Of a stretch of 64,000 bases of DNA, positions 1-64,000 are shown piece after piece (positions within the stretch are counted from its first letter, which is position 1; every line of letters starts with the position of its first letter). The notes beneath the pieces were generated by a model. It ran no database searches and was not told the DNA's origin. It saw only the letters and a program-made list of their open reading frames with translations. Made by a program: the position numbers and the translations under genes. The stretch is from UHGV virus genome UHGV-0141727; one strand, 5' to 3'. The stretch comes from a virus.

Positions 1-90
1 TAAATCCGCCTTAAGCGGTACGGTTTGAGAGGGTATGGAGTGTGTTAATTTCGCAGAATCACACCCCGAAGGTTCTTACTCAAAAGGGGA

Positions 91-588
91 TCATGGTTGA
101 ACCTGGATAACATCACCGTTCTTAACGGTAATGATTTTGTTCAGAAGAACGATTTGCGGGAAATTTCCAGCATACCAACTGAACGAACCAATCACTTCAT
201 ACTGGCCTGGTGGTACGTTTTCGAACTCAAATTTGCCTTGAGCATCTGTCAGGACAGTTCTGTCATATTCCGCAACCCTGCCGTCGATTATTTCTAAGGT
301 CTGAGTGTCGTAATCAATTTTGGGGGTATTTTTGATATATGAAGTATACGGACGCAGTATGATATTGGAGCCAGCACCAATCTTCACATCCCCTCCGCGA
401 GTTACTCCAAATAATTCCCCCTTAACCTTACCTGTGCCTTTTTTCGGCAATGCCTGATATTCCTCGACAGGGAATGCCGGGCGTTTAACAAACTGTTTTA
501 CTTGCTGAGGCTTGTTGTATGTCTGAACCGGAGCACATCCTGATAATGCAAATGCACAAACAATAGTCGCTAATATTGCTTTTTTCAT
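91..588 (-). CDS. lipoprotein with CarboxypepD_reg-like region
   Basis: ORF 91..624; internal ATG at 588 gives MKKAILATIVCAFALSGC signal peptide with lipobox; GQYEV-type motif. Confidence 0.5.
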   Translation of the reverse strand: MKKAILATIVCAFALSGCAPVQTYNKPQQVKQFVKRPAFPVEEYQALPKKGTGKVKGELFGVTRGGDVKIGAGSNIILRPYTSYIKNTPKIDYDTQTLEIIDGRVAEYDRTVLTDAQGKFEFENVPPGQYEVIGSFSWYAGNFPQIVLLNKIITVKNGDVIQVQP

Positions 589-781
589 AACTTTCTCTTT
601 TCTCAAATAAATAACGCAAACCAATAATAACTAGTGTTATCATTAACTTAGCGCAACTTAACTTTTCTGTTAGATAATACATTGAATAAAGTTAAAGATG
701 AATGCCGTTTAATAATGTTTGGTGTAATAGAAATCACATTCTCAACATAGTTATTGCTCTTTTTTCATTCGGAGCATGATT

Positions 782-1267
782 ATGATCAATAATGAACCTC
801 GCTGGCTTATTGAAGCCCGTAAAAATATTGGAGTCACCGAAATAAAAGGAGCGAAACACAATCCTGAGATCGTCCAGTTCTGGCGGGATATTAAGCGCAG
901 CGGAATTAAAGACGACGAAACGCCGTGGTGCGCTGCATTTGTTGGTGCAATGCTGGAACGTGTAGGTATCCGCTCAACAAGATTTGAGTCGGCAAAATCC
1001 TATCTGGATTGGGGCGAGAAATTAGATACACCGGCATACGGATGTATCGTTGTATTTACTCGCGCAGGCGGTGGGCATGTAGGCTTTGTTGTCGGACGCC
1101 GCGCCAATGGCGATCTGCTTGTCTTGGGTGGGAACCAGGGGGATGCTGTTAATATTCGCGCATTCCCAACATCAAGAGTGTCTGGCTATCGCTGGCCTGC
1201 TGGCGAACCACGCAATACAGCTCTGTTACCAGTCGGAGACGCAGCAACCTCAACTAATGAGGCATAA
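782..1267 (+). CDS. cell-wall peptidase (CHAP/NlpC-P60-like Cys-His), probable endolysin-type hydrolase
   Basis: ORF 776..1267; WCAAFVG Cys and GGHVGFVV His motifs; GGAG 7 nt upstream of ATG 782. Confidence 0.5.
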   Translation: MINNEPRWLIEARKNIGVTEIKGAKHNPEIVQFWRDIKRSGIKDDETPWCAAFVGAMLERVGIRSTRFESAKSYLDWGEKLDTPAYGCIVVFTRAGGGHVGFVVGRRANGDLLVLGGNQGDAVNIRAFPTSRVSGYRWPAGEPRNTALLPVGDAATSTNEA

Positions 1268-1290
1268 AAAAGCCCCGGCCAGGCCGGGGC
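1265..1290 (-). terminator. GC-rich hairpin GCCCCGG/CCGGGGC followed by T-run on minus strand, downstream of ant fragment
   Basis: inverted repeat 1272-1290 with A6 on plus (T6 on minus). Confidence 0.5.
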
Positions 1291-1298
1291 ATCACACT

Positions 1299-2203
1299 TC
1301 AAGTTACGATCCAATCATTACCGACTGCATCCGCCGTCGATAAATCGACTTCCCGGATCTGGTATCCATTAATACAAAACCATCCAGTGGTAGAGCTATT
1401 ATCAGGCCAGACCCATACACCAACACTCCATGCTTTACGGCGGCACACTTCAGCCTGTCCTTCCCTGATTTTTTTTACCGCCTGCATGATGTCCATCACT
1501 CGCCTCCCCAACCGATTACCTGGAATTGCCCCATCCTTGGGTGATACCAGCGTTTTCCTCGGTGTTCAGCCTCCGACATCATCAGGGTAAAGGCATTCAT
1601 GAAGGGAGATAAGGCCACAATAGTACGACGCGACAATACCCCCTCTGGCGTCAAAAACTCATGCGTATCTGTGGGGATCCGGTAAGCGTTGACCAAGTTA
1701 CGGCATTTGGCTTCAGTCAGGCCGCATTTCGCCGCTAACTGGCGATAGCCAATGTAACCTTCCGGCATGTTGCCCTTCTTGATCTGCTCGACGGTTTCAG
1801 CGACCTGGCTAACCTTTGACTCAACAGCATGAAGCCGCTTTTGCTGCTGAACTGCATTCGCAGCCATTGCAGCGATCATCTCTATTTCGGTCAACGGCTG
1901 GCGTACTTGTTCTTCCAGTTCGCGCCAGCGGTCCACCAGCCGGGCGGTAAATTCGGGAGAAAGCTGCGCAACGACAATGATACTGTCACGCTTGCCTTGC
2001 TCGCCTTCGAAGAAATAGGCTTTTGTGTATTTATTAGGGCTAAGTGATTGATTATTCTCAACTGTAGCCAATGGCGTATGTTGGATAACTCCTTTAGCAA
2101 CAAGTCTTTCGATGCTGCGTTTAACATCAGAGTGACGACTTCCCACCAGTTCCGCGATCTCAATGCTGGTCATTGATGGCTTTTCGAGAATGCAGATATC
2201 CAT
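1299..2203 (-). pseudogene. Rha-family antirepressor (Ant-like) disrupted by frameshift
   Basis: ORFs 1496..2203 (Rha N-terminal domain, IAELVGSRH motif) and 1299..1511 overlap in different frames; together they align to the intact paralog 51286..52227. Confidence 0.55.
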
Positions 2204-2427
2204 CAGTGAGCCTCCGCAATGCCGGGATTGGTAATATTGCGATACCAGGGATTAGTGTTTGGTTGTGGGGAAGTAGAGAAACGACCAGTGAGAACGCCAT
2301 ACTGATCAGGGATCAGAGAACGGGCTTCTTTTTCAGTTGCGGCAATTGCGAAGTGATCACAATGTTTTTGCAGGGAGTGGAAACGCCAGATGAATTCTGG
2401 ACGTGAGCAAGGATTGGCATTAACCAT
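2203..2427 (-). CDS. icd: Icd-like host cell division inhibitor
   Basis: C-terminal part of ORF 2203..2751; internal ATG at 2427 with GAGG upstream; EFIWRFHSLQKH motif shared with paralog 52227..52442; directly precedes ant-like gene. Confidence 0.55.
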   Translation of the reverse strand: MVNANPCSRPEFIWRFHSLQKHCDHFAIAATEKEARSLIPDQYGVLTGRFSTSPQPNTNPWYRNITNPGIAEAH

Positions 2428-2583
2428 AGTTACGGCCTCATGTACAGGTTTAACAACCTGCAACCCGCTGCTAAACGGGTGGCAGGACGTGACGGGGTTA
2501 GCAGACTGGCGTACATGAAACCAGCAGGCCGAAGCCTCCCCATCACGCCCCACCATAATTTGGGCGTAACGTGGTTTACGGAC

Positions 2584-2614
2584 ACAAAAATACCGCAATA
2601 TCGGATATCTGCGG
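2584..2614 (-). terminator. hairpin plus T-tract on minus strand about 160 nt upstream of icd start
   Basis: CCGCA...TGCGG stem followed by TATTTTTGTG on minus strand; analogous element in copy 2 at 52625-52651. Confidence 0.3.
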
Positions 2615-2754
2615 TTGTCCGCATGTACATTCAGGCTGCTAAACCCGGTCGCAGAATTTGCTACGACGGCATGAATATAAGCCTGAACATTAGAAAGATC
2701 AACAGAATTTTTATCAGATGCTGTTTTTTTGTGACGATGTAAATCATACATTCC

Positions 2755-2787
2755 TGATTAGAAACATCAATTTAATTTTCTAACACA
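2755..2787. promoter_or_regulatory. operator-like inverted repeat ATTAGAAA-N12-TTTCTAAC upstream of immunity-like module 1
   Basis: member of recurring TGTTAGAAAA/TTTTCTAACA motif family seen at 7 sites. Confidence 0.4.
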
Positions 2788-2842
2788 CAATTACGAGCGA
2801 TGATTTTTCCGCCGCACGGTTATTGTACAGTCAATCGCAACA

Positions 2843-3802
2843 TCATCCCCGAAAGCCCTCCGGAATTGACCAGTCTTCCCGGTCAAATTCAGACCGATAG
2901 CCACGCTGTTTCATCTGGTCAAATGCTTCATTGATGGTTGCACATCCCTGGGAACCAGAATAATCCATAGAGAAATCCAGGGCGCTGGATCGTTTGGGCT
3001 TATTCACCGTGGTAGCACTACGTATCCATGCAAATTTTTTTGCCAGTTTTTCAGCGGTACGATACAGAGCCTGCCGTTTTGCGTACCCCTCGTCTGAACG
3101 ACGCTTTGCAGCTCTCGCTTTTGCCGCCGCCAAACAGTGGTTGGTATGTTCTTCCCTGATTACTGTTTTTTTATCCAGCAAGCCATTATCCGCTTGAGAA
3201 CTATCTGCTGGTGAAGCCTTTGGCTGAACCGCGCATGATCTTTCTCTTCTTTTGGCTATAGAGTGACTCTTATTTTCTATTGGCTGTTCATTTTGAACAT
3301 GGGGGGACTTGTTCAATTTGAACAGGGGGTGCCCAGTTTCAAAAAAATAACGAACCTTTGAAATCAACTGCTTAACCAGTTTTGTGGCGTTGGCAAATTT
3401 GATGCCCTGCTTACTCCCTATCTCCATTGCTACATGAATGAAGTGGAGAAATTGTGTTGTAAACCGGTACACGTTACACACCTGAGCATTGTTATTCGCT
3501 ACCTGATGCTGCTTAACAAGCATTCCGCACTTCGTCGCTTCGGTAAATGCCCGGCGCACAGTAGAAATACTGCGTCCTGTAATCTCGGACATATCAGCAT
3601 ATGAGCGACGGATCATGTATTCATCGGTAGCTCCTGCCAGGTTGGCGAACTCGGCAATAATGGCGCTATGTGAAGGGGAAAGAAAACCGCTATGACGAGC
3701 AAAAAAACTCAACTGATGACCTTTGATTTTTTTGTGGTATTCAGTGTTGTTTTTATACTCAGAAGTGTTGAAAGTTACTGGAACTGAATTTAAAATACTC
3801 AT
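2843..3802 (-). CDS. winged-HTH DNA-binding protein (possible replication or regulatory protein)
   Basis: ORF; HTH-like segment SEITGRSISTVRRAFTEATKCGMLV; 9-bp inverted repeat GTATAAATC/GATTTATAC in its promoter region 3828-3856. Confidence 0.35.
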   Translation of the reverse strand: MSILNSVPVTFNTSEYKNNTEYHKKIKGHQLSFFARHSGFLSPSHSAIIAEFANLAGATDEYMIRRSYADMSEITGRSISTVRRAFTEATKCGMLVKQHQVANNNAQVCNVYRFTTQFLHFIHVAMEIGSKQGIKFANATKLVKQLISKVRYFFETGHPLFKLNKSPHVQNEQPIENKSHSIAKRRERSCAVQPKASPADSSQADNGLLDKKTVIREEHTNHCLAAAKARAAKRRSDEGYAKRQALYRTAEKLAKKFAWIRSATTVNKPKRSSALDFSMDYSGSQGCATINEAFDQMKQRGYRSEFDREDWSIPEGFRG

Positions 3803-3864
3803 CAGATAGTTCCGTGAAAAATCTATCTACCGTATAAATCTATGCCAGTGGATTTATACACCCA

Positions 3865-3896
3865 AAAGCCGCTACTCAGCGGCTTTTGCTTTTTTG
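3865..3896 (+). terminator. intrinsic terminator-like hairpin AAAGCCGCT/AGCGGCTTT with T-tract on plus strand
   Basis: stem-loop followed by TTGCTTTTTTGG; no annotated plus-strand gene upstream. Confidence 0.35.
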
Positions 3897-4000
3897 GCAG
3901 TCGCTACCGGAGCAGTGACCGCGATCCTACTCGATCACGTGCCGTCGGATCAACAGTGTATAAAAACACACTGTGTTAGAAAATTAAGCTAGCTTTTAGC

Positions 4001-4999
4001 TCACATCCTCTTAGACACAAAGATCAGCGGAGTCACCGTCTTGTTCTCTTTCACCGGTATTTCTTGTTGTTTATTGGCTGATATTGGCAGACCATAAGTG
4101 GCATTAGCCCCTAGGGATTCAAGCATCGCTGCGACAATGCGTGCATCATCCTCTGACTGCATACGGCAGAGCGCCCGGCGCTGTTCTGCGCTGATAAAAA
4201 CAGGCATTTCCTGGATAGCATCACGCAAAATACGGCGGCATTTCTTCGCGTTCTCCCCCTGGCTTTCCATCATCGCGGCCTGGTCGCGTAGTTTGTCGCG
4301 AAGCTGCATATTTTCCACTTCAAGATGTATCAGTTCCGATTCCAGAGCTTCACGCTGTGCTGATTCAATCATTGCTTGTTGACTTTGCATTTGTGCAAAG
4401 TGATGAACAATATCTGTAGCCTGATTGTCAGTGAAACCTTGATCCATCAGCGACGTGTGCATAACAGCTTCACGCTCTTCAACGGACTCCATCATCGGTA
4501 TCTGTTTATCGAGGCTGATATAGTTCGGCACGGTAACGTAATCAAATCCATGAAAGGAGTTTACTATTGACACGAAAGAATCAGGTCCAATAGTCGCCCA
4601 TGACCAACCGCCAGCATTTGAGTTGATCAATCCTTGAACAATATGCCCTGTATATGAATCAAGAATTTCTTGGGTGTGCGTAATGACACCATTATCGTCA
4701 ATAGAAATATCAACTGTTCTGTTAGATGGCACATTTTCCAGAAGAAGAGGCTTACCATCCATCATAACAACGCAAACCTCTGGCAAATCTAGTGATTTAG
4801 TTTTGTTGTAATACATCGAGCGGCGACCATGACCGTAATATCCAAATAGCTCACCAAGAGCCATGCGCTCTTTAACTAGCGGTGATGTTATGGTTTTTCG
4901 CACAGCCTCAATAATGTATTTTCGGTTGTTCTGCGGTGTATGTTTGCGGATTTTCTCTACCAGGGAGAAGCGATCCGTAACGGTATTCAGTGATTGCAT
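4001..4999 (-). CDS. head morphogenesis protein (prohead protease/scaffold-like by size and position)
   Basis: ORF 332 aa immediately downstream of portal-size gene; coiled-coil C-terminal half. Confidence 0.3.
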   Translation of the reverse strand: MQSLNTVTDRFSLVEKIRKHTPQNNRKYIIEAVRKTITSPLVKERMALGELFGYYGHGRRSMYYNKTKSLDLPEVCVVMMDGKPLLLENVPSNRTVDISIDDNGVITHTQEILDSYTGHIVQGLINSNAGGWSWATIGPDSFVSIVNSFHGFDYVTVPNYISLDKQIPMMESVEEREAVMHTSLMDQGFTDNQATDIVHHFAQMQSQQAMIESAQREALESELIHLEVENMQLRDKLRDQAAMMESQGENAKKCRRILRDAIQEMPVFISAEQRRALCRMQSEDDARIVAAMLESLGANATYGLPISANKQQEIPVKENKTVTPLIFVSKRM

Positions 5000-5012
5000 T
5001 ATTTCCCTCCGG

Positions 5013-6698
5013 TTAATTATTGCTCATCACAAATTTTGCAAAGTTGATTAATTGTTCTTGCGTCCAGTTTTCCGGATCGTCACCGGACGACAACGGCGCG
5101 GATTCGTACATACCATGCTCGTTGTTTTGCTCTGATTCATTCGCCTTAAACTCTTTGATCATTACGTTGAGAGTGTCATCGTCGATACGAAGCTGTTCGG
5201 TGAACAGATAGCGCATAAACGCGTCGCTACCCGCCAGTTTCGGGTTGTTCTGGATCTGGTCCATTATTTGCGAGATGACAGCTACGAAGTTGGCGCGCGC
5301 ATCCAGCTCTCGGTTTTCCTCTTCCTGGATAGCTGTGTTCATTGAGTTGAATTGCACGTCATAAGGACGGTTTTTTTCGGTGTAAACCTTCCCGTATTTA
5401 TAAGCGAGGTGAATGTCATGAAGCCGATAAATAGTCCGCTGGGCGGCCTGTCTGATCCAGTTCGCGCGTAATGCGGCCTGGATAGCTGTTTGCTGCCAAC
5501 CGCCTTCTCCAAGCCCCCCACTCATCTGATCAGCCCAGCCAAGCATTGTTGCGTCAATGCCGAGGCTTGCCGCGAGCTGTCGGAGATGAAACATAACGTC
5601 TTCGATACCACTGATATCTGCGGGTATAGATTGCGTATCAATGGTGATCCCGTTCTTCCCATCCCCCATGACAGGTATCAGATGGTTAAGTACAGATGGG
5701 AGAGCATTAGAATTAATTGACCGTTGCGCTACGAGGTCGCTATGGCGCTTCAGTGCCTGGCTGACCCCGCGCGTATAATTCGCCGCGTTTACCGGATCTA
5801 TCGTGTTCGTTGTGAGTGCAATCAGGCGATCAATTTTTGCAGCGTTGTTTCGCGTTGCTTTCAGCGCAGCAAGCGCGGCACATAAATTCAGGTAGGGTTC
5901 ATAACTGTATTCAAGAAACGACGTACCGTAGTTCTGTGTCTCCATTAACGGCTTGTCCTGCTGTTCACTAAGCAAGGAATAGCCTGTAGTGCCGTAAGTT
6001 ACTGGCATTACTTTATGCTGAGGCGTCCAGTACGGGTTTTTCATGGAAACCAGATTCCACGGCTCGGTTATAACTCTGCGCAAAGTATGCGTGTCCAGAA
6101 TGTAATCACCGCTGAATCCGACAAGTTGGCTACCGCGATAAAACTCCTGAACGAAATGAGGGAGCGTGTAATAGCTCGACTCAATTCCAGTTATCCCCTT
6201 CCCTTGCTCTGCATATGGACGGATATACGACACACCGAAAATAGCCATGATCATGGCCCACGATGGAAGGCCATCATTAATCATTGAGCTTAAATCAGCG
6301 GTCAATTCCTCACATCGACTTACAGCCTCCTTATCCGCCCCATTTTTCGGAGCGAGAATAAATGCGAGGCCTGTTTTTTTTGATGGAGCCAGAGAATGCG
6401 CAATGTGAATGTTTAATGCTGTGGAGATAGTCGGACTTTTCGCCATCGTCTCCAGTATGTTGTATTTTTGCAGGCGGTCACTCGGTAATTCTGCCGATAT
6501 AGATACTGTATCCGCCGCGCTTGTCATTCCATCGCTATTGCTCCCCAGGATGCCTGGACGCAAGGCGGACAGGCCAGAACGAGCAACGACGCTATGCCCG
6601 CTCGCAAATACGACCGGATCGGCAGGCGTAACATCACCACCGCTGAAGGCTTTCTTCAATGCCGACAGAAAGCCCTTGTTTTTGTCTTTCGTTGCCAT
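5013..6698 (-). CDS. portal-like virion protein
   Basis: ORF 561 aa, portal-sized, first gene of head operon; assignment by size and synteny only. Confidence 0.35.
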   Translation of the reverse strand: MATKDKNKGFLSALKKAFSGGDVTPADPVVFASGHSVVARSGLSALRPGILGSNSDGMTSAADTVSISAELPSDRLQKYNILETMAKSPTISTALNIHIAHSLAPSKKTGLAFILAPKNGADKEAVSRCEELTADLSSMINDGLPSWAMIMAIFGVSYIRPYAEQGKGITGIESSYYTLPHFVQEFYRGSQLVGFSGDYILDTHTLRRVITEPWNLVSMKNPYWTPQHKVMPVTYGTTGYSLLSEQQDKPLMETQNYGTSFLEYSYEPYLNLCAALAALKATRNNAAKIDRLIALTTNTIDPVNAANYTRGVSQALKRHSDLVAQRSINSNALPSVLNHLIPVMGDGKNGITIDTQSIPADISGIEDVMFHLRQLAASLGIDATMLGWADQMSGGLGEGGWQQTAIQAALRANWIRQAAQRTIYRLHDIHLAYKYGKVYTEKNRPYDVQFNSMNTAIQEEENRELDARANFVAVISQIMDQIQNNPKLAGSDAFMRYLFTEQLRIDDDTLNVMIKEFKANESEQNNEHGMYESAPLSSGDDPENWTQEQLINFAKFVMSNN

Positions 6699-6930
6699 GA
6701 TTCACCGCAAAAGGTTTCCGATTTCGTGGCAGCTTATCCAGTGTGTGATTTCATCAGTAATTTTTCGTTGTTTTCACTATATGCTGATGTTTTTTCATAT
6801 GCGGAAATGCTTTTCCAAAAACGCAACCGCCAAACAAAGAAGTTATGTTTATAAACATTTTTGTTGTGTTTTATATCTTTTGTGTTATTATTCTTGTCGC
6901 CCATGATGGATAAATTGCATAAGGAAACTT

Positions 6931-7113
6931 GTGAAGTATTCAGAGTTCAAACGCTGGTTAATCCAGCAAGGGGCAGAGTTCAGGAAAGCGCCAGGTGGCG
7001 GCAGTCATCAGAAAGTGAACCTGAACGGAAAGCGGTCGGTTTTCCCGGACCACGGTTCAAAGGAAATGCCTGAACCGCTACGCAAGAAAATAATGAAGGA
7101 CCTGGGGCTTTAA
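6931..7113 (+). CDS. hicA: HicA toxin (mRNA interferase)
   Basis: 60-aa ORF MKYSEFKRWL...GGGSHQK; GTG start with AAGGA RBS; followed by hicB. Confidence 0.8.
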   Translation: MKYSEFKRWLIQQGAEFRKAPGGGSHQKVNLNGKRSVFPDHGSKEMPEPLRKKIMKDLGL

Positions 7114-7143
7114 GCCCCAGCCTTTTTCACTAGGAGCTTCTCT

Positions 7144-7575
7144 ATGTTTAACTATCCGGTAAAACTGGAGCGCGACGACAATACCGGCGCGTATGTCGTA
7201 TCATGCCGCGACCTACCATTGTTTAATTCCGTGGGTGACTCAGTTGAAGAAGCGTTGCTTGAGGCTGGTTATGGATTGGTCGCAGCGGTTGCGATTGAGA
7301 TTGAAGAACGCCGACCTGTTCCCACTGGTAGCGAGCCAAAAGAAGGTGAGTACGTTGTCTCTTTGCCAGTGCTACCAGCAATGAAGGCTGCACTCCACAA
7401 CGCGATGATAGAAACCGGCACACGCAAAGCAGAGTTGGCGCGCAAACTCGGAAAAAATGGAACACAGATTGATCGGCTTCTCGACGTCGAACATTCATCG
7501 AAAGTTGAAACTGTCGAGTTGGCACTGCATCAACTGAATAAAAATATCGCCGTATCTGTCACACCAATGCGGTGA
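7144..7575 (+). CDS. hicB: HicB antitoxin with C-terminal DNA-binding region
   Basis: 143-aa ORF immediately downstream of hicA. Confidence 0.8.
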   Translation: MFNYPVKLERDDNTGAYVVSCRDLPLFNSVGDSVEEALLEAGYGLVAAVAIEIEERRPVPTGSEPKEGEYVVSLPVLPAMKAALHNAMIETGTRKAELARKLGKNGTQIDRLLDVEHSSKVETVELALHQLNKNIAVSVTPMR

Positions 7576-7687
7576 CTGCTCCCCGCCCTGGCTGGGCGAG
7601 GATTTACGGGGTATTTGTTAAAAACGCTCTATTCAAAGAAGAAATACCGAATCCCCCGGAGGTTATCCGGGGTGTCCGGTCGCCAGG

Positions 7688-9073
7688 TCAGGTTTCCAGC
7701 CCAAAATCGCTTTGTTCTGTTTTGGCTTCGAACATCGTGAAGTTAAGCCCTTTCCCCTCTCCATGTTCCAGTTCAATCTCATTAGAAACAGCGGTCAAAA
7801 TACTACGTAGATCGACATCTCCACCGCCGAACATATCGCCCAACGCCTGCTGTTTATGAATCAGTTCGTCGTTGATTTTTTGTGCCATTTTTTTGAATGC
7901 AGCCCCCATGCGCTTCGCGCTTCGATTATTTGCCACGATGAATAGCGCCAACGCCTCAGCTTCCGGCGTGCTATCACCGAAGAGTCCGCGCTGGGCTATC
8001 ACCTCTTCCACTGCCTGACCGTTGTCTTTGGCTTCACGAACAAGGTTAATCGCGTCCTGGAGTGCTGCTATAGCCTGTTTATCCAGACCGTTCACCTGCT
8101 CTATACCATCAACCAGACCAGTTACAGCATCATGATGTGCATCGCCAGAAATCGACTGCATTTGCGCAAAGTCACTGGCTGCTGTATTAAGCGCGGTCAG
8201 GATATTGCGCATTTCCGGATCCGGTTCTTCCGCCACAAGCCGAACAAGTCGCTCATCCTTATAGGCTTTGGCAAAAATCGCATTCTGAATGCGATCGATA
8301 AGCTGTTTCGTTGGACGTCCATCGGCTGTAAGCAAACCTGCCGTCGCGGTATCGCCTATTTCGTGCAAAAACGCACGAATAAACGCATCATTGGACCGCG
8401 CCAGTAGATTGCCATCATCTGAAGGATTAAATAGCGCCATGACGCTCTCAGTGAGAAATTGCGCATCCGCATACGCTTTCTCACTTGCAGCCATCTCTTG
8501 CAGATCGCTGATGTTTGAGTCGCGTGCAAATTGAGCACGATCAACGTCAGTGAGGCGCTCGCGAACCAGTACAGGCATCACCATTGCCCTGACGTCTTCG
8601 GGATTAAGGCCAAACTCTTTAGCGTGATCGATAAGATATTGTCGGTAATCTTCAGCCTGCCCTTGTTCATAAGCACGCCAGATTCCCATGCTTCGACCAT
8701 TACCAGACTCAACGACATTATCCGGACCAACAATCGGGGAACCATGACTACTCATACCCGAATCAGTGAGTTGTGCCGGGCGTAAATTGGCGGCGATACG
8801 GTTAACCTGGAGCTTACTTGACAGTCGGGTGCGATCGCGAGGCTGGAGTTCCTCCGGAAATGACGGATTTATACTTCCGTCCAGGTTGTTAGAAATGATG
8901 AGCTTTTTGGCATCAATAACCTTGAACGCTGTTTTAACTTCGTCGCCTTTGCTGGTGACGACATAGCTGCTACGCCCCAACTTCGTCTCTTGCTTTTCAA
9001 GAGATGACACCACAGCGATAACCCCCTCAATGTTCGCTGCGGCTAGAAGTGCTGATGTTACGTTTTGAGTCAC
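7688..9073 (-). CDS. hypothetical virion-associated protein (last gene of Dar-like cluster)
   Basis: ORF 461 aa; position after DarA/DdrA-like genes. Confidence 0.3.
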   Translation of the reverse strand: MTQNVTSALLAAANIEGVIAVVSSLEKQETKLGRSSYVVTSKGDEVKTAFKVIDAKKLIISNNLDGSINPSFPEELQPRDRTRLSSKLQVNRIAANLRPAQLTDSGMSSHGSPIVGPDNVVESGNGRSMGIWRAYEQGQAEDYRQYLIDHAKEFGLNPEDVRAMVMPVLVRERLTDVDRAQFARDSNISDLQEMAASEKAYADAQFLTESVMALFNPSDDGNLLARSNDAFIRAFLHEIGDTATAGLLTADGRPTKQLIDRIQNAIFAKAYKDERLVRLVAEEPDPEMRNILTALNTAASDFAQMQSISGDAHHDAVTGLVDGIEQVNGLDKQAIAALQDAINLVREAKDNGQAVEEVIAQRGLFGDSTPEAEALALFIVANNRSAKRMGAAFKKMAQKINDELIHKQQALGDMFGGGDVDLRSILTAVSNEIELEHGEGKGLNFTMFEAKTEQSDFGLET

Positions 9074-9142
9074 AATTAACCACCTTTCTGTAAAAAAGGC
9101 AGTGTAAAAAGTGTGTTATTTCGCTGACTATTTTAAGAAGAA

Positions 9143-9168
9143 AGGGGCATTCTGCCCCTCTCTTTTAC
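9143..9168. terminator. hairpin AGGGGCA/TGCCCCT with flanking T-rich tracts
   Basis: stem-loop between 9165..9536 gene end and 7688..9073 gene start. Confidence 0.3.
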
Positions 9169-9536
9169 GCTGCATACCCGTTAGCTGAAACCCAGTTTAC
9201 GGTCTGTTCTTTGGCCTGGTCGAGTGTCAAAAATTCACCAATATATTGAGATATGCCTCTCAAAGCATCGATGAACTCCATTTGTGATGATTTAGTAAAT
9301 GCACCACTAAGGAAGTCAACAACAATTTTAGGCGTTTCTTGTGCCGCCGGTTGCACTTCCTCTTCTTGCTGTTGCGCTGGATTATTCGATGAACCAAGCC
9401 CCAGCTTCATCATCACTTCAACTATCCGCACGCCAATAGTGACACGTTGTACCGCAGTCGCGCTTTTTTGCGCTGACATCAGCTCAGACAGTTCTTTGCC
9501 TAAGCTAAGGCGCTCCGTTACTGATATTTTCACCAC
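9165..9536 (-). CDS. small protein, P1 DdrA-like position
   Basis: ORF 123 aa downstream of DarA-sized gene. Confidence 0.3.
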   Translation of the reverse strand: MVKISVTERLSLGKELSELMSAQKSATAVQRVTIGVRIVEVMMKLGLGSSNNPAQQQEEEVQPAAQETPKIVVDFLSGAFTKSSQMEFIDALRGISQYIGEFLTLDQAKEQTVNWVSANGYAA

Positions 9537-11482
9537 ACGCCCCCTTGTTGTATCTCTGCCAAAATGTTGATCAGGTGATCGGCTGCCGCACCAACAAGTG
9601 ACTCGTTCTCATCATATCGACCTGCGTTGATAAGAACATTAGCTGCCTCCTGAATGCGATCAAACTCCGCTCTAATCACCGTCAAATCACGGGACGTAAA
9701 CTGCAACGGCACGGATTTCAGATATTCCAGCGCACTGTCCGCCTCCTGATCAGCCTCACTAACGACTGGCCCATCTGAACCTGTATCAGACTCTTGGGGG
9801 GATTCAGGTTCAGACTCAGGTACTGGTACTGGTACTGCTTCCGGTGCCTGATCTAATGTCTGTTCAGCTTCGACTACTTCTGATTGATTCTGAAGCGCGT
9901 CATAGATATCCATTATAAAAAGGTTCTCCCCATCTCCAAGTGGATAAGCGACGTTAGGAAATGCTTTGCGGAAGAGGATTTTTATCTGCGCCTTAAAGGT
10001 TTTCAAGTCGCTTCCAAACAGATCAACATAGCCATCAATATGGTTCGACATACTGGACGCAACCAATTCGCCTGCAATCTCTTTCAATTCATCGTCACCA
10101 GGGAGATATAGCAACTCGTACTGACTGACTTCTTCGTCTGTCAGTTTGCGGTCATACGTAATGATTCCGTGACGAGCATATTCGTAATACGGATCAGCCT
10201 GATCAGGACGGTCAAGTACAGCTTTATTTCCTTCAGGAACCGCACCAACACCCGCCGGGCGAGATTGGAGCGCATAGCGATATTTACCAACCTCCAGGGG
10301 ATCAGGATGTGATTCTGGTTGTGGCTCCTGTTCAGGCTGCGGCTGATCAGTTGGCTCAGGCTGGCCCGGCAACACATCCACTTTGTATTGATCAGCATTA
10401 TGTTCACGATAGGCTTTAAGTAATTTGGTTGCAGCGTCCGCTGAACTCCCACCTTTAACAGCACTGACATCAATACTGAAATTGCCTTCTGGTGCCTCAA
10501 TCGTGACAAAGCTATCACTGCCTGACGTGACATACTTAACTACAGCACCATTATCCAGCGTTGTTTGGCCTTCTGTAGCAAGATTATGTTTTATGTGTCG
10601 CAGTTGATCATTGAAGGCACGCTCTTTAGTTCCTTGGCTCTTAGCTGACAATAAATTATCGCGTTTAGCCTGCAATTCCGCGTTAAGGGCTTTTTGTGCG
10701 TCTAATTTATTCTGCATATCATTGAGTGTTGAGCGTTTCTCTGCCAGCCCCCGCTGTGCGTCTTCAACCTGCTCAATCAGCACAGAACGTTCTTCTGCCA
10801 GCTTGTCGGCTTCATTGAGATACCCCTCAATATCAGCCTTCATTTTGTCTTGGCGCTCCTTTGCTTTTTTGAATTTTGCACTATTACGCTCAATGAGGTT
10901 AGAAAGCGCCTGGCATACCTGGCTCAGAGATACATCACGCCCACCGATTGGCGCAACAACATGCGTAACGTTTCTTTTGTTAAGAAGAAACTGAAACGCA
11001 ACCAGCTCGTCATCCCCTTTAATTCTTGTGCCGTCTGCGGTTGGAGAATGGAAAATTATGCTTGTCGTTTGCCCATCGGTTAGAGGTATTTGTGCTGTTA
11101 CAACAGGGATATTAGCAACCCGGCGCACGCGCCCAATGATTGCCCCACCGATACTATTACGTCCGTCTTCATATTCACCTGCCTCATCCGTACCCGCAGC
11201 AATGTCAGTGCCATTCAGGCCGCGATTAAGCGCCCGGACAAATGCTCGCATTGTTTGCGCTAACCGCAATTTTGTTGTGGTTATAGCTTCGAACATTGCC
11301 TCATTGGTAGTTACCAAAATTTCGTTGCCCATATAGGCCAGCTCGATATCTTCCAGCGTCGCAGGCTCGATAAGTAAATCATCCTCGGTGATATCTTCCG
11401 CCACCCAACGATTAGGCGTATATCCAGTGAGCGTATCTGCAAAAGTGGACTGGATATTTATTCGAATAGGTTTCTTTATCAT
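9530..11482 (-). CDS. large internal head/antirestriction-type protein, P1 DarA-like by size and synteny
   Basis: ORF 650 aa with central coiled coil and acidic Pro/Glu-rich linkers; follows LydA/LydB/Hdf-like genes as in the P1 darA operon. Confidence 0.35.
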   Translation of the reverse strand: MIKKPIRINIQSTFADTLTGYTPNRWVAEDITEDDLLIEPATLEDIELAYMGNEILVTTNEAMFEAITTTKLRLAQTMRAFVRALNRGLNGTDIAAGTDEAGEYEDGRNSIGGAIIGRVRRVANIPVVTAQIPLTDGQTTSIIFHSPTADGTRIKGDDELVAFQFLLNKRNVTHVVAPIGGRDVSLSQVCQALSNLIERNSAKFKKAKERQDKMKADIEGYLNEADKLAEERSVLIEQVEDAQRGLAEKRSTLNDMQNKLDAQKALNAELQAKRDNLLSAKSQGTKERAFNDQLRHIKHNLATEGQTTLDNGAVVKYVTSGSDSFVTIEAPEGNFSIDVSAVKGGSSADAATKLLKAYREHNADQYKVDVLPGQPEPTDQPQPEQEPQPESHPDPLEVGKYRYALQSRPAGVGAVPEGNKAVLDRPDQADPYYEYARHGIITYDRKLTDEEVSQYELLYLPGDDELKEIAGELVASSMSNHIDGYVDLFGSDLKTFKAQIKILFRKAFPNVAYPLGDGENLFIMDIYDALQNQSEVVEAEQTLDQAPEAVPVPVPESEPESPQESDTGSDGPVVSEADQEADSALEYLKSVPLQFTSRDLTVIRAEFDRIQEAANVLINAGRYDENESLVGAAADHLINILAEIQQGGVW

Positions 11483-12096
11483 GCATCTTCCTCCAGGCGC
11501 GCTATTTCTTCTTTCAATACGCGAGTTTTCGCCAGTTCCTGCGCCATCTCGGTTCTAATGATTTCAGTTTCTCTTGTTGCGCGGTCTGAATTACCTTGCA
11601 CCTGATTTAATTTTTCTTTGGCCCTTTCAATATCCTCGCGGATCGCATCGCGAGATTCCTTTGCCTCTGCTAGTTTCTGCGCATTGGACTTAACGCCTTT
11701 TATTTTCTTATTCCCATCATCAATATCTTTCGCCGCACGAGCTAACTTACGCGCCAATGATTTCTGAAATGATGATGCGCCTTTATTAAATAAAGCAGCC
11801 AGTGATTGCCCTAAAGCCGTCAGCGTTTTAACAGGCTTGAAAGGAACAATTTTTCCGTTCAGTTTTACACCAGAAATATCACCAGTATCATTAACCTGAA
11901 CGTCCATCGTCTGCTCATCGATTCCGATAAGGGTAAACGTGCGCGTCATGATCCCGTCTTTCTTCCTGCCATTACTGGCGGGGATCACCCTCGCTATCTT
12001 GTAGCCTCCTTTACCGATTTCTTTGACGAGTTTTGCCAGCCCCTTTTCGTTTAACTCATCATAATTAAGAAGAACATAATTAGACTTATTTGACAT
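11479..12096 (-). CDS. P1 Hdf-like protein
   Basis: ORF 11479..12120; ATG at 12096 with AAGGAG RBS; coiled-coil C-terminus. Confidence 0.3.
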   Translation of the reverse strand: MSNKSNYVLLNYDELNEKGLAKLVKEIGKGGYKIARVIPASNGRKKDGIMTRTFTLIGIDEQTMDVQVNDTGDISGVKLNGKIVPFKPVKTLTALGQSLAALFNKGASSFQKSLARKLARAAKDIDDGNKKIKGVKSNAQKLAEAKESRDAIREDIERAKEKLNQVQGNSDRATRETEIIRTEMAQELAKTRVLKEEIARLEEDA

Positions 12097-12532
12097 TCCA
12101 GTCTCCTTCACACTTTTCAATCATAAACTGGCGTTCTATGCAGTCATTGATAGGGAAAATGCGATAAAGCGGATTCAGGCGGCAATTACCGTTAGTCAAT
12201 GTGACCTTTAGATCCCACTTCGCTGGCTCAAGATATTTCGTGTCGATGAGCAAATATTCTTCTCTCTCACCGCGTTTTGATGCGTCAACTGGTCTTGTTT
12301 TCCCCGAAATAACCACAGATGGATTTTTCAAGTCCTGCAACCAATATTCGATTTGTGCATTGCTTACCCAGCTTCGCTTAACGCGAAGCGACACAGGAAA
12401 CGCTATAGCAGACTCTTTCACTACAGCTTCGCCAATGCTCAAAATATCAACACTCTTGCGACGAAATAAGAAACGGTCAATAACGGCAACAAATGCCATG
12501 ATAAAAATGAAATAATTTCCAAAGTCACCCAT
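12086..12532 (-). CDS. LydB-like antiholin
   Basis: ORF 148 aa with one N-terminal TM segment; same size as P1 LydB (147 aa) and same position after holin-like gene. Confidence 0.4.
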   Translation of the reverse strand: MGDFGNYFIFIMAFVAVIDRFLFRRKSVDILSIGEAVVKESAIAFPVSLRVKRSWVSNAQIEYWLQDLKNPSVVISGKTRPVDASKRGEREEYLLIDTKYLEPAKWDLKVTLTNGNCRLNPLYRIFPINDCIERQFMIEKCEGDWNVK

Positions 12533-12858
12533 TACTTCTCTCCACCTTTTCCCCCACTCGCTATTACGCTTAAGAGATTCAAGACGTTACTAGCTCTGGA
12601 CTTCAAGCCCTGTAAAATTTCACTTCCGTTGTTACTGGCAATCAGAACAACGCAGTAAATGATGCCTTCCGGCCATTCATAGCTATCAGCCACCCAAAAT
12701 CCCGCAAGCCCAGCAGTTACCGCAGTAAACAATTCACTCGCGAGGTTGAGCAGTGACGCAGAAATGCGCCCGTCTCTAACTCCGAGAAGGAATACGCCGG
12801 TTCCACTCAGCAGGGATGTTATGACTGCTACAGCCAGATTTTCATAATCTGCAAACAT
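12532..12858 (-). CDS. LydA-like holin
   Basis: ORF 108 aa, multi-TM small membrane protein; same size as P1 LydA. Confidence 0.45.
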   Translation of the reverse strand: MFADYENLAVAVITSLLSGTGVFLLGVRDGRISASLLNLASELFTAVTAGLAGFWVADSYEWPEGIIYCVVLIASNNGSEILQGLKSRASNVLNLLSVIASGGKGGEK

Positions 12859-12940
12859 ACCCCTCCAGAAATGACGTTTAACGCGGCTTCAACTTATCCA
12901 GTTTGTTATTTCCCGACTAAATGCCATTCACACAAAATGG

Positions 12941-13156
12941 ATGCATATGATGGCCCGGTGGTCCGTAAACCTCGTCACTCAGAGCGTGGAGGATGCCAAA
13001 TTCGCGTATCAACAAAATGGTCCAAACACGGCTTTAAAGAGAAATACGCTTGAATGCGCAAGATGTGAGCTGATTCTTGAGGACAAAATGATGACATGTG
13101 AGTCTTCACAAGCGTCATTCAGTGAATATAATACCGACTCTCTCAGATACTACTAA
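12941..13156 (+). CDS. small hypothetical protein
   Basis: ORF followed by strong terminator 13172-13207. Confidence 0.2.
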   Translation: MHMMARWSVNLVTQSVEDAKFAYQQNGPNTALKRNTLECARCELILEDKMMTCESSQASFSEYNTDSLRYY

Positions 13157-13171
13157 CTGGGTGTTCATTAT

Positions 13172-13207
13172 GCCCGCCGTCATTGACTAGACGGCGGGCT
13201 TTTTTTG
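13172..13207 (+). terminator. rho-independent terminator
   Basis: 9-bp stem GCCCGCCGT/ACGGCGGGC followed by TTTTTTTG. Confidence 0.6.
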
Positions 13208-13322
13208 TGCCGAAGGATAGCGTTGCTCAAAAAAAACACAAAACCGCACGCTAATGAAGCCCTCAACAAAAGAGGGCTTGAAATATCAAAAAAAATAGTG
13301 CTGATTGGATTGTTATGATTGT

Positions 13323-13745
13323 TTATGCAGGCATCTCAGGCCATGAGATATCTGCATCAACAGAAGTGTCAACTCTATTAAGAAGAACTCTATACCTCTT
13401 TAACTTTGTCAACATTTCTATTTCCTCATCAGTGGCAATATCCATATCAACAGCATCCTGAAGCGTTGATATTTTTATGCTCACATCATTCATAAGACTA
13501 CTTTTGGTGTTTTCAGCAATGCTGACTCTCTCCTCTAAGCTCATAGGTTGTGGGTCAGATAACATTGGATAACCATCGCCATTTGCAATTATTATTTTCC
13601 CATTGCCATACCCTGATAACAGTTCATCATATAAGTCATCAGGTATATGTACAGCATCGGACGGCCATGAACCGTTTTTATCGTAATCTTCTTTTAGTCT
13701 ATCGTCGTAGAAACCACCAGTCTCTTTGCTGTAATACTTTGCCAT
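13323..13745 (-). CDS. tail fibre assembly chaperone
   Basis: 140-aa ORF directly downstream of tail fibre gene; typical Tfa size and N-terminal region. Confidence 0.6.
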   Translation of the reverse strand: MAKYYSKETGGFYDDRLKEDYDKNGSWPSDAVHIPDDLYDELLSGYGNGKIIIANGDGYPMLSDPQPMSLEERVSIAENTKSSLMNDVSIKISTLQDAVDMDIATDEEIEMLTKLKRYRVLLNRVDTSVDADISWPEMPA

Positions 13746-13776
13746 TTAAAAACCTTCATTCTAATTAGCTATATTT

Positions 13777-16700
13777 TTAATACCCATAAGCAACATACTG
13801 TGCATATATTTTATCAGTGGAGCTACTTTTTACTGTAAAACCAGTGGCAGAGTTGTTGTATGTATAAAGAATTGCATTAACAGCATTCCCGCTATGAGGT
13901 GAAATCACAACTGCCGCACACGACTCAGGAAAAGAAGTCGGAAATTTAACTACGCTTCCTGGAGTAACAGCCGCTATAGTCCCCCACTGCATCATCACCT
14001 TAGTTGATGTATCCTTATGCCATCCATGAATGTTGGCATATGCAGTATTTTTAGCCTGATATTTCGTGTTGAAATTACTATAGTTACCAGGGGTAATCTG
14101 ACCAGCGGCAGATAAATTCCCCATAACCCTTACATGACCATCAGCACGTCCTAATTCTACGCGACCATCACCGCCATCTATCTTTAATGGAGTGTAAACG
14201 ACATCACCATTAACATTTTGCCCAGTGGTTGATATCTGGAAACTATATCCAGTATTAGTTATTAGGAATCCATAGTTATTATTATAAGTTAGGCGTATAG
14301 CATTTTGGCTGCTGGATATAATTTCACCGGTAACAGTACCACCTGTTGTTGGTAACGCACCAACATGACTTGCCGTTAATGTGATATCTGCAGAACCATC
14401 AAAAGCCACGCCACTTATTTTTCTGGCAGTTTTTAACTTTGTAGCTGTAGCTGCATTGCCACTTGTATTTTGATTCCCGGCAATATTAACGCCCGGAAGA
14501 TTGATGTTTGCTGAACCATCAAACGAAACCCCGCCTATTGTGCGTGCTGTTTGCAGTTTTGTGGCAGTTGCAGCATTGCCGGTAGTGCTCTGATTGCCTG
14601 TTTTATTCACGCCCGGCAGGTCGATGTTTGCGGTGCCATTAAATGAAACACCACCAATAGTTCTTGCCGTTTGTAATTTCGTTGCAGACGCCGCGTTTCC
14701 GGTTGTGTTCTGGTTGCCCGTGGTATTTACACCAGGGATGGAATCTTTCGATGTGTAGACCTGCGCCCACTCAGACCAACTAGCTGTATCAGTATCTCGT
14801 CGCGAACGTACATGTACAGGCGCATGAGCACCACTTGTACCGCTCCAACCTATGAACAACTCGCCTTCACCAGCGGCTGTTGCGCCCTTAAGATGAAGCA
14901 CATTCCCGTAAGCAGAAGGATAGCCGTTGTTGTACGCCTCATACATCTGCAATCCAGTGGTAGCACCTTGCGTTGTACTGGTGAGCGCAGTAACACGCCC
15001 TCTGGACGTAATTGTTGGTATCGAAATGTTCGCAGAACCATCAAACTTAACACCGTTGATTGTGCGGGCTGTTTGCAGTTTTGTAGCGGTTGCCGCATTA
15101 CCTGTTGTGTTCTGGTTACCGGCAATGTTCACACCCGGCAGGTTGATATTGGCGCTGCCATCAAATGCCACCCCGCCGATTGTGCGGGCCGTCTGAAGTT
15201 TCGTTGCGGTTGCCGCATTACCGGTTGTGCTCTGATTACCCGTTTTATTCACGCCAGGCAGGTCGATATTAGCACTGCCATCAAATGACACTCCACCGAT
15301 CGTTCGAGCTGTCTTGAGCTTTGTGGCAGTATCGGCGTTCCCGGTCAGCGTACCAGTAATCCCACCGCCAACTTTTACGCCGTTACCGATGGACACCAAC
15401 CCAGTTCTTAAGTTTATAGAAAATGGTCTTAATGGCCCGATGTCACCATTTTCACCCTCCCCTTCATTTGTCGGGATAAGATGAAGATATTCCTCGGATC
15501 TCCTGAAGATAAGGCCAAAGGCCTGGTTAAATATTCGAAGGGCATTTATTGTGCCAATTTTTAGCTGCCCCCCCATTGTGTCGCCAGAACGCTGAACGGC
15601 GTTACCAGCTTGAGAAGCAATATCCGTTAAGCCAAGATCTTCAGGGGTCAGAGTAATATCTGCCGAACCGTCAAATGCCACACCGTTAATCTTTCTGGCT
15701 GTTTTTAATTTCGTCGCAGTATCGGCGTTCCCGGTCAGCGTACCAGTGATCCCCGCGCTGAAAGTCTGGCGTGCACTCCATGTGTTAGCCGTGCTCAACA
15801 GGGGGATTTTTTCACCGCTGGTACCGAGTTCTCTTAAACCAAGGTATTGGATAACAGCCAGAGTGCTTGTTTTAGCCAGAATATCGCGACCGACTGACGT
15901 TAAATCAGTCTGGGCTACAGTGTCTGTTCCGGTAAAGTACGGTAATTTATTTGCCCCCGTCGCCAGGCCAGCGAGCGCGGTTAAGGTTGCGTCGAGAGGC
16001 TGCTTACCTGCAAGGGCATTTGTCATTGTAGTCGCAAAGTTCGGGTCATTGCCCAGTGCTGCGGCAAGCTCATTCAGGGTATCAAGAGCTTCTGGTGATG
16101 AGCCGACCAATGCAGAAATAGCGGCACGAACATAAGCGGTTGTTGCAATCTGAGTGTTGTTCGTACCTTGTGACGCCGTAGGAGCTGTTGGAACCCCCGT
16201 AAATGCCGGGCTTAATAACGGCGCTTTAAGAGCTAACGCATCATTAATCGTCTGGCTAAACTGGGGATCATTGTTTATTGCATCTGCAATTTTTTTCAGC
16301 GTATCCAACGCTGAAGGAGAACCATCAATAAGGGCGGTTATTGCGGCCTGAACAAAGGCAGTGTTTGCGATTTGTGTACTGTTTGTACCTTGTTCCGGAG
16401 TTGGAGATTTAGGTATACCAATAAACTCCGGGCTATCAACCGGAGCTTTTAGTTTGTTTAACGTGCTGATAGCAAGAGGTGTTGCGGCTTTATATTCTTC
16501 GTCACTATCCAAAGCACTGGAAAACTCAACACCAACAGCACGATTAGCACGATATTCAGTGCTAATCATATCTGCGGTAACGGCTTGAGCATTGTCAGGC
16601 ACGATCACGCGGCATAGCTCAATCTGGTTAGATGCTATTTCCTCATCAACGAGAGCAATAATTCTCGCTGCGCTAATATCCGATGAACTATCTACCTGGC

Positions 16701-17046
16701 TGGTTTTCACTCCATGTTCGTAATTAGCTTCAAGAACGATGATTGTCGTTACACCAGCTTCTACAGGAACAAGAACATCACTGACTTGCTGCACGGATAT
16801 CTGACATTTACCCACGTCAATTGAAGCCGCCCCTTTTCCCTCTGTTTTCTCGGATGTAATCCGCACAAACAGACCATCCCCTGGCACCGGGTCAAACCCA
16901 CAGTACACTCCGGGCAGAACGATATTTTTCATCTTCCTGTTTAGAGCTTCGGTGCTATACAGCTCAAAGTATTGCATGTCTGCAATTAGTGGAGCGGAAA
17001 TGTCCGAAGATAAGGTGACAATATTCTTTACTTTATCTGCGCACAT
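13777..17046 (-). CDS. tail fibre protein
   Basis: 1089-aa ORF with SPxFTGxPTAPT motifs and repeated GNxxTTGNAATATKLQTARTIGGVxFDGSANI units. Confidence 0.75.
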   Translation of the reverse strand: MCADKVKNIVTLSSDISAPLIADMQYFELYSTEALNRKMKNIVLPGVYCGFDPVPGDGLFVRITSEKTEGKGAASIDVGKCQISVQQVSDVLVPVEAGVTTIIVLEANYEHGVKTSQVDSSSDISAARIIALVDEEIASNQIELCRVIVPDNAQAVTADMISTEYRANRAVGVEFSSALDSDEEYKAATPLAISTLNKLKAPVDSPEFIGIPKSPTPEQGTNSTQIANTAFVQAAITALIDGSPSALDTLKKIADAINNDPQFSQTINDALALKAPLLSPAFTGVPTAPTASQGTNNTQIATTAYVRAAISALVGSSPEALDTLNELAAALGNDPNFATTMTNALAGKQPLDATLTALAGLATGANKLPYFTGTDTVAQTDLTSVGRDILAKTSTLAVIQYLGLRELGTSGEKIPLLSTANTWSARQTFSAGITGTLTGNADTATKLKTARKINGVAFDGSADITLTPEDLGLTDIASQAGNAVQRSGDTMGGQLKIGTINALRIFNQAFGLIFRRSEEYLHLIPTNEGEGENGDIGPLRPFSINLRTGLVSIGNGVKVGGGITGTLTGNADTATKLKTARTIGGVSFDGSANIDLPGVNKTGNQSTTGNAATATKLQTARTIGGVAFDGSANINLPGVNIAGNQNTTGNAATATKLQTARTINGVKFDGSANISIPTITSRGRVTALTSTTQGATTGLQMYEAYNNGYPSAYGNVLHLKGATAAGEGELFIGWSGTSGAHAPVHVRSRRDTDTASWSEWAQVYTSKDSIPGVNTTGNQNTTGNAASATKLQTARTIGGVSFNGTANIDLPGVNKTGNQSTTGNAATATKLQTARTIGGVSFDGSANINLPGVNIAGNQNTSGNAATATKLKTARKISGVAFDGSADITLTASHVGALPTTGGTVTGEIISSSQNAIRLTYNNNYGFLITNTGYSFQISTTGQNVNGDVVYTPLKIDGGDGRVELGRADGHVRVMGNLSAAGQITPGNYSNFNTKYQAKNTAYANIHGWHKDTSTKVMMQWGTIAAVTPGSVVKFPTSFPESCAAVVISPHSGNAVNAILYTYNNSATGFTVKSSSTDKIYAQYVAYGY
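14400..14740. repeat. tandem ~87-bp coding repeats within tail fibre gene (block 2)
   Basis: repeated DNA and peptide units; similar to block 15000-15370. Confidence 0.5.
15000..15370. repeat. tandem ~87-bp coding repeats within tail fibre gene (block 1)
   Basis: repeated DNA and peptide units. Confidence 0.5.
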
Positions 17047-17048
17047 AA

Positions 17049-17495
17049 TTATCCCTCGACCTGTTCAATGGTCATGAGCAAGCTGTATCGCTTACCTTTG
17101 AATAAGGTGTCCTGTTGAGTGCAAACAACCCCAAAAGCCTGATCCTCTGCATCTACGAGAACCAGCGTATTGAAATCGTAAGGTGTATCGTCCGGCATCG
17201 TTTCTTGTGGAAAAGCGGCATTAATCGTAATGACACCATCGAGGCTGGAAAGAATGAGATTGGATTCAGCAAAATGCTGTGCATCACTTAACTTGAAGTC
17301 GAGCGGAATATCAGAAATAGTCCAGCCACCAGCACTATTTACCGTCACAAGATCTGACTTGCACCAATAAGCCTTTGTCATAACAAAACGCTCACCCCTG
17401 CCGATTGCAGACTCTGCACGGCGAGAGTAGTAGTAAGAAAGGAGTTGCGCCTTGTAAATACTTGAATCGCTTTGAGATTTTAAAGTTTCAGCCAT
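17049..17495 (-). CDS. tail fibre/baseplate-associated protein
   Basis: ORF 148 aa immediately upstream of tail fibre gene. Confidence 0.3.
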   Translation of the reverse strand: MAETLKSQSDSSIYKAQLLSYYYSRRAESAIGRGERFVMTKAYWCKSDLVTVNSAGGWTISDIPLDFKLSDAQHFAESNLILSSLDGVITINAAFPQETMPDDTPYDFNTLVLVDAEDQAFGVVCTQQDTLFKGKRYSLLMTIEQVEG

Positions 17496-17611
17496 AAGAA
17501 CATAGCCCCTTTAACAAGCAATAAATCGAAGGGCAGTATGTTCAGTTTGTGATTTCCGGTGGTCTTCTGTTTTAAGAAATGGCCCCACCCAGTTTGGCGG
17601 GGCCTGGTTTG

Positions 17612-18454
17612 CTAAGGTGCAAAATTATAATCCAGCGCCCAGGCGTCGAGCGGGAGTTCATCGAGATGAAGCACTCTTTCCGTCGTCCGGTCTGGCCTTC
17701 CTGCGAACTGGATGCCGTCTAATTGAATGATCGTATCGCTAATAGATAGTTCATCGACCATCTCTTGCGTCGTGTACACCCCCTCAATAAAGGACACTTC
17801 CGCAGATAAGCAATTCAGGATCTCCGCCATTTCCGGCAATGTTGCGCTCAACTGGAAAGAAACACCATCAAACACGATATGCAATGGCAATAGCGGCGCT
17901 ATAACCGTATCAAAATCAGCAAGTAGCTTCTGTACAGCAACGTCTCGGTCATCGCTATCATAAGCTCGATACAGCTTATTTTGGTTGACGACAACCAGCC
18001 CTCTGGATGTCAGGAAAAACTCACCATATTGTGCCTGAGCGGTCGGTATTTCATTTGCGGTCGCGAAGAATGAACCATAGGGATGTTTTTCTGTATCGAC
18101 AGGCGCATACAAAGGTTCCCATGAGACGGGGATTGTGCCAAATTCACGCCAGAACGTTTGCTCTATCGGCCTTACTGTTCCTTTGAAGTGCACCTCATCC
18201 AGTCGTTGAGCTAATAGCATTGGCCTGCGTGTTTTGTCCGTTTCTGTGATAACAAAGAAACGACCATATTCAGCAATGCGAGTGTCCATATCCTCGCTTG
18301 CCATTGTGAAAAACGATTTACGGTTGCTTATTCGCGTGAGAATAGGTTCAACCGATTCATTCCACACGTCCTGAATCGTATCAACAAAGGCGGCCCACAA
18401 TTTAGAATCCTGTTTAAATTGCGTCAGACGCTCTTTTAGCCAGTTATTCTGCAT
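17612..18454 (-). CDS. baseplate protein (gpI-like position)
   Basis: ORF 280 aa between J-like and fibre genes. Confidence 0.35.
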   Translation of the reverse strand: MQNNWLKERLTQFKQDSKLWAAFVDTIQDVWNESVEPILTRISNRKSFFTMASEDMDTRIAEYGRFFVITETDKTRRPMLLAQRLDEVHFKGTVRPIEQTFWREFGTIPVSWEPLYAPVDTEKHPYGSFFATANEIPTAQAQYGEFFLTSRGLVVVNQNKLYRAYDSDDRDVAVQKLLADFDTVIAPLLPLHIVFDGVSFQLSATLPEMAEILNCLSAEVSFIEGVYTTQEMVDELSISDTIIQLDGIQFAGRPDRTTERVLHLDELPLDAWALDYNFAP

Positions 18455-18463
18455 TGTGACCTC

Positions 18464-19894
18464 TTACGGATAGGTTATGCTGAACGTTGATGATTCCACG
18501 TCCAGATAAACAAAATCATTAAAGTACACAGCTTCTTTCATGTTCTGCGTAGCCACGTCATAAGACAGGAACATATCCAGCGATTCGATTACTCGCCAGA
18601 TATCTTTTACTTTGACCTGTGCATAACATTGCTGTGAGTCGTCATCACTCTGCAATAGCTGGCTAAATGACATGGAGTCTTTACCGAAGTTCTCCTCCAG
18701 TGCCGCTTTAATTGCAGTTAGCGCGTCATCCACCAGCACACTCTTTTTTACGATACCGGTAAATTTGATGTTGAACGGCTGTTCATTGGTGGCGACGTAT
18801 TCGAACTTCTTATTCAGCTCATTAGGGATACTCTCAAGGGCTGATAATATCTCTGTTTTCAGAGCTTCCTGTGTTACGCCGGGCTTATGCCCACAAAAGA
18901 AAATTTTGTTGATATTACGCACATCAAAGCCCGTTATTTTCTCCTGTAGCGCCTCCCCCCACACGTTAAGCCATGACGTGCCACTGACCACGTTCTGAAT
19001 GAACTGGCGGTAATCACCGCCCCAAACAACCTGCTCATCGTAGGCCACATAATACTGCGCCCTGTTTCGGGTTTCCTCGGTAGTTTCCATGCCACCACCG
19101 CCAGAAATGATCGAATCGGTTTTTACTTCCAGTGATTCGACATACCCGGAGATGTTCCCTGCTGGTTCAAGTTTCTGGCCTTCAGCCAGCGTGTAATCAC
19201 CGAGGCTTGCCATAATATCAATGCGTACCTGACTCCCTGCCGCTGGCATCATCCCCATTGATCCATCACCGAAGCGCACGCCGATCTGTTCTGTCGGCTT
19301 ATAAACCAACACATAATGTTTACTGTTATCCCTGGACATGCGGAATAGGGGGTTATGTGTCCATTTTTCCTCGACACCATTAGTTATCACGACAACTTCC
19401 AGGCTGGCGACTTCTGCTGTTAACTCACGGGAAAGTAACAACGTCAGGAATGGTGTTTCTTGCACCACGTCGAACGTTATGCTGACTGCTTCATGCTGTT
19501 TTACTTCTATGCCGGATACTGTTTCACCAGCAGGGATAACAACACTACTGCTTGTTGCAATTGGTGTCTGGTCGCTTGTCAGTAATTCAGCCCCTCCGGG
19601 TAGCGTAATATCCCTGTCGGTTTTGTTGGTGATGGAAACAGTGCCGTATGACGCATCGACCAAACGACCGACATAGCCACGGTCTTCCGCTGCCGCGAGA
19701 ATACTTGCTCTGCGCGTCGCGGTGGAAATGAATCCTTCTGTAAGTGCACGGCTTGCAAATGTACGCGCAATATAAACAATCTGCGCGCCCAAAACGGACT
19801 GCATTTGAATAAACTGGCTGTTTACAAATCGCGCCCACCAGGGGTTTTCGTTCAGCTTGGCATTAAACTTGTCCAGTAATTCGGTAATACTCAC
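18464..19894 (-). CDS. baseplate J-like protein
   Basis: ORF 476 aa following W/gp25-like gene. Confidence 0.45.
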   Translation of the reverse strand: MSITELLDKFNAKLNENPWWARFVNSQFIQMQSVLGAQIVYIARTFASRALTEGFISTATRRASILAAAEDRGYVGRLVDASYGTVSITNKTDRDITLPGGAELLTSDQTPIATSSSVVIPAGETVSGIEVKQHEAVSITFDVVQETPFLTLLLSRELTAEVASLEVVVITNGVEEKWTHNPLFRMSRDNSKHYVLVYKPTEQIGVRFGDGSMGMMPAAGSQVRIDIMASLGDYTLAEGQKLEPAGNISGYVESLEVKTDSIISGGGGMETTEETRNRAQYYVAYDEQVVWGGDYRQFIQNVVSGTSWLNVWGEALQEKITGFDVRNINKIFFCGHKPGVTQEALKTEILSALESIPNELNKKFEYVATNEQPFNIKFTGIVKKSVLVDDALTAIKAALEENFGKDSMSFSQLLQSDDDSQQCYAQVKVKDIWRVIESLDMFLSYDVATQNMKEAVYFNDFVYLDVESSTFSITYP

Positions 19895-20265
19895 GCTGTA
19901 TCTCCGCTATCTTTCTGCATAACAACATTCACGGTGCCTCCTTTTGCCTGGAAGCTAATTAGTAACTGGTCTTCAGAGACAGTCGCGCAGCGGATCGCCT
20001 GGAGTCCAAGCCCTGGTAAGTCCTGCTGTAGCTTCGTCATCATTCGCGCTTCAATCGCCACTTCAACAATGTGTGACGTATCAGAACCGAAGGGTTCGTG
20101 TTTGAACTCCTCCATCGGATTCCCCCATGACGGCAATCCGTAAACGCTGCCATTTGGTGTCCGTAGCCATTCATCGAGTCGGGCTATCCAGGCGTTTGTG
20201 TCGCCTTCAGCGATCACCACCCCGCTCTCGTTTGTCTGAAGGCGGGCATCAATCTCATAAAGCAT
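19891..20265 (-). CDS. baseplate wedge protein (gpW/gp25-like)
   Basis: ORF 124 aa directly after the tape-measure-like gene. Confidence 0.45.
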   Translation of the reverse strand: MLYEIDARLQTNESGVVIAEGDTNAWIARLDEWLRTPNGSVYGLPSWGNPMEEFKHEPFGSDTSHIVEVAIEARMMTKLQQDLPGLGLQAIRCATVSEDQLLISFQAKGGTVNVVMQKDSGDTA

Positions 20266-20270
20266 CGGTC

Positions 20271-23200
20271 TTAATCCTCCAGTAATTTGTCAAGAGATGG
20301 GTCATTGATAGTCGTGCTGGCACGCTGACGAGGTTGTGGTTGTGATGTGTTCACAACTTTGTCCTGATCGCCTTTGCGGTTGTCTTTGCTTACGCCAAGA
20401 ATCTCTTTGAGAACGGAATAAACGTTCTCCAGTGCTTTCAACATAGCCGGATCGTTATTTGCGGTATCTGTTGTTAGCATCTGCCTTATTCCGCTTCGAG
20501 CGAGGTCCGTGACGGTTGGTAGCTGAGGAGGCATTGCAAGGAACGGTTCTTTAGCAGCCACGCCCGAAGCAAACAGGCTTTGATTGATTGCGCCAGTCGT
20601 GTCCCTGATCGTATCCGCCGTTTTCTGTATGCCACCATTCAGCCAGCCGCCAACACTTCTTGTTAACGGACTAATAGCGCGAGCAACATCGGTATTCTGT
20701 CCAGAGGACTGCAATACAAAGTCATTTAACATTCCGGTGCTATCGATACCGCCAACAAGTCGCGAGAGGTTATCTCCAACGGCGGGGAGGACGGCGGAGC
20801 CTACCTGTTTAAGCCCTGACACCGTTGAATCAAATAGCGAGCCAAAGAAGCCCCTGTCCTCACCTTCAACCACCTTGTAGCCGTTGTCGTAAATCTGCAC
20901 ACCCGCCGGTGTCGATGTGGCACGCTTCCCGCTGATGGTTGCCGGACTCTCCGGAAGCAGGTCAATGGTTTCTGTATCGCGGTTAACGTTGCGCTTTTGC
21001 TGTATAGCCGTAGTGATATCGGCGATCTGTTCCGCCTTCTGGAAACTAAAGTTTTTGCCCGTTGCTCTGGATATTTTTTCAACAAGGAACTTATCCAATT
21101 GCTTGGCTTTTGCTGCTAACGAGGACATCTCTTCCGGAGAACTGACAGGGCCGAGATTTAGCCCCATATTGGGATCTCCCCCAACTATCCCGGCGATGAC
21201 GCCCCCAACACCGTCTGCACTCATTAACCGATCCGTCAATCCGGCTGCGGCGGAAGAGTTGCCACTAGCTTTCGCGTGGCTGATCGCCTGGGCATTTTCC
21301 TGTTGAGCCGCCTTCGGTTTTTTAGCTGCCTGTGCGTGTTGAACCACATCAGTAGGGGTAGGCATTACAGCCTGGGCTACGCTTGACGCAGGAATAGCAG
21401 AAGATGAGCCATTGGCGTATTTGACTTTGCTACCGACACTATATTGGGAGTTGCGAGCGATTAGAGGACCGCCCTTTTCCTTCTGGATTTTATTAATGTG
21501 TTCCAGCGTTTCATCATTGAATTGCCCTTCCCAACGCCCAGTTTTAGCGTTGAATGAACCAAGAGCTGTTTTGATGAAATTGTTGTTAACCGCCGGGTTC
21601 CCCCCCTCCTTCGTCGCAATAGCGCGAACAAGGTGCGTCATAACTTCAGGGTTACTAACGTCTATTTTATCGTTGGGGGATACCCCTAGATATTTGCTGA
21701 CGTTTTCAATGTACTGATTGGTGTTGTTCTCTGTTGGTGGTGCCCATTTTGAAATGATGCTGGATACTGTTTGCAGCTTCTGATACCCGGCGGCAGCACT
21801 TGTACCGTTGTAATAACTCGATACCTGGTTTGCCAATGCCCGAATCCCTTCTTCGGGCGTATTAAACCGCGCAAAACGCTGTTCGCCTTTCGCGTTCGGC
21901 GCTTCCAGTACCGCCCCCTCCTGATTTGCAAAAACCAGGTTCCCCAGGTTGTTATTCCGGTAATTCCTGTTCTTGGCGTTGCTTCCGCCTATATTCAGAT
22001 CAGCCGTTATTGTATTTTTTTCAGGCGCTTTAAATTCGTCTGGCGATTTGTAGCCGTGTTCACCCACGCCATCCTCACCTCTGCGCCCGCCCTGTAGCTG
22101 TCGGGCCAGATCATTAATTGCGGCTACCGTTTGCTTGGTGCCATCTTCAACGGCTTTCTTAACCTGCGCAGTGCCTTCGCTGCTTGATGAGAACGATTCT
22201 TTTAGGCTGCTGAATGCGTTCTTCGACGCGTCGATAGAACTATTTATGCCGCGAGCGATATTGCTGGTATCAAGACTCTGAAGTTTTTGTCCGACACCTT
22301 CAAAGCCTAGCGCGGACATCCCCTCGCCAATGAGGTTAGCCGCTCCCGTCACCAGACCGCCCATATCCAGGACGTTAGCAGCGGCGTAGGCGCTCTTTTG
22401 CTGTGTTGTAACGTCCTGCCCTTCCTTCAGGTTATAAGTCGCCCTCTGCGCTTCTGTGTCGCTGTAGCCGTCTACGGCATCATAACCAACCATAGCCACC
22501 TGGCCGATGACTGGAATCGCCCTGAATCCGGCCCTTGCGGCAACACCTCCGGCAGCTTTGAGAGCCACTTTTCCAGCTTCTTTTTTCGCGATGTTTTCAC
22601 CAGTGGCAACGGCAACCTTACCCGCCTCTTTCCTGGTAAGGCTTTCCCCAGCGGAAGTTGCCGCTTTACCAGCGTCTTTCCCTGCCGCTCCACCAGCCGC
22701 CGTTTTGGCTACGCTTTCTTCAGTGACCTTACCTGCTCTGGTTTTAACTGAAGATTTATCACCCGATGATTTTGGTGAGGTACTACCCTCGTTCCCACCA
22801 GCATTTTTTGTCCGATTTTTTTCCTCGCCCGCACTGTTGTTTTTGCCTGGCTGATTTTTTTTCCCCTCTTTGCCTTCCTGACTCCTGCCCGTCTCAGTAG
22901 GTTTGCTGGTGTTTTTTCCCTTCTTGCCCTTGTTTTCTTTACTGTCTCCAGTGCGGCCCGTGTTGCCACCACGTGCACTGCTACGACCGCGTGTAGGGGA
23001 TATTTTGGAACGTAATCTGCCACCGCCGAGGAGGTCGCTCAGTTTTAGCCCACTCTCCTGCGACTTTCGTAGTTTCCGGATCTCTTCGGATACAGTTTCC
23101 AGCTCATCAATTATCTGGCTGTCGTTGCGTTGAAGAACTTTCGTTTGTTCTTCGATCGCACGTACAGATTTTTCTTTAACGGCTTCAGTAAATGCCTTTG

Positions 23201-24134
23201 CTGAACCGGGCGCGTTATCTGGAGTCTTCCTTTCATTGTCAGGTGCCGGGTAAGTAATGGCGGGGGCTTTTGCGACCACCGGTGCGCCAGCCGCCTTGTC
23301 GTTGCCATTATCTATCCATTCTTTCAATGATTTAGCCTTACCAGTAATCTCGCGGCTGATATCAAATACGCCCCGTGCTGCCATCCATAGTGGACCACCA
23401 GCCCCTACCCCGGCAGCATCGGTTACAGCTCCATCGTCGGCTTTCCCTGAACCATCAACCCCCATAATGGAACCGAGTTTTCGCAGGAACCCAACCTGTA
23501 GTTTTGCCTGTGCGCGTAGCTCATTCTGGCGTGCGAGATCCTCGTTTTTTTTCTGAGAGGCAAATCGTCCGTTGCTATCCCGTAACGGTGCACCAGAGGT
23601 GCTCTGGCTTTCTCTAACTGGTTGTTCTTGCCTTGCAGGCTGAATGTCAGGAGTGAGCAACTGAATGCGCTCTGGCGATGACTTCGTGGCTTTGCCTTCA
23701 GCCAGTGGTGCTGTTTTTGATTCCGAATGAGCGGTGCGGTGATCTGCTGCTGCTTTTTGCGGATTATCTATCTCGCTAGTGTTGTTTATACGTAATCTCT
23801 GTTTCCTGGTAGGGAGCCGGTCTTTATACGGCCCCTGTGTGAAACTGTTGCGTTGCGCCCCTGCTTTCCCTGTTCGGGCCAAGCGACGACTTACGCGTCC
23901 TTGTGGTGCGTCGCTGGTATCAGGATTGCGTCCGTAAGACTCAAGTGCTTTTTTTATTTCTGAAAGCGCAGCTAGCTCTTTCGCGTTTGCCGTTTGTATT
24001 GCGTCGATTATCGCTATTCGGTCTTTTTTATCGTTCAAAATAACCTCACTTACATCGGCGGTGATCACCCTGTTTTTTTGGCGTGGGCTTTGTATTTCTC
24101 TTCCAGTGCTTTTTCCATATGGAGTGCCCGCCAC
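20271..24134 (-). CDS. tape-measure/Sit-like tail protein
   Basis: 1287-aa ORF with Gly/Ser/Lys-rich low-complexity segments, upstream of baseplate genes. Confidence 0.55.
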   Translation of the reverse strand: MAGTPYGKSTGREIQSPRQKNRVITADVSEVILNDKKDRIAIIDAIQTANAKELAALSEIKKALESYGRNPDTSDAPQGRVSRRLARTGKAGAQRNSFTQGPYKDRLPTRKQRLRINNTSEIDNPQKAAADHRTAHSESKTAPLAEGKATKSSPERIQLLTPDIQPARQEQPVRESQSTSGAPLRDSNGRFASQKKNEDLARQNELRAQAKLQVGFLRKLGSIMGVDGSGKADDGAVTDAAGVGAGGPLWMAARGVFDISREITGKAKSLKEWIDNGNDKAAGAPVVAKAPAITYPAPDNERKTPDNAPGSAKAFTEAVKEKSVRAIEEQTKVLQRNDSQIIDELETVSEEIRKLRKSQESGLKLSDLLGGGRLRSKISPTRGRSSARGGNTGRTGDSKENKGKKGKNTSKPTETGRSQEGKEGKKNQPGKNNSAGEEKNRTKNAGGNEGSTSPKSSGDKSSVKTRAGKVTEESVAKTAAGGAAGKDAGKAATSAGESLTRKEAGKVAVATGENIAKKEAGKVALKAAGGVAARAGFRAIPVIGQVAMVGYDAVDGYSDTEAQRATYNLKEGQDVTTQQKSAYAAANVLDMGGLVTGAANLIGEGMSALGFEGVGQKLQSLDTSNIARGINSSIDASKNAFSSLKESFSSSSEGTAQVKKAVEDGTKQTVAAINDLARQLQGGRRGEDGVGEHGYKSPDEFKAPEKNTITADLNIGGSNAKNRNYRNNNLGNLVFANQEGAVLEAPNAKGEQRFARFNTPEEGIRALANQVSSYYNGTSAAAGYQKLQTVSSIISKWAPPTENNTNQYIENVSKYLGVSPNDKIDVSNPEVMTHLVRAIATKEGGNPAVNNNFIKTALGSFNAKTGRWEGQFNDETLEHINKIQKEKGGPLIARNSQYSVGSKVKYANGSSSAIPASSVAQAVMPTPTDVVQHAQAAKKPKAAQQENAQAISHAKASGNSSAAAGLTDRLMSADGVGGVIAGIVGGDPNMGLNLGPVSSPEEMSSLAAKAKQLDKFLVEKISRATGKNFSFQKAEQIADITTAIQQKRNVNRDTETIDLLPESPATISGKRATSTPAGVQIYDNGYKVVEGEDRGFFGSLFDSTVSGLKQVGSAVLPAVGDNLSRLVGGIDSTGMLNDFVLQSSGQNTDVARAISPLTRSVGGWLNGGIQKTADTIRDTTGAINQSLFASGVAAKEPFLAMPPQLPTVTDLARSGIRQMLTTDTANNDPAMLKALENVYSVLKEILGVSKDNRKGDQDKVVNTSQPQPRQRASTTINDPSLDKLLED

Positions 24135-24188
24135 TGCGGTAATTGTTCAACGTCACTAACTGGCTGGTAGCCGTATAACGTCAGGTTA

Positions 24189-24869
24189 TTAATAATGGTT
24201 AGCCATCCATTCAGATCTAATTGATGGGATAAACTCTCTATTGAGAAATGGGGCGTACAGCGTGGTAGTCACGTCTGCACCCTCCTTAGCGTTTTTGCAG
24301 CGTTGTGGCGGTAGGATCAGGCGGCTTGTGCCTCGTTCAATAGCCATTTTTAAGCCGTGGCGAAGGTCTTTCTGCATGAGCTGAATGCGAGCTACCAGAG
24401 GGGTAAACTCGGTTTCCAGTGCCATGTTTTCAATGATATCGAATCGTCTGTTTGCAGCTTGTGTGAAGTCTTCTGGATCGTCGTTCAGAGATGTACACAA
24501 GGCCAACTCAGCTATGCGGAGACGAGCAACCTCAGCACTGTACTCTGGAGTTTTCATATCAGGCAAAGTGGCGCGCATACGTTCAAGCAATTCAGCGCCT
24601 TTCCCTGTTAATGGTTTAAGCGTCCACTCGGTTGGTACTCCGTTTATAGGGACCATAGTTTTAATAAACGGCGGGACAGTCAGGATTTCTACCGTTTCGG
24701 CAAGGTCTGAAAGGTTAATATCTGCGTGATGAACGTTTCCACAGTGACCACACTCGTATGAGTAAGTCATTACGGCATCTGGTCTGGAATTGACAAAGAT
24801 CCACCAAAGCGCGGTTCTGCGATCCTGAACTGTCCAGTTTGAGCTGTCGTTAATTTCGCCGTCTTGCAT
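24189..24869 (-). CDS. hypothetical protein upstream of tape-measure gene (start uncertain)
   Basis: ORF 24189..25136 extends into the origin region; first ATG at 24869. Confidence 0.3.
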   Translation of the reverse strand: MQDGEINDSSNWTVQDRRTALWWIFVNSRPDAVMTYSYECGHCGNVHHADINLSDLAETVEILTVPPFIKTMVPINGVPTEWTLKPLTGKGAELLERMRATLPDMKTPEYSAEVARLRIAELALCTSLNDDPEDFTQAANRRFDIIENMALETEFTPLVARIQLMQKDLRHGLKMAIERGTSRLILPPQRCKNAKEGADVTTTLYAPFLNREFIPSIRSEWMANHY

Positions 24870-25081
24870 GGCGTTGAGGTATTCTGTTGTGGTTGCCTCG
24901 TCTTCTGCCGGATTGATGTCTGAATATTTCAGGGCATCTTTCACAGTAGGTGCATGAAACTGAATTTCTATTTCAGGCTGTGAAGGCAATGGGAATTTGG
25001 GAATGTTCAAGGATTCCTCCAGAAAAGTCGGTACTCGTTTGGCTGGAGGATAGGGAGTGTGTGATTTTGACTTTAACCTAT

Positions 25082-25190
25082 TTATCCACAGGGTAGATCC
25101 AATAAATAGATCCCAAAGAGAACCAGTAAGATCCAAAGAAGATCCCGGATCGCTGCGAGCCGCGCCATCACTGGCCTAAATGGAGATCAA
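25082..25190. promoter_or_regulatory. origin-proximal region: DnaA box TTATCCACA plus cluster of six GATC sites
   Basis: perfect DnaA box at 25082-25090; GATC sites within ~100 bp upstream of iterons. Confidence 0.55.
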
Positions 25191-25295
25191 CATTGACTAT
25201 GTGCGATTTAATGTTGACTATGTGCGATTTTATGTTGACTGTACGCGATTTAATGTTGACTATATGCGATATAAACATTGACTGTATGCGATAAT
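25191..25295. repeat. five direct ~19-bp iterons at ~21-bp spacing upstream of repA
   Basis: units (C/A)(A/T)TTGACT(A/G)T(G/A)(T/C)GCGAT repeated 5 times. Confidence 0.75.
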
Positions 25296-25372
25296 TCTCT
25301 CAGCCCTCAGACGGCTGTGGATAAGTATCTTTCATTTGGCTATAAAGCCCCGTCAATCAAGGAAATAACAGG

Positions 25373-26257
25373 ATGGTAGATGACAAAAAAGGCTTTCTGA
25401 ACGTTGAGGAAATATCAGGGAATACCGGAGAAATCCACAGCTTAAAGCCTAACAATAATAGCACTATTCAGCCGATAGCTTTGTTGCGGCTTGGGGTGTT
25501 TGTTCCCACATTGAAATCTACCAGTGTTGCTTTACGTCGCAAGAACGCCGGTTTAACTAACTCCACTGATGCGACAGAAGAACTGTCCAGCCTGAAGATT
25601 GTAGAGCAGGAAGGGTATCAGGGTATTGAGATTCATGGGCCACGTCTGGATATGGATACTGATTTTAAGGTGTGGATAGGCATTACATCTGCATTGTTTG
25701 ACTATAAACCAGATAATGATGGTGTGATCACCCTGACATTCTCTGAATTTGTGGATCGTTGCGGTTATCCAAGGAAGCGGCTGTCCAAGGCTTTTCGCAA
25801 GAGCATTGGCGACTCTCTAACGCGTATTCAGCAGACGTTGCTGAAGTTCAACTTGCCCACCAGCAAAGAACATGTTCGTTATATCCAGATGAATTTATTG
25901 GCATTTAGTGAACTTGATACTGAAAATGACATTATAAGAATCCAACCGCAGAAGCAGTTGTCTGAGTTGTATTACGTTGACTATAAGCGAATATTGAAGC
26001 TCAAAATGCTCGATAAACTTGGCAGGAAAGAGACAGCCAAGGTGCTTTATACGTTTTTCGAAGCGTTACCTTCAAACCCTGCGCCAGTGAGTATTGAGCG
26101 CCTTCGCGCCAGATTGAACCTCAAATCATCGGTTAGCGTTCAGAACAGTGTGATTCGTAAAGCCATGAAAGACTTGGAAGCTGTTGAATATCTTAAATTT
26201 TCAGAGATAAAGAATGGTCGGAAAATAGGTTTCCAGATCCATAAACGAAATCCATAA
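25373..26257 (+). CDS. repA: replication initiator RepA (P1 RepA-like)
   Basis: 294-aa ORF recalled to resemble P1 RepA in conserved blocks (VQPxAL(L/M)RLGVFVP, GPRLDMDTDFK, YTFxExLP) (recalled from memory, not searched); flanked by iterons. Confidence 0.8.
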   Translation: MVDDKKGFLNVEEISGNTGEIHSLKPNNNSTIQPIALLRLGVFVPTLKSTSVALRRKNAGLTNSTDATEELSSLKIVEQEGYQGIEIHGPRLDMDTDFKVWIGITSALFDYKPDNDGVITLTFSEFVDRCGYPRKRLSKAFRKSIGDSLTRIQQTLLKFNLPTSKEHVRYIQMNLLAFSELDTENDIIRIQPQKQLSELYYVDYKRILKLKMLDKLGRKETAKVLYTFFEALPSNPAPVSIERLRARLNLKSSVSVQNSVIRKAMKDLEAVEYLKFSEIKNGRKIGFQIHKRNP

Positions 26258-26487
26258 CATTGACTGTGTGCGATTCCAAGCGTTGACTATACGCGACAAA
26301 CATTGACGCTGGCGGATTTAGTTATTAACTTTTTCACATGATCAATGGATAAACCAGCTATTTCATTGAGTATTTGTCGCTTATAGTCAATCTTTCCTCA
26401 TTTCTTGTCGTGTGTAGTCAATGTTTTGTGATCGGGATCGAGTACAGTCAACATTAGTTGTAAGCCATTTCGCCTATAGTCAACATT
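26258..26487. repeat. downstream iteron array (three direct, four inverted copies)
   Basis: TTGACT/AGTCAA cores of the same iteron family in both orientations. Confidence 0.6.
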
Positions 26488-26504
26488 TCTCCATCAGCAG
26501 TCTT

Positions 26505-26795
26505 AAGGGCAATTTCTACACCTCTCTGTAGGTGTAGGATTTGCCCTTAAAGATGGGAGATTGAGGGCAATTCTTACACCATTAGTGAGTTGGTTGGAGC
26601 TTTAACGGCTAACATCATTTGTAATTTATTGATTAATAAGTAATGTGTAAAAATCACCCTCAGATAGCATCGTATGTTATAGCTATTTTTATAGCACACC
26701 TGTTAAGTGTTTTTTGAATGTAACTCATTGATTTTGTTGTGATGTGTAAAAAATGCCATCATTGACGTAAACAGCAGGTGTAGAAATTGCCCTCA
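26505..26795. repeat. four copies of a 16-bp motif GGGCAA(T/A)T(T/C)(C/T)TACACC in alternating orientation around an AT-rich spacer
   Basis: copies at 26505-26522, 26531-26548 (inverted), 26563-26580, 26778-26795 (inverted). Confidence 0.4.
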
Positions 26796-26837
26796 AGTTT
26801 GCCCCTTCCCCACCTTCTCGCACTTTAATATTGCATT

Positions 26838-27575
26838 TCAAAACTTGATCACGTTGCTGGCGGCGCTTTTAAGTGCGCTTGTTGCTAAACCAGCAGCTCC
26901 ATTGACTAATGCGGACAGGCCGGAACCAGCAGATGTGTATCGCTGGAACGTGATCGGATAGGACAAGAATTCGGACACCTGATCACGTGAGCGGCTGATC
27001 TCTCCTATCTGAGTAGGAAATACACGCATTTCCTCTTCCAGCTCTTTCCCGCCTTCCTGTGTAACGCGGTATAGCCTGATATTCATGAGATAATCTGGCG
27101 GCAGGTTTAGCGTACCATCGCTATTGGTTACACGGGCGCGGCGCTCCTTGAACCAATTCATTATTTTGCCGTCTTCTGTGTCTCTGACCGTCATTGTTAC
27201 CGGTCCGGCGGTTACGTGCGTTGGCTTATTGAACTCGACGCTACCAATGATTTTGCTTTCTGTTTCAATATTCCCGCTACTGTAAGTTATGTCCTTAACG
27301 AACATATCAAAGCCGCTTAATCCGTCTACATCTACCGTCCACTGCCAGCCCTGGGCATAGCGGATACGCATAGCCGTAGCAACTACGTTCTTTCCGTAAG
27401 CGATGTCATTGCCATAGCTCCCACTAACGCCACTGCCAGACACCGCTCTATCCAGAATGTCGCTGATAAGGTTGCTGGTGAATGATTTCGCGCTAAACGA
27501 TACCGCACTGGCTAGCGTTTGCGTTGCAGCACTAAAAATACTCACGTAGCCCTCCGTGTTAAAAAATGGTAGCAC
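26838..27575 (-). CDS. hypothetical virion protein
   Basis: ORF 245 aa in tail/head gene block. Confidence 0.3.
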   Translation of the reverse strand: MLPFFNTEGYVSIFSAATQTLASAVSFSAKSFTSNLISDILDRAVSGSGVSGSYGNDIAYGKNVVATAMRIRYAQGWQWTVDVDGLSGFDMFVKDITYSSGNIETESKIIGSVEFNKPTHVTAGPVTMTVRDTEDGKIMNWFKERRARVTNSDGTLNLPPDYLMNIRLYRVTQEGGKELEEEMRVFPTQIGEISRSRDQVSEFLSYPITFQRYTSAGSGLSALVNGAAGLATSALKSAASNVIKF

Positions 27576-28110
27576 CAGGGATAATGGCCCGGTTGGCTGC
27601 CATTTTTTCTTCTATCTCCTGAACACGCGCGTAGAGCGTCGCCTCATCAGGAAGATCGGAGTAATCAAACTTGCCATCAATTGACGCCCTTCGCTGGCGG
27701 GCAACGTTGCGGACATTGATAAGTGCTTCAAGATATTCCTCAAGCATTCCGATAATCGCAGGTGGCACTTGCCACTCATCCAGGTTGCGATCGCGGAGAT
27801 TTACAAGGTATTGCATCTTGAAAGGCCAGCGTTCAGAACCGGTAAGCTCAAGTTCGACAAAACCGGCAATCTCGTCGGCGTAAACCAGAAGTCCGTTGTG
27901 GTCAGTGACGTGGACCAGAGACAGATAATCATCCGGAACAGGGATCGCCGTACCGTCTGCTTTCTCCAGCTTTAATGCCTTCACTACTCCCGCTCTGTCC
28001 TGGTAAGTAGTCAATGCTTTGATCAGGAATGCTTTCAGTGTCTCCTCTTCCCGTACAAGAAGAGGATTGAATCGCGCTTTAACGCTTTCTAATAGTTCAG
28101 AAGGTGTCAT
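27559..28110 (-). CDS. hypothetical virion protein
   Basis: ORF 183 aa. Confidence 0.3.
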   Translation of the reverse strand: MTPSELLESVKARFNPLLVREEETLKAFLIKALTTYQDRAGVVKALKLEKADGTAIPVPDDYLSLVHVTDHNGLLVYADEIAGFVELELTGSERWPFKMQYLVNLRDRNLDEWQVPPAIIGMLEEYLEALINVRNVARQRRASIDGKFDYSDLPDEATLYARVQEIEEKMAANRAIIPGATIF

Positions 28111-28161
28111 AGATGCTCCGGACGGAGGGGGATAACCCCGCTCTTTTGAGCGGGATCGGTA

Positions 28162-28653
28162 TTACTCAACCCAGTTGTACACAATACGCAGGGTCGGTCT
28201 GACAACCGCCGTTACATCTTCTGATGAGAAATCAACGGCATCGGAATACACTTTGCAGTGTGAGTAAGTACGTGACAGACCTTTGCTGTCACCGCTGTTA
28301 GATTCAGCGGCAGCCTGGAAAGAGATATCCAGATATTTCTTCTCATAAACCATCTCTTTGACGGCAGCGAGTACAACACCTTCAATCGTCTCCGCACAGG
28401 TAACCTGAAATTCACCTGAGTTACGCAGCGGACCGTGTTGGTTGAACTTCATACCGCCTGGTGCGTAGTCTTCTACGTCTTCACGCGTCATTTCCGGTAA
28501 CTGCGCAGTGCGGATCAGCACTGACAGATTTTCGTATCCCTTAATGGTCATCCAGTATTCAGTGCCAATTAATTTTTCGCCTGCTGCCAGGTTCTTGTTG
28601 AATCTGGCTTTCAGGAAGGCGAGATCGGCTTTTGTGTTTGAAAAACCGGCCAT
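28162..28653 (-). CDS. tail tube-like protein
   Basis: ORF 163 aa; size and C-terminal YNWVE end reminiscent of myovirus tube proteins; low certainty. Confidence 0.3.
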   Translation of the reverse strand: MAGFSNTKADLAFLKARFNKNLAAGEKLIGTEYWMTIKGYENLSVLIRTAQLPEMTREDVEDYAPGGMKFNQHGPLRNSGEFQVTCAETIEGVVLAAVKEMVYEKKYLDISFQAAAESNSGDSKGLSRTYSHCKVYSDAVDFSSEDVTAVVRPTLRIVYNWVE

Positions 28654-28661
28654 AATTACTC

Positions 28662-29279
28662 CTAAACAAAAACAGATGAGATATTGCTGCGGTTAATAGA
28701 TGTGTTACCACTGCATTGCAGAGTGACCGTGTTGTGGGTGAAATAGCCTTCCGATGTGCGCGGGGCGTCAAGCTGATAGCTGACGCTTTTGATCACAACG
28801 TTCGTTAACATCACGTTTCTGCCGATATTTATCGTTACGGCTTCCGGGATTCGACCAAAAAGAGCAACGTCGTTTAGTTCTGGCGATGCCATTTTCAGCA
28901 ACGTCGTTATGGCGTCGTTTACCTCAGTTTTTGCGTTGGACATCGCTAAAAAATCCAGCACCAGGGTAAACTCCGGCGGCTGCTGCCCTTCCCACACAAG
29001 GGTGGAGTTGAGGCGGCTTTTGGTTGTGCGCCCGCTTATCACCTGTGCCACGCCAGTAAGAGCTGACGTCGCCTCGCTGATAGCGCCTAACACACTGCCC
29101 ATTGCCTTATCTTCGAACGGCGACTGCCACAGAGACGTTAATTCGGCAGAGGAACCTTCGCCGATATATCCGATGACCATATCCTCGCTTGATATGATGT
29201 ATGCTTTCATTAGCGGACTGATTCCGTCCGCAACGTTAGCGCCGCAAATCACTGCTATTTCTCCCAAACAGGCCACCAT
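28662..29279 (-). CDS. hypothetical virion protein
   Basis: ORF 205 aa. Confidence 0.3.
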   Translation of the reverse strand: MVACLGEIAVICGANVADGISPLMKAYIISSEDMVIGYIGEGSSAELTSLWQSPFEDKAMGSVLGAISEATSALTGVAQVISGRTTKSRLNSTLVWEGQQPPEFTLVLDFLAMSNAKTEVNDAITTLLKMASPELNDVALFGRIPEAVTINIGRNVMLTNVVIKSVSYQLDAPRTSEGYFTHNTVTLQCSGNTSINRSNISSVFV

Positions 29280-29297
29280 TACAGGTGGCTTACATCA

Positions 29298-30044
29298 TTA
29301 CAGACCGCGTTTTTTGCGAATGCGGATAGACTTACGGCGGCGAGTGTTAGCTATCGACGTATGTGCCTTACGGCGAGCTTTTTTCAGCGCCTGCTTTTGT
29401 AAGGACGTCATGCGACGCGGGCGCGGGCGTTTGCGGATGATAGTAACCTTGCCATCACGAACGACTTTTTTGCTGACAGCTTCGAGCATTGCGGCATTGC
29501 CACCAGCAACGGTGTAAATCGCAATGGCTTCTTCCATCATTTCACTATCGCTTTCTGACAGTGCGTCAAATACGCGTTCTGCTGCCGCGTCATCTTCGTC
29601 ATCGATCATCTCGGTGACGTCGTCCTGATCAGCGCCCAGGGCCACAGCCGCGTTAGCCAACGCCGCGAGTGCGTCGTTATATGCGTCAACCTGTTCGTCG
29701 GTCAGTTCCGTGTCTTCGTCAATGTCGGCCAGGCCAGCCATTGTGATTGCCAGCGCATCAAATGAATCCGCTTCAGGGTCGCCATCTTCTACCCAGCTCG
29801 CCAGCATTGAAGCTGCCAGACTGCGGATGTCACTTAGTGCACGGGATTCCACCGCTTCCATCATTGCGGCTTCGATATCCGCGCCATCGGTTCCATTCTT
29901 GGCACTTTCCAGGATGGCGTTATCGCCACTTTCAAAACAACCAGAATCTTTGGCGCTTTCCAGTATGGCTGTATCTGCGTTACCGGCTGTTTTGCCTGCA
30001 AATAGCGCGCGCATGAATGGATCAACAACAGAATAGTTTTTCAT
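29298..30044 (-). CDS. acidic Ala-rich protein with basic Arg/Lys C-terminal tail
   Basis: ORF 248 aa; acidic body, RKRPRPRR...RRRKSIRIRKKRGL tail. Confidence 0.3.
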   Translation of the reverse strand: MKNYSVVDPFMRALFAGKTAGNADTAILESAKDSGCFESGDNAILESAKNGTDGADIEAAMMEAVESRALSDIRSLAASMLASWVEDGDPEADSFDALAITMAGLADIDEDTELTDEQVDAYNDALAALANAAVALGADQDDVTEMIDDEDDAAAERVFDALSESDSEMMEEAIAIYTVAGGNAAMLEAVSKKVVRDGKVTIIRKRPRPRRMTSLQKQALKKARRKAHTSIANTRRRKSIRIRKKRGL

Positions 30045-30087
30045 TAGGAAACCTCATTCATCCCCGCGTTTCAGCGGGGAAGATAAA

Positions 30088-31743
30088 TCAACGCATCAGG
30101 ATTGGTTTGCCGAGGATTCGACGAGCAGTGCCTGTTGGACACACGGACCATTCCACTTCCCACAAGTCGATGTCTTTTTGAGTTACCTTGACCACATAAG
30201 GGTCAGAACCTTGAGATTCATCGCGTGGTGTAACCAGCGCACCAGCCGCATAAAAACGGTCCAGAAGATCTGTCAGTGCGTTAGTCAGACTTTCCTGCGT
30301 TACGCCATCAGGTTCATGCTTGATTGCCTGAGCAACTTCATAGAAATTGCGGGCAATTGCATTCATCAGTGATGAAACGTGCTGGAATCGCAGATAGTTA
30401 TTTTTGCTGTATGTCGTCAGGGAGTCGTCGATGTAGACAGAACCATCCGCTGCAACGCTTACTGGGTTAATACGAGCGGTCACATACGCTTCACGATCGA
30501 TTGTGCCAATCCCGGAGAGTCTGGTGATGTTCTGGCGATCAATGATTGCGCGAGACAGACCAGCCGGGGCGTAATGCCAGCCGCCTACATCAGACACAAG
30601 CGCAACGCCTTTAGCTTTTGCCACAAATGCGTCGCAACTGATTCCGTAAACCACATTCATACCGCTGAAAGTGTCACGGCATGAGTACGGGAAGTGATAA
30701 CGTGCAGCCTGGTGGGATTTGCCGAAACCATGTGATTTAGCTTCCGCGATAGCGTTATCACCAGTCTGAGCACATTTCAGGTCGTAGAACATATCCACGC
30801 GAACGTCTTCTGCCAGCGAATTAATTTTTGCCAGCACGGATGCGTCGTAGCAGCCCATAGAAAGCAGCGCGGTATAATTAACTTCTGACGCTTCGAGAAC
30901 CTCTAACGCTTTCAGATAATCATCAGTGTCAATTGAGGACAGATCGCCATCTGTACCGCCTTCAAACGCTACATCTTCGAAAGTCAGCAAGTGAGCGGAG
31001 TCTTCGGCACCATCAGCCAGTACAGCTCCAAGCCTGGTGGACTGACTTTCTAACAACGCAGGAATCCATGCTGGCTGGCCCATATCGTTCGTTGCATCCG
31101 GATCGAAAGAAACCTGGTAGCTTTCCAGCGTTTCTACAGAACCATCGGTCTGTGTCTCTTTCAGTTCCAGAGTGAACAGGTCATTTTCTTCGTCCTCACG
31201 GGTCAGTGATAACGTGCGGTTTGTCGAAGCATCACCGTCCTTTATGTAGAAAATAGCCAGTTCACTGCCGGAAATTTCAGGTGTTTCGCTTGCAGCGAAA
31301 GTTACCGGAGAAGTGGCTCCAGAAACGGCACGAACGGTCAGTGTATCGCCGATATTTACCGTTGCTTCGGTCGGAGCAATTTGCAGAGTTTTTGCTGACT
31401 TGGTGCTTTTCGACCTGGCCTGAACAGAAACGGCAATGCCCGGTACTTTCATGTCTTTTGCGCATACGCGAACCACATAACCGGTGCCGCCTTTTACTGC
31501 GCGTTCAACGTGGCGATATGGTTCAAATGCGGCCCCGGTGCGCGGGTGAAGAGGTGAACCTAACACGCTCTGATAGTTGGCTGCTGTAACCTGCAAAACC
31601 TTGCCTGGTGCCCCTCTGCGGGAAATAACCAACCCGGCAAAGACGGAAGCACCGCCAGATGTGTTGGACAGGGTAGCATCGGCATTTACGTCCGCTACCG
31701 CAACGCCCGCCGCCTGACCAACAGAAAAACCAATTTTATTCAT
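30088..31743 (-). CDS. major virion structural protein (sheath-size, P1 gp22-like position)
   Basis: ORF 551 aa adjacent to capsid-size gene; assignment by size and synteny. Confidence 0.35.
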   Translation of the reverse strand: MNKIGFSVGQAAGVAVADVNADATLSNTSGGASVFAGLVISRRGAPGKVLQVTAANYQSVLGSPLHPRTGAAFEPYRHVERAVKGGTGYVVRVCAKDMKVPGIAVSVQARSKSTKSAKTLQIAPTEATVNIGDTLTVRAVSGATSPVTFAASETPEISGSELAIFYIKDGDASTNRTLSLTREDEENDLFTLELKETQTDGSVETLESYQVSFDPDATNDMGQPAWIPALLESQSTRLGAVLADGAEDSAHLLTFEDVAFEGGTDGDLSSIDTDDYLKALEVLEASEVNYTALLSMGCYDASVLAKINSLAEDVRVDMFYDLKCAQTGDNAIAEAKSHGFGKSHQAARYHFPYSCRDTFSGMNVVYGISCDAFVAKAKGVALVSDVGGWHYAPAGLSRAIIDRQNITRLSGIGTIDREAYVTARINPVSVAADGSVYIDDSLTTYSKNNYLRFQHVSSLMNAIARNFYEVAQAIKHEPDGVTQESLTNALTDLLDRFYAAGALVTPRDESQGSDPYVVKVTQKDIDLWEVEWSVCPTGTARRILGKPILMR

Positions 31744-31778
31744 GCTGCTCTTTTCCTCTTTATCGAGCGGATTAGAGA

Positions 31779-31804
31779 AGTCTCCCCATTTGCATGGGGA
31801 GACT
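31779..31804. terminator. perfect 11-bp stem hairpin AGTCTCCCCAT/ATGGGGAGACT between Ig-like ORF and next gene
   Basis: stem-loop with TTTTATC on plus side. Confidence 0.35.
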
Positions 31805-31808
31805 TTTA

Positions 31809-32087
31809 TCAGGCTTCGCCGACCGTGAAGCTGTCACCTACCGTCACTTCTTTGGTTGACGGTTCAACGCTGACGGCGCTTACGCTCTTTGGGGCTTCAT
31901 TAACCGTTACGGTGCATGTTGCCGTTTTATTGCCATCGGTGGTTTTGATAGTGAGCACTGCCTGACCTGCTTTAAGTGCGGTACAGGTTTTGCCATCTAC
32001 GCTCACAATTTCCGGATGATCTGACTCGATAGTGAAAGATTTATCTGTCGCATCGGAAGGTGTAATAGTTACCTGAATATCAGCCAT
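31809..32087 (-). CDS. Ig-like (Big_2-type) domain protein fragment
   Basis: ORF 31809..32099; second ATG at 32087 has GGAGG RBS; contains the distal two-thirds of one Big_2-like domain and the start of a second. Confidence 0.45.
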   Translation of the reverse strand: MADIQVTITPSDATDKSFTIESDHPEIVSVDGKTCTALKAGQAVLTIKTTDGNKTATCTVTVNEAPKSVSAVSVEPSTKEVTVGDSFTVGEA

Positions 32088-32124
32088 TTTTTCCTCCATA
32101 TAGCCCCTTATTCAGGGGCTGGTC

Positions 32125-32240
32125 TTACTTCTTTTTGGGTGTTTTTCGTGTCTTTGAAGTGCTCGCGGCGATAGTTTCACCTTCGTTTACTTCAATTGCC
32201 GTTGGTGAAACTGACACGTTCGCCACTGCTACTTTTTTTC
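32125..32240 (-). other. candidate programmed -1 frameshift site (A AAA AAG at 32232-32238) and 35-codon extension carrying the start of an Ig-like domain
   Basis: slippery heptamer overlaps the stop codon of the 565-aa gene; 9-bp stem 32173-32181/32203-32211 downstream; -1 frame reads VAVANVSVSPTAIEVNEGET... Confidence 0.4.
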
Positions 32241-33926
32241 GTTGATTTGCCCGCTCAACATGTCAATCGCACCTTCTTTCGAACGTGTCAGGCGAAGGCG
32301 AGTGAAATAGTTCTCACCGTTGCGCGGATGCACATCGTTGATTGCTTTGCCCCAAAAAGTGGTGCGGTTCACTAGGGCTGGATTTGTTTCGTGGACATAC
32401 GGAATAGCAGGCACAGCATCACCTGCGACCAGGCCTGCTTTACCAATGCCTTCGCCACGACCATAGAAATAGATGTCGTCCAGGCCGAAGTCGTAGCCAT
32501 ATTTCTGGAATTGTTTGCAGATAGGCTTCGGCACTTCGTAGATACGAATGGAACCAAACAGGGTGCCGATGTATTGAATGTACGGCGACTGTACATAGCC
32601 CGGTGCCAACTGGAAGTGCTGCGGCGGTAAGGAACGCAGGAAGTTAGCAGCATCGCCACCAGCAAAGCCACCACGGATACCGGTGGTCAGGGTGCGGTCA
32701 GCCATCTCCTGTGACAGCGCGTTCACAACATGGCGAATTAAACCAACCCACGACTCGTAGTTCTGCGCTTCTGGCAGTGCCACATCAAATTCACGACCGT
32801 AAACGGTGTGGAATACCAGAGTGCGCAGGCGCATCATATCGATTTCGTGGGAAATCCAGTTGCGCATTGCAGAGAATTGCAATGCTGCCAGTTCGAGTCC
32901 GTGTTCACGGCTCAGGTCAGATGCAGCCATAACCGTATGTTCGGATGCGATCACGTACTCCGACGGGCGCAGGGCGTAATTGCGCATGGACTGGTTAATG
33001 ACTGGTATCAGGTTCGGATTGCGTTCAATGTTGATTTCAACCTGAACAGCGATTTCAGTGCCTTCTGCTGGTGCTTCATTAAAGGTGATATCGATAACGC
33101 CGGTATCGTATCGAACCTTTGCCGTCACAGAGAAAGAGTTGCCGTTGACGTCTTTGTCGTTGAAATACAGGTTGCCGTCACCATCATCTACTTTGGACGG
33201 TTTGCGGTTAATCAGCAGTTTGTTGTAGCCCTGGCGCAGCGGGCAGGCCTGGCCTTCGAAGTTCTGGATATCAAACTGGAAGGTGGTTTTTCTGCCATCG
33301 CCTTTTTCGGTCAGGATGTACAGGCGTTTCATCTGCGAATACACGCCAGCAGACTGCATGTTCAGTTCATCGCCCTGCTCGAATGTACCGAATTTTGTAC
33401 CAGCAACGTTGGTCAGCTCGTAAATATTGGTTTCATCACGATCACAAGGGATAAACGTACATGCGTCGCTGGTGGCTGCGCCGAGAGAAGCAGGCAGGAT
33501 CAGTGCGGCATATTGTGCAACCTTCATTACACCATCGGAGGTGCGCATGTCCTTGGCTACTGATTCAAACATGGCTTTGCCAGCGCCTTCATGCGTCTCT
33601 TTAGCGGACTCCATCATCAGGCGCTCAAGTGCCACATGGGCGTTGGCTAATACATCGCTTGCCGGATAATGCCCATACTGGCGTTTGTATTCATGAATAG
33701 ACATGGCCCAGCTACCAATGATCTGGCGAGCTGCTTCTGGTTCAACGCCTTCAAACATAGGCTCTTTCTGGATAGCTTTTTCCAGGTTAGCCATCATCAC
33801 TTCGTTGTCGGCAATCATGTTACCGGCAGCATCAGTGGTTGGATCGACGGTCATAGCCATGACGCTTGCCGCCCGATTCATAATCTCGCGCTCGCGCTTA
33901 CGAGCTGGCTCAATGTTCTTGTTCAC
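32229..33926 (-). CDS. major capsid-size structural protein (P1 gp23-like position)
   Basis: ORF 565 aa; ends GAA AAA AAG TAG; Ig-like domain sequence downstream. Confidence 0.4.
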   Translation of the reverse strand: MNKNIEPARKREREIMNRAASVMAMTVDPTTDAAGNMIADNEVMMANLEKAIQKEPMFEGVEPEAARQIIGSWAMSIHEYKRQYGHYPASDVLANAHVALERLMMESAKETHEGAGKAMFESVAKDMRTSDGVMKVAQYAALILPASLGAATSDACTFIPCDRDETNIYELTNVAGTKFGTFEQGDELNMQSAGVYSQMKRLYILTEKGDGRKTTFQFDIQNFEGQACPLRQGYNKLLINRKPSKVDDGDGNLYFNDKDVNGNSFSVTAKVRYDTGVIDITFNEAPAEGTEIAVQVEINIERNPNLIPVINQSMRNYALRPSEYVIASEHTVMAASDLSREHGLELAALQFSAMRNWISHEIDMMRLRTLVFHTVYGREFDVALPEAQNYESWVGLIRHVVNALSQEMADRTLTTGIRGGFAGGDAANFLRSLPPQHFQLAPGYVQSPYIQYIGTLFGSIRIYEVPKPICKQFQKYGYDFGLDDIYFYGRGEGIGKAGLVAGDAVPAIPYVHETNPALVNRTTFWGKAINDVHPRNGENYFTRLRLTRSKEGAIDMLSGQINEKK

Positions 33927-34036
33927 GGTTAAACCCTAAATTCGGGCGCGGCGTGAAGATTCTTTTGACGAGGTGACAATACTCACTTTGTTATTTAGTC
34001 AATAGCATTAGAAAAATAATTTTCGTTAACAATCTT

Positions 34037-34084
34037 GTGTTAGTATGGTTTAATCTTAATTTTCTAACATAAAACATTAGAACA
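34037..34084. promoter_or_regulatory. operator-like site with TGTTAG/TTTTCTAACA/CATTAGAACA half-sites
   Basis: recurring motif family, directly upstream of plus-strand gene 34085. Confidence 0.4.
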
Positions 34085-34477
34085 ATGGCGTACAAGATCT
34101 TCGTTTCATACAAAAATGGTGCTAAAAGCCATTCTCTGAACACAAGCAGCAGATGCCTTGTAGAAGCTCAACTGTCATCAATCCTTACTGAAAGAGACAT
34201 TCTTTCCTTGGCTGAACGAATCGTGATTCTCCATTCAGGTAAGGCTATTCTTAATGTTCCTGCGCTTACCCCGCCTTCTGACGTTTTGGCATCTGTTAAG
34301 TGGCCTCAAATCGGCACACCTGTAAGAGTGGAAGATCCTGTAACCACCACTCTTTATATGCCGAAGTCAGTAAGGGATTGGCTTGCTGCGGTTGGTAATG
34401 GGAAGGTCAGCGCGGGGCTTCGGAAGTTAGTGGAAATGGCTGATATTCCGGAGCTGAAAAATGCATGGAGACAGTGA
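34085..34477 (+). CDS. hypothetical protein with C-terminal ribbon-helix-helix-like segment
   Basis: ORF 130 aa on opposite strand to virion genes; C-terminus TTLYMPKSVRDWLAAVGNGKVSAGLRKLVEMA. Confidence 0.35.
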   Translation: MAYKIFVSYKNGAKSHSLNTSSRCLVEAQLSSILTERDILSLAERIVILHSGKAILNVPALTPPSDVLASVKWPQIGTPVRVEDPVTTTLYMPKSVRDWLAAVGNGKVSAGLRKLVEMADIPELKNAWRQ

Positions 34478-34488
34478 GCAGAGGACAC

Positions 34489-34947
34489 ATGAGTCACGCG
34501 AACCCATCGAAAACACAATATCGTTTAATGCTGGCTATCGCGTCAGCTATACCAACCAGCCTGAATCCACCCGCTGGCTATCCCGCTATTGTTGATGATT
34601 GTTTTCAGTATTACGGAGAAGACATCCTGAGCCAGTCCAAAGCGCTCAAGCAGTTATGTAAGGCAGGTATTCTTCACTGTATCGGAGATCCGGACGATTT
34701 TGTTGTTATGCTGGCGGATCGTGACTCTTTTCTGCTGTCATGGAAAGCCGGGGCGCGCGAAGCGCGTTTGGGCAATGGTATTGGCTACATCGACTATAGC
34801 GATTGTCCGCTGGCATTTGCTGGTGGATATATGCATTGGCATGAGCGAAATAGAGGCCGTCAGCGCCAGTATCGCTTGAGTGACTTTAACGTCTGTCACG
34901 GTTTCGAAGAAGCTGACAGCCAGGACATCTGGCTTCAGGAGCCTTAA
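34489..34947 (+). CDS. hypothetical protein
   Basis: ORF 34465..34947; ATG 34489 with AGAGGA RBS immediately after upstream stop. Confidence 0.35.
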   Translation: MSHANPSKTQYRLMLAIASAIPTSLNPPAGYPAIVDDCFQYYGEDILSQSKALKQLCKAGILHCIGDPDDFVVMLADRDSFLLSWKAGAREARLGNGIGYIDYSDCPLAFAGGYMHWHERNRGRQRQYRLSDFNVCHGFEEADSQDIWLQEP

Positions 34948-35267
34948 CCCCCCTTCCCTTCCCAAATCTCCCTATTCCTTTGGTTATTCAGTACGTTTCG
35001 TTGGTTGCATTCATCGATAGTGCTGAATAACTGTTCAGTGTATGCCGGATACTTGTTTAACAGCACAGGCGTGTCCTCTGGCACTATGCAAGGGGTATAA
35101 TCAATCAGATTTCCCTGCGGTTTGCTGGTGGCTTCTACGGTAATTTGCATTGGCACGCTGATTGATTTCTTTTGCCCGTTCCCGCTGCATCCTGATAACG
35201 TCATCAGGCACACGCACATCATTAACCCCAGCATTGCGTAAAGCAGTTTCAAGACGAGTAATTTCAT
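34944..35267 (-). CDS. outer-membrane spanin (o-spanin, lipoprotein)
   Basis: 107-aa ORF with lipobox LSGC; overlaps the i-spanin gene in another frame. Confidence 0.55.
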   Translation of the reverse strand: MKLLVLKLLYAMLGLMMCVCLMTLSGCSGNGQKKSISVPMQITVEATSKPQGNLIDYTPCIVPEDTPVLLNKYPAYTEQLFSTIDECNQRNVLNNQRNREIWEGKGG

Positions 35268-35559
35268 TCTGGCTTTCCTCCCGTTGTTTGATCAGGCTGG
35301 TATTCAGTTCTGCTGTTTTGCGCTGGTACTCCTTCTCCAGTGTTTTAATTCTTTCGTTTTCAGCCATCATGGCAGATCGCGATTTTTCACTTAACTGCAA
35401 TGCGGTAGAAAGCGTGTTGTTCTCGCTTTCAAGTTGTGATTTTGAGTCTTCCAGGGAACGGATATACCTGATGTGATCGATAACTGCCGCCGTAGTACGG
35501 TAAATTCCATAAATGGCTAAAAGCGCAACTACTATCAAAATTATCTTTTTCAAAACCAT
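35101..35559 (-). CDS. inner-membrane spanin (i-spanin, Rz-like)
   Basis: 152-aa ORF with N-terminal TM segment and coiled-coil periplasmic domain. Confidence 0.55.
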   Translation of the reverse strand: MVLKKIILIVVALLAIYGIYRTTAAVIDHIRYIRSLEDSKSQLESENNTLSTALQLSEKSRSAMMAENERIKTLEKEYQRKTAELNTSLIKQREESQNEITRLETALRNAGVNDVRVPDDVIRMQRERAKEINQRANANYRRSHQQTAGKSD

Positions 35560-35629
35560 CCTCTTCAGATTTTTTGTTGGTGTGATATGTGTACCAATTT
35601 GTAACCATTTATGGGCTTAAATGGTGTGG

Positions 35630-36424
35630 TTATGGTTCCTTTTTAGTGTTGCTTTGGAGCGCATCGATTACACCTTGTGGCATGATCAAACTGATTGCCG
35701 GACTCATTACTTCATCGCCCAGTAGAGAACCGGTTAACGTAATAGCTACAGCATTTTCCAGTCCCTGTTTGGCTTTTCCGGTAGAGTCCTTAACTTGCTG
35801 TGCAAGTGTTGAGAGACTACTGCTCGTGTTGTTTATTGCATTTATTTGTTCTGTTGCTGCTTCCACAGCGTCTTTTAGTGCTTTGATCTCTTCTTCTGTT
35901 AGTGCTGGTTGCTGTGTTGTTCCGGTGGAACTTCCGTTGCCTGAAGCCTCCTCGCTTGACGCCTGAACTTTTGCATTTATAGCGGTCATAGCTGAAGTGA
36001 TTGGCACCAGTTCAAATGCTGCCAACGCGTCAATAAGCGATTGCGGATGCAGGGTATCTCCCATAACTGTTACGAGAGCAAATTCTGGCGCAGGAGATAA
36101 CTCATTACCTTTGACGTAACATTCCCAGCCAATTTTCATCTGAAGTAATTCAGTTGGCGAAGTATACGGAGACAGCGAGTCGGCTAAATGGGTTGCTTCT
36201 GCACTGACAGTTTTCAGTTGTTCTGAAAAGACAGAAAGCTGATTGACCCATGAAACCACCGACGCCGGGTATGCTTTATCCTTCAGGATAAGAGCCTGGA
36301 TATTCTCTTCCAGAGAACTGGCATTGGATGACGCTGTTTTACTTAGCGTGATAGATGCAGGCGTAGTTGTGCCTGATGCATTTAGAATTTTGAATGCGTT
36401 AACTTCAGCGATTGAATCAAGCAT
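35630..36424 (-). CDS. Ala/Ser/Thr-rich hypothetical protein downstream of PAAR gene
   Basis: ORF 264 aa. Confidence 0.3.
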   Translation of the reverse strand: MLDSIAEVNAFKILNASGTTTPASITLSKTASSNASSLEENIQALILKDKAYPASVVSWVNQLSVFSEQLKTVSAEATHLADSLSPYTSPTELLQMKIGWECYVKGNELSPAPEFALVTVMGDTLHPQSLIDALAAFELVPITSAMTAINAKVQASSEEASGNGSSTGTTQQPALTEEEIKALKDAVEAATEQINAINNTSSSLSTLAQQVKDSTGKAKQGLENAVAITLTGSLLGDEVMSPAISLIMPQGVIDALQSNTKKEP

Positions 36425-36708
36425 TATGACACCTGAAAAATTGCCTCACCATTAGCGATGACTGAGCCACAAGAAAGGGGATCTCCCACACAAACAACTC
36501 CTTTCCCGCCTATTACAAACCATGAGCGCGTCGATACGGCTGATCCGGGGTGCGCGCTATTTCCGTCTGTATGGCTGGGGAACGCTCCCCCATCTACAAC
36601 CACTGGCTTTCCATTTACGGTAAACCAGGAAACTGTTTCTGCTACAGGTCGCGGAGGGAATCCTCCATGACCAGAACAAACTGTGTCACTGGTCGCAATT
36701 GCACTCAT
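36424..36708 (-). CDS. PAAR-domain spike-tip protein
   Basis: 94-aa ORF with CSGHGG, VNGKPVVVDG and CVGDPLSCG motifs. Confidence 0.55.
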   Translation of the reverse strand: MSAIATSDTVCSGHGGFPPRPVAETVSWFTVNGKPVVVDGGAFPSHTDGNSAHPGSAVSTRSWFVIGGKGVVCVGDPLSCGSVIANGEAIFQVS

Positions 36709-36777
36709 CTAACACCTCCTTTTTCTTAAATCTTCTCCACTTTGTGATTTTCACTCTTCAGATTTCTTACTTCTCAT

Positions 36778-36957
36778 ATTTGTCTCTGATTTGTCTCAAA
36801 AGGGTATCATTGGTACATCATGTATCATCTAAGTCTCTTTTGTGTCTCTTTTGTGTCTCTAGTTTGATGCTTTTTACGCTATCTAACTTCTGGTCTTATT
36901 TTGTTTTCTCATATAAAATTCAATTCTTTCTCAAATGTGTCTCAGAAGTGGAGCAAT
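36778..36957. repeat. parC-like centromere/promoter repeats (TTTGTCTC and TTTTGTGTCTC units)
   Basis: at least five copies of TGTCTC-containing unit upstream of parM. Confidence 0.5.
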
Positions 36958-37917
36958 ATGATGCGCATTTTTATCGACGATGGTTCTACCAATATCAAAA
37001 TGCTGTGGGAACAAGACGGGGAAACTCGAACCCATATCTGTCCGAACAGTTTTAAACGTGGATGGTCCGCCACATTTGGCGCAGGAAAGCCGTTTAACTA
37101 CATCATTGATGACGAAAAATATTCATATGACTTGATCTCGCCGGATGTGCTGCCGACGAATAACGTTGAATGGCAATACAGCCCGCTTAATGTGCTTGCT
37201 GTTCATCATGCCCTGCTTACAAGTGGCATTGAGCCTCAAGAAGTGGAAATAGTTGTCACGTTGCCACTGGCAGAGTTTTATGACGACGACGCACAATACA
37301 ACATGAAAAATATTGAGCGGAAAAAGGCCAGCCTGATGCGACCAGTCACCCTTAACAAAGGTCAGGTTTTTACTATCAAAAAAGTGACTGTGCGCCCGGA
37401 GTCAATACCCGCAGGGATCGGTCTGTGCGACAGCCTTGTGCCAGCGCATTCTGTGCTTATTGTTGATCTTGGTGGGACTACTCTGGATGTGTCGATGGTC
37501 GCCGGGCAAATGACCGCCGTTTCTCGCGTATTTGGCGATTCTAATCTCGGCGTTTCGCTGGTAACTAAAGAGGTCAGACAGGCACTTGCAAAAGCGAATA
37601 CCGAAACCTCTAATTATAATGTCGATCAATTAATCATTAATCGTGATGATGAGGATTATTTGACCGACAATATTAACGATCCGTCTGCTATTGATGATGT
37701 TAAGAAAGCCATTTCGTCAAGCATAGAACGACTCCGTACACGCGTACTGGATGTGATCAGTGATTTCAAAGGATACACGCATGTTATGGTCATTGGTGGC
37801 GGCGCGCCGCTTGTTGCTGATGCTATCCGTGAGCAGGTAAACATTCGTGACGATAGGTTTTTCGTTGCTGATGATCCACAACTTGCTCTTGTCTATGGTC
37901 TAAAATCTATCGGTTGA
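36958..37917 (+). CDS. parM: actin-like plasmid segregation ATPase ParM (StbA)
   Basis: ORF 36901..37917; ATG 36958 with GGAG RBS; recalled resemblance to R1 ParM in N-terminal blocks (FIDDGSTNIK, ICPNSFKR, VIGGGA) (recalled from memory, not searched). Confidence 0.8.
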   Translation: MMRIFIDDGSTNIKMLWEQDGETRTHICPNSFKRGWSATFGAGKPFNYIIDDEKYSYDLISPDVLPTNNVEWQYSPLNVLAVHHALLTSGIEPQEVEIVVTLPLAEFYDDDAQYNMKNIERKKASLMRPVTLNKGQVFTIKKVTVRPESIPAGIGLCDSLVPAHSVLIVDLGGTTLDVSMVAGQMTAVSRVFGDSNLGVSLVTKEVRQALAKANTETSNYNVDQLIINRDDEDYLTDNINDPSAIDDVKKAISSSIERLRTRVLDVISDFKGYTHVMVIGGGAPLVADAIREQVNIRDDRFFVADDPQLALVYGLKSIG

Positions 37918-37927
37918 TGAGGTTGCC

Positions 37928-38293
37928 ATGTCTCAGGAACGTCGAAAAGTATTGTTTTATCTTCGTCCTGGTCTTAACGCCAGTGAGCAATATGCTGATG
38001 CAAAACTTGAGGGCCATCCATTAAGAGATCGCAATGATATGGCGCGCACAGCGATGCTTGCAGGTATCGCTCTTGGCGAGGTTGATAGCAGATTACCTCC
38101 CATGTTGGCATCGCTTTTATCCGGTGATAATAGCCCTGAAGTGATCAGAAAAATGCTGGTTTCATTTCTTGAAATTTCGCCTGAAGTTCGGGAAGCCTCT
38201 GAAGGAAACACCTCTGTCTCAGAGGATGTAAAAAAACCAGGCGTTCCGAAAAGCCGCTCTGCACAGAATTTGGCAAACTCACTCCCTGATTAA
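37928..38293 (+). CDS. parR: ParR (StbB)-like centromere-binding adaptor
   Basis: 121-aa ORF immediately downstream of parM. Confidence 0.55.
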   Translation: MSQERRKVLFYLRPGLNASEQYADAKLEGHPLRDRNDMARTAMLAGIALGEVDSRLPPMLASLLSGDNSPEVIRKMLVSFLEISPEVREASEGNTSVSEDVKKPGVPKSRSAQNLANSLPD

Positions 38294-38329
38294 CCAATCT
38301 ACATCTTCAAAGGCTGCAATTTGCAGCCT

Positions 38330-38578
38330 TTTTTATACCGTTATGGTTCTGGTTTGGTGCTCTTTTAGTACCAAAACGGTGTTGTTATGGTGCTGCTTTG
38401 TATCTGGTTCCACTTTGGGGCTGATTTCGTGTTAAACAGGATGCAACAGAGGGCAAATTTAGAGTGTTTAGTGTTATACTTTTGCAAAGCATAGTGACTC
38501 CACTATAGAGCCAAAACCGCATCAATAAGGCTTCTGTTTGGAACCAGTTTGATACCAAAATAACACCGAGGAACGGAT
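38330..38578. repeat. centromere-like repeats (ACGGTGTT(A/G)TT units) upstream of parA
   Basis: multiple direct and inverted copies of AACGGTG/GGTGTT motif. Confidence 0.45.
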
Positions 38579-39220
38579 ATGATTATATTGGTAGTCAGCC
38601 AAAAAGGTGGCTGTGGAAAATCAACCACAAGCGTAAACATCTGTGCGGAGCTTGCCCGCGAAAATAAGGATGTAGTGTTACTAGATGCAGACAAGCAAGG
38701 AACAGCTGCCCGCTGGGCAGCTGACCGTAACACGGCAGAGGTTTCTCCTGTAATTCATTGTGTCCAGAAGTTTGGTAATATTCGAGAAACACTTCTCGAT
38801 CTGGATAAGCGTTATGAATTTGTAGTTGTTGATACAGCCGGGCGCGATAGCAAAGAGATGCGTACAGGCATAACCGCTGCAGATATTGTGTTGGTCCCAT
38901 TCAGACCATCTCAACCAGATTTAGACACGCTGGCACACTTTGTTGAAGTGTTTGAAGAGGCTTTGGACCTGATGCCTAATCCTAGCATTAAGGCGTTCGC
39001 AGTCTTAACAATGGCCCCATCCAATCCGGTTGTGAATGAAACCAATGAGGCCAAAGAGTACCTAGCTGAATATCCGCAACTGAAGTTGCTGAAAACCATC
39101 ATTCGTGATCGTAAGGTTTACCGCGATTGCATGGCTGAAGGGAAGGGCGTTGTTGAGATGGACAACGGGAAAGCTAAAGGTGAAATCCAGATGTTGGTTA
39201 AGGAGTTATTAAGTGATTAA
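38579..39220 (+). CDS. parA: small Walker-type partition ATPase ParA (type Ib)
   Basis: 213-aa ORF with deviant Walker A KGGCGKST. Confidence 0.7.
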   Translation: MIILVVSQKGGCGKSTTSVNICAELARENKDVVLLDADKQGTAARWAADRNTAEVSPVIHCVQKFGNIRETLLDLDKRYEFVVVDTAGRDSKEMRTGITAADIVLVPFRPSQPDLDTLAHFVEVFEEALDLMPNPSIKAFAVLTMAPSNPVVNETNEAKEYLAEYPQLKLLKTIIRDRKVYRDCMAEGKGVVEMDNGKAKGEIQMLVKELLSD

Positions 39221-39500
39221 GCCTCGTAAATCGGTAAAAGCCCCCGAAGTAAAAGACCCCGATCTTGAACGCCGAATTGAGGATTTTGCCAGTAAGGCTG
39301 ATTTGGTGCCGGGTGAGCAACCAGAAGACAACAAAGTGCTCGATAAGGACGCCCCACGTGATTTTAAATCCATTCGTGTTGGCTTCAATGAATACGAGTA
39401 CCAGGTACTTGATGCGTTAAGCAAAAAGCATAATCGCAGCAAATTGAATATGATCCGCCATGCTATTCTCATGCTTGCAGAGTCTGAGGATACAAAATGA
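39213..39500 (+). CDS. ParG-like RHH centromere-binding protein
   Basis: 95-aa ORF overlapping parA stop; C-terminal RHH-like segment. Confidence 0.45.
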   Translation: MIKPRKSVKAPEVKDPDLERRIEDFASKADLVPGEQPEDNKVLDKDAPRDFKSIRVGFNEYEYQVLDALSKKHNRSKLNMIRHAILMLAESEDTK

Positions 39501-39506
39501 CGCCGG

Positions 39507-39610
39507 AATAACACCGTTTTGGTTCCATGTGTTATTTTGAAGCTATTTTGATGCCTTTTTAGTACCAGAATGGTGTTATTAGTGTACCGTAACGGTGCTT
39601 GTTTGATGTT
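39507..39610. repeat. centromere-like repeats downstream of partition operon
   Basis: AATAACACCGTTTTGG, AATGGTGTTATTAG and AACGGTG copies related to the upstream set. Confidence 0.4.
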
Positions 39611-39635
39611 ATAAAAGCCCCATATGGGGCTTTTC

Positions 39636-40478
39636 TTAATTAAGCGTGGCTATAATGTCGTTAGCTATCATTCGCGTTGATGCTTTACAGGATACAGAGC
39701 GACGGGATGGCATAGGATACACCTTGAAGCCATTGCCAACGTAAAGTTCGCGAATGTTAGGCGCTCCACTGTTTGTTATCACAATTTTCGCCCCGCGTCT
39801 GTGAGCATCTACCAGCAGCGACACCAGCCGTTGTTGATCTTCAAACCTAAAGCTATGCCCTGAGTAATTTGTAAATCCGGTAGTGTCGGGCAATGGTTCA
39901 TAGGGGGGATCGCAGAAAATCACATCATCATTCCCGGCAGCCTCAATTACACCAGCAAAATCGCCGGACACAAATTCCGAATACTTTGAAATATCGTCAG
40001 CCAGGAACGCCTCCATTTCCGCGAGAGGGAAGTGGGGTGATTTCTGCTTTCCATATCCGACGTTGAACTCTCCTTTACGGTTATAGCGAGTGACGCCATT
40101 AAAACAATGACGATTGAGATACAGGAACGCCGCTGCATGGTGAAGGGAATCATAAGCACCATTGTTGAATGCATTGCGAACATTCAAAAATGCATCAGCA
40201 GAGTTGTAATCCTGAAAAAAACGATATGCCAGTGTGATAAGAGAATGCCCTTCACGCTGCAATGTCTGATAGAAGTTAATCAGGTCATTATTGATATCGT
40301 TCAGCAGGTTGCTTTTAAATCCGGCATTAGTGAAAACAGCGCCACCTCCAACGAAAGGTTCTATCAACCGTTTTCCGTGGGGCAGGTGTTCGAAGATAAT
40401 GGGCAGTGCAGAAAATTTGCCGCCGACCCACTTAAAGACTGGGCGATCAAATTCGTCCTCCGAGCGAATACGTCGCAT
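39636..40478 (-). CDS. dam: Dam-like DNA adenine (N6) methyltransferase
   Basis: ORF 39636..40670; FKWVGGK, FLYLNR...RYNRKGEFNV and DPPY motifs; ATG 40478 places motif I near the N-terminus. Confidence 0.75.
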   Translation of the reverse strand: MRRIRSEDEFDRPVFKWVGGKFSALPIIFEHLPHGKRLIEPFVGGGAVFTNAGFKSNLLNDINNDLINFYQTLQREGHSLITLAYRFFQDYNSADAFLNVRNAFNNGAYDSLHHAAAFLYLNRHCFNGVTRYNRKGEFNVGYGKQKSPHFPLAEMEAFLADDISKYSEFVSGDFAGVIEAAGNDDVIFCDPPYEPLPDTTGFTNYSGHSFRFEDQQRLVSLLVDAHRRGAKIVITNSGAPNIRELYVGNGFKVYPMPSRRSVSCKASTRMIANDIIATLN

Positions 40479-40545
40479 ATGGCTGATAGTGGCTTCCGCC
40501 GCAGGACGATGATTGTCGCTATAAGAAATAAATTTAGCACCAATA

Positions 40546-41226
40546 TCAGCCACGGATTCCCTCCTTATTTGCTTCAAATACAGCTCTTGCAAAACCGTAA
40601 GGTGTCGCGCTACGAAAATTCGCTCTTTCAGGTCCTGGCGGTGCCTTGTGTATTCGGTTATCTGGATCACCTAACGACTCGTCGATTCGCGGAGTTGGCA
40701 TGATGAATCCTTGTCCGCTCCACAGGCATGTTTTTTTGGTGTAATTGTCTTCCTTGCAATATGCAGTGAAGTGATAAGGATGGAATATGTGGTCAGGTTT
40801 ACGCCAGAATGTCGATATTTGGCTGACCGGGTTTTCAATCATGTACGGGCAACCAATCATCTTTGCAATGTCGTAACACTGCCAGACAACCTGCATTGCT
40901 TTGAACTGGAAAACCGGATCTTTTTTCGCTTTATCTGCGAACCAGCGTGCGCCAGATACAGCCAGGTCAGTACATGGAGGGAAACCGGCTAAAAATACAA
41001 CTCTGTGCAAATTTTTCCGAAGGAAATTGTAGACCTCATCACTGTCAATAATTGCGCTGATACGTGTGAGTACAGCACCTGACTCCATCAATTGGCTGCC
41101 GGACTCCTGGTGTTGCGGATCGACAATGACTGCATCAATGCCGTGTTCCAGCCAGGGGGAAACCATATTCCCTGTATAATCACAAAGACTCACCGCCAGC
41201 GGTCGGTTATTAATGCTCTGCTTCAC
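40546..41226 (-). CDS. short C5-cytosine methyltransferase-like protein (motifs I, IV, VI present; no obvious target-recognition domain)
   Basis: ORF 40546..41352; GFPPC and ENP motifs; GTG 41226 with GGAGG RBS overlapping rdgC end. Confidence 0.4.
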   Translation of the reverse strand: MKQSINNRPLAVSLCDYTGNMVSPWLEHGIDAVIVDPQHQESGSQLMESGAVLTRISAIIDSDEVYNFLRKNLHRVVFLAGFPPCTDLAVSGARWFADKAKKDPVFQFKAMQVVWQCYDIAKMIGCPYMIENPVSQISTFWRKPDHIFHPYHFTAYCKEDNYTKKTCLWSGQGFIMPTPRIDESLGDPDNRIHKAPPGPERANFRSATPYGFARAVFEANKEGIRG

Positions 41227-42115
41227 CGCCAATGGCCTCCACCAGCGAGCTAAACATCGCGGATAATTCGCTTGTGAACAGAATGAAGTCAGCATCAAAT
41301 CGCTGGGCAACATCTTCACGGTCGATGTCATCGTTCTGGTCATAGAGATCATCGCAAAACGTCAGTGCTTTGATGCTCATGTCATCGTTTAACCTGAAGG
41401 TCGCGCGGTCCTGCCAGTTGATTGCAACTGTTGTTGCAACTTTTCCGGCTTCAATATGAGTCATTATTTCCTCTGACTGTAGGTCTACTTTCTTGCAACG
41501 AACTGCGCCGCCGTCATCGAACAGAGATTTCAATATGGCTTCTTCGCCTGCTTTAAAGCCTTGAGGAAATGTTGACTTGAACCATTCGGTCATAGTCATT
41601 TCGAGCGGTTCTATCGGCGTGAATGGAATCACCGGAAGGCTGCCAAGTGATTTACGTAAGAGCGCCAGCATTTCTTCTGCTTTTCTGGCGCTGGAAGCTT
41701 CTACGAAGACCAGATAGTTGTCGCGATCAATAAGGATTCGCGACAATGATTTGCGAGTGAATGCGCGAGGCAACAAAGAGTGGAGAACTTCATCCTTCAG
41801 GGTGTTTTTTTCCGACTTCTTCAGCTTACGGGATTGCTCATTTTCGAGCTTTTCCACTTTTTTCTGCACTTCCTCCTTAATGACATGAGAGGGCAGGAGC
41901 TTAATTTCTCGCTGTTGCTGGAGAAGTAGAAAACCGTGGTATTCATGGATCAGGTTGTCAGCCAGAACCGGCACCCATCCGACTTTTGCCATTTCTTGTG
42001 ATGCGCATGGAGTGAATGTGAATTGGCTTAAGGCATCACTAACGGTGGTTGAGTCCAGTTTAATTTCGCGGGCAAGGCGATAGACGTATATGTTTTTAAA
42101 TGCGACCAATCTCAT
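41210..42115 (-). CDS. rdgC: recombination-associated protein RdgC (P1 HrdC-like)
   Basis: 301-aa ORF recalled to resemble E. coli RdgC along its length (recalled from memory, not searched). Confidence 0.8.
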   Translation of the reverse strand: MRLVAFKNIYVYRLAREIKLDSTTVSDALSQFTFTPCASQEMAKVGWVPVLADNLIHEYHGFLLLQQQREIKLLPSHVIKEEVQKKVEKLENEQSRKLKKSEKNTLKDEVLHSLLPRAFTRKSLSRILIDRDNYLVFVEASSARKAEEMLALLRKSLGSLPVIPFTPIEPLEMTMTEWFKSTFPQGFKAGEEAILKSLFDDGGAVRCKKVDLQSEEIMTHIEAGKVATTVAINWQDRATFRLNDDMSIKALTFCDDLYDQNDDIDREDVAQRFDADFILFTSELSAMFSSLVEAIGGEAEH

Positions 42116-42123
42116 ATTTCGTA

Positions 42124-42165
42124 AAACTGTGTTAGAAAATAAAACTCAATTATCTAACACAGTTT
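42124..42165. promoter_or_regulatory. perfect 13-bp inverted repeat AAACTGTGTTAGA/TCTAACACAGTTT operator-like site upstream of rdgC operon
   Basis: member of TGTTAGAA motif family. Confidence 0.45.
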
Positions 42166-42174
42166 TGTATTTTT

Positions 42175-42852
42175 CTATCCCTTCACAAAGGAGAAATTGC
42201 TCGCTGTTGCTTTTAGCGCGCCACCAGCGTTCAGGGCTATATCACCATCAGCGGCGACGGTTACATTGCTGCCTTTTACATTAACGTCTCCATCGGAGGA
42301 TACATTGGTTTTGCTGCTTGATTTGACGTTAACCTCACCTCCAGCATTAAGCACTATATTCGCCGGGCCGATTATGTAAATCTGGCCGGATTCGTTCATC
42401 CCTATCCTTGATCCTGCGGCGGTGTTTGCTATTTCATAGCCACCGCCAGCCGTTCTGACCTCAAGGATATTGTTTCGGTGAATAACAAAATCTTCAGTCG
42501 CCGAAAACTGGGGGCGGGCAGGAGCACCATCAACTTCTTCTGGCGACCATCCGTTTCCTTGTCCGGAGGCTTCCGGAGGCACATTTGGTACGCCTCCTGG
42601 GGCATCCTGCGCCGCGCCAACGATTAAAGGTCGGCGCGTGTCTATCCTGCCTTTAGCATCCAGATAAGGAAATTCGACCCAGACTAAATCGCCGCTGACT
42701 GTAGGTGTAAAGGCGTTACCGATAGGCATTTGATACTCTGCCCATGGGAGGTCTTCATCCGGTACACCGTTCCAGTCAGGCAGTATGCGGACCTGCGCTC
42801 GCATAAGTCCGGCAGGGTGTTTGGTCCCTACGATTTGCGCTCTGCGTTTCAC
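42175..42852 (-). CDS. baseplate central spike protein (gpV/gp5-like)
   Basis: 225-aa ORF with Gly-rich beta-helix-like C-terminus. Confidence 0.5.
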   Translation of the reverse strand: MKRRAQIVGTKHPAGLMRAQVRILPDWNGVPDEDLPWAEYQMPIGNAFTPTVSGDLVWVEFPYLDAKGRIDTRRPLIVGAAQDAPGGVPNVPPEASGQGNGWSPEEVDGAPARPQFSATEDFVIHRNNILEVRTAGGGYEIANTAAGSRIGMNESGQIYIIGPANIVLNAGGEVNVKSSSKTNVSSDGDVNVKGSNVTVAADGDIALNAGGALKATASNFSFVKG

Positions 42853-43829
42853 TGGTTGGGTACTCCTAATATCATTCGTGTTGTATAGCCGATCCGGTCT
42901 TCAAAATGGGCTACGTTTTTCACCAGCAGCTTACGAGGCAACGATTCGTCCAGCTTATTTTCCTGGTCGTAACGATACACGAGGATCTCAATAACCATTC
43001 CCGGCGTGATGTCGGGATTACCCGCGACCTCAATATCCATTTTGGGTACGAGCGACAATTGCATATTGCGCAGAGTTTCCATATCCGGATCGGATATATA
43101 GCGTATTGGAAGTGAGCTATCGCCATATTCGACATAGCCTTCAGTCATTGAATAGCCGGTAAATCGATACTGAGTATTTGCCGTAACGGCATACTCTTGC
43201 TGTATAAGCCTCATTTTTGAAATCGTGTATTCCGCCCTGGGGTTGTTCCCTTCATAGGTGAATGATGGTTTGGCTTTCATAAGGTCAGCTAATGTATAAA
43301 AGTTAAACTGACCACGGCAGGCCCAGCATAAAGCGCCTTTGTCGCGGGCCATTTCAGATAGCATTTTGGAGGGTTTTTCCCCGGCGGAAAGATGGTACGT
43401 ACAGCTTCGTTTCAATGCGCTGGAGGCGATTTTCAGTGTACCGGTATACGTCTTGAAGATGGTATCAGGCGTTTTATTTGTATGCAGGTTAGCCCGTAGA
43501 GCGGGGATCTTAAATATCCGAACGTCTTCACTGACTGCAATGACCGTAATGACATCACCAGCCAGCACCGCAGATGTTACGAAAAAAGTTGTTTTAAACG
43601 TACCTGAATTGCCTTGTGGATCACCCATCTCTGCAACCAGTGCTGCGCCGTATTTTGTTTTCCAGTCATCAATTATGGTGCCGGTAATGTCGTGAATTTC
43701 CAGTTTCAGCAATGGTGCTCGCAGGTTTGCCTTTTCCACATATACGGCAGTGAATATCCACTCCCTGGGCACTTTGTTTCCGTTGATGGTAATGGACTGT
43801 AGAAAGTATTGCTGTAGCTCCTGGGACAT
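42849..43829 (-). CDS. baseplate hub-like protein
   Basis: 326-aa ORF immediately upstream of spike gene. Confidence 0.3.
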   Translation of the reverse strand: MSQELQQYFLQSITINGNKVPREWIFTAVYVEKANLRAPLLKLEIHDITGTIIDDWKTKYGAALVAEMGDPQGNSGTFKTTFFVTSAVLAGDVITVIAVSEDVRIFKIPALRANLHTNKTPDTIFKTYTGTLKIASSALKRSCTYHLSAGEKPSKMLSEMARDKGALCWACRGQFNFYTLADLMKAKPSFTYEGNNPRAEYTISKMRLIQQEYAVTANTQYRFTGYSMTEGYVEYGDSSLPIRYISDPDMETLRNMQLSLVPKMDIEVAGNPDITPGMVIEILVYRYDQENKLDESLPRKLLVKNVAHFEDRIGYTTRMILGVPNQ

Positions 43830-43832
43830 GGC

Positions 43833-44600
43833 TTACCCCATTCTCAGAGAGGTTTCAGTAATAATTCGTTTCGCGTCCAGCTCCCAGGCGGTGATCACGT
43901 CTGCTATAACACTAATTGCCGTTTGTGCAGCATAAATACGCTCTTCCCCAATTGGGGCTGAAACATCAGTAAAACTGATGTCTTTAGCATCCTGAATCGC
44001 GCAAATTAGCGGGACGGGTACTCGTACCAGCGGGGTTGTTGCTTCAAACTGCGTTCCTGCCATCAAGCGAAGACGTGCTCCTAGCGAATTACACATCAGA
44101 CTCATGGTCGCCTTATCCGTCGCCATTAACGTAACGTCATACGTCAGATTTGCCTGGGTGTATTCCAGGGCTACTAAAGGCATACCGCTGCCAGGTTCGC
44201 AGAAGTGATCACAGCTTTTGCGGTCTATCTGCTGGTCATTGTTGATATAGCTGATATCCATTGAGCGCGAGATATTAATCAGAGGGAGCGCATCGCGATT
44301 AATGTTCGGATTCTCTGGCTTTCTCCCTTGCCCTGCATTAGCACGGCGAACCGCTTTAAGGAACTCGACCGCGTTATCAAAACGGGCAACATAAACACGC
44401 TCCGCTGGTGGGCGACTCAGGAATGATGCAAAGCGCCTTTCTTCTTTTGCTGGTTCCACCAGCGTTACGTCAGAAAAAATGTCGCTGATTAGCGTAGCAA
44501 AAGCGTTATCCACTCTTTCCAGACCAGTTGTCTGGAATTTTCCAGTACGCGTTGTCTGCCACTCGCCAATGCGGGACAGTAGAGTTTTGTTAGGTGTCAT
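43833..44600 (-). CDS. hypothetical virion protein
   Basis: ORF 255 aa. Confidence 0.3.
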   Translation of the reverse strand: MTPNKTLLSRIGEWQTTRTGKFQTTGLERVDNAFATLISDIFSDVTLVEPAKEERRFASFLSRPPAERVYVARFDNAVEFLKAVRRANAGQGRKPENPNINRDALPLINISRSMDISYINNDQQIDRKSCDHFCEPGSGMPLVALEYTQANLTYDVTLMATDKATMSLMCNSLGARLRLMAGTQFEATTPLVRVPVPLICAIQDAKDISFTDVSAPIGEERIYAAQTAISVIADVITAWELDAKRIITETSLRMG

Positions 44601-45403
44601 TCGATCACTCCGTTTTGAGTGGTATCAAAGTTCCTGGCCGGGATGCAGTAATAAAGGGAACCAACGTGTTGTGTTCCGTAGCTGAAGATTCGATGCACGT
44701 ACCACCAGCGGCGGGCGAGGCCATTCGCCATTTCTTCGTTCCATTCCAGGATTGAACCAACAGGTACGTTGTTTGCAGCAATACGCAGGATTAGCACTTC
44801 ATCAGCAAGACCATCCTGTTCTCCATCGGCATCAATGGCATGAAACGAATCCCTTCCGTCCGGGTTATCTAGGACGTATACGATTTCCGGTTCCAGATAG
44901 GTAAGCTCACGCTGGTTGTTGTCCAGTTGCGTGAAAGACTCTTCACCTGTTTCATCGTTTACGACGCCATAGGTGCCATCAGCCGGGCGATATAAAAGCG
45001 CCTCGAATGCGTCAGGGCTTGATTCAATAATAAGCATCCAATCGGCGCGGATCTGGTCGTTGAACGCTTTGTGTCCGTTATATCGGGTTTTAAGCTGCTG
45101 GTTTGGTTCTCTGTTTGCGAGCGATGCCGGTAGGGGAGCGATGTCAGGTTCAATCACTTCCGTAACAGAGTCACCAGCATTATCAGGCCAATTATCATGG
45201 CGGCTATCTGCTTCGGTGGCAGCGCGTTCTTCCAGAATACTGAATGGCCCTGTACTGACCTTCCCATTTTCCGTTGTGCTTCCTTCATTCGCTTCAACCG
45301 TCGTTGTCTCTTCTCTCTGCGTGCTGTCATGTTCTGTTCCCTTTCTCATCAGGCTTGCATCATCAGCAAGCCATTCATCAAAACGGCCCATAAGCGTCCT
45401 CAA
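44597..45403 (-). CDS. hypothetical acidic protein
   Basis: ORF 268 aa. Confidence 0.3.
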   Translation of the reverse strand: MRTLMGRFDEWLADDASLMRKGTEHDSTQREETTTVEANEGSTTENGKVSTGPFSILEERAATEADSRHDNWPDNAGDSVTEVIEPDIAPLPASLANREPNQQLKTRYNGHKAFNDQIRADWMLIIESSPDAFEALLYRPADGTYGVVNDETGEESFTQLDNNQRELTYLEPEIVYVLDNPDGRDSFHAIDADGEQDGLADEVLILRIAANNVPVGSILEWNEEMANGLARRWWYVHRIFSYGTQHVGSLYYCIPARNFDTTQNGVIE

Positions 45404-45540
45404 AGGTCGATTTATCAGGTATAGAGGGGAATTGTCTGGAGATTGTGATTTGTTTGTCGCCAGGTAATTTCTTTAGATTGATGAGGCGAAATCTATCGGA
45501 GGTGCGGTATCATTGTTCGGTCAGAACTTAAGGAGAAACA

Positions 45541-46080
45541 GTGAGTCAGGAAGTTGAAAAGTGGCGAGCATTTGAACACCCTGATGGTGTTATTCGTGAT
45601 TTGTCATTTCTTGACGCTCATCAGGCTGTGTTTGTTCAGCAACAAGAAGGAAAGCAACCGATAGAGTATCGCTTTTGGGTTACGTACTCTTTTCACTGCT
45701 TCACAAAAGACTATGCACACCAGACTGAGGAAGAGAAACTGGCGTTAATGTACCACGCCCCTAAAGAGTCTCGTCCATTTTGTGAGCGTCGCTATAATCT
45801 TGCCAAACTTCACTTAAAAGAGGCAATTCTGTCATTGTCGGAAGGTAAGGTGATCCATGCCGGATACGGAAGCTATGCCGTTATTGAGGTAAATATTGGG
45901 GAGGGTAACAAGGAGTATTATTTTGTTGCGTTTAAGGCTTTCAGGGAAAAGAAAAAGTTGCGGTTACACATCACTAGCGCCTACCCGGTATCAGAAAAAC
46001 CAAATGGCAGGTCAGTGAAGTTTTTCGCAATCGCATACAATCTGTTAAGGAACAAACCGCTTCCTAAGCCACCAAAATAA
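45541..46080 (+). CDS. orphan opposite-strand protein of unknown function
   Basis: 179-aa ORF, GTG start with AAGGAG RBS, own terminator. Confidence 0.4.
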   Translation: MSQEVEKWRAFEHPDGVIRDLSFLDAHQAVFVQQQEGKQPIEYRFWVTYSFHCFTKDYAHQTEEEKLALMYHAPKESRPFCERRYNLAKLHLKEAILSLSEGKVIHAGYGSYAVIEVNIGEGNKEYYFVAFKAFREKKKLRLHITSAYPVSEKPNGRSVKFFAIAYNLLRNKPLPKPPK

Positions 46081-46082
46081 CA

Positions 46083-46104
46083 AAGCCCACCTTAAGGTGG
46101 GCTT
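46083..46104. terminator. hairpin AAGCCCACC/GGTGGGCTT directly after 45541..46080
   Basis: 9-bp stem; T-tract on minus side. Confidence 0.45.
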
Positions 46105-46305
46105 CGCCAGAAATTATTTTCTGGTATTCAGAACGCCATTACCGGACTTTGCCTTGACCAAGTATCACAACTGGTTTGACCTGTTATGATAGCTGGTTGC
46201 GGGATGTCTGAATTTCTTCAGTCTGCTGCATCCTCGAAGGTTTGGTTCAACATGTACCATTCCTTCACCGTCATAATAGTGTACTATTCACGTCCTTGCA
46301 AACAC

Positions 46306-47511
46306 TTATACATTTTTTACGTTGTTCTTCACATACGCCATGAACATCTTTTCGGCTTGTGCTGGTGGTGTTCCTGCCATAACAAGCGCATCAATGAACG
46401 CCTGCTTCTTCAGTGCGAACTGATCAGCAAGGCGTTGCTGAAGTTCCTTGTTTTTCTGCTTCTCCCGTTGCAAAGCTGCTTCTTTTGCCGCTGCCCGTTT
46501 TTTCTGTGCGTCGGATAACTTTCTGGCCCTGGTCAGTTGGTCACGCAGCTTGTCGATCTTACCGTTGTCCTTTGCCAGTTTTGAGCTTAAAGCGGCCTGG
46601 CGTTTCTGATAGAGCTTCCATTCACGTTTAGCTGCCTCAACATTCGTTTTGCTGCTACGGTTTCGATTGAACGCCTTCTCGTCTTCTTTTGTGAAGTGTT
46701 TTGTCGTGCGGCGGCGATCGTCACCAAAGGCAACTTGCTTTGCAGCTTTTTGCAGGGCGCGAGCAATACTCATCTGCCAACTGGCAGACTGTAGTCGTGT
46801 CATTGAGTGGATCACATGTTTACAGGCGACGCCTTGCAGCTTAGGGTTGCGAACTTTTGGATAGGCGTATTCTTTTGGCGGGGCCAGGGCAAAGTTACCC
46901 GCAGTGGCGATGTAGCGATACCAGTATTGATGGCGACCGCAGTCACAGTCGAAAGACACTCGCCCGGCACACAGTGATTTTGTGACTTTCAGGGCTGATT
47001 TATCGTCTTCTGCGATGTCATCGACCATCTGATCCCATTCTTCAAAACGTACCCGGACAATGTGGTGCTGGTGAACGGATATATCGGACGCTTCCACGCG
47101 GATATTAATCACATTGTGACGAAGAGATACGGGCGTAGCTCTTTTGATACCAGAACCGTCGTCTACGGCGTTATTTGCTCGCTTAATATCGATAGCCTGG
47201 CTGGACGCTACCAGTTGTGCGTATGTGATGCCAGCCGTCTTGCTGTCATATTTTTCGCGTGCTTTGCTTCGCAGCTTTTCGAAGCCTTTCAGATCGTCAC
47301 GCGTAAAGAACGTGCCGCCTTTCTTTTTCCCCAGCTTAAGAATGTCTTCGGCTGATTTATTCCTAAGCCTGCCCGGCGTGAGTGTCCTGTGCGCCTGGCG
47401 GCGTTTGCGGTTTTGCTCTTTCCTGATGAGTTCAAATACGCGTGTGAAATCCTTAGAGGACAGACCGTTAGTGATATATCGCCCGTCCTGATTTTTCAGG
47501 AAGTCAGGCAT
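46306..47511 (-). CDS. SWIM-type zinc-finger protein with basic coiled-coil C-terminus
   Basis: 401-aa ORF; CxC...CxH pattern in FDCDCGRHQYW...ACKHV. Confidence 0.35.
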   Translation of the reverse strand: MPDFLKNQDGRYITNGLSSKDFTRVFELIRKEQNRKRRQAHRTLTPGRLRNKSAEDILKLGKKKGGTFFTRDDLKGFEKLRSKAREKYDSKTAGITYAQLVASSQAIDIKRANNAVDDGSGIKRATPVSLRHNVINIRVEASDISVHQHHIVRVRFEEWDQMVDDIAEDDKSALKVTKSLCAGRVSFDCDCGRHQYWYRYIATAGNFALAPPKEYAYPKVRNPKLQGVACKHVIHSMTRLQSASWQMSIARALQKAAKQVAFGDDRRRTTKHFTKEDEKAFNRNRSSKTNVEAAKREWKLYQKRQAALSSKLAKDNGKIDKLRDQLTRARKLSDAQKKRAAAKEAALQREKQKNKELQQRLADQFALKKQAFIDALVMAGTPPAQAEKMFMAYVKNNVKNV

Positions 47512-47833
47512 TTTCTATCTCCGGTGCCGAGCCAGCGTAATCGCGAATCTTGTTTCTTAGCCATGCTGCGTCAGGAAGAGTTAACGTTGTCCCTACCGGC
47601 ATTTCTTCCATTTCTGACTCATGGCCCACCAGCACGCGAAATACCCAGCGCAAATCAGCATTGCCATAGGCGCGATAGGCCGCCAGGTCTGAGCGATAAA
47701 CCTCATCAATTTTTATCGTGTACTGGAAATTATCGGAGTGATACTCCGATACCCGCTTGATCATCTCCTGATGGAATAGTGCGCGCAGCACATCGTCTTC
47801 AATGCATCGATCGTCGAGCCTGCTGTAACTCAT
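47504..47833 (-). CDS. hypothetical protein
   Basis: ORF 109 aa. Confidence 0.3.
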   Translation of the reverse strand: MSYSRLDDRCIEDDVLRALFHQEMIKRVSEYHSDNFQYTIKIDEVYRSDLAAYRAYGNADLRWVFRVLVGHESEMEEMPVGTTLTLPDAAWLRNKIRDYAGSAPEIENA

Positions 47834-47890
47834 AACAGTTCCTCACAGTCATAACCTGTGGGGAACTGTATGCAGGGTGTGAAATGCGGG

Positions 47891-47913
47891 AAAGCAGCGT
47901 CACCTGGCCTGGT
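47891..47913 (-). terminator. hairpin GCGTCACC/GGTGACGC downstream of higA-like gene
   Basis: 8-bp inverted repeat. Confidence 0.3.
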
Positions 47914-47925
47914 GACGCTGTAAAA

Positions 47926-48207
47926 TTATGCGTGGGAAAATAATGGACGGATGTTTGGGCGAGCGGTTTGCGAAGCAACCCAAAGCTCATACTGGGATTG
48001 CATACCGGTCCACATTTCGGCACTGGTTCCAAGAGCGGACTCCAGACGAAGTGCCATATCAGCAGAAATACCTGTTTTTTCGTTCAGAATTCGGGAAAGT
48101 GCCGTGCGAGTAATGCCTAATGCAGCAGCTGCGTCTGTGACTGACATGTCTCCCAAATATTCACGAAGAACCGCGCCTGGATGCGCGGGATTATGCATAC
48201 GACTCAT
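47926..48207 (-). CDS. HigA/VapI-like HTH antitoxin
   Basis: 93-aa [14 protein letters not shown]...DMALRL. Confidence 0.55.
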
Positions 48208-48503
48208 ATGTGGAAAGCAACCCGTTTACCGGTTGGCAATTCAACGTCCAGACTCAACTTTCCACCCATAGCCTCAACGTAACGTTTAAGCGTTGCTACT
48301 TTCAAGTCATTGCCTCGTTGTTCAAGTTTTGTGATGGCTGGTTGACTAATTCCCATCGCATCGGCAACTGTTTTTTGTGATAACTGAAGCTCCTCTCTCA
48401 ACATCTGCAATCCGACTTCCAGAATCATTTCATCAGCCTGCTCTTTGATACGAGCTTGGCTTTCAGGGGATTGCGCAGCAATAACTTCTCTTAGAGTTCT
48501 CAT
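48204..48503 (-). CDS. XRE-type HTH antitoxin-like protein
   Basis: 99-aa ORF with HTH, immediately downstream of RelE/HigB-like gene. Confidence 0.5.
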
Positions 48504-48850
48504 TATTTTTTCTCAAGTTCTGCAAGATGGTTGGAAAATTCGTCGTCTGCAATCCGTATCATTCTTTCGTAGAACTTTTTATCGTTACTCTTATCTCCGG
48601 CGCACAGGATTATGGCTTGCCTTACCGGATCAAATGCGAAGAATGCTCTGATAGGGCGACCAGCGTACTGAATCCGTAACTCCTTCATGTTTTTATGGCG
48701 TGAGCCTTTAACTGTGTCGGCATATGGCCTTGATAATGAAGGGCCATATGTTTCCAGATTGATCAGGTCAACCAGGATTTTTTCTTTTAATGCAGGTTCC
48801 TGTTCCTGGAACCATTCATCAAAAATTTTTCCAAAATAAATTTGCCACAT
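48503..48850 (-). CDS. RelE/HigB-like addiction-module toxin
   Basis: 115-aa ORF; ELRI...GDKS motif pattern; precedes two HTH genes. Confidence 0.5.
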   Translation of the reverse strand: MWQIYFGKIFDEWFQEQEPALKEKILVDLINLETYGPSLSRPYADTVKGSRHKNMKELRIQYAGRPIRAFFAFDPVRQAIILCAGDKSNDKKFYERMIRIADDEFSNHLAELEKK

Positions 48851-48885
48851 AGTTATTCAAAATCCTTTTTAATAAACTACATGTT

Positions 48886-48922
48886 ATAAACTACAGGTTA
48901 TATCATATAACCTGTAGTTTAT
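48886..48922. promoter_or_regulatory. 37-bp perfect palindrome in promoter region of toxin-antitoxin operon (candidate operator)
   Basis: ATAAACTACAGGTTATAT C ATATAACCTGTAGTTTAT. Confidence 0.5.
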
Positions 48923-48955
48923 ATTTTCAAGGCCATTTTTTATTCGATTTAGCAT

Positions 48956-49609
48956 TTAAAGTATCACGGTATCCTCATCAACTTCTTTCCCTGCCAGTGA
49001 CTTTGGCTGGGAGGCTGCTGCTTTAACCTTCTCATGCCCAATAATGGACAGGAACGAGGCCATTATCCCTGCTTTGTTTTCTTTCTCTACCGCTCCTGTC
49101 ATTTGTTTCAGGTAATCCGCGCTGGCAACATTGTGGTATACCGTTGCATAGCAGCACAGAATCATCAGGATGTGCTCTGGTCGGATATCTTGCCAGTTAA
49201 CTCGATAAACCTCTTCACCGTTGCCGTTGTATTCGGTATCGACGATAGAGTCGGGGATCTCAAATGCCCCTTTGTTCTTGTCAGGCAGGGATAGCAGCCT
49301 TTGTAGTTTCAGCTCCCGGTATCTTTCCATGCCGACAATGATCGCCGCTCTGCCGTCGGCGTGCCGTGTTTTTAATGTTACCTGACTGGCACCTGTACCG
49401 GCTGAAATGGTTGGCGTGATTTCGTCAACCAGCACCTTAAATTCACTTTTACGCAGCTCGGCAATTGCTGGTGGAATTTTTCGTTTTTGTTCAATAGCAG
49501 ATGCAGGGAGCGGCTTTACTTTGTCAATTACAAGCGCGCCGTCTTTCAGGACTGCCGTAGCCATCAGCGGCTTGTTAGTCGAAAGGCTGAATATTGCGAT
49601 CTTTTGCAT
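48956..49609 (-). CDS. hypothetical protein
   Basis: ORF 217 aa. Confidence 0.3.
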   Translation of the reverse strand: MQKIAIFSLSTNKPLMATAVLKDGALVIDKVKPLPASAIEQKRKIPPAIAELRKSEFKVLVDEITPTISAGTGASQVTLKTRHADGRAAIIVGMERYRELKLQRLLSLPDKNKGAFEIPDSIVDTEYNGNGEEVYRVNWQDIRPEHILMILCCYATVYHNVASADYLKQMTGAVEKENKAGIMASFLSIIGHEKVKAAASQPKSLAGKEVDEDTVIL

Positions 49610-49635
49610 GGCTTTTACTCCACGATAGCAGGCAC

Positions 49636-49659
49636 AAAAAAAGGCCGCACATGGCGGCC
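49636..49659 (-). terminator. hairpin GGCCGC/GCGGCC followed by T7 on minus strand
   Basis: stem-loop plus T-tract about 30 nt upstream of the 48956..49609 start. Confidence 0.4.
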
Positions 49660-49889
49660 TGCTTTGGCGTTATGACTCCCTACCGCGCATCGGCTGAAAG
49701 TTAGTCGTCAAAAGAACCTTCAACGGGAGCCGTTTGCGTAATGGATTTTGTCCAGATTGTGATTTCCAGAATAGTGTCAACAATTTTTTTGAATTTTTTA
49801 TTCGCTCTGAATTTGGCCTAGGTCATTTTGGCGTAGATGTTTGCTTTTGTAACATAAAGCTTCAGTTTGTTTACATGAAGGATGGTTTT

Positions 49890-50498
49890 GTGAAGTTAAG
49901 GGTTTTGGGAGCAGTGCTCGCGGTTATATTGGGGGGAGTTTCTCTTAATGCTGCCTATGCAGGCGCGTTACCTGCAAAGTATGAGGCTGGGCTGAAGGTG
50001 TTACGAAACGCCAAAACAAACTATACGCCTGATGAAGTTTCAAACTATTGCCAGAAAGAAAATATCCCACTGAAACCTGTAGAGCCATTCTTTAAAAGCA
50101 ACATAGAGTTCTGTGTATTTGCGTATGCAGCAGATGAAACAGGAAAGGCCATACAAAAGACAGGGTATTCCACCAAAGACACAATGTCAGTGTTAAGTAA
50201 CGGCGTGTTGCAGTTTGAGCTTTATCGTCAGCAAGGAATGGGAGATCTATTGCAGCCTTTGTATGGTCTAGCATTGGTGCCGGAAGGTCAGCAGTTTCTG
50301 ATCAAAAAAGGCCTCATGAGGCAGGAAGATGTAGCTGGTTTCGATGCCATCGTTGCCTATGAAAAACAACTCAAGGAACAGCGCAATAAAAAACCATCTG
50401 CCTCATGCGTGCAAAGCAAAACAGCAGAATACAGCGCAGTGGCTGGGCCTTTAGCCCCACAAATGGCAGAGCAATGGTGTAAACAATACGGGCAATAA
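49890..50498 (+). CDS. secreted protein of unknown function
   Basis: ORF 49734..50498; GTG 49890 with AAGGA RBS yields signal peptide MKLRVLGAVLAVILGGVSLNAAYA. Confidence 0.4.
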   Translation: MKLRVLGAVLAVILGGVSLNAAYAGALPAKYEAGLKVLRNAKTNYTPDEVSNYCQKENIPLKPVEPFFKSNIEFCVFAYAADETGKAIQKTGYSTKDTMSVLSNGVLQFELYRQQGMGDLLQPLYGLALVPEGQQFLIKKGLMRQEDVAGFDAIVAYEKQLKEQRNKKPSASCVQSKTAEYSAVAGPLAPQMAEQWCKQYGQ

Positions 50499-50518
50499 GT
50501 TACGCAGCGGAGGCAGAA

Positions 50519-50911
50519 TTGAAAAGATTAGCTATTGCTTTATTGGCAGCTTTCCCTTTGATCGCTCACGCCGGGAATTTACAAGTGAAGTGCGGTAGGT
50601 TTGATATAAAAATCTATCCGAACGCCATATTTCTGAATGGGAATAAGGTCGATAACGCGCACCGGAAAACTGAATCTGACGTAATGAGCTATGTGTTCCA
50701 GGAGTATGCCGAGATGGGGGGAACTTACACGTTGTACTCGCTGGATGTTCCATCTCGCGGTGATATGACGTTATCTCATCAATGGCAGAACGCCGATGGC
50801 GAAGCTCTGCGCGAGGTTAAAACAGAAAAATGTGGCACTTTCCATTCTTTTAAAGGGAAAGCGCCCAATGTTAAATCTACGCTTGAAAAACAGCGTGCTG
50901 GTGAGCTTTAA
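50519..50911 (+). CDS. secreted protein of unknown function
   Basis: 130-aa ORF with signal peptide MKRLAIALLAAFPLIAHA; GGAGG RBS. Confidence 0.4.
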   Translation: MKRLAIALLAAFPLIAHAGNLQVKCGRFDIKIYPNAIFLNGNKVDNAHRKTESDVMSYVFQEYAEMGGTYTLYSLDVPSRGDMTLSHQWQNADGEALREVKTEKCGTFHSFKGKAPNVKSTLEKQRAGEL

Positions 50912-51246
50912 ACCCCTTTAATCACGGAGATTTCGTTTCCCGCACGATAGCGGCGGGGAACGGAACTCTCCATCAGGTCACGAATTACTCCCGCTTCACG
51001 CAGTTCCTCTGTCTCCCAGTATCTGTTTGTCACCAGGTCAAGGCTGGCAATGACTTTATGCCGGTCATTCGGCATTGCTTCTTTTTCAGCCATTATCATC
51101 AGTGAGAACTCTTCATCCAGTAGAATTTGATACCAGACTTTTGACAGTTCCAACTCTCTAATGAGGGTGAAGCGCCGCTCAATTGTGGCAGCAGAATAAG
51201 TGAAATCTATTTTTTTGGTGGCATACATTTTGCTGTGTCCGGTCAC
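50908..51246 (-). CDS. hypothetical protein
   Basis: ORF 112 aa. Confidence 0.3.
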   Translation of the reverse strand: MTGHSKMYATKKIDFTYSAATIERRFTLIRELELSKVWYQILLDEEFSLMIMAEKEAMPNDRHKVIASLDLVTNRYWETEELREAGVIRDLMESSVPRRYRAGNEISVIKGV

Positions 51247-51258
51247 TTAGTAGTTAAA

Positions 51259-51277
51259 GCCCCGGCATGACCGGGGC
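51259..51277. terminator. hairpin GCCCCGG/CCGGGGC downstream of ant copy 2 (same stem as at 1272-1290)
   Basis: inverted repeat. Confidence 0.35.
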
Positions 51278-51285
51278 AAAAGCTA

Positions 51286-52227
51286 TTAACTAATAATCCA
51301 GTCGGTTGCTGCTACATCTTCTGGCTGCAAATCAATCGCACAGATCTTACCGTCGCGAATGGTGCGCCAGTTTTTCCGTGAGCCTCTTTCGGGCCATACC
51401 CAGACACTTTCAGGCCAGGATGCTCGACGGCATACGGTTGCATACCCTGTTTTAATCTTCTCTCTGGCGGTATGCAACGACAGGTTTGCCTTTGGACTTT
51501 CAGGCACAGGATGGTGAATGGCCTGAAATAGCCCCATCTTGGGATGATACCAGCGTTTGTTACGTGGTTCTGCCTCCGACATAACCTGCTTAAAGGCTTT
51601 CCGGAAGGGGGCCAGGGCCACAATGGAACGTCGCGCAAGCAAACCGTCGGGAGTTAAAAACTCATGCGTATCAGTGGGTATCCGGTAAGCGTTGACCAGG
51701 TTACGGCATTTGGCTTCAGTCAGGCCACATTTCGCCGCCAACTGGCGGTAGCCAATGTAGCCTTCCGGAATATTGCCTTTCTTGATCTGCTCGACGGTTT
51801 CAGCGACTTTGGACACTTGTGCCGATACTTCGGCTACCTGGGCATTAACGGCGTTGATCCGGCGTTCATGCTCAAGATGCATTTGCGCCATTTCAGCCAG
51901 AATTTCGGCTTTTGATTTTAACTGTGCCCGGGCATTCTCCAGTTCGCGCCAGCGGTCCACCAGCCGGGCGGTGAATTCGGGAGAGAGCTGCGCGACGACA
52001 ATAATGCTGTCTCGTTTGCCTTGCTCGCCTTCAAAGACATAGACCGGATCTTTGACAACCTTCCCTAAGTTATTGATTCTTTCGACGAACTCATTTTGAG
52101 TTTCTCGGATGACACCGCTCGCCATCATATTGCGAATGGTACGTAAAACGTTGCCATGACGACTACCAACTAACTCTGCAATATCCAGGCTATTCATTGT
52201 AGCTTTTTGGGTGATAGACAGATTCAT
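51286..52227 (-). CDS. Rha-family antirepressor (Ant-like), intact copy
   Basis: 313-aa ORF with Rha N-terminal motif; paralog of frameshifted 1299..2203. Confidence 0.65.
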   Translation of the reverse strand: MNLSITQKATMNSLDIAELVGSRHGNVLRTIRNMMASGVIRETQNEFVERINNLGKVVKDPVYVFEGEQGKRDSIIVVAQLSPEFTARLVDRWRELENARAQLKSKAEILAEMAQMHLEHERRINAVNAQVAEVSAQVSKVAETVEQIKKGNIPEGYIGYRQLAAKCGLTEAKCRNLVNAYRIPTDTHEFLTPDGLLARRSIVALAPFRKAFKQVMSEAEPRNKRWYHPKMGLFQAIHHPVPESPKANLSLHTAREKIKTGYATVCRRASWPESVWVWPERGSRKNWRTIRDGKICAIDLQPEDVAATDWIIS

Positions 52228-52442
52228 CAGTGCACCTCCACGCAGTTCATTGGTAGATTCCAGTAATTGAGGATCTCCATCGCATCAAGAGTGAAGCGTG
52301 CGGCAAAAATGCAGGGTTCTTCGGGAAGGTATGAGCGCGCCTCTGCTTCGGTAGCAGCCATTACGCAGATATAGAGGTGTTTTTGGCAGGAATAGAAACG
52401 CCAGATAAATTCAGAATGAGTTGGGGTAGGGATAGTAGCCAT
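52227..52442 (-). CDS. icd: Icd-like host cell division inhibitor
   Basis: 71-aa ORF, AAGGAGG RBS, EFIWRFYSCQKH motif; precedes ant. Confidence 0.6.
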   Translation of the reverse strand: MATIPTPTHSEFIWRFYSCQKHLYICVMAATEAEARSYLPEEPCIFAARFTLDAMEILNYWNLPMNCVEVH

Positions 52443-52459
52443 ATTGGCAGCCTCCTTTG

Positions 52460-52620
52460 ACTAAGTTAAGGAGCTACCGCGTGAGGTTCCAATCTCAATG
52501 GCGGTAGCACTGACTGGGTTGGAACTACCGGCGTCAAAGGGAACCGGCCTGCCTTTCGGCAGCCCAGCCAGCACTACCATTGATCTCTGAGCTAAACGCT
52601 ACGTATGGCTGTGCGATGGC
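52460..52620 (-). ncRNA. candidate c4-like antisense/leader RNA region upstream of icd (inference only)
   Basis: ORF-free structured region between a terminator and icd; position analogous to P1 c4. Confidence 0.2.
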
Positions 52621-52624
52621 ATGA

Positions 52625-52651
52625 CACAAAAAAAGACGCTTTCGGCGTCTG
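52625..52651 (-). terminator. intrinsic terminator AGACGC/GCGTCT plus T7 on minus strand
   Basis: hairpin immediately followed by TTTTTTTGTG. Confidence 0.55.
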
Positions 52652-52755
52652 TGTCGCCTTTGACATTATCCGGGGTTCCAATCCCGGCACCCGTTTTTCT
52701 AAGGTGCCGTAGAAATATACCCCACGATAATGCCAGGGCGCAACTGTGTGTTTTC

Positions 52756-52923
52756 TTATGCTTTTCTTTTCTTCTTTTGGGCTTGCTTGCAAGCGTAGGC
52801 CATTGCTTTAGCTTTCACTTCATCCAGCTTCCCGGTGATCACTTCTTTTCCAAGAGTGACAAACCAATCATAGCAACCGCCAGTGATGTTCTGGATTTGA
52901 AAGTTGAGGTAGCGAACGGTCAT
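52756..52923 (-). CDS. small basic protein (55 aa), not in supplied ORF track
   Basis: manual translation MTVRYLNFQIQNITGGCYDWFVTLGKEV...KKKRKA. Confidence 0.25.
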   Translation of the reverse strand: MTVRYLNFQIQNITGGCYDWFVTLGKEVITGKLDEVKAKAMAYACKQAQKKKRKA

Positions 52924-53254
52924 TTTGACACCCCCAGCGCGAGTAAAGAATGCAGATTATCGCGTGAGTGGCGGACAACGAGTGATGGGAAAAGACAGTA
53001 GCTGTTCATAGTGTAGTGACTCCTTGCTTTTGGAGCCGCCATCGACTGTTCCACGGTCTGGTGGCGGCGCAATAAAGGTTGGAACACCGTGAGTCAACGG
53101 GGGCTTTTCAGCCACCTATATTGCACCGCCATTGGTATGGCGGCGGCAATCATACGAAAAACCAAACGGTTTGTCTCAAAAAGTTGACCGGTGTACCAAT
53201 CGGTTGTGAATGTACAACGGTGAATTTCACAATTCAACTTAAAATGTTAGAAAA

Positions 53255-53830
53255 CTAATTTATTAATTCAGTCACCATCTGATACAACGTCATTTCATCG
53301 GCATTGTGCCGCCTGAAATCTGCTTTGCCGCCTATTTTTCCATCAGCATGAACAGGGACCAACCAGGGGTATTGCTCGCGTATCTCTGCTGGCGCTGCGT
53401 GTTGATGGTGCCATTTACACAAAGGGAGAACGTATTTATGCGCGTTCTCTGCCGTTCTCCCGAAGATGTGGTGCAGGGATACCACAGGGCTATGCTGTCC
53501 GTGCATATGGCAGGCAATGCAGGGGAGAGCACCGATGGCAGTTTGTATCCGGCGCTCATCTGCTGTGAGCGTTCTGCCTTTCAGGCCACGTGACGTGCGC
53601 GTTTTTTTGACTGGAGCAGAAGCGGCCTTCTCTTTTCTTCGCTGTTCATATTGCTTCGCTTTTTCAATTTTCTTTTGCCGATATTCAGGCGATGCAGCCT
53701 TTTCTCGCGCACGCTGCTGCTGGCGTTGAGCTTGCTGAAGACGCTTTGCCCTTTGTTCCTCCCGCCATTTCGGATCAGCCAGTTTTTTCAGGGCTTTTTG
53801 CGTCTGTTTCTCCCAATAGCTTTGCTTCAT
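53255..53830 (-). CDS. Ref-like HNH-type nuclease (P1 recombination enhancement function-like)
   Basis: ORF 53255..53872; Lys/Arg/Gln-rich N-terminus, C-terminal Cys/His cluster CIACHMHG...HHIFG...PLCKWHH. Confidence 0.45.
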   Translation of the reverse strand: MKQSYWEKQTQKALKKLADPKWREEQRAKRLQQAQRQQQRAREKAASPEYRQKKIEKAKQYEQRRKEKAASAPVKKTRTSRGLKGRTLTADERRIQTAIGALPCIACHMHGQHSPVVSLHHIFGRTAENAHKYVLPLCKWHHQHAAPAEIREQYPWLVPVHADGKIGGKADFRRHNADEMTLYQMVTELIN

Positions 53831-53872
53831 AGAAATACCCGGTTTGTCTACATCGCCGCTATGGTTGATCAA

Positions 53873-53911
53873 ATGTGTTAGAAAATCAAAATTGATTTTC
53901 TAACACAAAAT
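53873..53911. promoter_or_regulatory. near-perfect 34-bp palindrome TGTGTTAGAAAATCAA AA TTGATTTTCTAACACA in divergent promoter region
   Basis: strongest member of the recurring operator-like motif family. Confidence 0.5.
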
Positions 53912-53946
53912 GAAGATACTTTTTTCGGACGCTATATCAGGAGGTC

Positions 53947-54102
53947 ATGATGCTTGTCGCAATAAGTGCAATCCACCAGCAATCCGGTACAGAAATTGGG
54001 TTGCTATATGCCCTGTTTTTCACTGTCCTGGCGTTGTTTGAGCTGGGTATTGAACTCTTTGCTCTCATTAACTTTTGCGTAACGTTCCTGGGGAAACTTT
54101 GA
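53947..54102 (+). CDS. small hydrophobic peptide (51 aa), not in supplied ORF track
   Basis: AGGAGG RBS; MMLVAISAIHQQSGTEIGLLYALFFTVLALFELGIELFALINFCVTFLGKL; stop overlaps next start (TGATG). Confidence 0.35.
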   Translation: MMLVAISAIHQQSGTEIGLLYALFFTVLALFELGIELFALINFCVTFLGKL

Positions 54103-54713
54103 TGGCTATACGCATTATGAAAATTTACATCGCGGGTCCGATGACTGGTTATCCCGACTACAACCGCACAGCGTTTTTTTCGAAAGCAAAAGAGCTGATG
54201 GAGGAAGGGCATATTGTTCTGAATCCGGCGCTGTTACCTGCTGGCCTCTGCCAGAGCGAATACATGGATATTTGCCTTGCTATGGTGCGTTCGGCTAATG
54301 CGGTCTATTTGCTCAAGGGGTGGGAGGAATCAGTTGGCGCTCGTGCAGAGCACGAGCTGGCTCAAAAGCTGGGGCTGAATGTAATTTATGAGTCACCAAC
54401 CAACATTGAATGCCAGGTTGCTCCGCATATTTACCGGGAACTGGTCAATGCACTGCGTGATATCGCTGCTGTATATCACGGCACAGAACAGCTTCGTGAG
54501 CGTTTAGCCCATACCATTTCCTATTACCTGTCTGCATCTCATGAGCACAAGCTCCGTCAGAAGGTAATGATCAAATTTATCATGAGGTTATCGAAATCCC
54601 TGGCAAACGCCGATCCAAAGAATCCATTACCGAAAGTGGCAATGAATTACCTGAAGTCCTGCAACATTGTTTCTGAAGATGGCGTTCTTTTGGTTAGAAG
54701 GAGTTCTGCGTGA
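54102..54713 (+). CDS. DUF4406-like (nucleoside 2-deoxyribosyltransferase-like fold) protein with extra C-terminal region
   Basis: ORF 54075..54713; MKIYIAGPMTGYPDYN N-terminal signature. Confidence 0.5.
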   Translation: MAIRIMKIYIAGPMTGYPDYNRTAFFSKAKELMEEGHIVLNPALLPAGLCQSEYMDICLAMVRSANAVYLLKGWEESVGARAEHELAQKLGLNVIYESPTNIECQVAPHIYRELVNALRDIAAVYHGTEQLRERLAHTISYYLSASHEHKLRQKVMIKFIMRLSKSLANADPKNPLPKVAMNYLKSCNIVSEDGVLLVRRSSA

Positions 54714-55027
54714 GCTGGCGGGGATGGGGAAGGGCAGAAATCATGATACTCCGCCAGTGCGCCGGGACTATGACAGTCGAGGGTATTGGGAGACTGATCG
54801 GGCGTACCGGTGGTGCTGTCAGGACTAAAGCGCGGCAATTGCGGATCAGCATGATTCTGAAAGGTGACTTTCACCAGTCAGCCAAATACCGGCAGAGCGA
54901 TATAGAGCTGGCGCGGCAGCTTCATCAGTGTGGCGTTCCCCGCCGTGAGATCGCAGAAAAACTCGAAATGCCCTTGGGCATGATTAATCAGTACGTTTAT
55001 TTCGAAAGGAGAGTGCATGAAGTCTGA
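54710..55027 (+). CDS. putative HTH regulator
   Basis: 105-aa ORF, GTG start with AAGGAG RBS; HTH-like ELARQLHQCGVPRREIAEKL. Confidence 0.35.
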   Translation: MSWRGWGRAEIMILRQCAGTMTVEGIGRLIGRTGGAVRTKARQLRISMILKGDFHQSAKYRQSDIELARQLHQCGVPRREIAEKLEMPLGMINQYVYFERRVHEV

Positions 55028-55520
55028 AGGTTTAACGCCCGCACAACTGGCAGAGCGTAACGCTGAGTATGTAACGGAAATTTCCCGACTTGAGAAAGAG
55101 CGCGCGGCGCTGGCGGCGGAGAATGCACTTGCTCGTAAAGCTGTTCAGGCATTCTGTGATGTTGTTGGCGACAACACTGAGATTATCTCCGAGTTGGTTG
55201 GGCGAGATGGCGTTCTGGTTATTTTGGAGGCCATGAAAGTAACAGGAAATATGCCAGCCACCGACGCTTTCCTGGCTGAAATACGTGCGGAGGCACGCAA
55301 CGAGGGGATTAACTACACCGCAAGCCGCCTTGCTGCCGCTTTCAACCACGGATTTATCAATAAGTCTTTACGTGAAGTTTTCGACGTTACACGCATGATT
55401 CTGTCAGCGAAAGAAGAGTTGGCTAATGAACCGCACCCAATTGATGGCCTGTCCGGTGAATATGCGGAGAAATCCCTTGAAGAATGGGCGGAACAGATTC
55501 GCAAAGGAGTTCAGTCATGA
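55017..55520 (+). CDS. Ea22-like protein
   Basis: [12 protein letters not shown] motif shared with 56701..57411. Confidence 0.5.
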   Translation: MKSEGLTPAQLAERNAEYVTEISRLEKERAALAAENALARKAVQAFCDVVGDNTEIISELVGRDGVLVILEAMKVTGNMPATDAFLAEIRAEARNEGINYTASRLAAAFNHGFINKSLREVFDVTRMILSAKEELANEPHPIDGLSGEYAEKSLEEWAEQIRKGVQS

Positions 55521-55750
55521 GCATCCGAACTGAACATGGATTTGGTCCGTCAACGGTCGAAGTCGAATGGCTTGATGATTGCCCTAAGTGCCAGCACGGC
55601 AAAGCCAAGGTAACAGGATGGTCGGTAACCAAAGATTCTTTGTGGGCGGGTGATGAGGCCGTCTGTTCCAAATGCGGTCACAAAGGCGAAATCGATGCTG
55701 ATGGAGAGAATGCCTGGGTGGAATGGGACGAAATCGAGGAGGCACAATGA
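55517..55750 (+). CDS. small zinc-ribbon protein
   Basis: ORF 55484..55750; ATG 55517 with AAGGAG RBS; CPKCQHG...CSKCGH. Confidence 0.4.
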   Translation: MSIRTEHGFGPSTVEVEWLDDCPKCQHGKAKVTGWSVTKDSLWAGDEAVCSKCGHKGEIDADGENAWVEWDEIEEAQ

Positions 55751-56379
55751 GCAATATCGACACACTGGCGCTGCGTGAGGCGGCAGAACGTGCAATTCCG
55801 GCAATGGAACGCCTGTTAATGTTGCCAGTTGATGATGATCTGATAAGTGAACAGGAACTTAAAGATTACGGTGTGGATATTGATGCGCTCAACGCCTTCA
55901 AATTTCTGGCCGGACCAGAAACCGTGCTGGCACTACTGGATGAACGGGAAAGAAACCAGCAATACATCAAACGCCGTGACCAGGAGAACGAGGATATTGC
56001 GCTAACGGTAGGGAAGCTGCGTGTTGAGCTTGAGGAAGCAAAATCAAAACTCAACGAGCAACGCGAGTATTACGAAGGTGTTATCTCGGATGGGAGTAAG
56101 CGTATTGCAGAACTGGAAGCACGGGAAATAAAACCAGCCAAAGGTGAAGTTCTTGTCGTTGTTTCTGGTTTTACTGGTTGCGGAAAAAGCGCCATTGCCG
56201 GGGAAATAGAAATCGCGATGAAGGCTATTGGTGTACCGGTTCAGTGGACTAATGGCGATGCGGAAAAGCGCATGACAGGAGCTGACTGGCTGACAGCAAT
56301 TGAGATGTACAAACCAACTGTGCGCATCGTGGAAGTTAATGTGCCACGCGCCCCTGGCATTCGCATCAAAGGAGAGTGA
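55747..56379 (+). CDS. Ea22-like protein with Walker A-like C-terminal region
   Basis: N-terminal [10 protein letters not shown]...KDYGVDID module shared with 60980..61732; GFTGCGKS motif. Confidence 0.5.
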
Positions 56380-56380
56380 G

Positions 56381-56704
56381 ATGACCACATCGCATTCTGC
56401 AATCACCCAGGAAAAAGTATTTCGCTTGCTCGAACGTCTGGAGGCGCTCGCCACGGAGGAGGATATATCCCCGGAGATGCTGGTCGAGTGCAGCCGTGTG
56501 ATATTGCGTCGCAAGAACGACATCGCGCGGCTGACATCCGGCGCACCATCCGTATCAGCCAGTCCAACGCTTTATTGCAGCTTCTGCAACAAATCCCAGC
56601 ACACCGTTAAAAAGTTAATTGCCGGTGACAACGTTTTCATCTGCAACGAGTGCGTGAAAGATTGCAACAACATTATCCAGGAAGAGCAAAGGGAATCAGC
56701 ATGA
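56381..56704 (+). CDS. protein with ClpX-type C4 zinc-finger domain
   Basis: ORF 56300..56704; ATG 56381 with GGAG RBS; [36 protein letters not shown] matches the ClpX N-terminal zinc-binding domain as recalled from memory. Confidence 0.55.
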
Positions 56705-57411
56705 AATTTTCCAAATTTTCTGAGTTGGTGAATCGTATTTTGTCCAACAACCACAGCCATCGTCGCGATATGGATGTAACAATCGTTATTCATTCGCCTG
56801 GCAGCATTGGTTCAACACCTTCAGTTGAGGTTCAGTCAATTCACGCTGGTTTTGATTGGGATTCCGGGAAAGTGCTGATTTTCCCAGCACAGCCACTGAC
56901 CGCGCTAACACCAGAACAGATTACTGATATCACGGATAGTGTGCGCAAAGGTCAGTCTTGGCACGCATATCAGGAATACAAGAAGCATAAAGAGCAGTTG
57001 GAAAAATTGTCGATTGAACTTGATGCTGCAAGACGGCGCATTACAGAACTGGAGAGCGAACGCGCGGTGCTGGCGGCGGAGAATGCGGATCTGAAGTCTG
57101 TGCACCCTCAACCATTCGGAGCTGAGATGATGAAGGCTCTTGATGCGTATGAGAAGCATCAGGATGAAGTGCCAGAGACTGGAATGCTCAATGCATTTTT
57201 CATCTTGCGCGACAGTATCCGTGTTGACACCCCAGCCACCGATGCTTTCCTGGCTGAAGTACGTGCGCAGGGCGTGGATATGGCTCGTAACGCGATGATT
57301 GATTTTGTCGATGGTGAAGTTGGTCCAAACAAGAATGTTCCGGGGCTGATTAGAGGCGCAGAGATATGCGTAAGTATTGCTGAACAGCTTCGCAAAGGAG
57401 GCAGCCAGTGA
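56701..57411 (+). CDS. Ea22-like protein
   Basis: ORF 56650..57411; ATG 56701; [12 protein letters not shown] motif. Confidence 0.5.
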
Positions 57412-57683
57412 ATATCGACACGACAATAACGATCGATACGCTCCTAAATTCCGGTCTGGCACTTCTCGGTTGGCTTTACATCATGTCCCGTACATGGCGA
57501 TGGCTGGGTTCCATTTTCCTGAAACAGTGGAAAAAACGGCGCAAACATGAACTACGCCAGAAGGCATTAGAAGCGTTCTATGACGCATTTGAACTTGGCA
57601 GCATTGAACCAGGCACAACAGCGAGGATAGCGACAAAAGGCGACCTGATGATAGTGATGTTCAGACAGGAGAAAACAAAATGA
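57408..57683 (+). CDS. small membrane protein
   Basis: GTG start with AAAGGAGG RBS; one TM segment. Confidence 0.35.
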   Translation: MNIDTTITIDTLLNSGLALLGWLYIMSRTWRWLGSIFLKQWKKRRKHELRQKALEAFYDAFELGSIEPGTTARIATKGDLMIVMFRQEKTK

Positions 57684-57904
57684 CAGAACAGACGATGACA
57701 AATCGCGAACTTGTTGATGCCGCGATTGAACTTGCTGGCGATTTTTATTCCATGATGGGTTACGAACATCGTCCTGGTTTTAAGTATTGGGAGTCACCGC
57801 ATCCGCAAGAACAACAGGTGTTTGAAATGGCCTGCCGTGCTTTTGAGGTTATTCGCGGTTCTGATGTGATGGAGGCCGTTGCCGACTTGGAGGATGAAGA
57901 GTGA
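57680..57904 (+). CDS. hypothetical protein
   Basis: ORF 74 aa. Confidence 0.3.
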   Translation: MTEQTMTNRELVDAAIELAGDFYSMMGYEHRPGFKYWESPHPQEQQVFEMACRAFEVIRGSDVMEAVADLEDEE

Positions 57905-58212
57905 GCATCATTGTAGAAATGCCGGTAGAACGTGATGAATATGGCTGCTGGACACATCCGGAGTATGAAAAGTTTTGCGCAGGTCGTGAATATATATCCA
58001 CTGAGGAATTTGACGCCTGGATGAAGGAAAATAATCTTCAGTGGACTATTCGCAGTATGGATGAAGATGATTTTAATCTGGACGCAGATGGCCCCGATAT
58101 TGCCGCCTGGGAACCAGAGCGACCAGAGGGCGAAGGCTGGTTTGTTGGCTCTATTCATGACACTGAAGATGGTCCGGTTTGTATCTGGCTGCGGGAGAAG
58201 GTTGCCGCATGA
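57901..58212 (+). CDS. hypothetical acidic protein
   Basis: ORF 103 aa. Confidence 0.3.
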
Positions 58213-58895
58213 CCCAGGTGCTGCATGAAGTGAATTTATATAGCCGTATTGATGGTTCAGGCTACAGAAACATATGGGTTGTTGGTGATTTGCACGGTTG
58301 CTACACCCTACTTATGAATGAACTCCATCGTGTGGATTTTGACCCTACACAGGATTTACTGATATCGGTTGGCGACCTTATCGATCGCGGCACCGAAAAT
58401 GTTGAATGCCTGGAGCTATTGCAGATGCCCTGGTTTCGGTCGGTTATGGGAAACCACGAGCGATTAATGATCGATGCGTTAAGTCCCGCAGGCAACGTGA
58501 ATAACTGGCTAATGAATGGTGGTCAATGGTTCTTCATGCTGGACGCTGATCGGGAAATATTAGCCAGGGCGCTGGTGGAGCTGGTAAGACGTTTGCCCTA
58601 TATCATTGAGCTGAACACCGGGCATGAAACTATCGTTATAGCCCATGCCGACTATCCTGATAACGAATACCAGTTTGGTAAACCTGTTAGCGATCTCAAT
58701 GTTACCTAGCGGCGTGAGCGATTTTATGACGCGGTTGATGGTGTTGGTGGAATAATCACTGGTGCAGATAGCTTTATTTTCGGGCATACGCCAGTAAGCA
58801 GCCCGAAATCTTTCTGGAACCAGCACTACATAGACACTGGTGCGGTTTTTTGCGGAAATCTGACGCTAAAGCAGGTGAAGGTAGGGCAGTCGTAA
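58209..58895 (+). pseudogene. lambda-type Ser/Thr protein phosphatase interrupted by in-frame amber codon at 58707-58709
   Basis: GDLHG, GDLIDRG, GNHE motifs before the TAG; GHTP and IDTGAVF motifs continue in frame after it. Confidence 0.6.
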
Positions 58896-58925
58896 TCCTG
58901 AACACATCGTTTATGCACTCAAAAT

Positions 58926-58960
58926 GATGTTAGAATATTGATTTTAATTTTCTAACAGAT
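58926..58960. promoter_or_regulatory. operator-like inverted repeat TGTTAGAA-N14-TTCTAACA upstream of 59000 gene
   Basis: member of recurring motif family. Confidence 0.4.
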
Positions 58961-58999
58961 TATTTTACCGCTCGGAACAAAACAGAGTCGGTATACATT

Positions 59000-59995
59000 A
59001 TGAGTGCAATAATCACACCTCATTTCGTAAACGGAGCTGGTGTGGCTGTCTTTCCGGTAGACAAGCCCACCAGTAACTACATTGGCGCAGGTCGCCGTTT
59101 CATTATCTCTCCACTTCCGCGTGAACAGGCTGAAAACACGCCAGATGGCGTAGTGGATCTGAATTATTCGCTGGTTGCCAACCAGTCTCTGAAACCGTTT
59201 TTTCAAAGCGAGCGCGTATTTAACGCGTTGGGCGGTGAAGATTCGCTTGTTCATTGGGTAAGTTCCAATATCCACGATTGCCAGGCGCACGATAAGCGCG
59301 ATTGCAGCCACCAGCTAACCACTCATTTCTATAACGGCTCTGCCGTTCGCCTGTGCTGGAAGCATGATGCGGAATACATGATGAAGGGGTACAGCAAGCT
59401 GGACGACCAGTTATCCCTGAATCGTGCCAACTGGGTTATGAACTGGGCTGCGAGCGAGTTAAAACTACCGCCAGAACGCGATCTGAGCATGGTTGAACTC
59501 ACTTTTTGGGCCATTCGCCGAAATCTTAAAGACGAGCTGCCAGATGAAGCCGGTCGCATTGCATTTTGTCAGCCAAAACAGGAAATCCCTACCGGCACAC
59601 TGAAAGAATCGGATATCACCTGGGAGCACAGCACCCGTGAGCTGGTGGACATAACCGCAGAGCAGATCGTCAACCTGTCTGTAGATGAGGATTCCGGCCT
59701 GCTGTATATGCGCCGACCAAAAGCGGTTCTCGGTAAAAGCCCGACTTATCTCCGGTTTGTGATTTCTCGTCCGTGCATCGGATGCGGTGGCAAAGTTAAT
59801 CACCCGTTCATGTACCGCGCCCGCTCGTTAAACGAACACGATCGCTGGGCCGTTCCTCTTTGCGATGAATGCGCCAGAAGCGCAGAAAACGATGTCCGTG
59901 CATGGGAAAAAGCACATGGCATACGCCTTTACGTAGCCGCTAACCAGCTTTTCGACTTCGCCATCGAGCGCGGAGTGATCACGTTCAATAACTGA
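59000..59995 (+). CDS. hypothetical protein with C-terminal Ref-like Cys/His cluster
   Basis: 331-aa ORF; PCIGCGG...H...VPLCDEC resembles the C-terminus of 53255..53830. Confidence 0.35.
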   Translation: MSAIITPHFVNGAGVAVFPVDKPTSNYIGAGRRFIISPLPREQAENTPDGVVDLNYSLVANQSLKPFFQSERVFNALGGEDSLVHWVSSNIHDCQAHDKRDCSHQLTTHFYNGSAVRLCWKHDAEYMMKGYSKLDDQLSLNRANWVMNWAASELKLPPERDLSMVELTFWAIRRNLKDELPDEAGRIAFCQPKQEIPTGTLKESDITWEHSTRELVDITAEQIVNLSVDEDSGLLYMRRPKAVLGKSPTYLRFVISRPCIGCGGKVNHPFMYRARSLNEHDRWAVPLCDECARSAENDVRAWEKAHGIRLYVAANQLFDFAIERGVITFNN

Positions 59996-60011
59996 TGGAG
60001 TGGATCAAAAA

Positions 60012-60734
60012 ATGAAAGAACGCGGGATGATTTTTAACGATGAAATGGTCCGGGCCATCCTCGAAGGAAGAAAAACGCAGACTCGCCGACCTGTAAAAAA
60101 TGTCAGGGCCGATAACTGCCTAGTTATCCGTAAACCGACAAAGAAACGCAATGGTGTCTATACCCACGTTATGGATGCACCTGAACATGGTTTATGCCCG
60201 TTCGGTAACGTTGGTGATCGCATATGGGTCCGTGAAGCGTGGGCGATATTAGGCAATGAGGATGGTTGCAGTGTGGACTGGAACGACAACCTTTGTCGTG
60301 GCGATGAGAAGAACGCAGCAAGGATTTATCGGGCCAGTTGCGAGCAAAAGCCTGGTGATTACGGCTTATGGTCGATACCCGATGATGCCGACTGGAAACC
60401 TCACACTGTGAATGAAAAGTTTGATGGCGGGTGGTGTCCATCAATTCACATGCCGCGATGGGCATCACGCATTCTGTTGGAGATTACCAACGTGCGCGTT
60501 GAGCGGTTGAACGATATCAGCGAATGCGATGCAGGGGCTGAGGGCGTTCCGCCTGCTGGAAGTTTGCTTCCTGATTACCCGGAAACATTCCTTACTCCCA
60601 AGGGGGATTTCGCAATGGCCAAGGTTGCGTTCCAGCGTCTGTGGGAATCCATCTATGGTGAAGAAAGCTGGAACACTAATCCCTGGGTATGGGTAATCGA
60701 GTTTAAGCGTATTCAGGGGGCAACCTGTGAGTGA
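60012..60734 (+). CDS. hypothetical prophage early-region protein
   Basis: ORF 60000..60734; ATG 60012; MIFNDEMVRAILEGRKTQTRR N-terminus. Confidence 0.35.
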   Translation: MKERGMIFNDEMVRAILEGRKTQTRRPVKNVRADNCLVIRKPTKKRNGVYTHVMDAPEHGLCPFGNVGDRIWVREAWAILGNEDGCSVDWNDNLCRGDEKNAARIYRASCEQKPGDYGLWSIPDDADWKPHTVNEKFDGGWCPSIHMPRWASRILLEITNVRVERLNDISECDAGAEGVPPAGSLLPDYPETFLTPKGDFAMAKVAFQRLWESIYGEESWNTNPWVWVIEFKRIQGATCE

Positions 60735-60993
60735 GTCAAAATGCCAAATTAATGGCAACAAGATAGAACCGTGCGCGGCGTTGGCACAATCCCTGGAGCA
60801 TGACGCTGAATACACGACGCGAAAAGGTCTGCTGAAATACAAAATCTATAACCATGCATTAATTCATTCACAAGACCTGATCATGCTGCGGTCAGGCGAG
60901 TTTTCTAAATCGCCTATTCGAGTTTCATTTTGCCCATTCTGTGGTGAAAGTCTGAAAACGTGGGAAGCGGAGGCAGCCAGTGAGCAAAATTAA
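60727..60993 (+). CDS. small Cys-containing protein
   Basis: ORF 88 aa; CPFCGE motif. Confidence 0.25.
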   Translation: MSESKCQINGNKIEPCAALAQSLEHDAEYTTRKGLLKYKIYNHALIHSQDLIMLRSGEFSKSPIRVSFCPFCGESLKTWEAEAASEQN

Positions 60994-61732
60994 CTATCAA
61001 GAACTGCGTGAGGCAGCAGAACGTGCAATTCCAGAAATGGAGCTACTGACGCTTCCATTTGATGCTTGGTTAAGCAAACAGGAGCTTAAAGACTACGGTG
61101 TGGATATTGATGTCATCAACACCTTCAGGCTTCTGGCTGGACCGGAAACCATGCTGGAACTGCTGGATGAAATTAAGCGCCAGGAAGACACAAATATTGA
61201 TGCCACGTGCCGAATTTCAGAGCTTGAGACTATTCTAGCGACGCTGGTGGCAGAGAACGCCGGGCTGAGACACGTAATGACCACCTCCATTGAGCATGAG
61301 AATGTGGAGATTGAGCAAACGGCAGGTTGCCCACGTTTTAAGCTGAAAGGCAAAGACAGACTGATTGCAGATCTTAGAAAGCAACGTGCCGAATGGATAC
61401 GGAAAGCATTGCGTTACTCTGAAGAACGCGCAGCATTGGCTAAACGAATCGAAGAGATGGAGCAGGCCAACACAAGACAGGACGCCAATATAAACCACCA
61501 GCAGGAGGGCGTGACCCAATCAGTCACCCGATACATATATCACTACAACGCAGTGAATGGTTCTGACTCTATGTCTGGAATTGCGCGGTTAAGTTTCATG
61601 ATCAAATCACAATCTGACCTTGAAGAACTTAAAAGCGCGCTTAGGAATATTGGTGGTTTCCGTGCGAAAGCAATTACATCTCTTTCATATCTTGGGCGTG
61701 AGGAAGAAGGGCAAAACGATGAAAAACCGTAA
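60980..61732 (+). CDS. Ea22-like protein
   Basis: GTG start with GGAGG RBS; N-terminal module shared with 55747..56379. Confidence 0.5.
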   Translation: MSKINYQELREAAERAIPEMELLTLPFDAWLSKQELKDYGVDIDVINTFRLLAGPETMLELLDEIKRQEDTNIDATCRISELETILATLVAENAGLRHVMTTSIEHENVEIEQTAGCPRFKLKGKDRLIADLRKQRAEWIRKALRYSEERAALAKRIEEMEQANTRQDANINHQQEGVTQSVTRYIYHYNAVNGSDSMSGIARLSFMIKSQSDLEELKSALRNIGGFRAKAITSLSYLGREEEGQNDEKP

Positions 61733-61895
61733 AGCAAAATTACTTCTTTTATCGCGTTCGACGGGGTACGAGAAGCTACCAATCAGCAATCACAAACGGG
61801 CGGTGATCGGCATGTTTGGTAGGGTGGTATTCGCATTTAACTATAAACCCACCGCGTCGCGGAACAGACGAGAGAAGGGGTACGCAGTGCGATGA
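61719..61895 (+). CDS. small basic protein (MKNRKAK family, copy 1)
   Basis: internal ATG of ORF 61620..61895; paralog of next ORF. Confidence 0.25.
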   Translation: MKNRKAKLLLLSRSTGYEKLPISNHKRAVIGMFGRVVFAFNYKPTASRNRREKGYAVR

Positions 61896-62083
61896 AAAAC
61901 CGTAAGGCAAAGATGCTGATAGCAAAGCCCGGGCAGCGTATCCGTATCTCAAATCGGCTTGTTATTTACTATAGATATCTGGGTTTTAGGGGGTGTTCCT
62001 CTATTCGTTTTTACGGTGTCTGGCGGAGCAGAAGCGCGGCGCAAAACCGCTGGAAAAACCACTTGCGCACTAAAGGAGAGTGA
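61892..62083 (+). CDS. small basic protein (MKNRKAK family, copy 2)
   Basis: ORF 63 aa; overlapping ATGA junction. Confidence 0.25.
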   Translation: MKNRKAKMLIAKPGQRIRISNRLVIYYRYLGFRGCSSIRFYGVWRSRSAAQNRWKNHLRTKGE

Positions 62084-62303
62084 GGTGCCTACACTATTCA
62101 GGAAAAACTATCCGCGAAAGAGTAGAGCAATAGAATTGCTGTTTATCATTCTGTTTTTCGTGTTGCTGATACCAATAGCCTCAATATTAGTGACTGTTCT
62201 AATGGGGAGAGTATTTGAACCGTTAGTTGAACTGTATATCGATATAGTGTGGACCCCATTCAGGAAGCTACACAATAAAATTAACCCACATAAGGAAACA
62301 GAT

Positions 62304-62540
62304 ATGGCAACTTTGACAAAAGAAGATCGTTTTACCAAAAAACAAATCGCCGAGGCAAAAATCCTCGATAACAACGGAACCTACTTCATCAACGGTTCCA
62401 TTCTTCCTGTTTATATCAATGAAGATGGAGACACTTACCTTATTGAAGAGTACGAAAAAGGCGAGCCGAGCGAACACCTCATTAAAGATTTGTTCGCGGA
62501 TGGCGTTATTGTTGCTGTTAATCCGATTGGCTACAACTAA
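62304..62540 (+). CDS. small hypothetical protein
   Basis: C-terminal part of ORF 61959..62540; ATG 62304 with AAGGAAA RBS; in-frame GTG at 62085 would add a TM segment. Confidence 0.3.
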   Translation: MATLTKEDRFTKKQIAEAKILDNNGTYFINGSILPVYINEDGDTYLIEEYEKGEPSEHLIKDLFADGVIVAVNPIGYN

Positions 62541-62550
62541 AGCATAAATT

Positions 62551-63063
62551 ATGACCAGTATTACCAGAGAACAGGCCAAGAAAATTATTGAAGCTGCCGA
62601 TGAGGTTATTAGTGCGCTTGCCGGAACTAACGAGGATGTTCACCCTGGTAGCGATAACATGCTACGTCTGTGGGATGACCTGAATGACCGTTACGCGCCG
62701 CCGGAAGTTGTGCGTGAGCTGGCGCGTATCGTGCTGGCATCGCTGGAAGCGGAGCCTGTAGCGTGGCGATATCGCTACGTGAAAAAAAGCGTTACGGACT
62801 CTCAGGGGGAGCCGTGGGTTGGTGACTGGAAATATGTACCGACAAAAGAGGATTGCAACGACAGGCCGAGCTATGAGATTCAGGCCTTATTCACTGCCCC
62901 GCCAGTCCCGGTGACATCAGAAGGACTGGTTAAAGCCGTGCGTTTCTATGAACAAGTTAAGCGTGAAAATCCGCCAGTCGAAACCGGAGCATGGAAAGAC
63001 GCGGTTGACTGGGTGCTCAAAGAGGCCTGCCAGGTTGTAAACACTGGCATCAAAGGAGACTGA
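62551..63063 (+). CDS. hypothetical prophage early-region protein
   Basis: ORF 170 aa; ASLEAEPVAW motif shared with next-but-one ORF. Confidence 0.35.
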   Translation: MTSITREQAKKIIEAADEVISALAGTNEDVHPGSDNMLRLWDDLNDRYAPPEVVRELARIVLASLEAEPVAWRYRYVKKSVTDSQGEPWVGDWKYVPTKEDCNDRPSYEIQALFTAPPVPVTSEGLVKAVRFYEQVKRENPPVETGAWKDAVDWVLKEACQVVNTGIKGD

Positions 63064-63064
63064 T

Positions 63065-63274
63065 ATGGCTATTGCCGCAAGTTACACCATGCATCTCTAT
63101 TGTGATTGCCTCCAGTGTACAGATGGCAAATATAAGTCGCCAGACTTCGGTGAGTATATCGGTACGTCATGGGCTGGCTGTGCAAAAGAGGCGCGCAAGG
63201 ATGGCTGGCGAATAAGCAAAGACAAAACACGTGCTTTTGCGCCCGGGCATAAAGTTTTGAGGATTAACAAATGA
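63065..63274 (+). CDS. small Cys-rich protein
   Basis: ORF 69 aa. Confidence 0.3.
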   Translation: MAIAASYTMHLYCDCLQCTDGKYKSPDFGEYIGTSWAGCAKEARKDGWRISKDKTRAFAPGHKVLRINK

Positions 63275-64000
63275 CCACTGTAACCGACAAAGAACTGATT
63301 AAAGAAATCAAAGAGCGCATAGGCAGCCTGGACGTGCGAGACAATATTGAGCGCCGGGCTTATGAAATAGCGTTAGCCTCGCTGGAAGCTGAACCGGTGG
63401 CATGGCAGGTCACAATCACAAAAGACGGTCAGGACTCAGCCTCTATTATTTACCGTGACTGTGCAGAGAAAGACACATGGGTTCGGATACATGAGACACT
63501 TGGTTCTGTCGTACATGTCACTCCGCTTTACATGGCACCGCCAGCGCCGGTAACACAGGCTGATGTCGCGCAAGCAATTGAAAATCTCAGGCAGAAGTTA
63601 GTGGAATGCAATCGCTATAACTACTGCGCAGATGCAGTTAAGGGCGTAGAGGATGCCTGCCACGCTACCATGCTTCAGGGTAGCCAACCTGTAAGCCAAA
63701 CTTACAACTTGCCAGAATTAATCGAAGGGATGGAAGTTTCCATTGATGTAAGCACTTGTGATGCTGATTTAGGTAATCGCTATTTCGGCACCGTCACCGA
63801 GGCGTTAGAACTTGATACAGCCAAGAATGGTTACATCCTCCTGGTTCAGGACGCAGAGCCAAACTTCGATGTAAATGGCAACTCTCCGGGAACTCCGGAT
63901 AGTTGGATAAGCTGTAGTGAGCGAATGCCAGATGATGGTCAGCACGTAATTATTTTATGTGATGGCGCATTCGTTCTTTATGCGCAATATCGAGACGGAG
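63271..64000 (+). CDS. DUF551-like protein (3' partial, runs off window)
   Basis: ATG 63271; open to end of window; SWISCSERMPDDGQHVII motif. Confidence 0.4.
   Translation, partial: MTTVTDKELIKEIKERIGSLDVRDNIERRAYEIALASLEAEPVAWQVTITKDGQDSASIIYRDCAEKDTWVRIHETLGSVVHVTPLYMAPPAPVTQADVAQAIENLRQKLVECNRYNYCADAVKGVEDACHATMLQGSQPVSQTYNLPELIEGMEVSIDVSTCDADLGNRYFGTVTEALELDTAKNGYILLVQDAEPNFDVNGNSPGTPDSWISCSERMPDDGQHVIILCDGAFVLYAQYRDG

Follow-up and report, generated by a model that had tools for sequence, protein, structure and literature searches.

Why does a phage-plasmid carry a toxin–antitoxin pair in opposite orientation inside its virion genes, and how did the pair come to lie there? The question arose from an earlier note on UHGV virus genome UHGV-0141727, of which we analyzed a stretch of 64,000 nucleotides (the window). 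The note had placed hicAB on the plus strand between a portal-like gene and a Dar-like cluster, both on the minus strand, and the coordinates and the PHROGs and Pfam matches of the neighbors agree with this arrangement. The left neighbor is the open reading frame of prt (5013-6698, minus strand), which encodes the portal protein (PHROGs phrog_1497, portal, 1.1e-225); orf22 of Escherichia phage D6 is annotated as 'similar to P1 prt'. The right neighbor is ddrB (7688-9073, minus strand; Pfam ddrB-ParB, 2.5e-40), and ddrB, ddrA and darA run onward from 7688 on the minus strand (Pfam ddrB-ParB, DarA_N and DarA_C). Phage D6 matched the region at ≈ 85% identity, and circular, non-mobilizable E. coli plasmids of ≈ 90 kb matched it at up to 99.4%. 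These related plasmids carry RepB, ParM, icd/ant, repL, pro, prt, the dar genes, lydAB and tail genes. Because of these matches and their gene content, the whole window is assigned to a D6-like, P1-related E. coli phage-plasmid. The backbone is of a low-copy plasmid type, that is, a circular D6-like plasmid prophage of ≈ 90 kb with RepB, ParM and a partition ATPase.

The first gene of the pair, hicA (6931-7113, plus strand), encodes a predicted RNase toxin of 60 amino acids. It starts with GTG, six nucleotides downstream of the Shine–Dalgarno sequence AAGGA (6921-6925). The protein matched Pfam HicA_toxin (PF07927) with an E-value of 1.3e-9 (38.4 bits versus a cut-off of 27) and the PHROGs family phrog_353, 'toxin', with 8e-15. 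It also aligned over its full length with the solved EcHicA (PDB 6HPB chain A; 1e-12). By these matches HicA belongs to the small (50–100 amino acids) HicA_toxin/dsRBD-fold family. In an alignment of 14 sequences (13 homologues and EcHicA), His26 aligned with His23 of EcHicA and was invariant, and Gly24 was nearly invariant; together they form the predicted catalytic motif. The equivalent catalytic histidines are EcHicA His23, BpsHicA His24 and YpHicA3 His28, with a preceding glycine, and the roles of these residues have been described (PMC11594946). The hicA call had been made to depend on the conservation of catalytic residues; the histidine is present and invariant, so the identity of hicA stands.

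The second gene, hicB (7144-7575, plus strand), starts with ATG, has the Shine–Dalgarno sequence AGGAG at 7132-7136 and encodes a predicted antitoxin and repressor of 143 amino acids. Residues 4-82 matched Pfam HicB-like_2 (E-value 4.9e-13; 49.5 bits versus a cut-off of 30), and the protein matched phrog_497, 'HicB-like', with 6e-35. The alignment with the solved EcHicB (PDB 6HPB chain B; 2.5e-15) covered residues 3-137, including the helix–turn–helix (HTH), and residues 84-137 aligned without gaps with the HTH domain of EcHicB (6HPB and 6U0I). A separate Pfam HTH match for HicB was not found. The N-terminus is, by the same comparisons, a partial RNase-H-like domain. Pfam, PHROGs and the structure-based alignments thus all agreed with the proposed hicAB identity, and the full-length alignments to solved HicA and HicB settle it. 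The toxin gene comes first, with the hicA stop at 7113, the hicB start at 7144 and a spacer of 30 nt, both genes being on the plus strand. The locus is almost certainly a hicAB toxin–antitoxin operon. From its gene order and the predicted HTH of HicB it is of class 3 in the scheme of Gerdes, a class defined by the classical gene order and a HicB of the HTH type (PMC10865869). RefSeq already labels the proteins as HicA family toxin and HicB family antitoxin, PHROGs puts both in its moron category, and a scan with NCBIfam gave nothing useful.

HicAB of E. coli K-12 (hicA b4532/hicB b1438; 6HPB) has the same hicA–hicB order, the same GTG start of hicA and the same catalytic histidine, and its HicB has the N-terminal partial RNase-H-like domain and C-terminal HTH that we predict here. 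The proteins are of 60 and 143 amino acids here versus 58 and 138 in K-12. They differ in that identity is 50% for HicA and 31% for HicB, and in that the K-12 pair is chromosomal whereas this one is borne by a phage-plasmid. More remote are the HicAB systems whose HicB carries a ribbon–helix–helix instead of an HTH (Y. pestis HicAB3 and B. pseudomallei HicAB; class 4), in which HicB autoregulates via palindromic operators (PMC11594946). They appear to share the toxin fold, the catalytic Gly/His motif, the neutralization logic and the palindromic-operator autoregulation with our pair, but matches to PDB 6G1N and 6G1C reached only E ≈ 0.7.

How might the operon be controlled? An AT-rich divergent promoter region had been claimed for 6699-6930. 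The AT-richness is real, as the GC content was 0.335 over 6700-6899 versus 0.47-0.55 on either side; divergent promoters are plausible, with a candidate hicA promoter in the insert and, in the backbone, a second promoter-like element (6731-6752, minus strand) that would serve prt. Motif enrichment pointed to three inverted repeats of the form AAC-N6-GTT on the plus strand as candidate HicB operators (hicO): O1 (6833-6844), O2 (6854-6865) and O3 (6875-6886), the last with one mismatch. They are spaced by exactly 21 bp, and the array (6833-6886) overlaps the -35/-10 region. Exact AAC-N6-GTT sites occurred 20 times in 19 distinct homologous upstream regions versus 0.76 times in shuffled sequences (≈ 26-fold), and the 21-bp phasing is common to many homologues of the cassette. 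Upstream of K-12 hicA there is a single obvious palindrome, AACACTAATGTT, with half-sites identical to AAC/GTT and likewise upstream of an extended -10, compared with the three phased candidates here. The phased array with its K-12-like half-sites offers a testable operator model for HTH-type HicB. A perfect 14-bp palindrome, ATGTTTATAAACAT (6845-6858), was also considered as an operator and rejected: it is not kept in the homologues, unlike the flanking and overlapping AAC-N6-GTT sites.

The candidate hicA promoter is an extended -10, TGTTATTAT (6883-6891, plus strand), read from the sequence, with a predicted transcription start near 6898; O3 overlaps it. There is no good -35 for TGTTATTAT, and a strict sigma-70 two-hexamer scan of the leader found no promoter. 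The call is made because the extended -10 is conserved across the cassette homologues. For the P1/P2 dual-promoter scheme of K-12 we found no evidence of a counterpart in the phage-plasmid cassette.

The module from ≈ 6834 to the hicB stop recurs elsewhere at 69-87% nucleotide identity. Its closest relatives are in N15/PY54-like phage-plasmids and large plasmids: Yersinia phage PY54, an Enterobacter phage, Enterobacter, Citrobacter and Providencia plasmids of 41-50 kb, conjugative Klebsiella plasmids of ≈ 360 kb (adjoining Phd/YefM-RelE and PrlF) and a Fukatsuia plasmid (adjoining rep). The cassette adjoins a DNA-methyltransferase gene in PY54, in the Enterobacter plasmid and in one Citrobacter plasmid; PY54 and the Enterobacter plasmid also have lysis genes beside it. 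Such a setting is N15/PY54-like. More distant copies were seen in large contigs and chromosomes of Photorhabdus, Xenorhabdus, Pectobacterium and others. The PY54 pair (ORF58 region; N15-like linear plasmid prophages) is of the same clade, with 82% (HicA) and 76% (HicB) amino acid identity, and it shares the intercistronic hairpin described below, similar phased half-sites upstream and a phage-plasmid as host element. It differs in belonging to another phage family and in sitting near methyltransferase and antA genes instead of in a virion block. The hicA gene is unannotated in the PY54 record.

Within E. coli the cassette is rare. Among 5,426 complete genomes, 10 carry it in the exact place and 5 carry a variant disrupted by an insertion sequence (IS); the 25 matching places all lie on plasmids, with no chromosomal match. 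In the variant (relatives L003 and L005), a TnpB-only element of the IS200/IS605 type lies after TTCAG in hicA codon 5, corresponding to 6943/6944 of the window. Its protein matched Pfam OrfB_IS605 and Cas12f1-like_TNB, and Rfam omega-RNA models gave no match to the element of L005. The variant has a gene pair encoding an HTH and a DUF3944 protein after hicB, and its block either replaces ddrB or stands as a whole between ddrB and ddrA. In the E. marmotae variant the IS parts hicA from the leader, whose substitutions are concentrated in O1 and the -10 (TATTAT to TGCCAT); elsewhere this leader is almost unchanged, which supports the operator and promoter calls. Empty site, intact cassette, IS-disrupted cassette and relocated cassette together make up a natural series for testing a phage-plasmid HicAB, and a characterized plasmid-borne HicAB is lacking so far (PMC11594946).

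What does the pair do for its carrier? With moderate confidence we favor the view that this self-contained class 3 hicAB was acquired horizontally and stabilizes the low-copy plasmid prophage by post-segregational killing. In a lysogen, transcription of the operon would start at the extended -10 promoter that it carries. HicB dimers would bind via the C-terminal HTH to the three 21-bp-spaced operators over the -35/-10 region and so repress the operon, while the N-terminal domain of HicB would cover the active site of HicA, presumably a His26-dependent mRNA interferase. Loss of the plasmid prophage, or shut-off of host transcription and translation, would then let a labile HicB decay, and HicA would arrest growth. 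An abortive-infection effect is possible as a by-product of such a stabilizing module. The plasmid or phage-plasmid location of all E. coli matches of the cassette clade argues for stabilization, as does the proximity of homologues elsewhere to rep/par genes and other toxin–antitoxin pairs. The established role of P1 Phd-Doc is post-segregational killing. Like our pair, Phd-Doc is a type II module on a P1-type plasmid prophage, and phd-doc is also present on the near-identical plasmid CP104667; it differs in its unrelated protein families, its antitoxin-first order and its locus, and the same role for hicAB is here our proposal. A HicAB of a Paracoccus prophage was shown to stabilize plasmids (PMC11594946).

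Other observations weaken this view. CP104667 bears phd-doc as well as a RelE/HigA pair, which would make hicAB a redundant third addiction module, and the cassette seems dispensable because sister plasmids tolerate the TnpB IS in hicA codon 5. A maintenance role was discarded for HicAB of the IncX4 plasmid pJIE143 (PMC11594946), and HicAB2 of a P. putida prophage affected neither stability nor defense (PMC12894663). HicAB morons on E. coli phage-plasmids are themselves known: in Cyrano, an SSU5-like phage-plasmid of E. coli LF82, a HicA-HicB moron is expressed in the lysogen (PMC9928086). Cyrano belongs to another phage-plasmid family, and we liken the two pairs by description. Our findings leave the current understanding of the HicAB family unchanged; the operator array, the hairpin and the allelic series add useful details.

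Could the pair instead be kept mainly for defense? Toxin–antitoxin modules commonly act against phages. Here, shut-off by a competing phage would lead to decay of HicB and RNA cleavage by HicA, so that abortive infection or superinfection defense would protect clonal lysogens. The genomic contexts of HicA elsewhere suggest defense, which has been proposed for HicA in general (Gerdes 2024, PMC10865869). In D6 the slot between prt and ddrB is occupied by different accessory genes, of which one weakly matches DUF4145, and relatives have extra cargo beside hicAB, namely the HTH and DUF3944 pair and an open reading frame of 99 amino acids; moreover, phd-doc already serves addiction on the phage-plasmid. 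However, PADLOC models gave no match to HicA and only a marginal one to HicB (PDC-M64C, E-value 0.0064) over the HTH region, and the slot is not a recognizable defense island. Phage defense has not yet been demonstrated experimentally for any HicAB, and the HicAB of Adephagia had no defense phenotype (PMC11594946), in line with the negative result for P. putida HicAB2 (PMC12894663). We therefore regard defense as the main function as unlikely.

It seems slightly less likely still that hicAB is a selfish or near-neutral passenger, hard to lose, which hitch-hikes on phage-plasmids with no measurable benefit and is inactivated in some lineages. The rarity of the cassette (10 intact and 5 IS-disrupted among the 5,426 genomes), the loss of the -10 and O1 in the IS variant, the shifts of the module's position by recombination and the negative stability and defense tests on other HicABs borne by mobile elements (PMC12894663 and PMC11594946) are what such a passenger would be expected to show. 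Yet both open reading frames are intact, as are the predicted operators, promoter and terminators, and several isolates obtained independently (humans, dogs, chicken, a monkey and wastewater) show 98.9-99.5% conservation of the cassette. The cassette clade is, moreover, conserved across several phage-plasmid families.

One feature that fits stabilization poorly lies between the two genes. The terminator scan found a terminator-like hairpin, CTGGGGCT-TTA-AGCCCCAG followed by CCTTTTTCAC (7102-7130, plus strand), in which an 8-bp GC-rich stem and a T-run lie across the stop codon of hicA and precede hicB; the free energy was -18.6 kcal/mol (z -2.8). The non-coding right arm and the T-run are conserved in the phage- and plasmid-borne clade, which comprises D6-like and PY54/N15-like phage-plasmids, Klebsiella and Providencia plasmids and several IMG/VR contigs. 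K-12 and the more distant homologues, most of which are chromosomal, lack the hairpin. Within its clade we found no compensatory change and almost no variation, and Rfam gave no RNA family over 6600-7800. Such a structure between toxin and antitoxin genes is counter-intuitive and hard to fit with simple co-expression, and it counts against stabilization. It could act as an attenuator, as an mRNA-stabilizing 3' end or as insulation against antisense read-through. A bolder reading is that the hairpin uncouples transcription of hicA and hicB, with HicB made by read-through, so that altered termination or elongation, or late antisense transcription, would yield free HicA. This reading also draws on the convergent placement of hicAB and the dar late operon. 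We consider it very unlikely; if true, the shift toward free HicA would serve as an inbuilt switch that aborts infections or shuts off the host during the element's own lytic cycle.

How did the cassette reach its place? In the relative pEC361_3 (NZ_AP027414), the distance from the prt start to the ddrB stop is 64 bp, and BLAST breakpoints and junction alignments showed that 973 bp of the window (6754-7726, plus strand) replace 48 bp there. The left flank is homologous to pEC361_3 up to 6753 (99.3% identity), and homology begins again at 7727 (91.8%). Of the 130 PLSDB relatives with a match to the region, about 120 matched in two pieces and, among the matches listed, the span was ≈ 3.05 kb, which is the length of the empty site. 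The empty site spans relatives with flank identities from 85% to 99%, so that prt and ddrB are 64 bp apart in close and distant relatives. Because pEC361_3 and most relatives have this spacing, we take 6754-7726 to be an acquired block. An insertion with the limits 6699-7575 had been proposed; the insertion itself was borne out, whereas its limits have to be moved, since 6699-6753 is backbone (the prt leader) by the empty-site comparison. The description of the insert as a moron-like accessory also fits the empty-site relatives, the cassette's own operator array and its predicted promoter and terminators.

The right edge of the block (≈ 7643-7726) looks like a diverged version of the ddrB 3' end and the adjoining intergenic sequence, not like newly gained DNA, and the last ≈ 13 codons of ddrB fall inside it in the junction alignment. 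This resemblance suggests that the block probably came by recombination with a plasmid already bearing the cassette. Neither a target-site duplication nor terminal inverted repeats were found at the ends of the cassette. A likeness of the form TTATCC-G-GTG at both junctions was tried as a pair of ends; it is marginal (13/16, shuffle p ≈ 0.03) and better explained as ancestral intergenic sequence in a diverged copy. In a more distant lineage, represented by the IMG/VR contig L043 (ddrB ≈ 77% identical), a hicAB of 90% identity adjoins the 3' end of ddrB, together with an extra open reading frame of 99 amino acids. This points to a slot that may have been used repeatedly or over a long time. That hicAB is ancestral at the slot and was deleted in most D6- and P1-like relatives would agree with L043 and with the weak resemblance of the right edge to the ancestral intergenic region, but it is highly improbable given the empty site at all flank identities, the two unrelated minus-strand open reading frames in the D6 slot, the occurrence of the nearest cassette relatives in unrelated replicons and an insert with an AT-rich leader and its own predicted terminators.

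The insert thus acquired has a left junction (6753/6754) that directly abuts a 22-bp backbone element, AAATCACACACTGGATAAGCTG (6731-6752, minus strand), 35 nt upstream of the prt ATG. A copy of it (19/22 identical) lies at 12891-12912 (minus strand); it precedes lydA, with which the dar operon begins, by the same distance. Exact copies of ACTGGATAAG are found only twice in the 64-kb window, upstream of prt and of lydA, and the 22-bp element is also present in the empty-site relative L004. We propose it as a candidate promoter element for prt (TANNNT = TAAGCT). The P1 late-promoter pattern taken from the annotation of P1 LPdar, AAGTTACTT-N4-TANNNT, gave 3 matches across the window versus 4.4 expected, none of them relevant; D6-type late promoters evidently differ from those of P1. 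If the element is a promoter, the cassette would be placed exactly between the end of the dar operon (ddrB) and the start of the prt–pro unit. The slot would then be an operon boundary, which would account for the tolerance of the virion block toward a terminator-bearing insert in the opposite orientation. The locus would be a further case of phage-plasmids gathering toxin–antitoxin modules at operon boundaries inside conserved virion gene blocks, and the near-identical relative carries three such modules.

Both transcription units that converge on the slot have candidate terminators. RNA folds of 7576-7690, run on both strands, gave a GC-rich hairpin just past the hicB stop (7581-7601, plus strand), a putative hicAB terminator with a weak T-run. 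On the minus strand, the terminator scan gave a hairpin with a U-rich tail downstream of ddrB (7632-7680; arms 7646-7660 and 7666-7680; fold z -2.55), a candidate terminator of the dar operon that is stronger than the hairpin at 7581-7601. The same minus-strand hairpin occurs in the cassette copies of L003 and L005.

The slot between the portal gene prt and ddrB, in which hicAB lies, is a recurrent site for accessory cargo, since in phage D6 it is occupied by orf23 and orf24 (4927-5861 of the D6 sequence, minus strand). The product of orf24 gave a weak match to DUF4145 (E 7.6e-4).

In two sister plasmids, L003 and L005, hicA is interrupted by an IS200/IS605-type element encoding TnpB only (about 4850-6058 in L003 and 4427-5745 in L005). 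The insertion point is at codon 5, after TTCAG, which is equivalent to 6943/6944 of the window. Such disruption was found in 5 of 5,426 complete E. coli genomes. The right end of the element restores a K-Q-S-Q N-terminus in frame with hicA, located 4 nt past the tnpB stop codon. With this arrangement, the tnpB transcript may have become the source of toxin expression in the IS variant. In a plasmid of Enterobacter asburiae, hicAB is immediately followed by a further TnpB gene. In L003 and L005, hicAB is also accompanied by genes for an Xre-type HTH regulator and a DUF3944/Ubiq_cyt_C_chap-like protein (7010-8238 and 6707-7935, respectively), located either in place of ddrB or between ddrB and ddrA. 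This pair may constitute a further accessory or TA-like module, made up of two genes.

The Yersinia plasmid prophage PY54 carries an intact hicA (4002-4184), which shares 82% identity with that of the window and lies upstream of ORF58, annotated as 'HicB-like'; hicA itself carries no annotation in the RefSeq record. The 60 bp directly 3' of hicB (7571-7630), which include a GC-rich hairpin, match unannotated DNA of Klebsiella phage phiKp_30 at 87% and may represent a mobile element of small size, either a terminator or a repeat.

The coding sequences of prt and of lydA, the first gene of the dar operon, begin 34-35 nt downstream of a common 22-bp element, AAATMACAMACTGGATAAGYTG (6731-6752 upstream of prt; lydA copy at 12891-12912; both minus strand). 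Exact ACTGGATAAG occurs only twice in the window, in these two elements. The element may be a D6-type late promoter; the annotated -22/-10 sequence of the P1 late promoter LPdar is unlike it.

The C4 antisense RNA is present twice on the minus strand; a c4 a1/b1 target element accompanies one of the copies, and an isrK-like Hfq-binding RNA adjoins the second copy (features at 2475-2560, 2628-2680, 52497-52584 and 52629-52707, all minus strand). The two copies imply that this phage-plasmid has two immI-type immunity regions.

Between the baseplate and tail genes there is another variable slot, also oppositely oriented (45451-46325). Here the near-identical plasmid CP104667 carries RelE/ParE-HigA and two more genes; in the window, the corresponding place holds a 179-aa ORF (45541-46080, plus strand) and a strong match to the Rfam model of the sRNA sroH (46082-46267, minus strand; 113 bits).

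Follow-up and report, generated by a model that had tools for sequence, protein, structure and literature searches.

A short ddrB gene in the probable late dar/lyd operon of a D6-like Escherichia phage-plasmid from the P1 family

The described systems closest to the locus analysed here are the darA operon of phage P1 (LPdar-lydA-lydB-hdf-darA-ddrA-ddrB-hxr), with its Dar system of six proteins, and a homologous set of genes in phage D6. The Dar mechanism considered below is drawn from work on P1 (PMC12810830, PMC9024508, PMC12707154, PMC5512222). Packaging of proteins into the head, processing of DarA by Pro and protection in cis against type I restriction are known for P1 only (PMC12810830, PMC9024508, PMC12707154); in P1, Pro is thought to be the protease that processes DarA (PMC12810830). 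The D6 record names each of the genes orf30 to orf25 (NC_050154.1, 26333-31478) after its P1 counterpart, and PGAP calls darA and a DarA-related protein in D6-like E. coli plasmids; as judged from these annotations, the operon is already known and annotated.

The window (the whole 64,000-nucleotide stretch of virus genome UHGV-0141727 that was analysed) contains six minus-strand open reading frames (ORFs) that fill positions 7688-12858 and encode proteins of 108, 148, 205 or 213, 650, 123 and 461 amino acids, exactly the sizes and order listed in the original prediction. Every one of them has highly significant homologues (Pfam, PHROG, NCBIfam and comparison with P1), and the ORFs are therefore genuine genes rather than chance occurrences. 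The order lydA-lydB-hdf-darA-ddrA-ddrB on one strand is that of the P1 LPdar operon, every protein has its homologue there (similarity to P1 proteins was assessed by pairwise comparison), and the predicted likeness to P1 lydA-lydB-hdf-darA-ddrA is borne out gene by gene. The first five genes, lydA to ddrA, abut or overlap by 1-11 nt, and a gap of 91 nt separates ddrA from ddrB. The internal-protein cluster had been described as fused to a holin pair; these are separate ORFs within one operon, as they are in P1.

D6 shares all six genes, their order and their strand, with 80% nucleotide identity to the locus over 5.2 kb. Several phage-plasmids of about 90 kb from E. coli and E. marmotae, among them NZ_JBYRJZ010000003.1, NZ_LR890273.1 and NZ_CP056699.1, are D6-like and 99% identical over positions 6900-13300, including a HicAB toxin-antitoxin pair, and differ from the locus in nothing substantial. 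One sub-group of such plasmids (NZ_CP173545.1 and others) has a different ddrB allele (81% nucleotide identity) adjoining the portal gene prt, and there ddrB and ddrA are separated by TnpB, HicAB, HTH and DUF3944 genes. By these comparisons, the element belongs to the D6-like subgroup of P1-family phage-plasmids, and positions 7688-12858 are very probably the late dar/lyd operon of such a phage-plasmid of Escherichia. The identities of the genes, their order, their domain content and their conservation in D6 and many plasmids are established here; by analogy with P1, the genes would be expressed late, the products packaged in the head, and the function of the cluster would be anti-restriction.

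At the head of the operon, the lydA-like holin gene (12532-12858, minus strand) encodes a protein of 108 amino acids that is 41% identical to P1 LydA (E = 4e-25, pairwise) and matches the PHROG holin family phrog_1527 (1.3e-38); its match to Pfam Phage_holin_3_3 (PF16083), at 20.5 bits, is under the gathering score of 28.4. The lydB-like gene for a putative holin antagonist (12086-12532, minus strand) lies directly downstream, joined to lydA by a TAATG overlap of start and stop codons. Its product of 148 amino acids matches Pfam LydB (PF16084, 1.5e-24) and a PHROG family of lysis determining proteins (4e-68), and is 34% identical to P1 LydB in pairwise comparison. A hydropathy scan found two clear hydrophobic segments in the LydA homologue (residues 8-27 and 43-57) and one in the LydB homologue, at the N-terminus (residues 3-24), in agreement with earlier descriptions of these proteins as multi-TM and single-TM, respectively. 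Residues 64-75 of the LydA homologue may by eye be a third segment, which the scan did not flag. Elsewhere in the window, at 776-1267, a CHAP-domain protein with weaker matches to PHROG endolysins is a candidate for the cognate endolysin.

The central gene of the operon is the darA homologue (9530-11482, minus strand, 650 amino acids). Its product matches the NCBIfam anti_RE_DarA equivalog NF052326 over the full length with 1084.7 bits (cutoff 350), contains the Pfam domains DarA_N (7.8e-40) and DarA_C (4.3e-19), aligns with P1 darA by tblastn at 38% identity across 94% of the protein (E = 1e-120), and matches the structure of P1 DarA (PDB 9ukm chain I, E = 8.6e-124). The original prediction staked its assignment on similarity of this protein to DarA, which is strong by all four approaches. 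The D6 equivalent, orf27, is 78% identical. Just upstream, the hdf homologue (11479-12096, minus strand) encodes 205 amino acids from an ATG, or 213 from a TTG if extended to 12120; the ATG at 12096 is the start chosen by PGAP in a 99%-identical relative. The Hdf homologue also carries a DarA_N domain (4e-18), as does Hdf of P1, and by this shared domain is a paralogue of DarA. It matches a PHROG family of Hdf-like proteins (2.7e-72) and PDB 9ukm chain H, which is Hdf (E = 4e-25), and is 40% identical to P1 Hdf (pairwise). Just downstream of darA, the ddrA homologue (9165-9536, minus strand; 123 amino acids, or 122 from a second GTG) matches a PHROG DdrA-like family (6e-44) and is 35% identical to P1 DdrA (E = 1e-25, pairwise).

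Downstream of the cluster, as in D6, are the portal gene prt (5013-6698, minus strand; PHROG portal, 1e-225; 94% identical to the D6 gene) and the prohead protease-like gene pro (4001-4999, minus strand; 79% identical to the D6 gene), the D6 counterparts of which carry annotations of similarity to prt and pro of P1. The longest ORF in the window encodes 1287 amino acids, and none is of the size of DarB (a methyltransferase/helicase of about 2250 amino acids). The plasmid NZ_LR890273 is colinear with the window from the first base, and there a gene for a SNF2-related protein of 2278 amino acids begins 22 nt to the left of window position 1, followed by a gene for 144 amino acids. D6 has darB and ulx in the corresponding position behind a homologous leader, and the first 60 nt of the window match the D6 darB leader.

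By homology with P1, the operon would be transcribed late in lytic growth, and the timing of lysis would be set by the holin LydA and its antagonist LydB. [quoted passage not shown] DarA and Hdf would enable DdrA and DdrB to be loaded into the head, as well as Ulx and DarB, encoded by a second operon. On infection of the next host, the packaged proteins would exit from the head together with the DNA, which they would shield in cis against type I restriction enzymes.

A different emphasis, judged unlikely, is that DarA and Hdf act here mainly in capsid morphogenesis or stabilisation (determination of head size, reinforcement of pentons and hexons), with a minor or absent role in anti-restriction. 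In P1, the size of the head depends on DarA and Hdf, and the capsid is braced by 55 pairs of the two proteins (PMC12810830; PMC9024508). The adjoining portal and protease genes are in keeping with such a role, and a search of the literature found no anti-restriction or virion-content experiment for D6-like phages. However, the full Dar set of P1 is conserved, with DdrA and the N-terminal part of DdrB encoded here and DarB and Ulx in relatives, and in P1 none of DdrA, DdrB, DarB and Ulx has a known structural role beyond anti-restriction. In P1, the two roles are not exclusive.

The sequences upstream of several late genes share a candidate promoter motif. The copy AAATAACAAACT-GGA-TAAGTT (12891-12911, minus strand) is 32 nt upstream of the ATG of lydA, and a second copy, AAATAACACACT-TTT-TACACT (9101-9121, minus strand), is 27 nt upstream of the GTG of ddrB; others are found upstream of prt (6731-6751) and in the leader of the darB homologue that lies off the window (30-50, minus strand). 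The general form AAATMACAMACT-N3-TANNNT occurs at ten sites in the window, all on the minus strand, versus 0.41 expected, an enrichment scored partly on the sites from which the motif was derived. D6 shares the motif upstream of lydA, ddrB, prt, darB and pmgB, including the sites orthologous to those upstream of lydA and in the gap between ddrA and ddrB. The putative function of the motif, inferred here, is that of a late promoter specific to this lineage. The box of the Lpa-dependent late promoter LPdar of P1 (AAGTTACTT-N4-TACCAT, with AAGTTACTT as its -22 box) has no conserved counterpart upstream of lydA. Matches to late promoters of the P1 type, sought as AAGTnAnTT-N3-5-TAnnnT and with a looser pattern, AAGT...GCG, were scattered and not enriched (28 versus 21 expected) and were set aside, and a scan for sigma-70 promoters likewise gave no enrichment (14 versus 10.9 in shuffled sequences).

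Hairpins follow both ddrA and ddrB. Directly after the ddrA stop codon is a GC-rich hairpin (9143-9159, minus strand) that resembles a terminator or an attenuator, with a predicted energy of -19.1 kcal/mol (z = -5.3; none of 200 shuffled sequences was equally stable). It was detected on the plus strand by a terminator scan, and inspection of the minus-strand sequence shows a run rich in T. On the 3' side of the ddrB stop codon, a hairpin that resembles a terminator and precedes a T-rich run (7646-7680, minus strand) has a predicted energy of -24.3 kcal/mol (z = -2.7), and its inner stem was also found in the terminator scan. No Rfam match in 6800-13800 reached its threshold; one to IS009 (34.7 bits versus a gathering score of 117), inside the tail-fibre assembly gene, was rejected. 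In P1, ddrB begins 12 nt after ddrA, whereas here the 91-nt gap contains a hairpin and a promoter-like motif. Located behind a hairpin and its own candidate promoter motif, ddrB probably forms a late transcription unit of its own.

The surroundings of the operon differ from those in D6 and P1. Directly upstream of lydA, D6 has cin and an invertible S/U tail-fibre segment; here, the invertible segment has been lost and cin is reduced to a remnant of 24 codons. Between ddrB and prt, D6 has a DUF4145 gene and orf23, whereas here the HicAB pair is found on the opposite strand immediately downstream of ddrB. Compared to P1, the element has no hxr, neither lydC nor a second cin was found in the window, and the antisense frame iddB of P1 is broken here by three stop codons. 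The losses of cin and the invertible segment, together with the accessory cassettes inserted nearby, might be taken as signs of a defective plasmid prophage, in which the operon is neither expressed nor used any longer. This is highly improbable, given that none of the six ORFs is disrupted, that their starts are coupled and that they are 99% conserved in plasmids from unrelated hosts and countries, that intact structural genes with the shared upstream motif are present throughout the window, and that D6 was deposited as a phage genome, with E. coli C600 recorded as its host.

The last gene of the operon, ddrB (7688-9073, minus strand), differs from its P1 counterpart in length. P1 DdrB has 995 amino acids and a C-terminal zincin-like peptidase, whereas the protein encoded here has 461 amino acids, consisting of a ddrB-ParB domain (PF18763, 2.5e-40, residues 42-173), also present in P1, and a helical region. 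It was first thought to have no P1 counterpart of its size; the counterpart is the N-terminal part of P1 ddrB, as the protein is 64% identical to residues 2-442 and covers 44% of P1 DdrB. The metallopeptidase half is absent, the end of the protein corresponding approximately to P1 residue 442. Residues 441-995 of P1 DdrB have no significant tblastn match within the window (best E = 0.11), nor in positions 1-50000 of D6 or 34 kb of a close relative. No other protein of the cluster is as well conserved relative to P1 as the short DdrB, the 64% identity of which compares with 34-41% for the neighbouring proteins.

The short form is also found in D6, as orf25 (454 amino acids, 90% identical), and in about 119 plasmid records, versus 442 with full-length DdrB; the short forms in plasmids are approximately 60-80% identical to P1, including one in a Vibrio plasmid at 59.6%. 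By this distribution, the short DdrB is naturally short, the standard form in the D6 lineage. That ddrB is a decaying pseudogene, truncated when sequence was deleted or the HicAB cassette inserted, might be suggested by its coverage of only 44% of P1 DdrB, the adjacent HicAB module and the rearranged ddrB region of relatives, but it is highly improbable, and the least credible of the alternatives, in view of the same intact form in D6 and so many plasmids (Vibrio included), the clean stop codon followed by a hairpin, the highest conservation in the cluster and the lack of any remnant of the C-terminal half. Because the C-terminal peptidase is missing, the naturally short DdrB would be unable to process itself as proposed for P1, and with half of the P1 protein absent, its role may differ from that in P1. 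A broader proposal, made tentatively and given somewhat less than an even chance, is that ddrB of the D6 lineage is an autonomous module, peptidase-less, with its own late promoter behind the terminator-like hairpin, and exchanged independently of the operon, in a lineage of which the late-promoter box (AAATMACAMACT-N3-TANNNT) is unlike that of P1. Independent exchange is suggested by the higher identity of DdrB than of its neighbours to P1, and by the allele with 81% nucleotide identity and the altered placement of ddrB with respect to HicAB in sister plasmids.

If ddrB is such a module, the part of DdrB that is packaged and functional would be its N-terminal half; the short form supports a published prediction, which places the packaged effector in the ParB-like N-terminal part. 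The motif common to late genes offers a testable handle on late regulation in D6-like phage-plasmids. Beyond correct annotation, the importance of the locus is small. Its gene content confirms that the plasmid-like element is a P1-family phage with what would be, by homology, a capsid-borne anti-restriction kit, and such a kit would be relevant to host range and to transfer between restriction-proficient strains of Escherichia.

The original prediction had placed six ORFs in this region, and all were found on the minus strand at the sizes claimed: a lydA-like ORF (12532-12858, 108 aa), a lydB-like ORF (12086-12532, 148 aa), hdf (11479-12120, 213 aa with a TTG start, or 205 aa from the ATG at 12096, the PGAP choice in a 99%-identical plasmid), darA (9530-11482, 650 aa), ddrA (9165-9536, 123 aa) and ddrB (7688-9073, 461 aa). 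The five genes from lydA to ddrA abut or overlap by 1-11 nt; ddrB is set off from ddrA by a 91-nt gap. The order of the genes is that of bacteriophage P1, as had been proposed, because the annotated P1 map reads LPdar-lydA-lydB-hdf-darA-ddrA-ddrB-hxr.

Homology identifies the 650-aa protein as DarA. The NCBI DarA equivalog model (cutoff 350) is matched along its full length with 1084.7 bits, and the Pfam domains DarA_N and DarA_C are both present. Aligned with P1 DarA over 94% of its length, the protein shows 38% identity (E=1e-120), and it matches the solved P1 DarA chain 9ukm_I (E=8.6e-124). The original prediction would have fallen without similarity to DarA, and it survives this test. The proposed identities of the neighbouring proteins held as well. 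The 205-aa protein is assigned as Hdf (DarA_N, 4e-18; PHROG Hdf-like, 2.7e-72; 40% identity with P1 Hdf; match to chain 9ukm_H), the 123-aa protein as DdrA (PHROG, 6e-44; 35% identity), and the 148-aa protein, with its one N-terminal hydrophobic segment, as LydB (Pfam, 1.5e-24; 34% identity). The 108-aa protein, which has two clear hydrophobic segments by hydropathy, is assigned as LydA (41% identity; PHROG holin, 1.3e-38); the Pfam LydA model gives 20.5 bits, under its gathering score of 28.4. The P1 record annotates LydA and LydB as holin and holin antagonist.

The locus is 80% identical at the DNA level to Escherichia phage D6 (NC_050154.1), where each of the six genes is annotated as similar to its P1 namesake; at least seven E. 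coli plasmids, each of ~89-93 kb, carry the locus with 99% identity. Among 5426 complete E. coli genomes, 100 gave some match, every time on a plasmid, and over its first 25 kb the window shares 96% identity with phage-plasmids of E. marmotae and E. coli. Downstream of the operon, the portal gene prt and the prohead protease-like gene pro are 94% and 79% identical to those of D6. Neither darB nor ulx is present within the window, where the largest ORF is 1287 aa. D6 has both at the position equivalent to the left of the window edge, and homology to its darB leader is seen in the first 60 nt of the window; NZ_LR890273, colinear with the window from base 1, encodes a 2278-aa SNF2-related gene beginning 22 nt left of position 1, followed by a 144-aa gene. 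A lipoprotein-like ORF (91-587, minus strand, start MKKAILATIVCAFALSGC), with a sub-threshold match to a carboxypeptidase-regulatory domain, sits between the leader of the off-window darB and a CHAP-domain gene (776-1267, plus strand) with weaker PHROG endolysin matches; D6 has no lipoprotein gene at that spot.

The 461-aa protein, left without a P1 counterpart of that size in the original prediction, is DdrB. It contains a DdrB-type ParB domain (residues 42-173, Pfam 2.5e-40), and its 64% identity to P1 DdrB (995 aa, aligned at residues 2-442) makes it the member of the cluster closest to its P1 counterpart. Missing is the C-terminal half of P1 DdrB, assigned as a zincin-like metallopeptidase and proposed to self-process DdrB ahead of packaging (Iyer et al., PMC5512222). 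Searches by tblastn with P1 DdrB 441-995 found nothing significant in the window, D6 1-50000 or 34 kb of a close relative; the best match (residues 552-600; 9192-9332, minus strand, inside ddrA; 36% over 50 aa, E=0.11) is probably due to chance. A truncation private to this element is ruled out, as the D6 version is 454 aa and 90% identical. When full-length P1 DdrB was run by tblastn against PLSDB, 442 records covered at least 80% of it, and in ~119 records, at 60-80% identity, the alignment was confined to residues 2-442 or 2-445. A Vibrio plasmid aligned across the short span too (59.6% identity). The P1 frame iddB, antisense to ddrB, is 64% 'identical' here (8103-8498, plus strand) with three stop codons inside, and is therefore not conserved as a gene; the P1 call may be spurious.

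Regulation may differ from that of P1. The P1 LPdar box (AAGTTACTT-N4-TACCAT) is not conserved upstream of lydA, and P1-type late-promoter boxes were not enriched in window scans. Comparison of the lydA, ddrB and darB leaders yielded a common motif, AAATMACAMACT-N3-TANNNT, unlike the LPdar box. Allowing up to two mismatches, it has ten sites in the window, all on the minus strand, versus 0.41 in dinucleotide shuffles (0/100 reach ten), a count made with a pattern refined on some of the sites that it scored. Eight sites are followed, 27-50 nt downstream, by the start of a minus-strand gene. The genes downstream are off-window darB (30-50), prt (6731-6751), ddrB (9101-9121), lydA (12891-12911), a 148-aa ORF at 17049-17495 syntenic with the D6 R-like gene (17535-17555), a pmgB-like gene (25047-25067), a 565-aa gene (33976-33996) and a tail protein gene (45431-45451); the other sites are 36730-36750 and 49745-49765. 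In D6 the motif recurs at the orthologous sites before darB, prt, ddrB, lydA and pmgB; it is read as a candidate late-promoter box for the D6 lineage. Whereas ddrB of P1 begins only 12 nt after ddrA, here a 12-bp hairpin directly after ddrA (-19.1 kcal/mol, z=-5.3) and a motif copy intervene, which suggests that ddrB is a separate late unit. A further hairpin follows ddrB.

The flanks of ddrB differ among relatives. Between ddrB and prt, on the opposite strand, lies a HicA/HicB toxin-antitoxin pair (6931-7113 and 7144-7575); the cargo at this position is two other genes in D6, and hxr, isaB and IS1 in P1. Plasmids of a sister group (NZ_CP173545) carry next to prt a ddrB allele of 81% nucleotide identity, which is separated from ddrA by TnpB, HicAB, an HTH gene and a DUF3944 gene. 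Given this variation, both flanks of ddrB are hot spots for cargo and recombination. In NZ_CP173545.1 (462-5841, compared with window 6400-9700), a 36-nt window-type ddrB 3' end (7727-7762) is kept after HicB.

Upstream of lydA, P1 and D6 possess cin and an invertible tail-fibre segment; here a 464-nt spacer (12859-13322) lies in their place, and beyond it one tail-fibre gene and one for tail-fibre assembly. Homology to D6 covers the lydA-proximal 228 nt (12859-13086), which correspond to its lydA-cin intergenic region and ~100 nt at the start of cin. Also in the spacer is a Cin remnant of 24 codons (13016-13087, plus strand) with 71% identity to D6 Cin residues 11-34; 84 nt (13003-13086) match the P1 cin start, overlapping its annotated recombinational enhancer. 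No other cin and no lydC were found in the window. The invertible switch has been lost, and one fixed tail-fibre set remains (13323-13745 and 13777-17046). The spacer also contains, at 13105-13199 on the plus strand, a near-consensus sigma-70 promoter-like site (TTCACA-16-TATAAT, 11/12) and, ~40 nt past it, a strong terminator (GCCCGCCGTC...GACGGCGGGC then T7, -27.6 kcal/mol, z=-4.4), with a predicted transcript of ~65 nt. Neither an Rfam match nor, in relatives, an annotated gene falls here, and the segment could encode a small RNA or simply form a bidirectional terminator.

P1 packages six Dar proteins in its head; they exit with the DNA and shield it in cis from BREX and from type I restriction systems (PMC12707154). 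None of the others is incorporated without DarA and Hdf, which also affect head size (PMC12810830, PMC9024508); cryo-EM places 55 DarA-Hdf pairs at penton-hexon junctions in contact with DNA, and the ~69 N-terminal residues of DarA are absent, probably through cleavage by Pro (PMC12810830). Gonzales et al. (PMC9024508) list DdrA as an EcoA antagonist and DdrB as a helper in the addition of DarB. No experiments on D6-like phages were found in the literature. By analogy with P1, the Dar proteins of this element would be packaged similarly and protect its DNA in cis, and no finding here speaks against that scheme. The evidence supports the interpretation in the original prediction. The system was known before and is annotated in public records; its short DdrB and promoter motif set the lineage apart in detail without making this a new kind of system.

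Follow-up and report, generated by a model that had tools for sequence, protein, structure and literature searches.

How a complete iteron replicon comes to lie among the tail genes of a phage, and what it does there, is the question raised by positions 25082-26487 of virus genome UHGV-0141727. The stretch of 64,000 nucleotides that was analysed, referred to below as the window, is a D6-like phage-plasmid. A preliminary description, made from the letters and their open reading frames, had placed the replicon among tail genes, and the genes on its two sides were indeed found to be pmgB-like and tub-like. The coordinates of all features are collected in Table 1.

Table 1. Features of the replicon, its junctions and its flanking genes (positions in the window)
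Feature	Position	Strand	Remarks
pmgB-like tail/baseplate morphogenesis gene, left flank	24189..25010	-	D6 orf41 annotated 'similar to P1 pmgB'; weak Pfam T4_baseplate match
Left junction	25068..25081		D6-type homology ends at 25067; p0111-type/P1 origin homology starts at 25082 (local blastn, alignment)
DnaA box 1, perfect, TTATCCACA	25082-25090	+	Outer edge of origin; same position in RCS47, CP042620 and P1 oriR
Four AGATCC(A/C) heptamers and GGATCG	25095..25151		Five GATC (Dam) sites, positionally homologous to P1 oriR Dam sites 1-5
G+C-rich spacer (GCTGCGAGCCGCGCCATCACTGGCC...)	25152..25188		Conserved with P1 oriR (alignments)
Five direct origin iterons (incC-like), cores TTGACTRTRYGCGAT	25189..25296	+	Spacing 21/21/21/22 bp
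DnaA box 2, perfect, inverted	25316-25324	-	Far side of iterons, before repA; not noticed in the preliminary description
repA, 294 aa	25373-26257	+	Iteron-binding initiator, P1 RepA/RepFIB branch, Rep3 (WH1-WH2) superfamily
Iteron-like site within repA, TTGACTATAAGCGAA	25977-25991	+	Identical in RCS47 and CP042620
Downstream control array (incA-like)	26256..26487		Three forward, then four inverted iterons; first on repA stop codon
Right junction, ATCAGCAGTCTTAA	26493..26506	+	Last four codons and stop of displaced RepE-like rep (14-nt stub); AP027414/D6 alignments
Six orphan RepE/D6-type iterons, cores GAGGGCAAWTNTTACA	26505..26796		Colinear with the six downstream iterons of D6
tub-like major tail tube gene, right flank, 235 aa	26838..27545	-	D6 orf43 'similar to P1 tub'; called in L010, L011 and CP085065

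Between the two iteron arrays, where repA had been placed in the preliminary description, an intact ORF is present, and a protein identical to its product exists in public databases (P0001). The Pfam match to Rep3_C lies above the cut-off (26.5 bits versus 21.1; 7.5e-6), and that to Rep3_N just below it (20.4 bits versus a gathering cut-off of 22.4). The motif RLGVFVP is invariant in 33 family members. An AlphaFold2 model of the protein (pLDDT 73.5) has RctB domains 2-3, RepE, pi and pPS10 RepA as its best PDB matches, with a probability of ~1.0, and the top 41 Foldseek matches in the PDB are all iteron initiators (RctB, RepE, TrfA-like Rep, pi, pPS10 RepA and MSBI1 WH1). The whole-chain TM-scores of these matches are low (0.2-0.35) because the orientation of the domains to each other in the model differs from that in the crystal structures. 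With the sub-threshold Rep3_N score and the low TM-scores kept in mind, RepA displays the two winged-helix domains of the Rep3/WH1-WH2 superfamily. No NCBIfam model matches either the window RepA or P1 RepA, and a search of PDB sequences with RepA yielded chance-level matches only.

The half of the origin that faces away from repA contains a perfect DnaA box, whose coordinates were reproduced, and the six GATC sites that had been reported to precede the iterons. These were located at 25096, 25109, 25130, 25141, 25148 and 25185, the sixth abutting iteron 1. Six sites per 100 bp is the maximum density in the window, and no 100-bp stretch outside the cluster attains it. The two perfect DnaA boxes are the only ones in the window, where 0.48 would be expected per 64 kb; at the position of the second box, RCS47 has TGTTGATAA (one mismatch) and P1 has CTATCCACA. 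The G+C content is 61% in the spacer versus 32% in the iteron block. When the region from 24900 to 26900 was scanned with the sigma-70 consensus, no promoter was found 5' of repA, and the number of sites did not exceed that in shuffled sequences. The best candidate for a repA promoter by eye (TGGATA-17-TATAAA) overlaps DnaA box 2 and is not conserved in RCS47; a P1-like promoter within the iterons could not be seen by eye.

Five direct iterons at a spacing of about 21 bp, and seven more in both orientations after repA, were recovered as previously described. The cores of the origin iterons start at 25193, 25214, 25235, 25256 and 25278. Six of the seven downstream iterons are clear and one is degenerate. 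In forward orientation, cores lie at 26260, 26283 and 26303, the last of which (TTGACGCTGGCGGAT) is the degenerate one and is conserved in RCS47 too; the inverted cores are at 26376, 26407, 26437 and 26469. A search with the pattern TTGACTRTRYGCGA, in which up to two mismatches were allowed, gave 13 matches in the window, 12 of them inside 25193-26483, compared with 2.8 expected per 64 kb; a total of 13 was never attained in 100 shuffles.

The order of the elements is that of P1: DnaA box, five Dam heptamers, G+C-rich spacer, five direct iterons, repA and downstream array. The RepA of P1 and P7 is 41% identical to the window RepA over 92% of the length (residues 24-294; E ~1e-58, tblastn). The host-factor half of P1 oriR, which comprises the DnaA box, the AGATCC heptamers and the GCCGCGCC spacer, can be aligned with 68% identity, the iterons of P1 incC are spaced identically when read towards repA (21/21/21/22 bp), and incA likewise starts at the stop codon of repA, three forward iterons preceding the inverted ones. 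The P1 oriR layout that the preliminary description had proposed is borne out by the RepA homology together with the oriR alignment and the equal phasing of the iterons. Its reservation that the iterons themselves differ also holds, as the 19-bp P1 iteron, GATGTGTGCTGGAGGGAAA, is unrelated to that of the window and the iteron blocks are 47% identical. The IncY-type iteron ATGTGTGCTGGAGGG has no match anywhere in the window with up to three mismatches, and IncY specificity is therefore not indicated. P1 further differs in having two tandem DnaA boxes on the left, where the window has one and a right-hand box that is inverted, five GATC sites instead of six, and nine downstream iterons (three forward and six inverted) instead of seven. 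The P1 module adjoins parAB, whereas the module in the window lies between pmgB and tub of an element with a ParM/StbA-type partition system. The sequence features by which membership was assessed, namely an initiator homologous to P1 RepA, five direct and helically phased iterons just 5' of repA, a DnaA box at the origin border with a cluster of Dam heptamers and a G+C-rich spacer, and a downstream iteron locus in both orientations, were found, and by its sequence 25082-26487 is a member of the P1 RepA/oriR family.

The comparison of the iterons with those of other replicons, which had been suggested from the outset, showed a consensus unlike that of P1 and shared with the p0111-type replicons. 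RCS47, SJ46 and JL22 have been classed as p0111-type, and p0111 has been reported in P1-like elements only (PMC9603915); the p0111-type replicon of P1-like phage-plasmids is also treated in PMC11165635. This replicon is the nearest relative of the window cassette. The two are 78% identical in nucleotide sequence across 25082-26319 of the window (DnaA box to incA) and 85% identical in RepA, which has 294 aa in both, and they agree in iteron consensus (TTGACTRTRYGCGAT), in spacing and in the additional GATC directly beside iteron 1. The downstream array of RCS47 consists of three forward and five inverted iterons (eight), so that the window has one inverted iteron fewer, and the leader between iterons and repA is unrelated. 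RepFIB-type RepA proteins, found on large enterobacterial plasmids and SSU5/pHCM2-like phage-plasmids, belong to the same family (44-49% full-length identity) but are more distant and usually ~336 aa long. The near-identity of repA by which p0111 is typed was not found, and 78% nucleotide identity would fall well short of what is normally needed for replicon typing. The shared iteron consensus would be the likely basis of any incompatibility between the two. MOB-suite names a p0111-type plasmid 'IncHI1B', a label that we regarded as an oddity of naming and left aside.

Between the window and RCS47, repA has a dN of 0.106 and a pS of 0.74 (saturated), with 49% identity at third codon positions. 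Since the synonymous sites are saturated, the window replicon branched off long ago and does not derive recently from the p0111 type. The non-coding sequences are 86% identical in the DnaA-box/GATC/spacer segment, 87% in the iteron block and 53%, which is about neutral, in the leader between iterons and repA. Such values show strong purifying selection on the RepA protein and also on the non-coding origin sites.

To find a possible donor, several collections were searched. Species-representative genomes contained one locus (85% amino acid identity), and IMG/VR contained two at 100%, in the same D6-like context, as well as 44 of the p0111 type. Fragments apart, the protein database held no sequence between 85% and 100% identical to the window RepA; one variant with 76% identity lies in a P1-like repA-parAB context. 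The window cassette was found in D6-like backbones at the D6 slot only, whereas p0111 occupies the upfA-repA-parAB position. Co-residence of the two types was not seen in complete E. coli genomes, where only ~0.45 cases would be expected by chance.

The gap between pmgB and tub among the tail genes is the replicon slot of phage D6 and ~110 related plasmids, which have a RepE(F)-like replicon there. Because this is the normal replicon slot of the D6 family, the location of the cassette is not an anomaly. The cassette is divergent from pmgB and convergent with tub, as in D6. In agreement with the earlier remark that the replicon does not lie beside the partition genes, ParM/StbA, StbB and a ParA-like ATPase are encoded at 36961-39220, ~10.5 kb from the cassette. 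The pmgB-like gene starts with TTG at 25008-25010; the RefSeq gene and the genes called in CP085065 and L010 map to 24186-25010, and a 315-aa ORF that extends pmgB to 25136 was accordingly rejected as an artefact of ORF calling. The P1 late-promoter motif (AAGTNACTT plus -10), the sequence of which was taken from the LP23 annotation, has no match with a -10 for pmgB at the junction, and matches with one mismatch are at chance level. Of an 18-mer at the junction (25048-25065) that is conserved in the backbone, the window contains a single copy.

The D6 replicon (orf42; MOB-suite rep_cluster_1704) has the same slot and orientation as the window cassette and is alike in general plan (DnaA-like box, iterons, rep, downstream iterons). 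Its Rep, however, is RepE(F)-like (NCBIfam RepE, 280 bits; one variant is typed as IncFIA) and has no detectable sequence similarity to the window RepA (BLASTP E 3.7). The D6 iterons are GGTGTAAGATTTGCCCTCAA, of which the downstream array alone survives in the window; an upstream GGTGTAAGATTTGCCCTCAA array is absent from the window, and a RepE-like gene is absent both from it and from the complete plasmid CP085065, so that the replicon is not of the D6 type. We found no report on rep_cluster_2164, the replicon cluster of CP085065, and the literature examined on D6-like elements mentions 'repB with iterons' alone.

Homology to the D6 backbone breaks at 25067 and resumes at 26482 (local blastn). 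Identity to AP027414 is 100% from the right junction to ~26840; in that plasmid, the flanks are 99-100% identical to those of the window and the RepE-like cassette is still present. These alignments show that the cassette at 25068-26492 has replaced the origin and rep gene of an older RepE(F)-like replicon. The direction of the replacement can be read because a stub of the old rep and orphan iterons were left behind, the cores of the latter being at 26505+, 26533-, 26563+, 26646-, 26745- and 26779-. One or two of the orphans have been lost in 6 of 7 carriers of the new cassette, by at least three different repeat-mediated deletions, while all 8 RepE-type carriers examined keep the six downstream iterons, a pattern that is expected for relaxed selection.

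The same cassette is found on circular plasmids of ~93-95 kb and is therefore inherited. Its carriers comprise 6 of 5,426 complete E. coli genomes, two PLSDB plasmids and two IMG/VR contigs. The relative CP085065 is complete and circular (94,191 bp), 98.7% identical at the cassette and colinear with the window. No further rep gene was found in CP085065 besides a repL-like lytic one, and MOB-suite reports rep_cluster_2164 alone. A second copy of the cassette suggested by megablast ('2 places in record') was not reproduced by local blastn and is probably an offset alignment of the iterons.

We consider it very probable that 25082-26487 is the plasmid replicon by which this D6-like phage-plasmid is maintained as a prophage, a member of the P1 RepA/oriR family that arrived by module replacement. 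The whole module, with the DnaA box at one end and the last incA-like iteron at the other, has taken the place of the RepE(F)-like origin and rep between pmgB and tub. The replicon is almost certainly functional, judged by its sequence, and its working can be predicted by homology with P1. RepA would bind the five phased iterons of the origin as monomers that DnaK/DnaJ/GrpE probably set free from dimers, the boxes on both sides of these iterons would be bound by host DnaA, and the two proteins together would open the adjacent region of methylated GATC heptamers. Autonomous replication would thus depend on DnaA, on chaperones and on Dam methylation, with SeqA expected to sequester the origin after firing. 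Autorepression, through RepA bound at the origin iterons, is probable, and the seven downstream iterons would limit the copy number by titration of RepA and by pairing with the origin ('handcuffing').

If the repeats served not replication but the regulation of tail-gene transcription, as operators or similar sites, their position between two tail-gene transcription units and the likeness of the TTGACT core to a -35 hexamer would be explained. In P1-like phages, however, the same repeats flank a homologous repA that lies between upfA and parA, at a distance from tail genes; the module moves as one unit with repA, and its layout is homologous to P1 oriR/incA, which makes a purely regulatory role exceedingly improbable. 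It is also highly improbable that the cassette is a remnant that no longer works or is decaying, and that the prophage is kept by another replicon, be it an unrecognised origin or the repL-like lytic gene, which is present at 2843-3802. The repL gene of P1 is repressed in the prophage. Moreover, repA is intact and its protein identical across isolates (0 amino acid changes compared with 9 nucleotide changes in CP085065), RepA and the non-coding origin elements are under the purifying selection described above, and this is the sole plasmid-type initiator on complete circular relatives of 94 kb.

An explanation with a small but appreciable chance of being right accepts the replicon as described and assigns a role to the orphan array (26505-26796) as well. 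The array would act against competing D6-type phage-plasmids by incompatibility or exclusion, titrating or handcuffing their RepE-like initiator, and the swap itself would have freed this lineage from incompatibility with them. Incompatibility exerted by cloned iteron arrays is classical, with P1 incA and F incC as examples, and the P1 annotation labels incA and incC accordingly. All six orphans are intact in the window, in a region that is 100% identical to that of the RepE-type sister plasmid, and mainstream D6-like plasmids also retain foreign iterons, a conserved pair of the P1/IncY type beside their RepE-type replicon; in D6, this pair is at about 46925-46965 (MF356679). On the other hand, the identity to AP027414 may simply reflect a recent swap, and the losses among the carriers of the new cassette, set against full retention in RepE-type carriers, speak against a retained function. 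In a broader form of this idea, which we likewise regard as unlikely, the gap between pmgB and tub is a hotspot for serial replicon replacement, and the iterons left behind are kept, at least temporarily, as weapons against competitors. Two cases fit such a reading, the RepE-type orphans of the window and the P1/IncY-type pair of the mainstream D6-like plasmids. If it were true, a phage-plasmid would escape incompatibility with its relatives yet stay incompatible towards them.

With maintenance by a P1-family replicon that replaced an older one as the preferred reading, the general view of how iteron replicons work is unchanged; the element is of an ordinary kind, with the evolutionary twist of a replaced replicon and a decaying relic. 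Replicon-typing schemes are reported to overlook D6-like phage-plasmids (bioRxiv 10.1101/2025.09.12.675607). As the replicon of this lineage is not of the D6 type and is too far from p0111 to be typed with it, its members would probably be scored as untypeable cryptic plasmids. The p0111/IncY RepA family, which in the literature is limited to P1-like elements (PMC9603915), now extends past them. We would predict that the replicon is incompatible with p0111-type P1-like prophages, is compatible with P1 (IncY) and interferes in one direction with D6-type prophages. The locus is a clean natural case of modular replicon exchange, in which a full cassette of origin, rep and control elements was placed with base-pair-tight junctions into a pre-existing slot, and in which the decay of the orphan array by repeat-mediated deletion is visible in sister plasmids.

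By its sequence, the window is a D6-like phage-plasmid, with structural genes ~73-89% identical to those of phage D6 at the nucleotide level and kept in order. It is colinear at ~98% with NZ_CP085065.1 (CP085065), a complete circular E. coli plasmid of 94,191 bp. The preliminary description had placed the replicon among tail genes and away from the partition genes. The distance from the partition genes was confirmed, but the location is no anomaly: the rep gene of phage D6, orf42, sits in exactly the same gap in equal orientation, so the space between the pmgB and tub homologues is the usual replicon slot of this phage group. A longer pmgB ORF reaching to 25136 was discarded as an artefact. 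The short stretch that separates the pmgB start from the left junction (25011-25067) contains an 18-mer, GGATAGGGAGTGTGTGAT (25048-25065), which occurs once in the window and is conserved across all D6-like backbones up to the cassette boundary, with variable sequence just ahead; it may be a pmgB promoter/operator or a favoured recombination point.

Coordinates of the replicon, its surroundings and related features (window positions unless a record is named)
Feature	Position	Orientation	Remarks
repL-like lytic replication gene	2843-3802
pmgB homologue (P1)	24189-25010	minus	flank of slot
Perfect DnaA box, TTATCCACA	25082-25090
GATC sites (six)	25096, 25109, 25130, 25141, 25148, 25185
Origin iterons (five)	cores at 25193, 25214, 25235, 25256, 25278	direct	spacing 21/21/21/22 bp
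Second perfect DnaA box	25316-25324	inverted	repA side of iterons; overlooked in the preliminary description
repA	25373-26257		intact ORF, 294 aa
Downstream iterons (seven)	array end 26487	three forward (third degenerate), then four inverted
Remnant of old rep gene	26493-26506		last four codons and stop, ATCAGCAGTCTTAA
RepE-type downstream iterons (all six)	26505-26796		colinear with D6
tub homologue (P1)	26838-27545	minus	other flank of slot
Partition genes: ParM/StbA, StbB, small ParA-like ATPase	36961-39220		likewise in D6
P1-type iteron pair in D6-like records	L002 (phage D6, MF356679) 16724-16764; L008 5605-5644		also L060-L063, L065, L066

Elsewhere in the window, Rfam matches include two separate genes for C4 antisense RNA, the P1 immI-type immunity RNA (2475-2560, 2628-2680, 52497-52584 and 52629-52707); an a1/b1 target element belongs to one, and an isrK-like sRNA lies beside the other. 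This points to two immI-like regions in the element, the first of which adjoins the repL-like gene. A full-length match to the Rfam sRNA sroH (113 bits; 46082-46267, minus strand) lies in a ~0.9-kb segment (45451-46325) that stands where CP085065 has RelE/ParE-HigA toxin-antitoxin, HTH and hypothetical genes. The glutaminyl-tRNA synthetase gene found in D6 between the ParA-like region and dmt (L002, 29456-31409) is absent at 39498-39612, and no tRNA genes were found across the whole window.

The preliminary call of a complete replicon (DnaA box, six GATC sites, five direct iterons, repA and seven further iterons) was correct and complete, every element being found where it had been placed. This anatomy is far above chance level. 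Both perfect DnaA boxes of the window belong to it, GATC density reaches its window maximum at the cluster, and the iteron pattern has 12 matches within 25193-26483 versus 2.8 expected per whole 64 kb, a total that none of 100 shuffles attained. A sigma-70 consensus scan of 24900-26900 located no repA promoter. Within repA, an iteron-like 15-mer, TTGACTATAAGCGAA (25977-25991, coding for VDYKR), is the same in the P1-like phage-plasmid RCS47 and in plasmid CP042620, including five third-codon positions (overall third-position identity 49%), and may work as a RepA site within the gene.

As had been proposed, the layout is that of P1 oriR, and it matches the annotated P1 replicon feature by feature: the origin spacing is the same, the first downstream iteron overlaps the repA stop codon, and the downstream array runs three forward and then inverted. 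The DnaA box, AGATCC heptamers and GCCGCGCC spacer, the host-factor half of the origin, align base for base with P1 oriR (68%) and RCS47 (86%). The iterons, however, differ from those of P1, as likewise described there: the window consensus TTGACTRTRYGCGAT is unrelated to P1 GATGTGTGCTGGAGGGAAA and is shared with RCS47. RepA is 85% identical to RepA of RCS47, SJ46 and JL22, 44-46% to that of SSU5-like phage-plasmids, 43-54% to plasmid RepA/RepFIB-type proteins and 41% to P1/P7 RepA (E about 1e-58). Pfam Rep3_C scores over threshold and Rep3_N slightly under. An AlphaFold2 model from 33 homologues (pLDDT 73.5) has only iteron initiators as top PDB matches (RctB domains 2-3, RepE, TrfA-like Rep, pi and pPS10 RepA), with low whole-chain TM-scores because the orientation of the two domains differs. 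The replicon belongs to the P1 RepA family and, by homology, would work like P1 oriR; it is not IncY, since its iterons differ. The replicon type of RCS47, SJ46 and JL22 has been named p0111 (PMC9603915; PMC11165635), of which the window's replicon is an old sister branch, not p0111 by typing standards.

The replicon of D6 is separate and of another kind. Its Rep resembles RepE(F), with an NCBIfam RepE score of 280 bits, protein comparison detects no similarity between RepA and orf42, and its iterons, GGTGTAAGATTTGCCCTCAA, form an upstream array of five and a downstream array of six around the rep gene. MOB-suite types the divergent D6-like RepE-type cassette of NZ_CP091837.1 (L063) as IncFIA, which fits the NCBIfam match of orf42; D6-type prophages might interact with F-like IncFIA plasmids.

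Homology of the window to D6-type backbones breaks at 25067 and resumes at 26482, and p0111-type modules are homologous over 25082-26319, a stretch that begins exactly at the DnaA box. The RepE-type upstream array and gene are absent, and neither the window nor CP085065 has a RepE-like gene; the rep stub and six orphan iterons are 100% identical to those of AP027414, a sister plasmid with the RepE-like cassette. The retained relics together with the missing gene make the direction clear: a P1-family module ousted a RepE-like origin and rep. In the backbone subclade (tub and pmgC at least 98% identical; seven PLSDB plasmids), six carry the RepE-like cassette (MOB-suite rep_cluster_1704) and only CP085065 the window's (rep_cluster_2164); PLSDB-wide the figures are ~110 plasmids versus 2. 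The second carrier, CP042620, differs in its D6-like backbone and, slightly, in its left junction. The displacement was recent relative to backbone divergence. A donor search of species-representative genomes, IMG/VR and a protein database gave nothing above 78% nucleotide identity outside a D6-like context. At the right junction, RCS47 has TTCTCATCAAGCAGT right after its last iteron and the old rep 3' end reads CCTATCAGCAGT; this short similarity makes microhomology-mediated joining a speculative possibility.

All eight RepE-type carriers examined have six downstream iterons at fixed positions. The seven elements with the new cassette have 6 (window), 5, 5, 5, 5, 4 and 4 orphans; the missing ones were lost through no fewer than three distinct deletions, each between iterons in direct repeat. 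These losses fit relaxed selection on a relic, in a small and phylogenetically non-independent sample. The surviving sites could still bind up a RepE-like initiator that enters from another element; an unlikely reading, in which the orphan array acts as a weapon against competitors with the old initiator, builds on this. Mainstream D6-like plasmids and D6 itself also contain an exact (15/15) P1 (IncY) iteron core, ATGTGTGCTGGAGGG, paired with a degenerate copy in inverse orientation, GTGGGTGCTGACGGGAAA. The pair separates the RepE-type downstream iterons from the tub stop codon. The core is exact even in the divergent L063 despite changed surroundings, and the ~45-bp segment with the pair is absent from the window and AP027414. 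The pair may be a fossil of an even older IncY-type replicon in this slot, may confer incompatibility with P1, or may be a chance iteron-like hairpin.

Compared with RCS47, the window's repA shows saturation at synonymous sites (pS 0.74) against a dN of 0.106; the host-factor half of the origin, which is non-coding, and the iteron block (87%) are conserved, whereas the leader between iterons and repA has drifted (53%). Protein and binding sites are thus both under purifying selection. RepA of CP085065 is identical in spite of nine nucleotide differences. The complete 94-kb circles encode no plasmid-type initiator other than RepA. Of 5,426 complete E. coli genomes, 6 have the cassette, on plasmids of 93-95.5 kb; it is also present in the two plasmids from PLSDB and in two contigs from IMG/VR. 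These sequence data argue strongly for autonomous replication of the cassette.

Our model draws on the P1 annotation, a general review (PMC6090056) and the established picture of P1 oriR from work by Abeles, Chattoraj and Wickner. As in P1, chaperone-activated RepA monomers would bind the five phased iterons, and DnaA the boxes on either side. The region of methylated GATC heptamers would open and, after firing, be sequestered by SeqA. RepA at the origin would repress its own synthesis, and the downstream array would limit copy number through titration and handcuffing. The RLGVFVP segment of RepA, invariant in the family, probably coincides with the DnaK-binding region of P1 RepA, a lead only.

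NCBI already lists an identical RepA under the name "RepB family plasmid replication initiator", and a MOB-suite cluster exists; our literature search, whose reach excluded the D6 genome paper, found no publication describing the replicon or its swap. The mechanism is ordinary; the value lies in a neat, testable case of replicon turnover in phage-plasmids.

Follow-up and report, generated by a model that had tools for sequence, protein, structure and literature searches.

A short motif is repeated in alternating orientation immediately downstream of the replicon of UHGV-0141727, next to repeats that belong to that replicon, and the question raised by the locus is what this additional set of repeats is and whether it still has a function. 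The first-pass annotation of the window (the whole stretch of 64,000 nucleotides that was analysed) had left the motif unexplained, listing as candidates a protein-binding array, a second origin, a packaging-related site and a miniature inverted-repeat remnant. In this study, we report that the repeats are very probably the orphaned, incC-like iteron array of a displaced RepE-like replicon of the type found in phage D6.

The element and the position of the array

The window comes from a P1-related, D6-like phage-plasmid. Its nearest complete relative is the 94-kb Escherichia coli plasmid NZ_CP085065.1 (CP085065), which is 98% identical to the window and largely collinear with it, and which carries pacA, genes for portal, sheath and tube, a sit-like transglycosylase gene, repL, phd/doc, a tyrosine recombinase gene and partition genes of both the ParM and the ParA type. 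The region at about 6750-9140 of the window, compared with 56257-61249 of CP085065, is rearranged or divergent, with BLAST blocks out of order and one of them at 83% identity; on the CP085065 side it carries a TnpB-family gene, HicA and an HTH regulator. Over window positions 1-6753, identity to CP085065 is only 91%. The array lies between two convergent genes, repA (294 aa; 25373-26257, + strand) and a tail-tube ORF (26838-27575, - strand) annotated as 708 bp in relatives.

The motif and the six-site array

The four copies of the motif described previously were confirmed at their coordinates. With up to 3 mismatches allowed, GAGGGCAATTTCTACACC matched at 26505-26522 (+), 26531-26548 (-), 26563-26580 (+) and 26777-26794 (-), with no fifth match within the 64-kb window; 0.03 matches were expected by chance, and four copies were reached in none of 100 shuffles. 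The 'TGTGTAAAAA' repeats reported between the last two copies are also present, but they do not constitute a separate feature: a looser pattern and a weight matrix identified them as two further, degenerate copies of the same motif, giving six sites in total. The matrix, whose maximum is 30.7 bits, was derived solely from the five origin iterons of phage D6. It scored the four window copies at 23.9-30.4 bits and the two weak ones at 15.3-15.6 bits, with nothing above 15.0 bits elsewhere in the 64 kb. Among the functions originally considered, these scores support a protein-binding array, made up of predicted iterons for a RepE-like initiator.

With strands given for the D6 20-mer, the array consists of iteron 1 (GGTGTAGAAATTGCCCTTAA on the - strand, 26503-26522, 23.9 bits), its palindrome partner iteron 2 (GGTGTAGGATTTGCCCTTAA, 26531-26550, +, 25.5 bits), iteron 3 (GGTGTAAGAATTGCCCTCAA on the - strand, 26561-26580, 30.4 bits), the weak iterons 4 (TGTGTAAAAATCACCCTCAG, 26644-26663, +, 15.6 bits, column conservation 0.90) and 5 (TGTGTAAAAAATGCCATCAT, 26743-26762, +, 15.3 bits, column conservation 0.93), and iteron 6 (GGTGTAGAAATTGCCCTCAA, 26777-26796, +, 27.6 bits). 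It spans 294 bp in the orientation pattern - + - + + +. Weak iteron 4 shows a TCACCC variant that is shared by the inverted iteron to the left of the D6 origin and by iteron 2 of F ori2. The IHF core consensus WATCAANNNNTTR has five exact matches in the 64 kb, two of which fall inside the ~200-bp stretch of the array, both on the - strand: site 1 (AATCAATAAATTA = WATCAANNNNTTR, 26622-26634), which is kept in relatives, and site 2 (AATCAATGAGTTA, 26721-26733). One of them precedes each weak iteron, within a 43-nt direct repeat that comprises the IHF-like site and the weak iteron (26620-26662 and 26719-26761, 99-bp spacing).

The first two copies form a palindrome, as had been noted, although with arms of 21 nt instead of 18 bp (26503-26523 and 26530-26550, 90% complementary, separated by a 6-nt spacer). 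Folded as single-stranded DNA, it reaches -16.3 kcal/mol (z = -6.0). Terminal inverted repeats of 27 nt are located at 26497-26523 and 26776-26802. The description of the sequence between copies 3 and 4 as an AT-rich, ORF-free stretch of ~200 bp largely holds: it measures 196 bp, its G+C content is 31-34% compared with ~50% in the flanking tail gene, and its sole ORF is a trivial one of 41 aa. Terminator prediction called no site at 26503-26550 on the two strands, and the hairpin is not followed by a T-run on either of them. In an Rfam scan of 24000-28000, the hairpin drew no more than chance matches below threshold (28 bits vs. a gathering score of 84 bits), and a sigma-70 promoter scan did not yield more sites than shuffled sequence, with one weak - strand site within the array. 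The 21-6-21 palindrome was also considered as a lox/FRT-like core or a bidirectional terminator; both were rejected on account of the direct repeats in the D6 origin and of the lack of a called terminator.

The D6-type replicon and its cognate arrays

Searching for the motif across related genomes, as the first-pass annotation had suggested, identified its source. A sensitive search with 26490-26840 matched 110 plasmid records and phage D6. For the 98 distinct records that were listed, this match starts within the 3'-terminal part of an initiator gene annotated as 'RepB family', apart from CP085065 (an orphan, see below), one record without annotation and three rows in which no annotated feature underlies the match. 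In phage D6 (NC_050154) and plasmid pEC361_3, the 20-mer GGTGTAAGATTTGCCCTCAA is present in five direct copies, spaced 22-32 bp apart and running up to the start of rep, in an origin that also holds one inverted iteron, a DnaA-box-like sequence (ATATCCACA) and AT-rich short repeats with GATC. Judged by its sequence, the window motif is the 20-mer iteron of this D6-type origin. The D6 Rep has 251 aa and the Pfam domains Rep3_N (2.9e-29) and Rep3_C (9e-16), and it aligns with RepE of the F plasmid (PDB 1REP), also of 251 aa, at E = 1.4e-73 and ~45% identity; these values mark it as a clear homologue of F RepE. The repB gene of the D6-like plasmid pYU39_89 has been described as 'associated with iteron sequences', with nothing further said (PMC6799933).

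The same - + - + + + array, beginning 3 nt before the end of rep, was found in D6, in four divergent plasmids and in 17 of the 17 IMG/VR contigs with a D6-type Rep; it is immediately downstream of rep in all 22 cognate loci examined, and both IHF-consensus sites are found in 16 of those 17 contigs. The TAA stop codon of the D6-type rep (26504-26506 in the window) falls within iteron 1, and it does so too in D6, pEC361_3 and others. In three divergent cognate lineages, pairwise identity was 91% in the iteron columns and 83% in the IHF-like sites, compared with 45% in the spacers (Mann-Whitney, p = 2e-24 and 7e-7, respectively). Therefore, the array appears to be functional and constrained in its native setting, the weak sites included.

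A further iteron-like site, GATGTATAATTTGCCCTCTG, occurs inside the D6-type rep, ~225 nt into the gene (3483-3502 in the phage D6 locus L006), and scores 17.7-21.3 bits in 22 of 22 rep genes. It may reflect codon conservation (..EMYNLPSAE..) or be an internal, putative Rep-binding site.

Replacement of the replicon

Alignment and BLAST showed that the homology of the window to D6-type plasmids ends at 25067 and is resumed at 26493, which places the junctions of the swap at 25067/25068 (left) and 26492/26493 (right). The 1,425-bp interval between them (25068-26492, + strand) is an incoming, complete RepFIB-like replicon unrelated to that of D6. It contains the perfect DnaA box TTATCCACA of a RepFIB-like origin (25083-25091), five direct iterons of the ATGTTGACTATGTGCGATTT type (about 25189-25292), repA, and downstream iterons of the replicon's own type (26256-26487). 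The resident repA shows ~78% nucleotide identity to 'RepFIB replication protein A' genes of P1-like phage-plasmids. Similarity between its product and the D6 Rep was not detectable, and no relative of the resident RepA was found in the PDB. The ATGTTGACTATGTGCGATTT iterons have nothing in common with the array motif, and the original remark that the motif is unlike the iterons of the resident replicon was correct.

At the right junction, a scar of the displaced D6-type rep was recognized by alignment with D6, pEC361_3 and others. This scar, ATCAGCAGTCTTAA (26493-26506, + strand; last codons ..Q Q S stop), corresponds to the last four codons of the gene and directly abuts iteron 1. Because it survives, the D6-type arrangement can be taken as the ancestral one. 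With the D6 Rep as query, tblastn gave no hit to the window or to the complete 94-kb CP085065 (E > 0.2), the latter standing in for the ~30 kb of the window's element that lie beyond the window. Likewise, the weight matrix detected no origin-type iteron cluster elsewhere in the window. Given that neither the window nor CP085065 encodes a D6-type Rep, the array is an orphan. Two downstream iteron sets are thus found back to back (26256-26487 and 26503-26796), and a cognate Rep is present only for the first.

Some other traits of the junction region should be mentioned. In the resident origin, the DnaA box is followed by short GATC-containing repeats (AGATCC four times, then GGATCG; 25083-25190), which recall the Dam-methylated repeats of P1 oriR. 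The left junction is not the same in all carriers. In the window (25068-25082) and CP085065, 16 nt (TTTTGACTTTAACCTA) stand ahead of the shared DnaA box, and in plasmid CP042620 (L003, about 3935-3965) ~30 nt of different sequence precede it; this could reflect repeated acquisition of the RepFIB-like cassette by D6-like backbones, or remodelling of the junction. Just outside the cassette, at 25048-25067 and upstream of a pmgB-like gene on the - strand, a 20-mer (GGATAGGGAGTGTGTGATTT) is almost invariant among the window, D6, pEC361_3, CP085065 and CP042620 while its flanks diverge, the only differences being in its last three bases in CP042620. It could be a late promoter or an operator of the pmgB-sit operon.

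Distribution and decay of orphan arrays

Carriers of the orphan arrangement are six complete E. coli genomes, plasmid CP042620 and two IMG/VR contigs (L012 and L013). The E. coli carriers were obtained from humans, a wild bird and a monkey. A scan of genome contigs with the junction pattern returned no match, and the same pattern applied to IMG/VR retrieved L012 and L013.

The array of the window is full length, with no deletion and no substitution at a core position, and it is 100% identical to that of pEC361_3, which does encode its Rep. This identity implies that the swap, or a later recombination that imported the array, is recent. The window array itself shows no decay, which is compatible with neutrality as well as with retention in the window lineage. 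The other orphan arrays have lost sites. In the CP085065 group, 99 bp are deleted between the 43-nt repeats, with the loss of one weak iteron and one IHF site, and iteron 2 has changed from TTTGCCC to TTGGCCC; L012 has the same 99-bp deletion and no core substitution. The 43-nt direct repeat is the substrate of this deletion in both the CP085065 lineage and L012. CP042620 lacks 58 bp between iterons 1 and 3, by which the palindrome is lost and iterons 1 and 3 are fused, and has no core substitution; L013 lacks the same 58 bp and has iteron 4 changed from TCACCC to TCAACC. The core positions substituted in the CP085065 and L013 arrays are otherwise invariant.

Altogether, site-losing deletions affect 4 of 5 distinct orphan arrays versus 0 of 16 distinct cognate arrays (Fisher, p ~8e-4, hand calculation), it being noted that the orphan deletions are not phylogenetically independent and amount to two or three events in all. 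This pattern favours relaxed constraint, i.e., a relic. As for substitutions, the comparison of orphan and cognate arrays showed few changes only, and the 58-bp deletion of CP042620 produces its apparent differences in columns 26503-26552, which are an artefact of alignment.

Comparison with F, P1 and RepFIB replicons

By position and sequence, the array is the apparent counterpart of incC of mini-F. In the RepFIA replicon of the F plasmid (ori2-repE-incC), incC begins at the repE stop codon and is inverted with respect to the ori2 iterons; the D6-type array, too, begins at the stop codon of rep, and its first iteron runs against those of the origin. The layout upstream of rep is also common to both, with one or more DnaA boxes, an AT-rich stretch and direct iterons; as read by us, the F origin presents DnaA boxes, the AT-rich stretch and four direct iterons (TGTGACAAATTGCCCTCAG) ahead of repE. 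The F and D6-type iterons share one half (ATTGCCCTCA / ATCACCCTCA), while the other, 5' half is unlike (GGTGTAG/A in the D6 type, TGTGAC in F). No F iteron matched the D6 matrix at 8 bits or more; therefore, the two specificities are probably distinct. The use of the window sites by the RepE of a co-resident IncFIA plasmid was considered as well, and was dropped for the same lack of matches at 8 bits or more.

There are also differences in architecture. F incC consists of five iterons in a single orientation, whereas the D6-type array has six sites in mixed orientations and widely spaced, with a palindromic first pair, two weak but conserved sites and two IHF-consensus sites in addition. In its native context, the D6-type array could therefore do more than incC, or something other than it. 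Furthermore, F incC has rep and origin in cis, whereas the array of the window has neither its cognate rep nor its origin; it is an orphan member of the family by descent, without a working control circuit.

The P1 plasmid prophage offers a second parallel. Its incA locus, which exerts negative copy-number control, determines incompatibility and has repeats in both orientations, likewise consists of clustered iterons, bound by the initiator and situated downstream of rep. P1 RepA and its 19-bp iterons are, however, unrelated in sequence to those of the D6 type, and the P1 replicon adjoins parAB, whereas that of D6 is located between the pmgB-like and tail-tube genes. In RepFIB replicons such as the resident one, repA is also flanked by iterons on both sides, with repeat sequences and an initiator that differ from those of the D6 type.

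For F, the function of such a locus has been described. The five iterons of incC downstream of repE act as a negative regulator of copy number and as an incompatibility factor (PMC13028717). In the same work, an oriS plasmid was not established beside a multicopy plasmid carrying repE and incC and was maintained once incC had been exchanged for a terminator, and its authors attributed the exclusion to an excess of incC dosage (PMC13028717). Iteron titration and handcuffing in general have been reviewed (PMC6312765, PMC6090056).

Proposed origin of the array and alternatives

The identity of the motif with the origin iterons, the homology of the cognate Rep to RepE, the swap junctions, the absence of the cognate rep, the conservation of cognate arrays and the deletions in orphan ones were observed directly; binding by Rep and a role in copy control in D6 are inferred from F and P1. 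On this basis we propose the following course. In native D6, the 251-aa RepE-like initiator would bind the five direct origin iterons and open the adjacent AT-rich DNA, and the same Rep would also bind the six-site array that starts at the stop codon of rep. If it acts as F incC and P1 incA do, the array would hold copy number down by titrating Rep and by being paired with the origin through Rep (handcuffing or looping), probably helped by the two conserved IHF-type bends. In the window, a 1.4-kb RepFIB-like cassette precisely replaced the D6-type origin and rep, leaving the control array behind. For the resident replicon, the orphan array is probably inert; having no role there, it would be free to decay. 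Its predicted high-affinity sites being intact, it would still bind D6-type Rep in trans and depress the replication of an incoming D6-type plasmid, and it may in this manner impose a one-way incompatibility on D6-type plasmids.

It could be argued that this last property is the reason for the presence of the array, i.e., that it is actively retained as a decoy or incompatibility weapon by which the Rep of D6-type elements that arrive or co-reside is titrated or handcuffed, its carrier being immune by virtue of the RepFIB-like replicon. The four strong sites of the window have stayed intact and do not differ from those of a functional relative, the exclusion of the oriS plasmid by multicopy repE and incC and its rescue with a terminator in place of incC provide a precedent in F (PMC13028717), and at least 6 complete E. 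coli genomes and 2 IMG/VR contigs still carry the orphan arrangement. Nevertheless, we consider active retention unlikely, since 4 of 5 distinct orphan arrays are short of one or two iterons and two have core substitutions, compared with 0 of 16 cognate arrays, which fits relaxed selection; moreover, a few iterons at unit copy number would add little to the effect of any second D6-type plasmid, and shared immunity and partition functions would already cause interference between such elements.

The suggestion of a second origin is right in so far as the array belongs to a second, former replicon, although it corresponds to the downstream control array of that replicon, similar to F incC, and the canonical D6-type origin, situated upstream of rep, is deleted here together with rep. 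That the array might nonetheless work as an origin or as some other cis site, driven by IHF and DnaA or by the resident RepFIB-like RepA, could be thought from its AT-rich core (31-34% GC), its two conserved IHF-consensus sites and its repeated sites, a layout that recalls iteron origins. We regard this as very improbable: no DnaA box was seen on reading 26490-26840 by eye, the resident ATGTTGACTATGTGCGATTT iterons are unlike the motif and the two Reps are unrelated in sequence, and sister orphan lineages tolerate partial deletions of the array. Still less credit is given to a mobile or recombinational nature, either as a MITE remnant with the 27-nt inverted repeats as its ends or as a lox/dif-like core formed by the 21-6-21 palindrome. 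Inverted repeats are certainly present, and the arm-spacer-arm geometry resembles that of tyrosine-recombinase cores, but neither version explains why the same 20-mer stands as five direct repeats in the D6 origin. In addition, each genome has the array once, at a constant locus and on D6-like plasmids only, and 5,426 E. coli genomes gave 0 chromosomal places; the window contains no other copy, and no recombinase or transposase gene adjoins the array, the Cre-type recombinase gene of the complete relative CP085065 being ~45 kb away. Nothing supported a packaging-related site either, pacA being tens of kb away in D6-like elements. The orphaned incC-like array accordingly remains our preferred reading.

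What had been an unexplained motif thus records a change of replicon in a phage-plasmid that can be mapped to the base at either junction: a RepFIB-like cassette took the place of an origin and initiator of RepFIA-like (RepE) type, while the control locus of the former replicon stayed behind. For replicon typing and for copy-control experiments in D6, it is useful that the D6-type replicon now emerges as an ori/rep/inc unit similar to mini-F, in which the iteron has 20 bp and the downstream array, with its six sites and associated IHF sites, is unusual. Orphan iteron arrays are, in turn, potential hidden determinants of incompatibility, invisible to replicon typing based on rep genes, and could bias which phage-plasmids co-reside. 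Were active retention true, replicon replacement would have created a one-sided incompatibility weapon. It must be noted that mosaic replicons of phage-plasmids and control iterons located downstream are both well known already, and neither practical point is surprising to plasmid biologists; what is new is a cleanly resolved orphan incC-like array derived from a RepFIA-like to RepFIB-like swap, together with the description of the D6-type array architecture.

Finally, one record differed from the rest in the search with the array. NZ_MK356558.1 (Salmonella sp., 168,834 bp; hit H178) is a plasmid in which two places, neither with an annotated gene beneath it, are 81% identical to the first three iterons, and it may represent another context for D6-type iterons, e.g., a cointegrate or another orphan.
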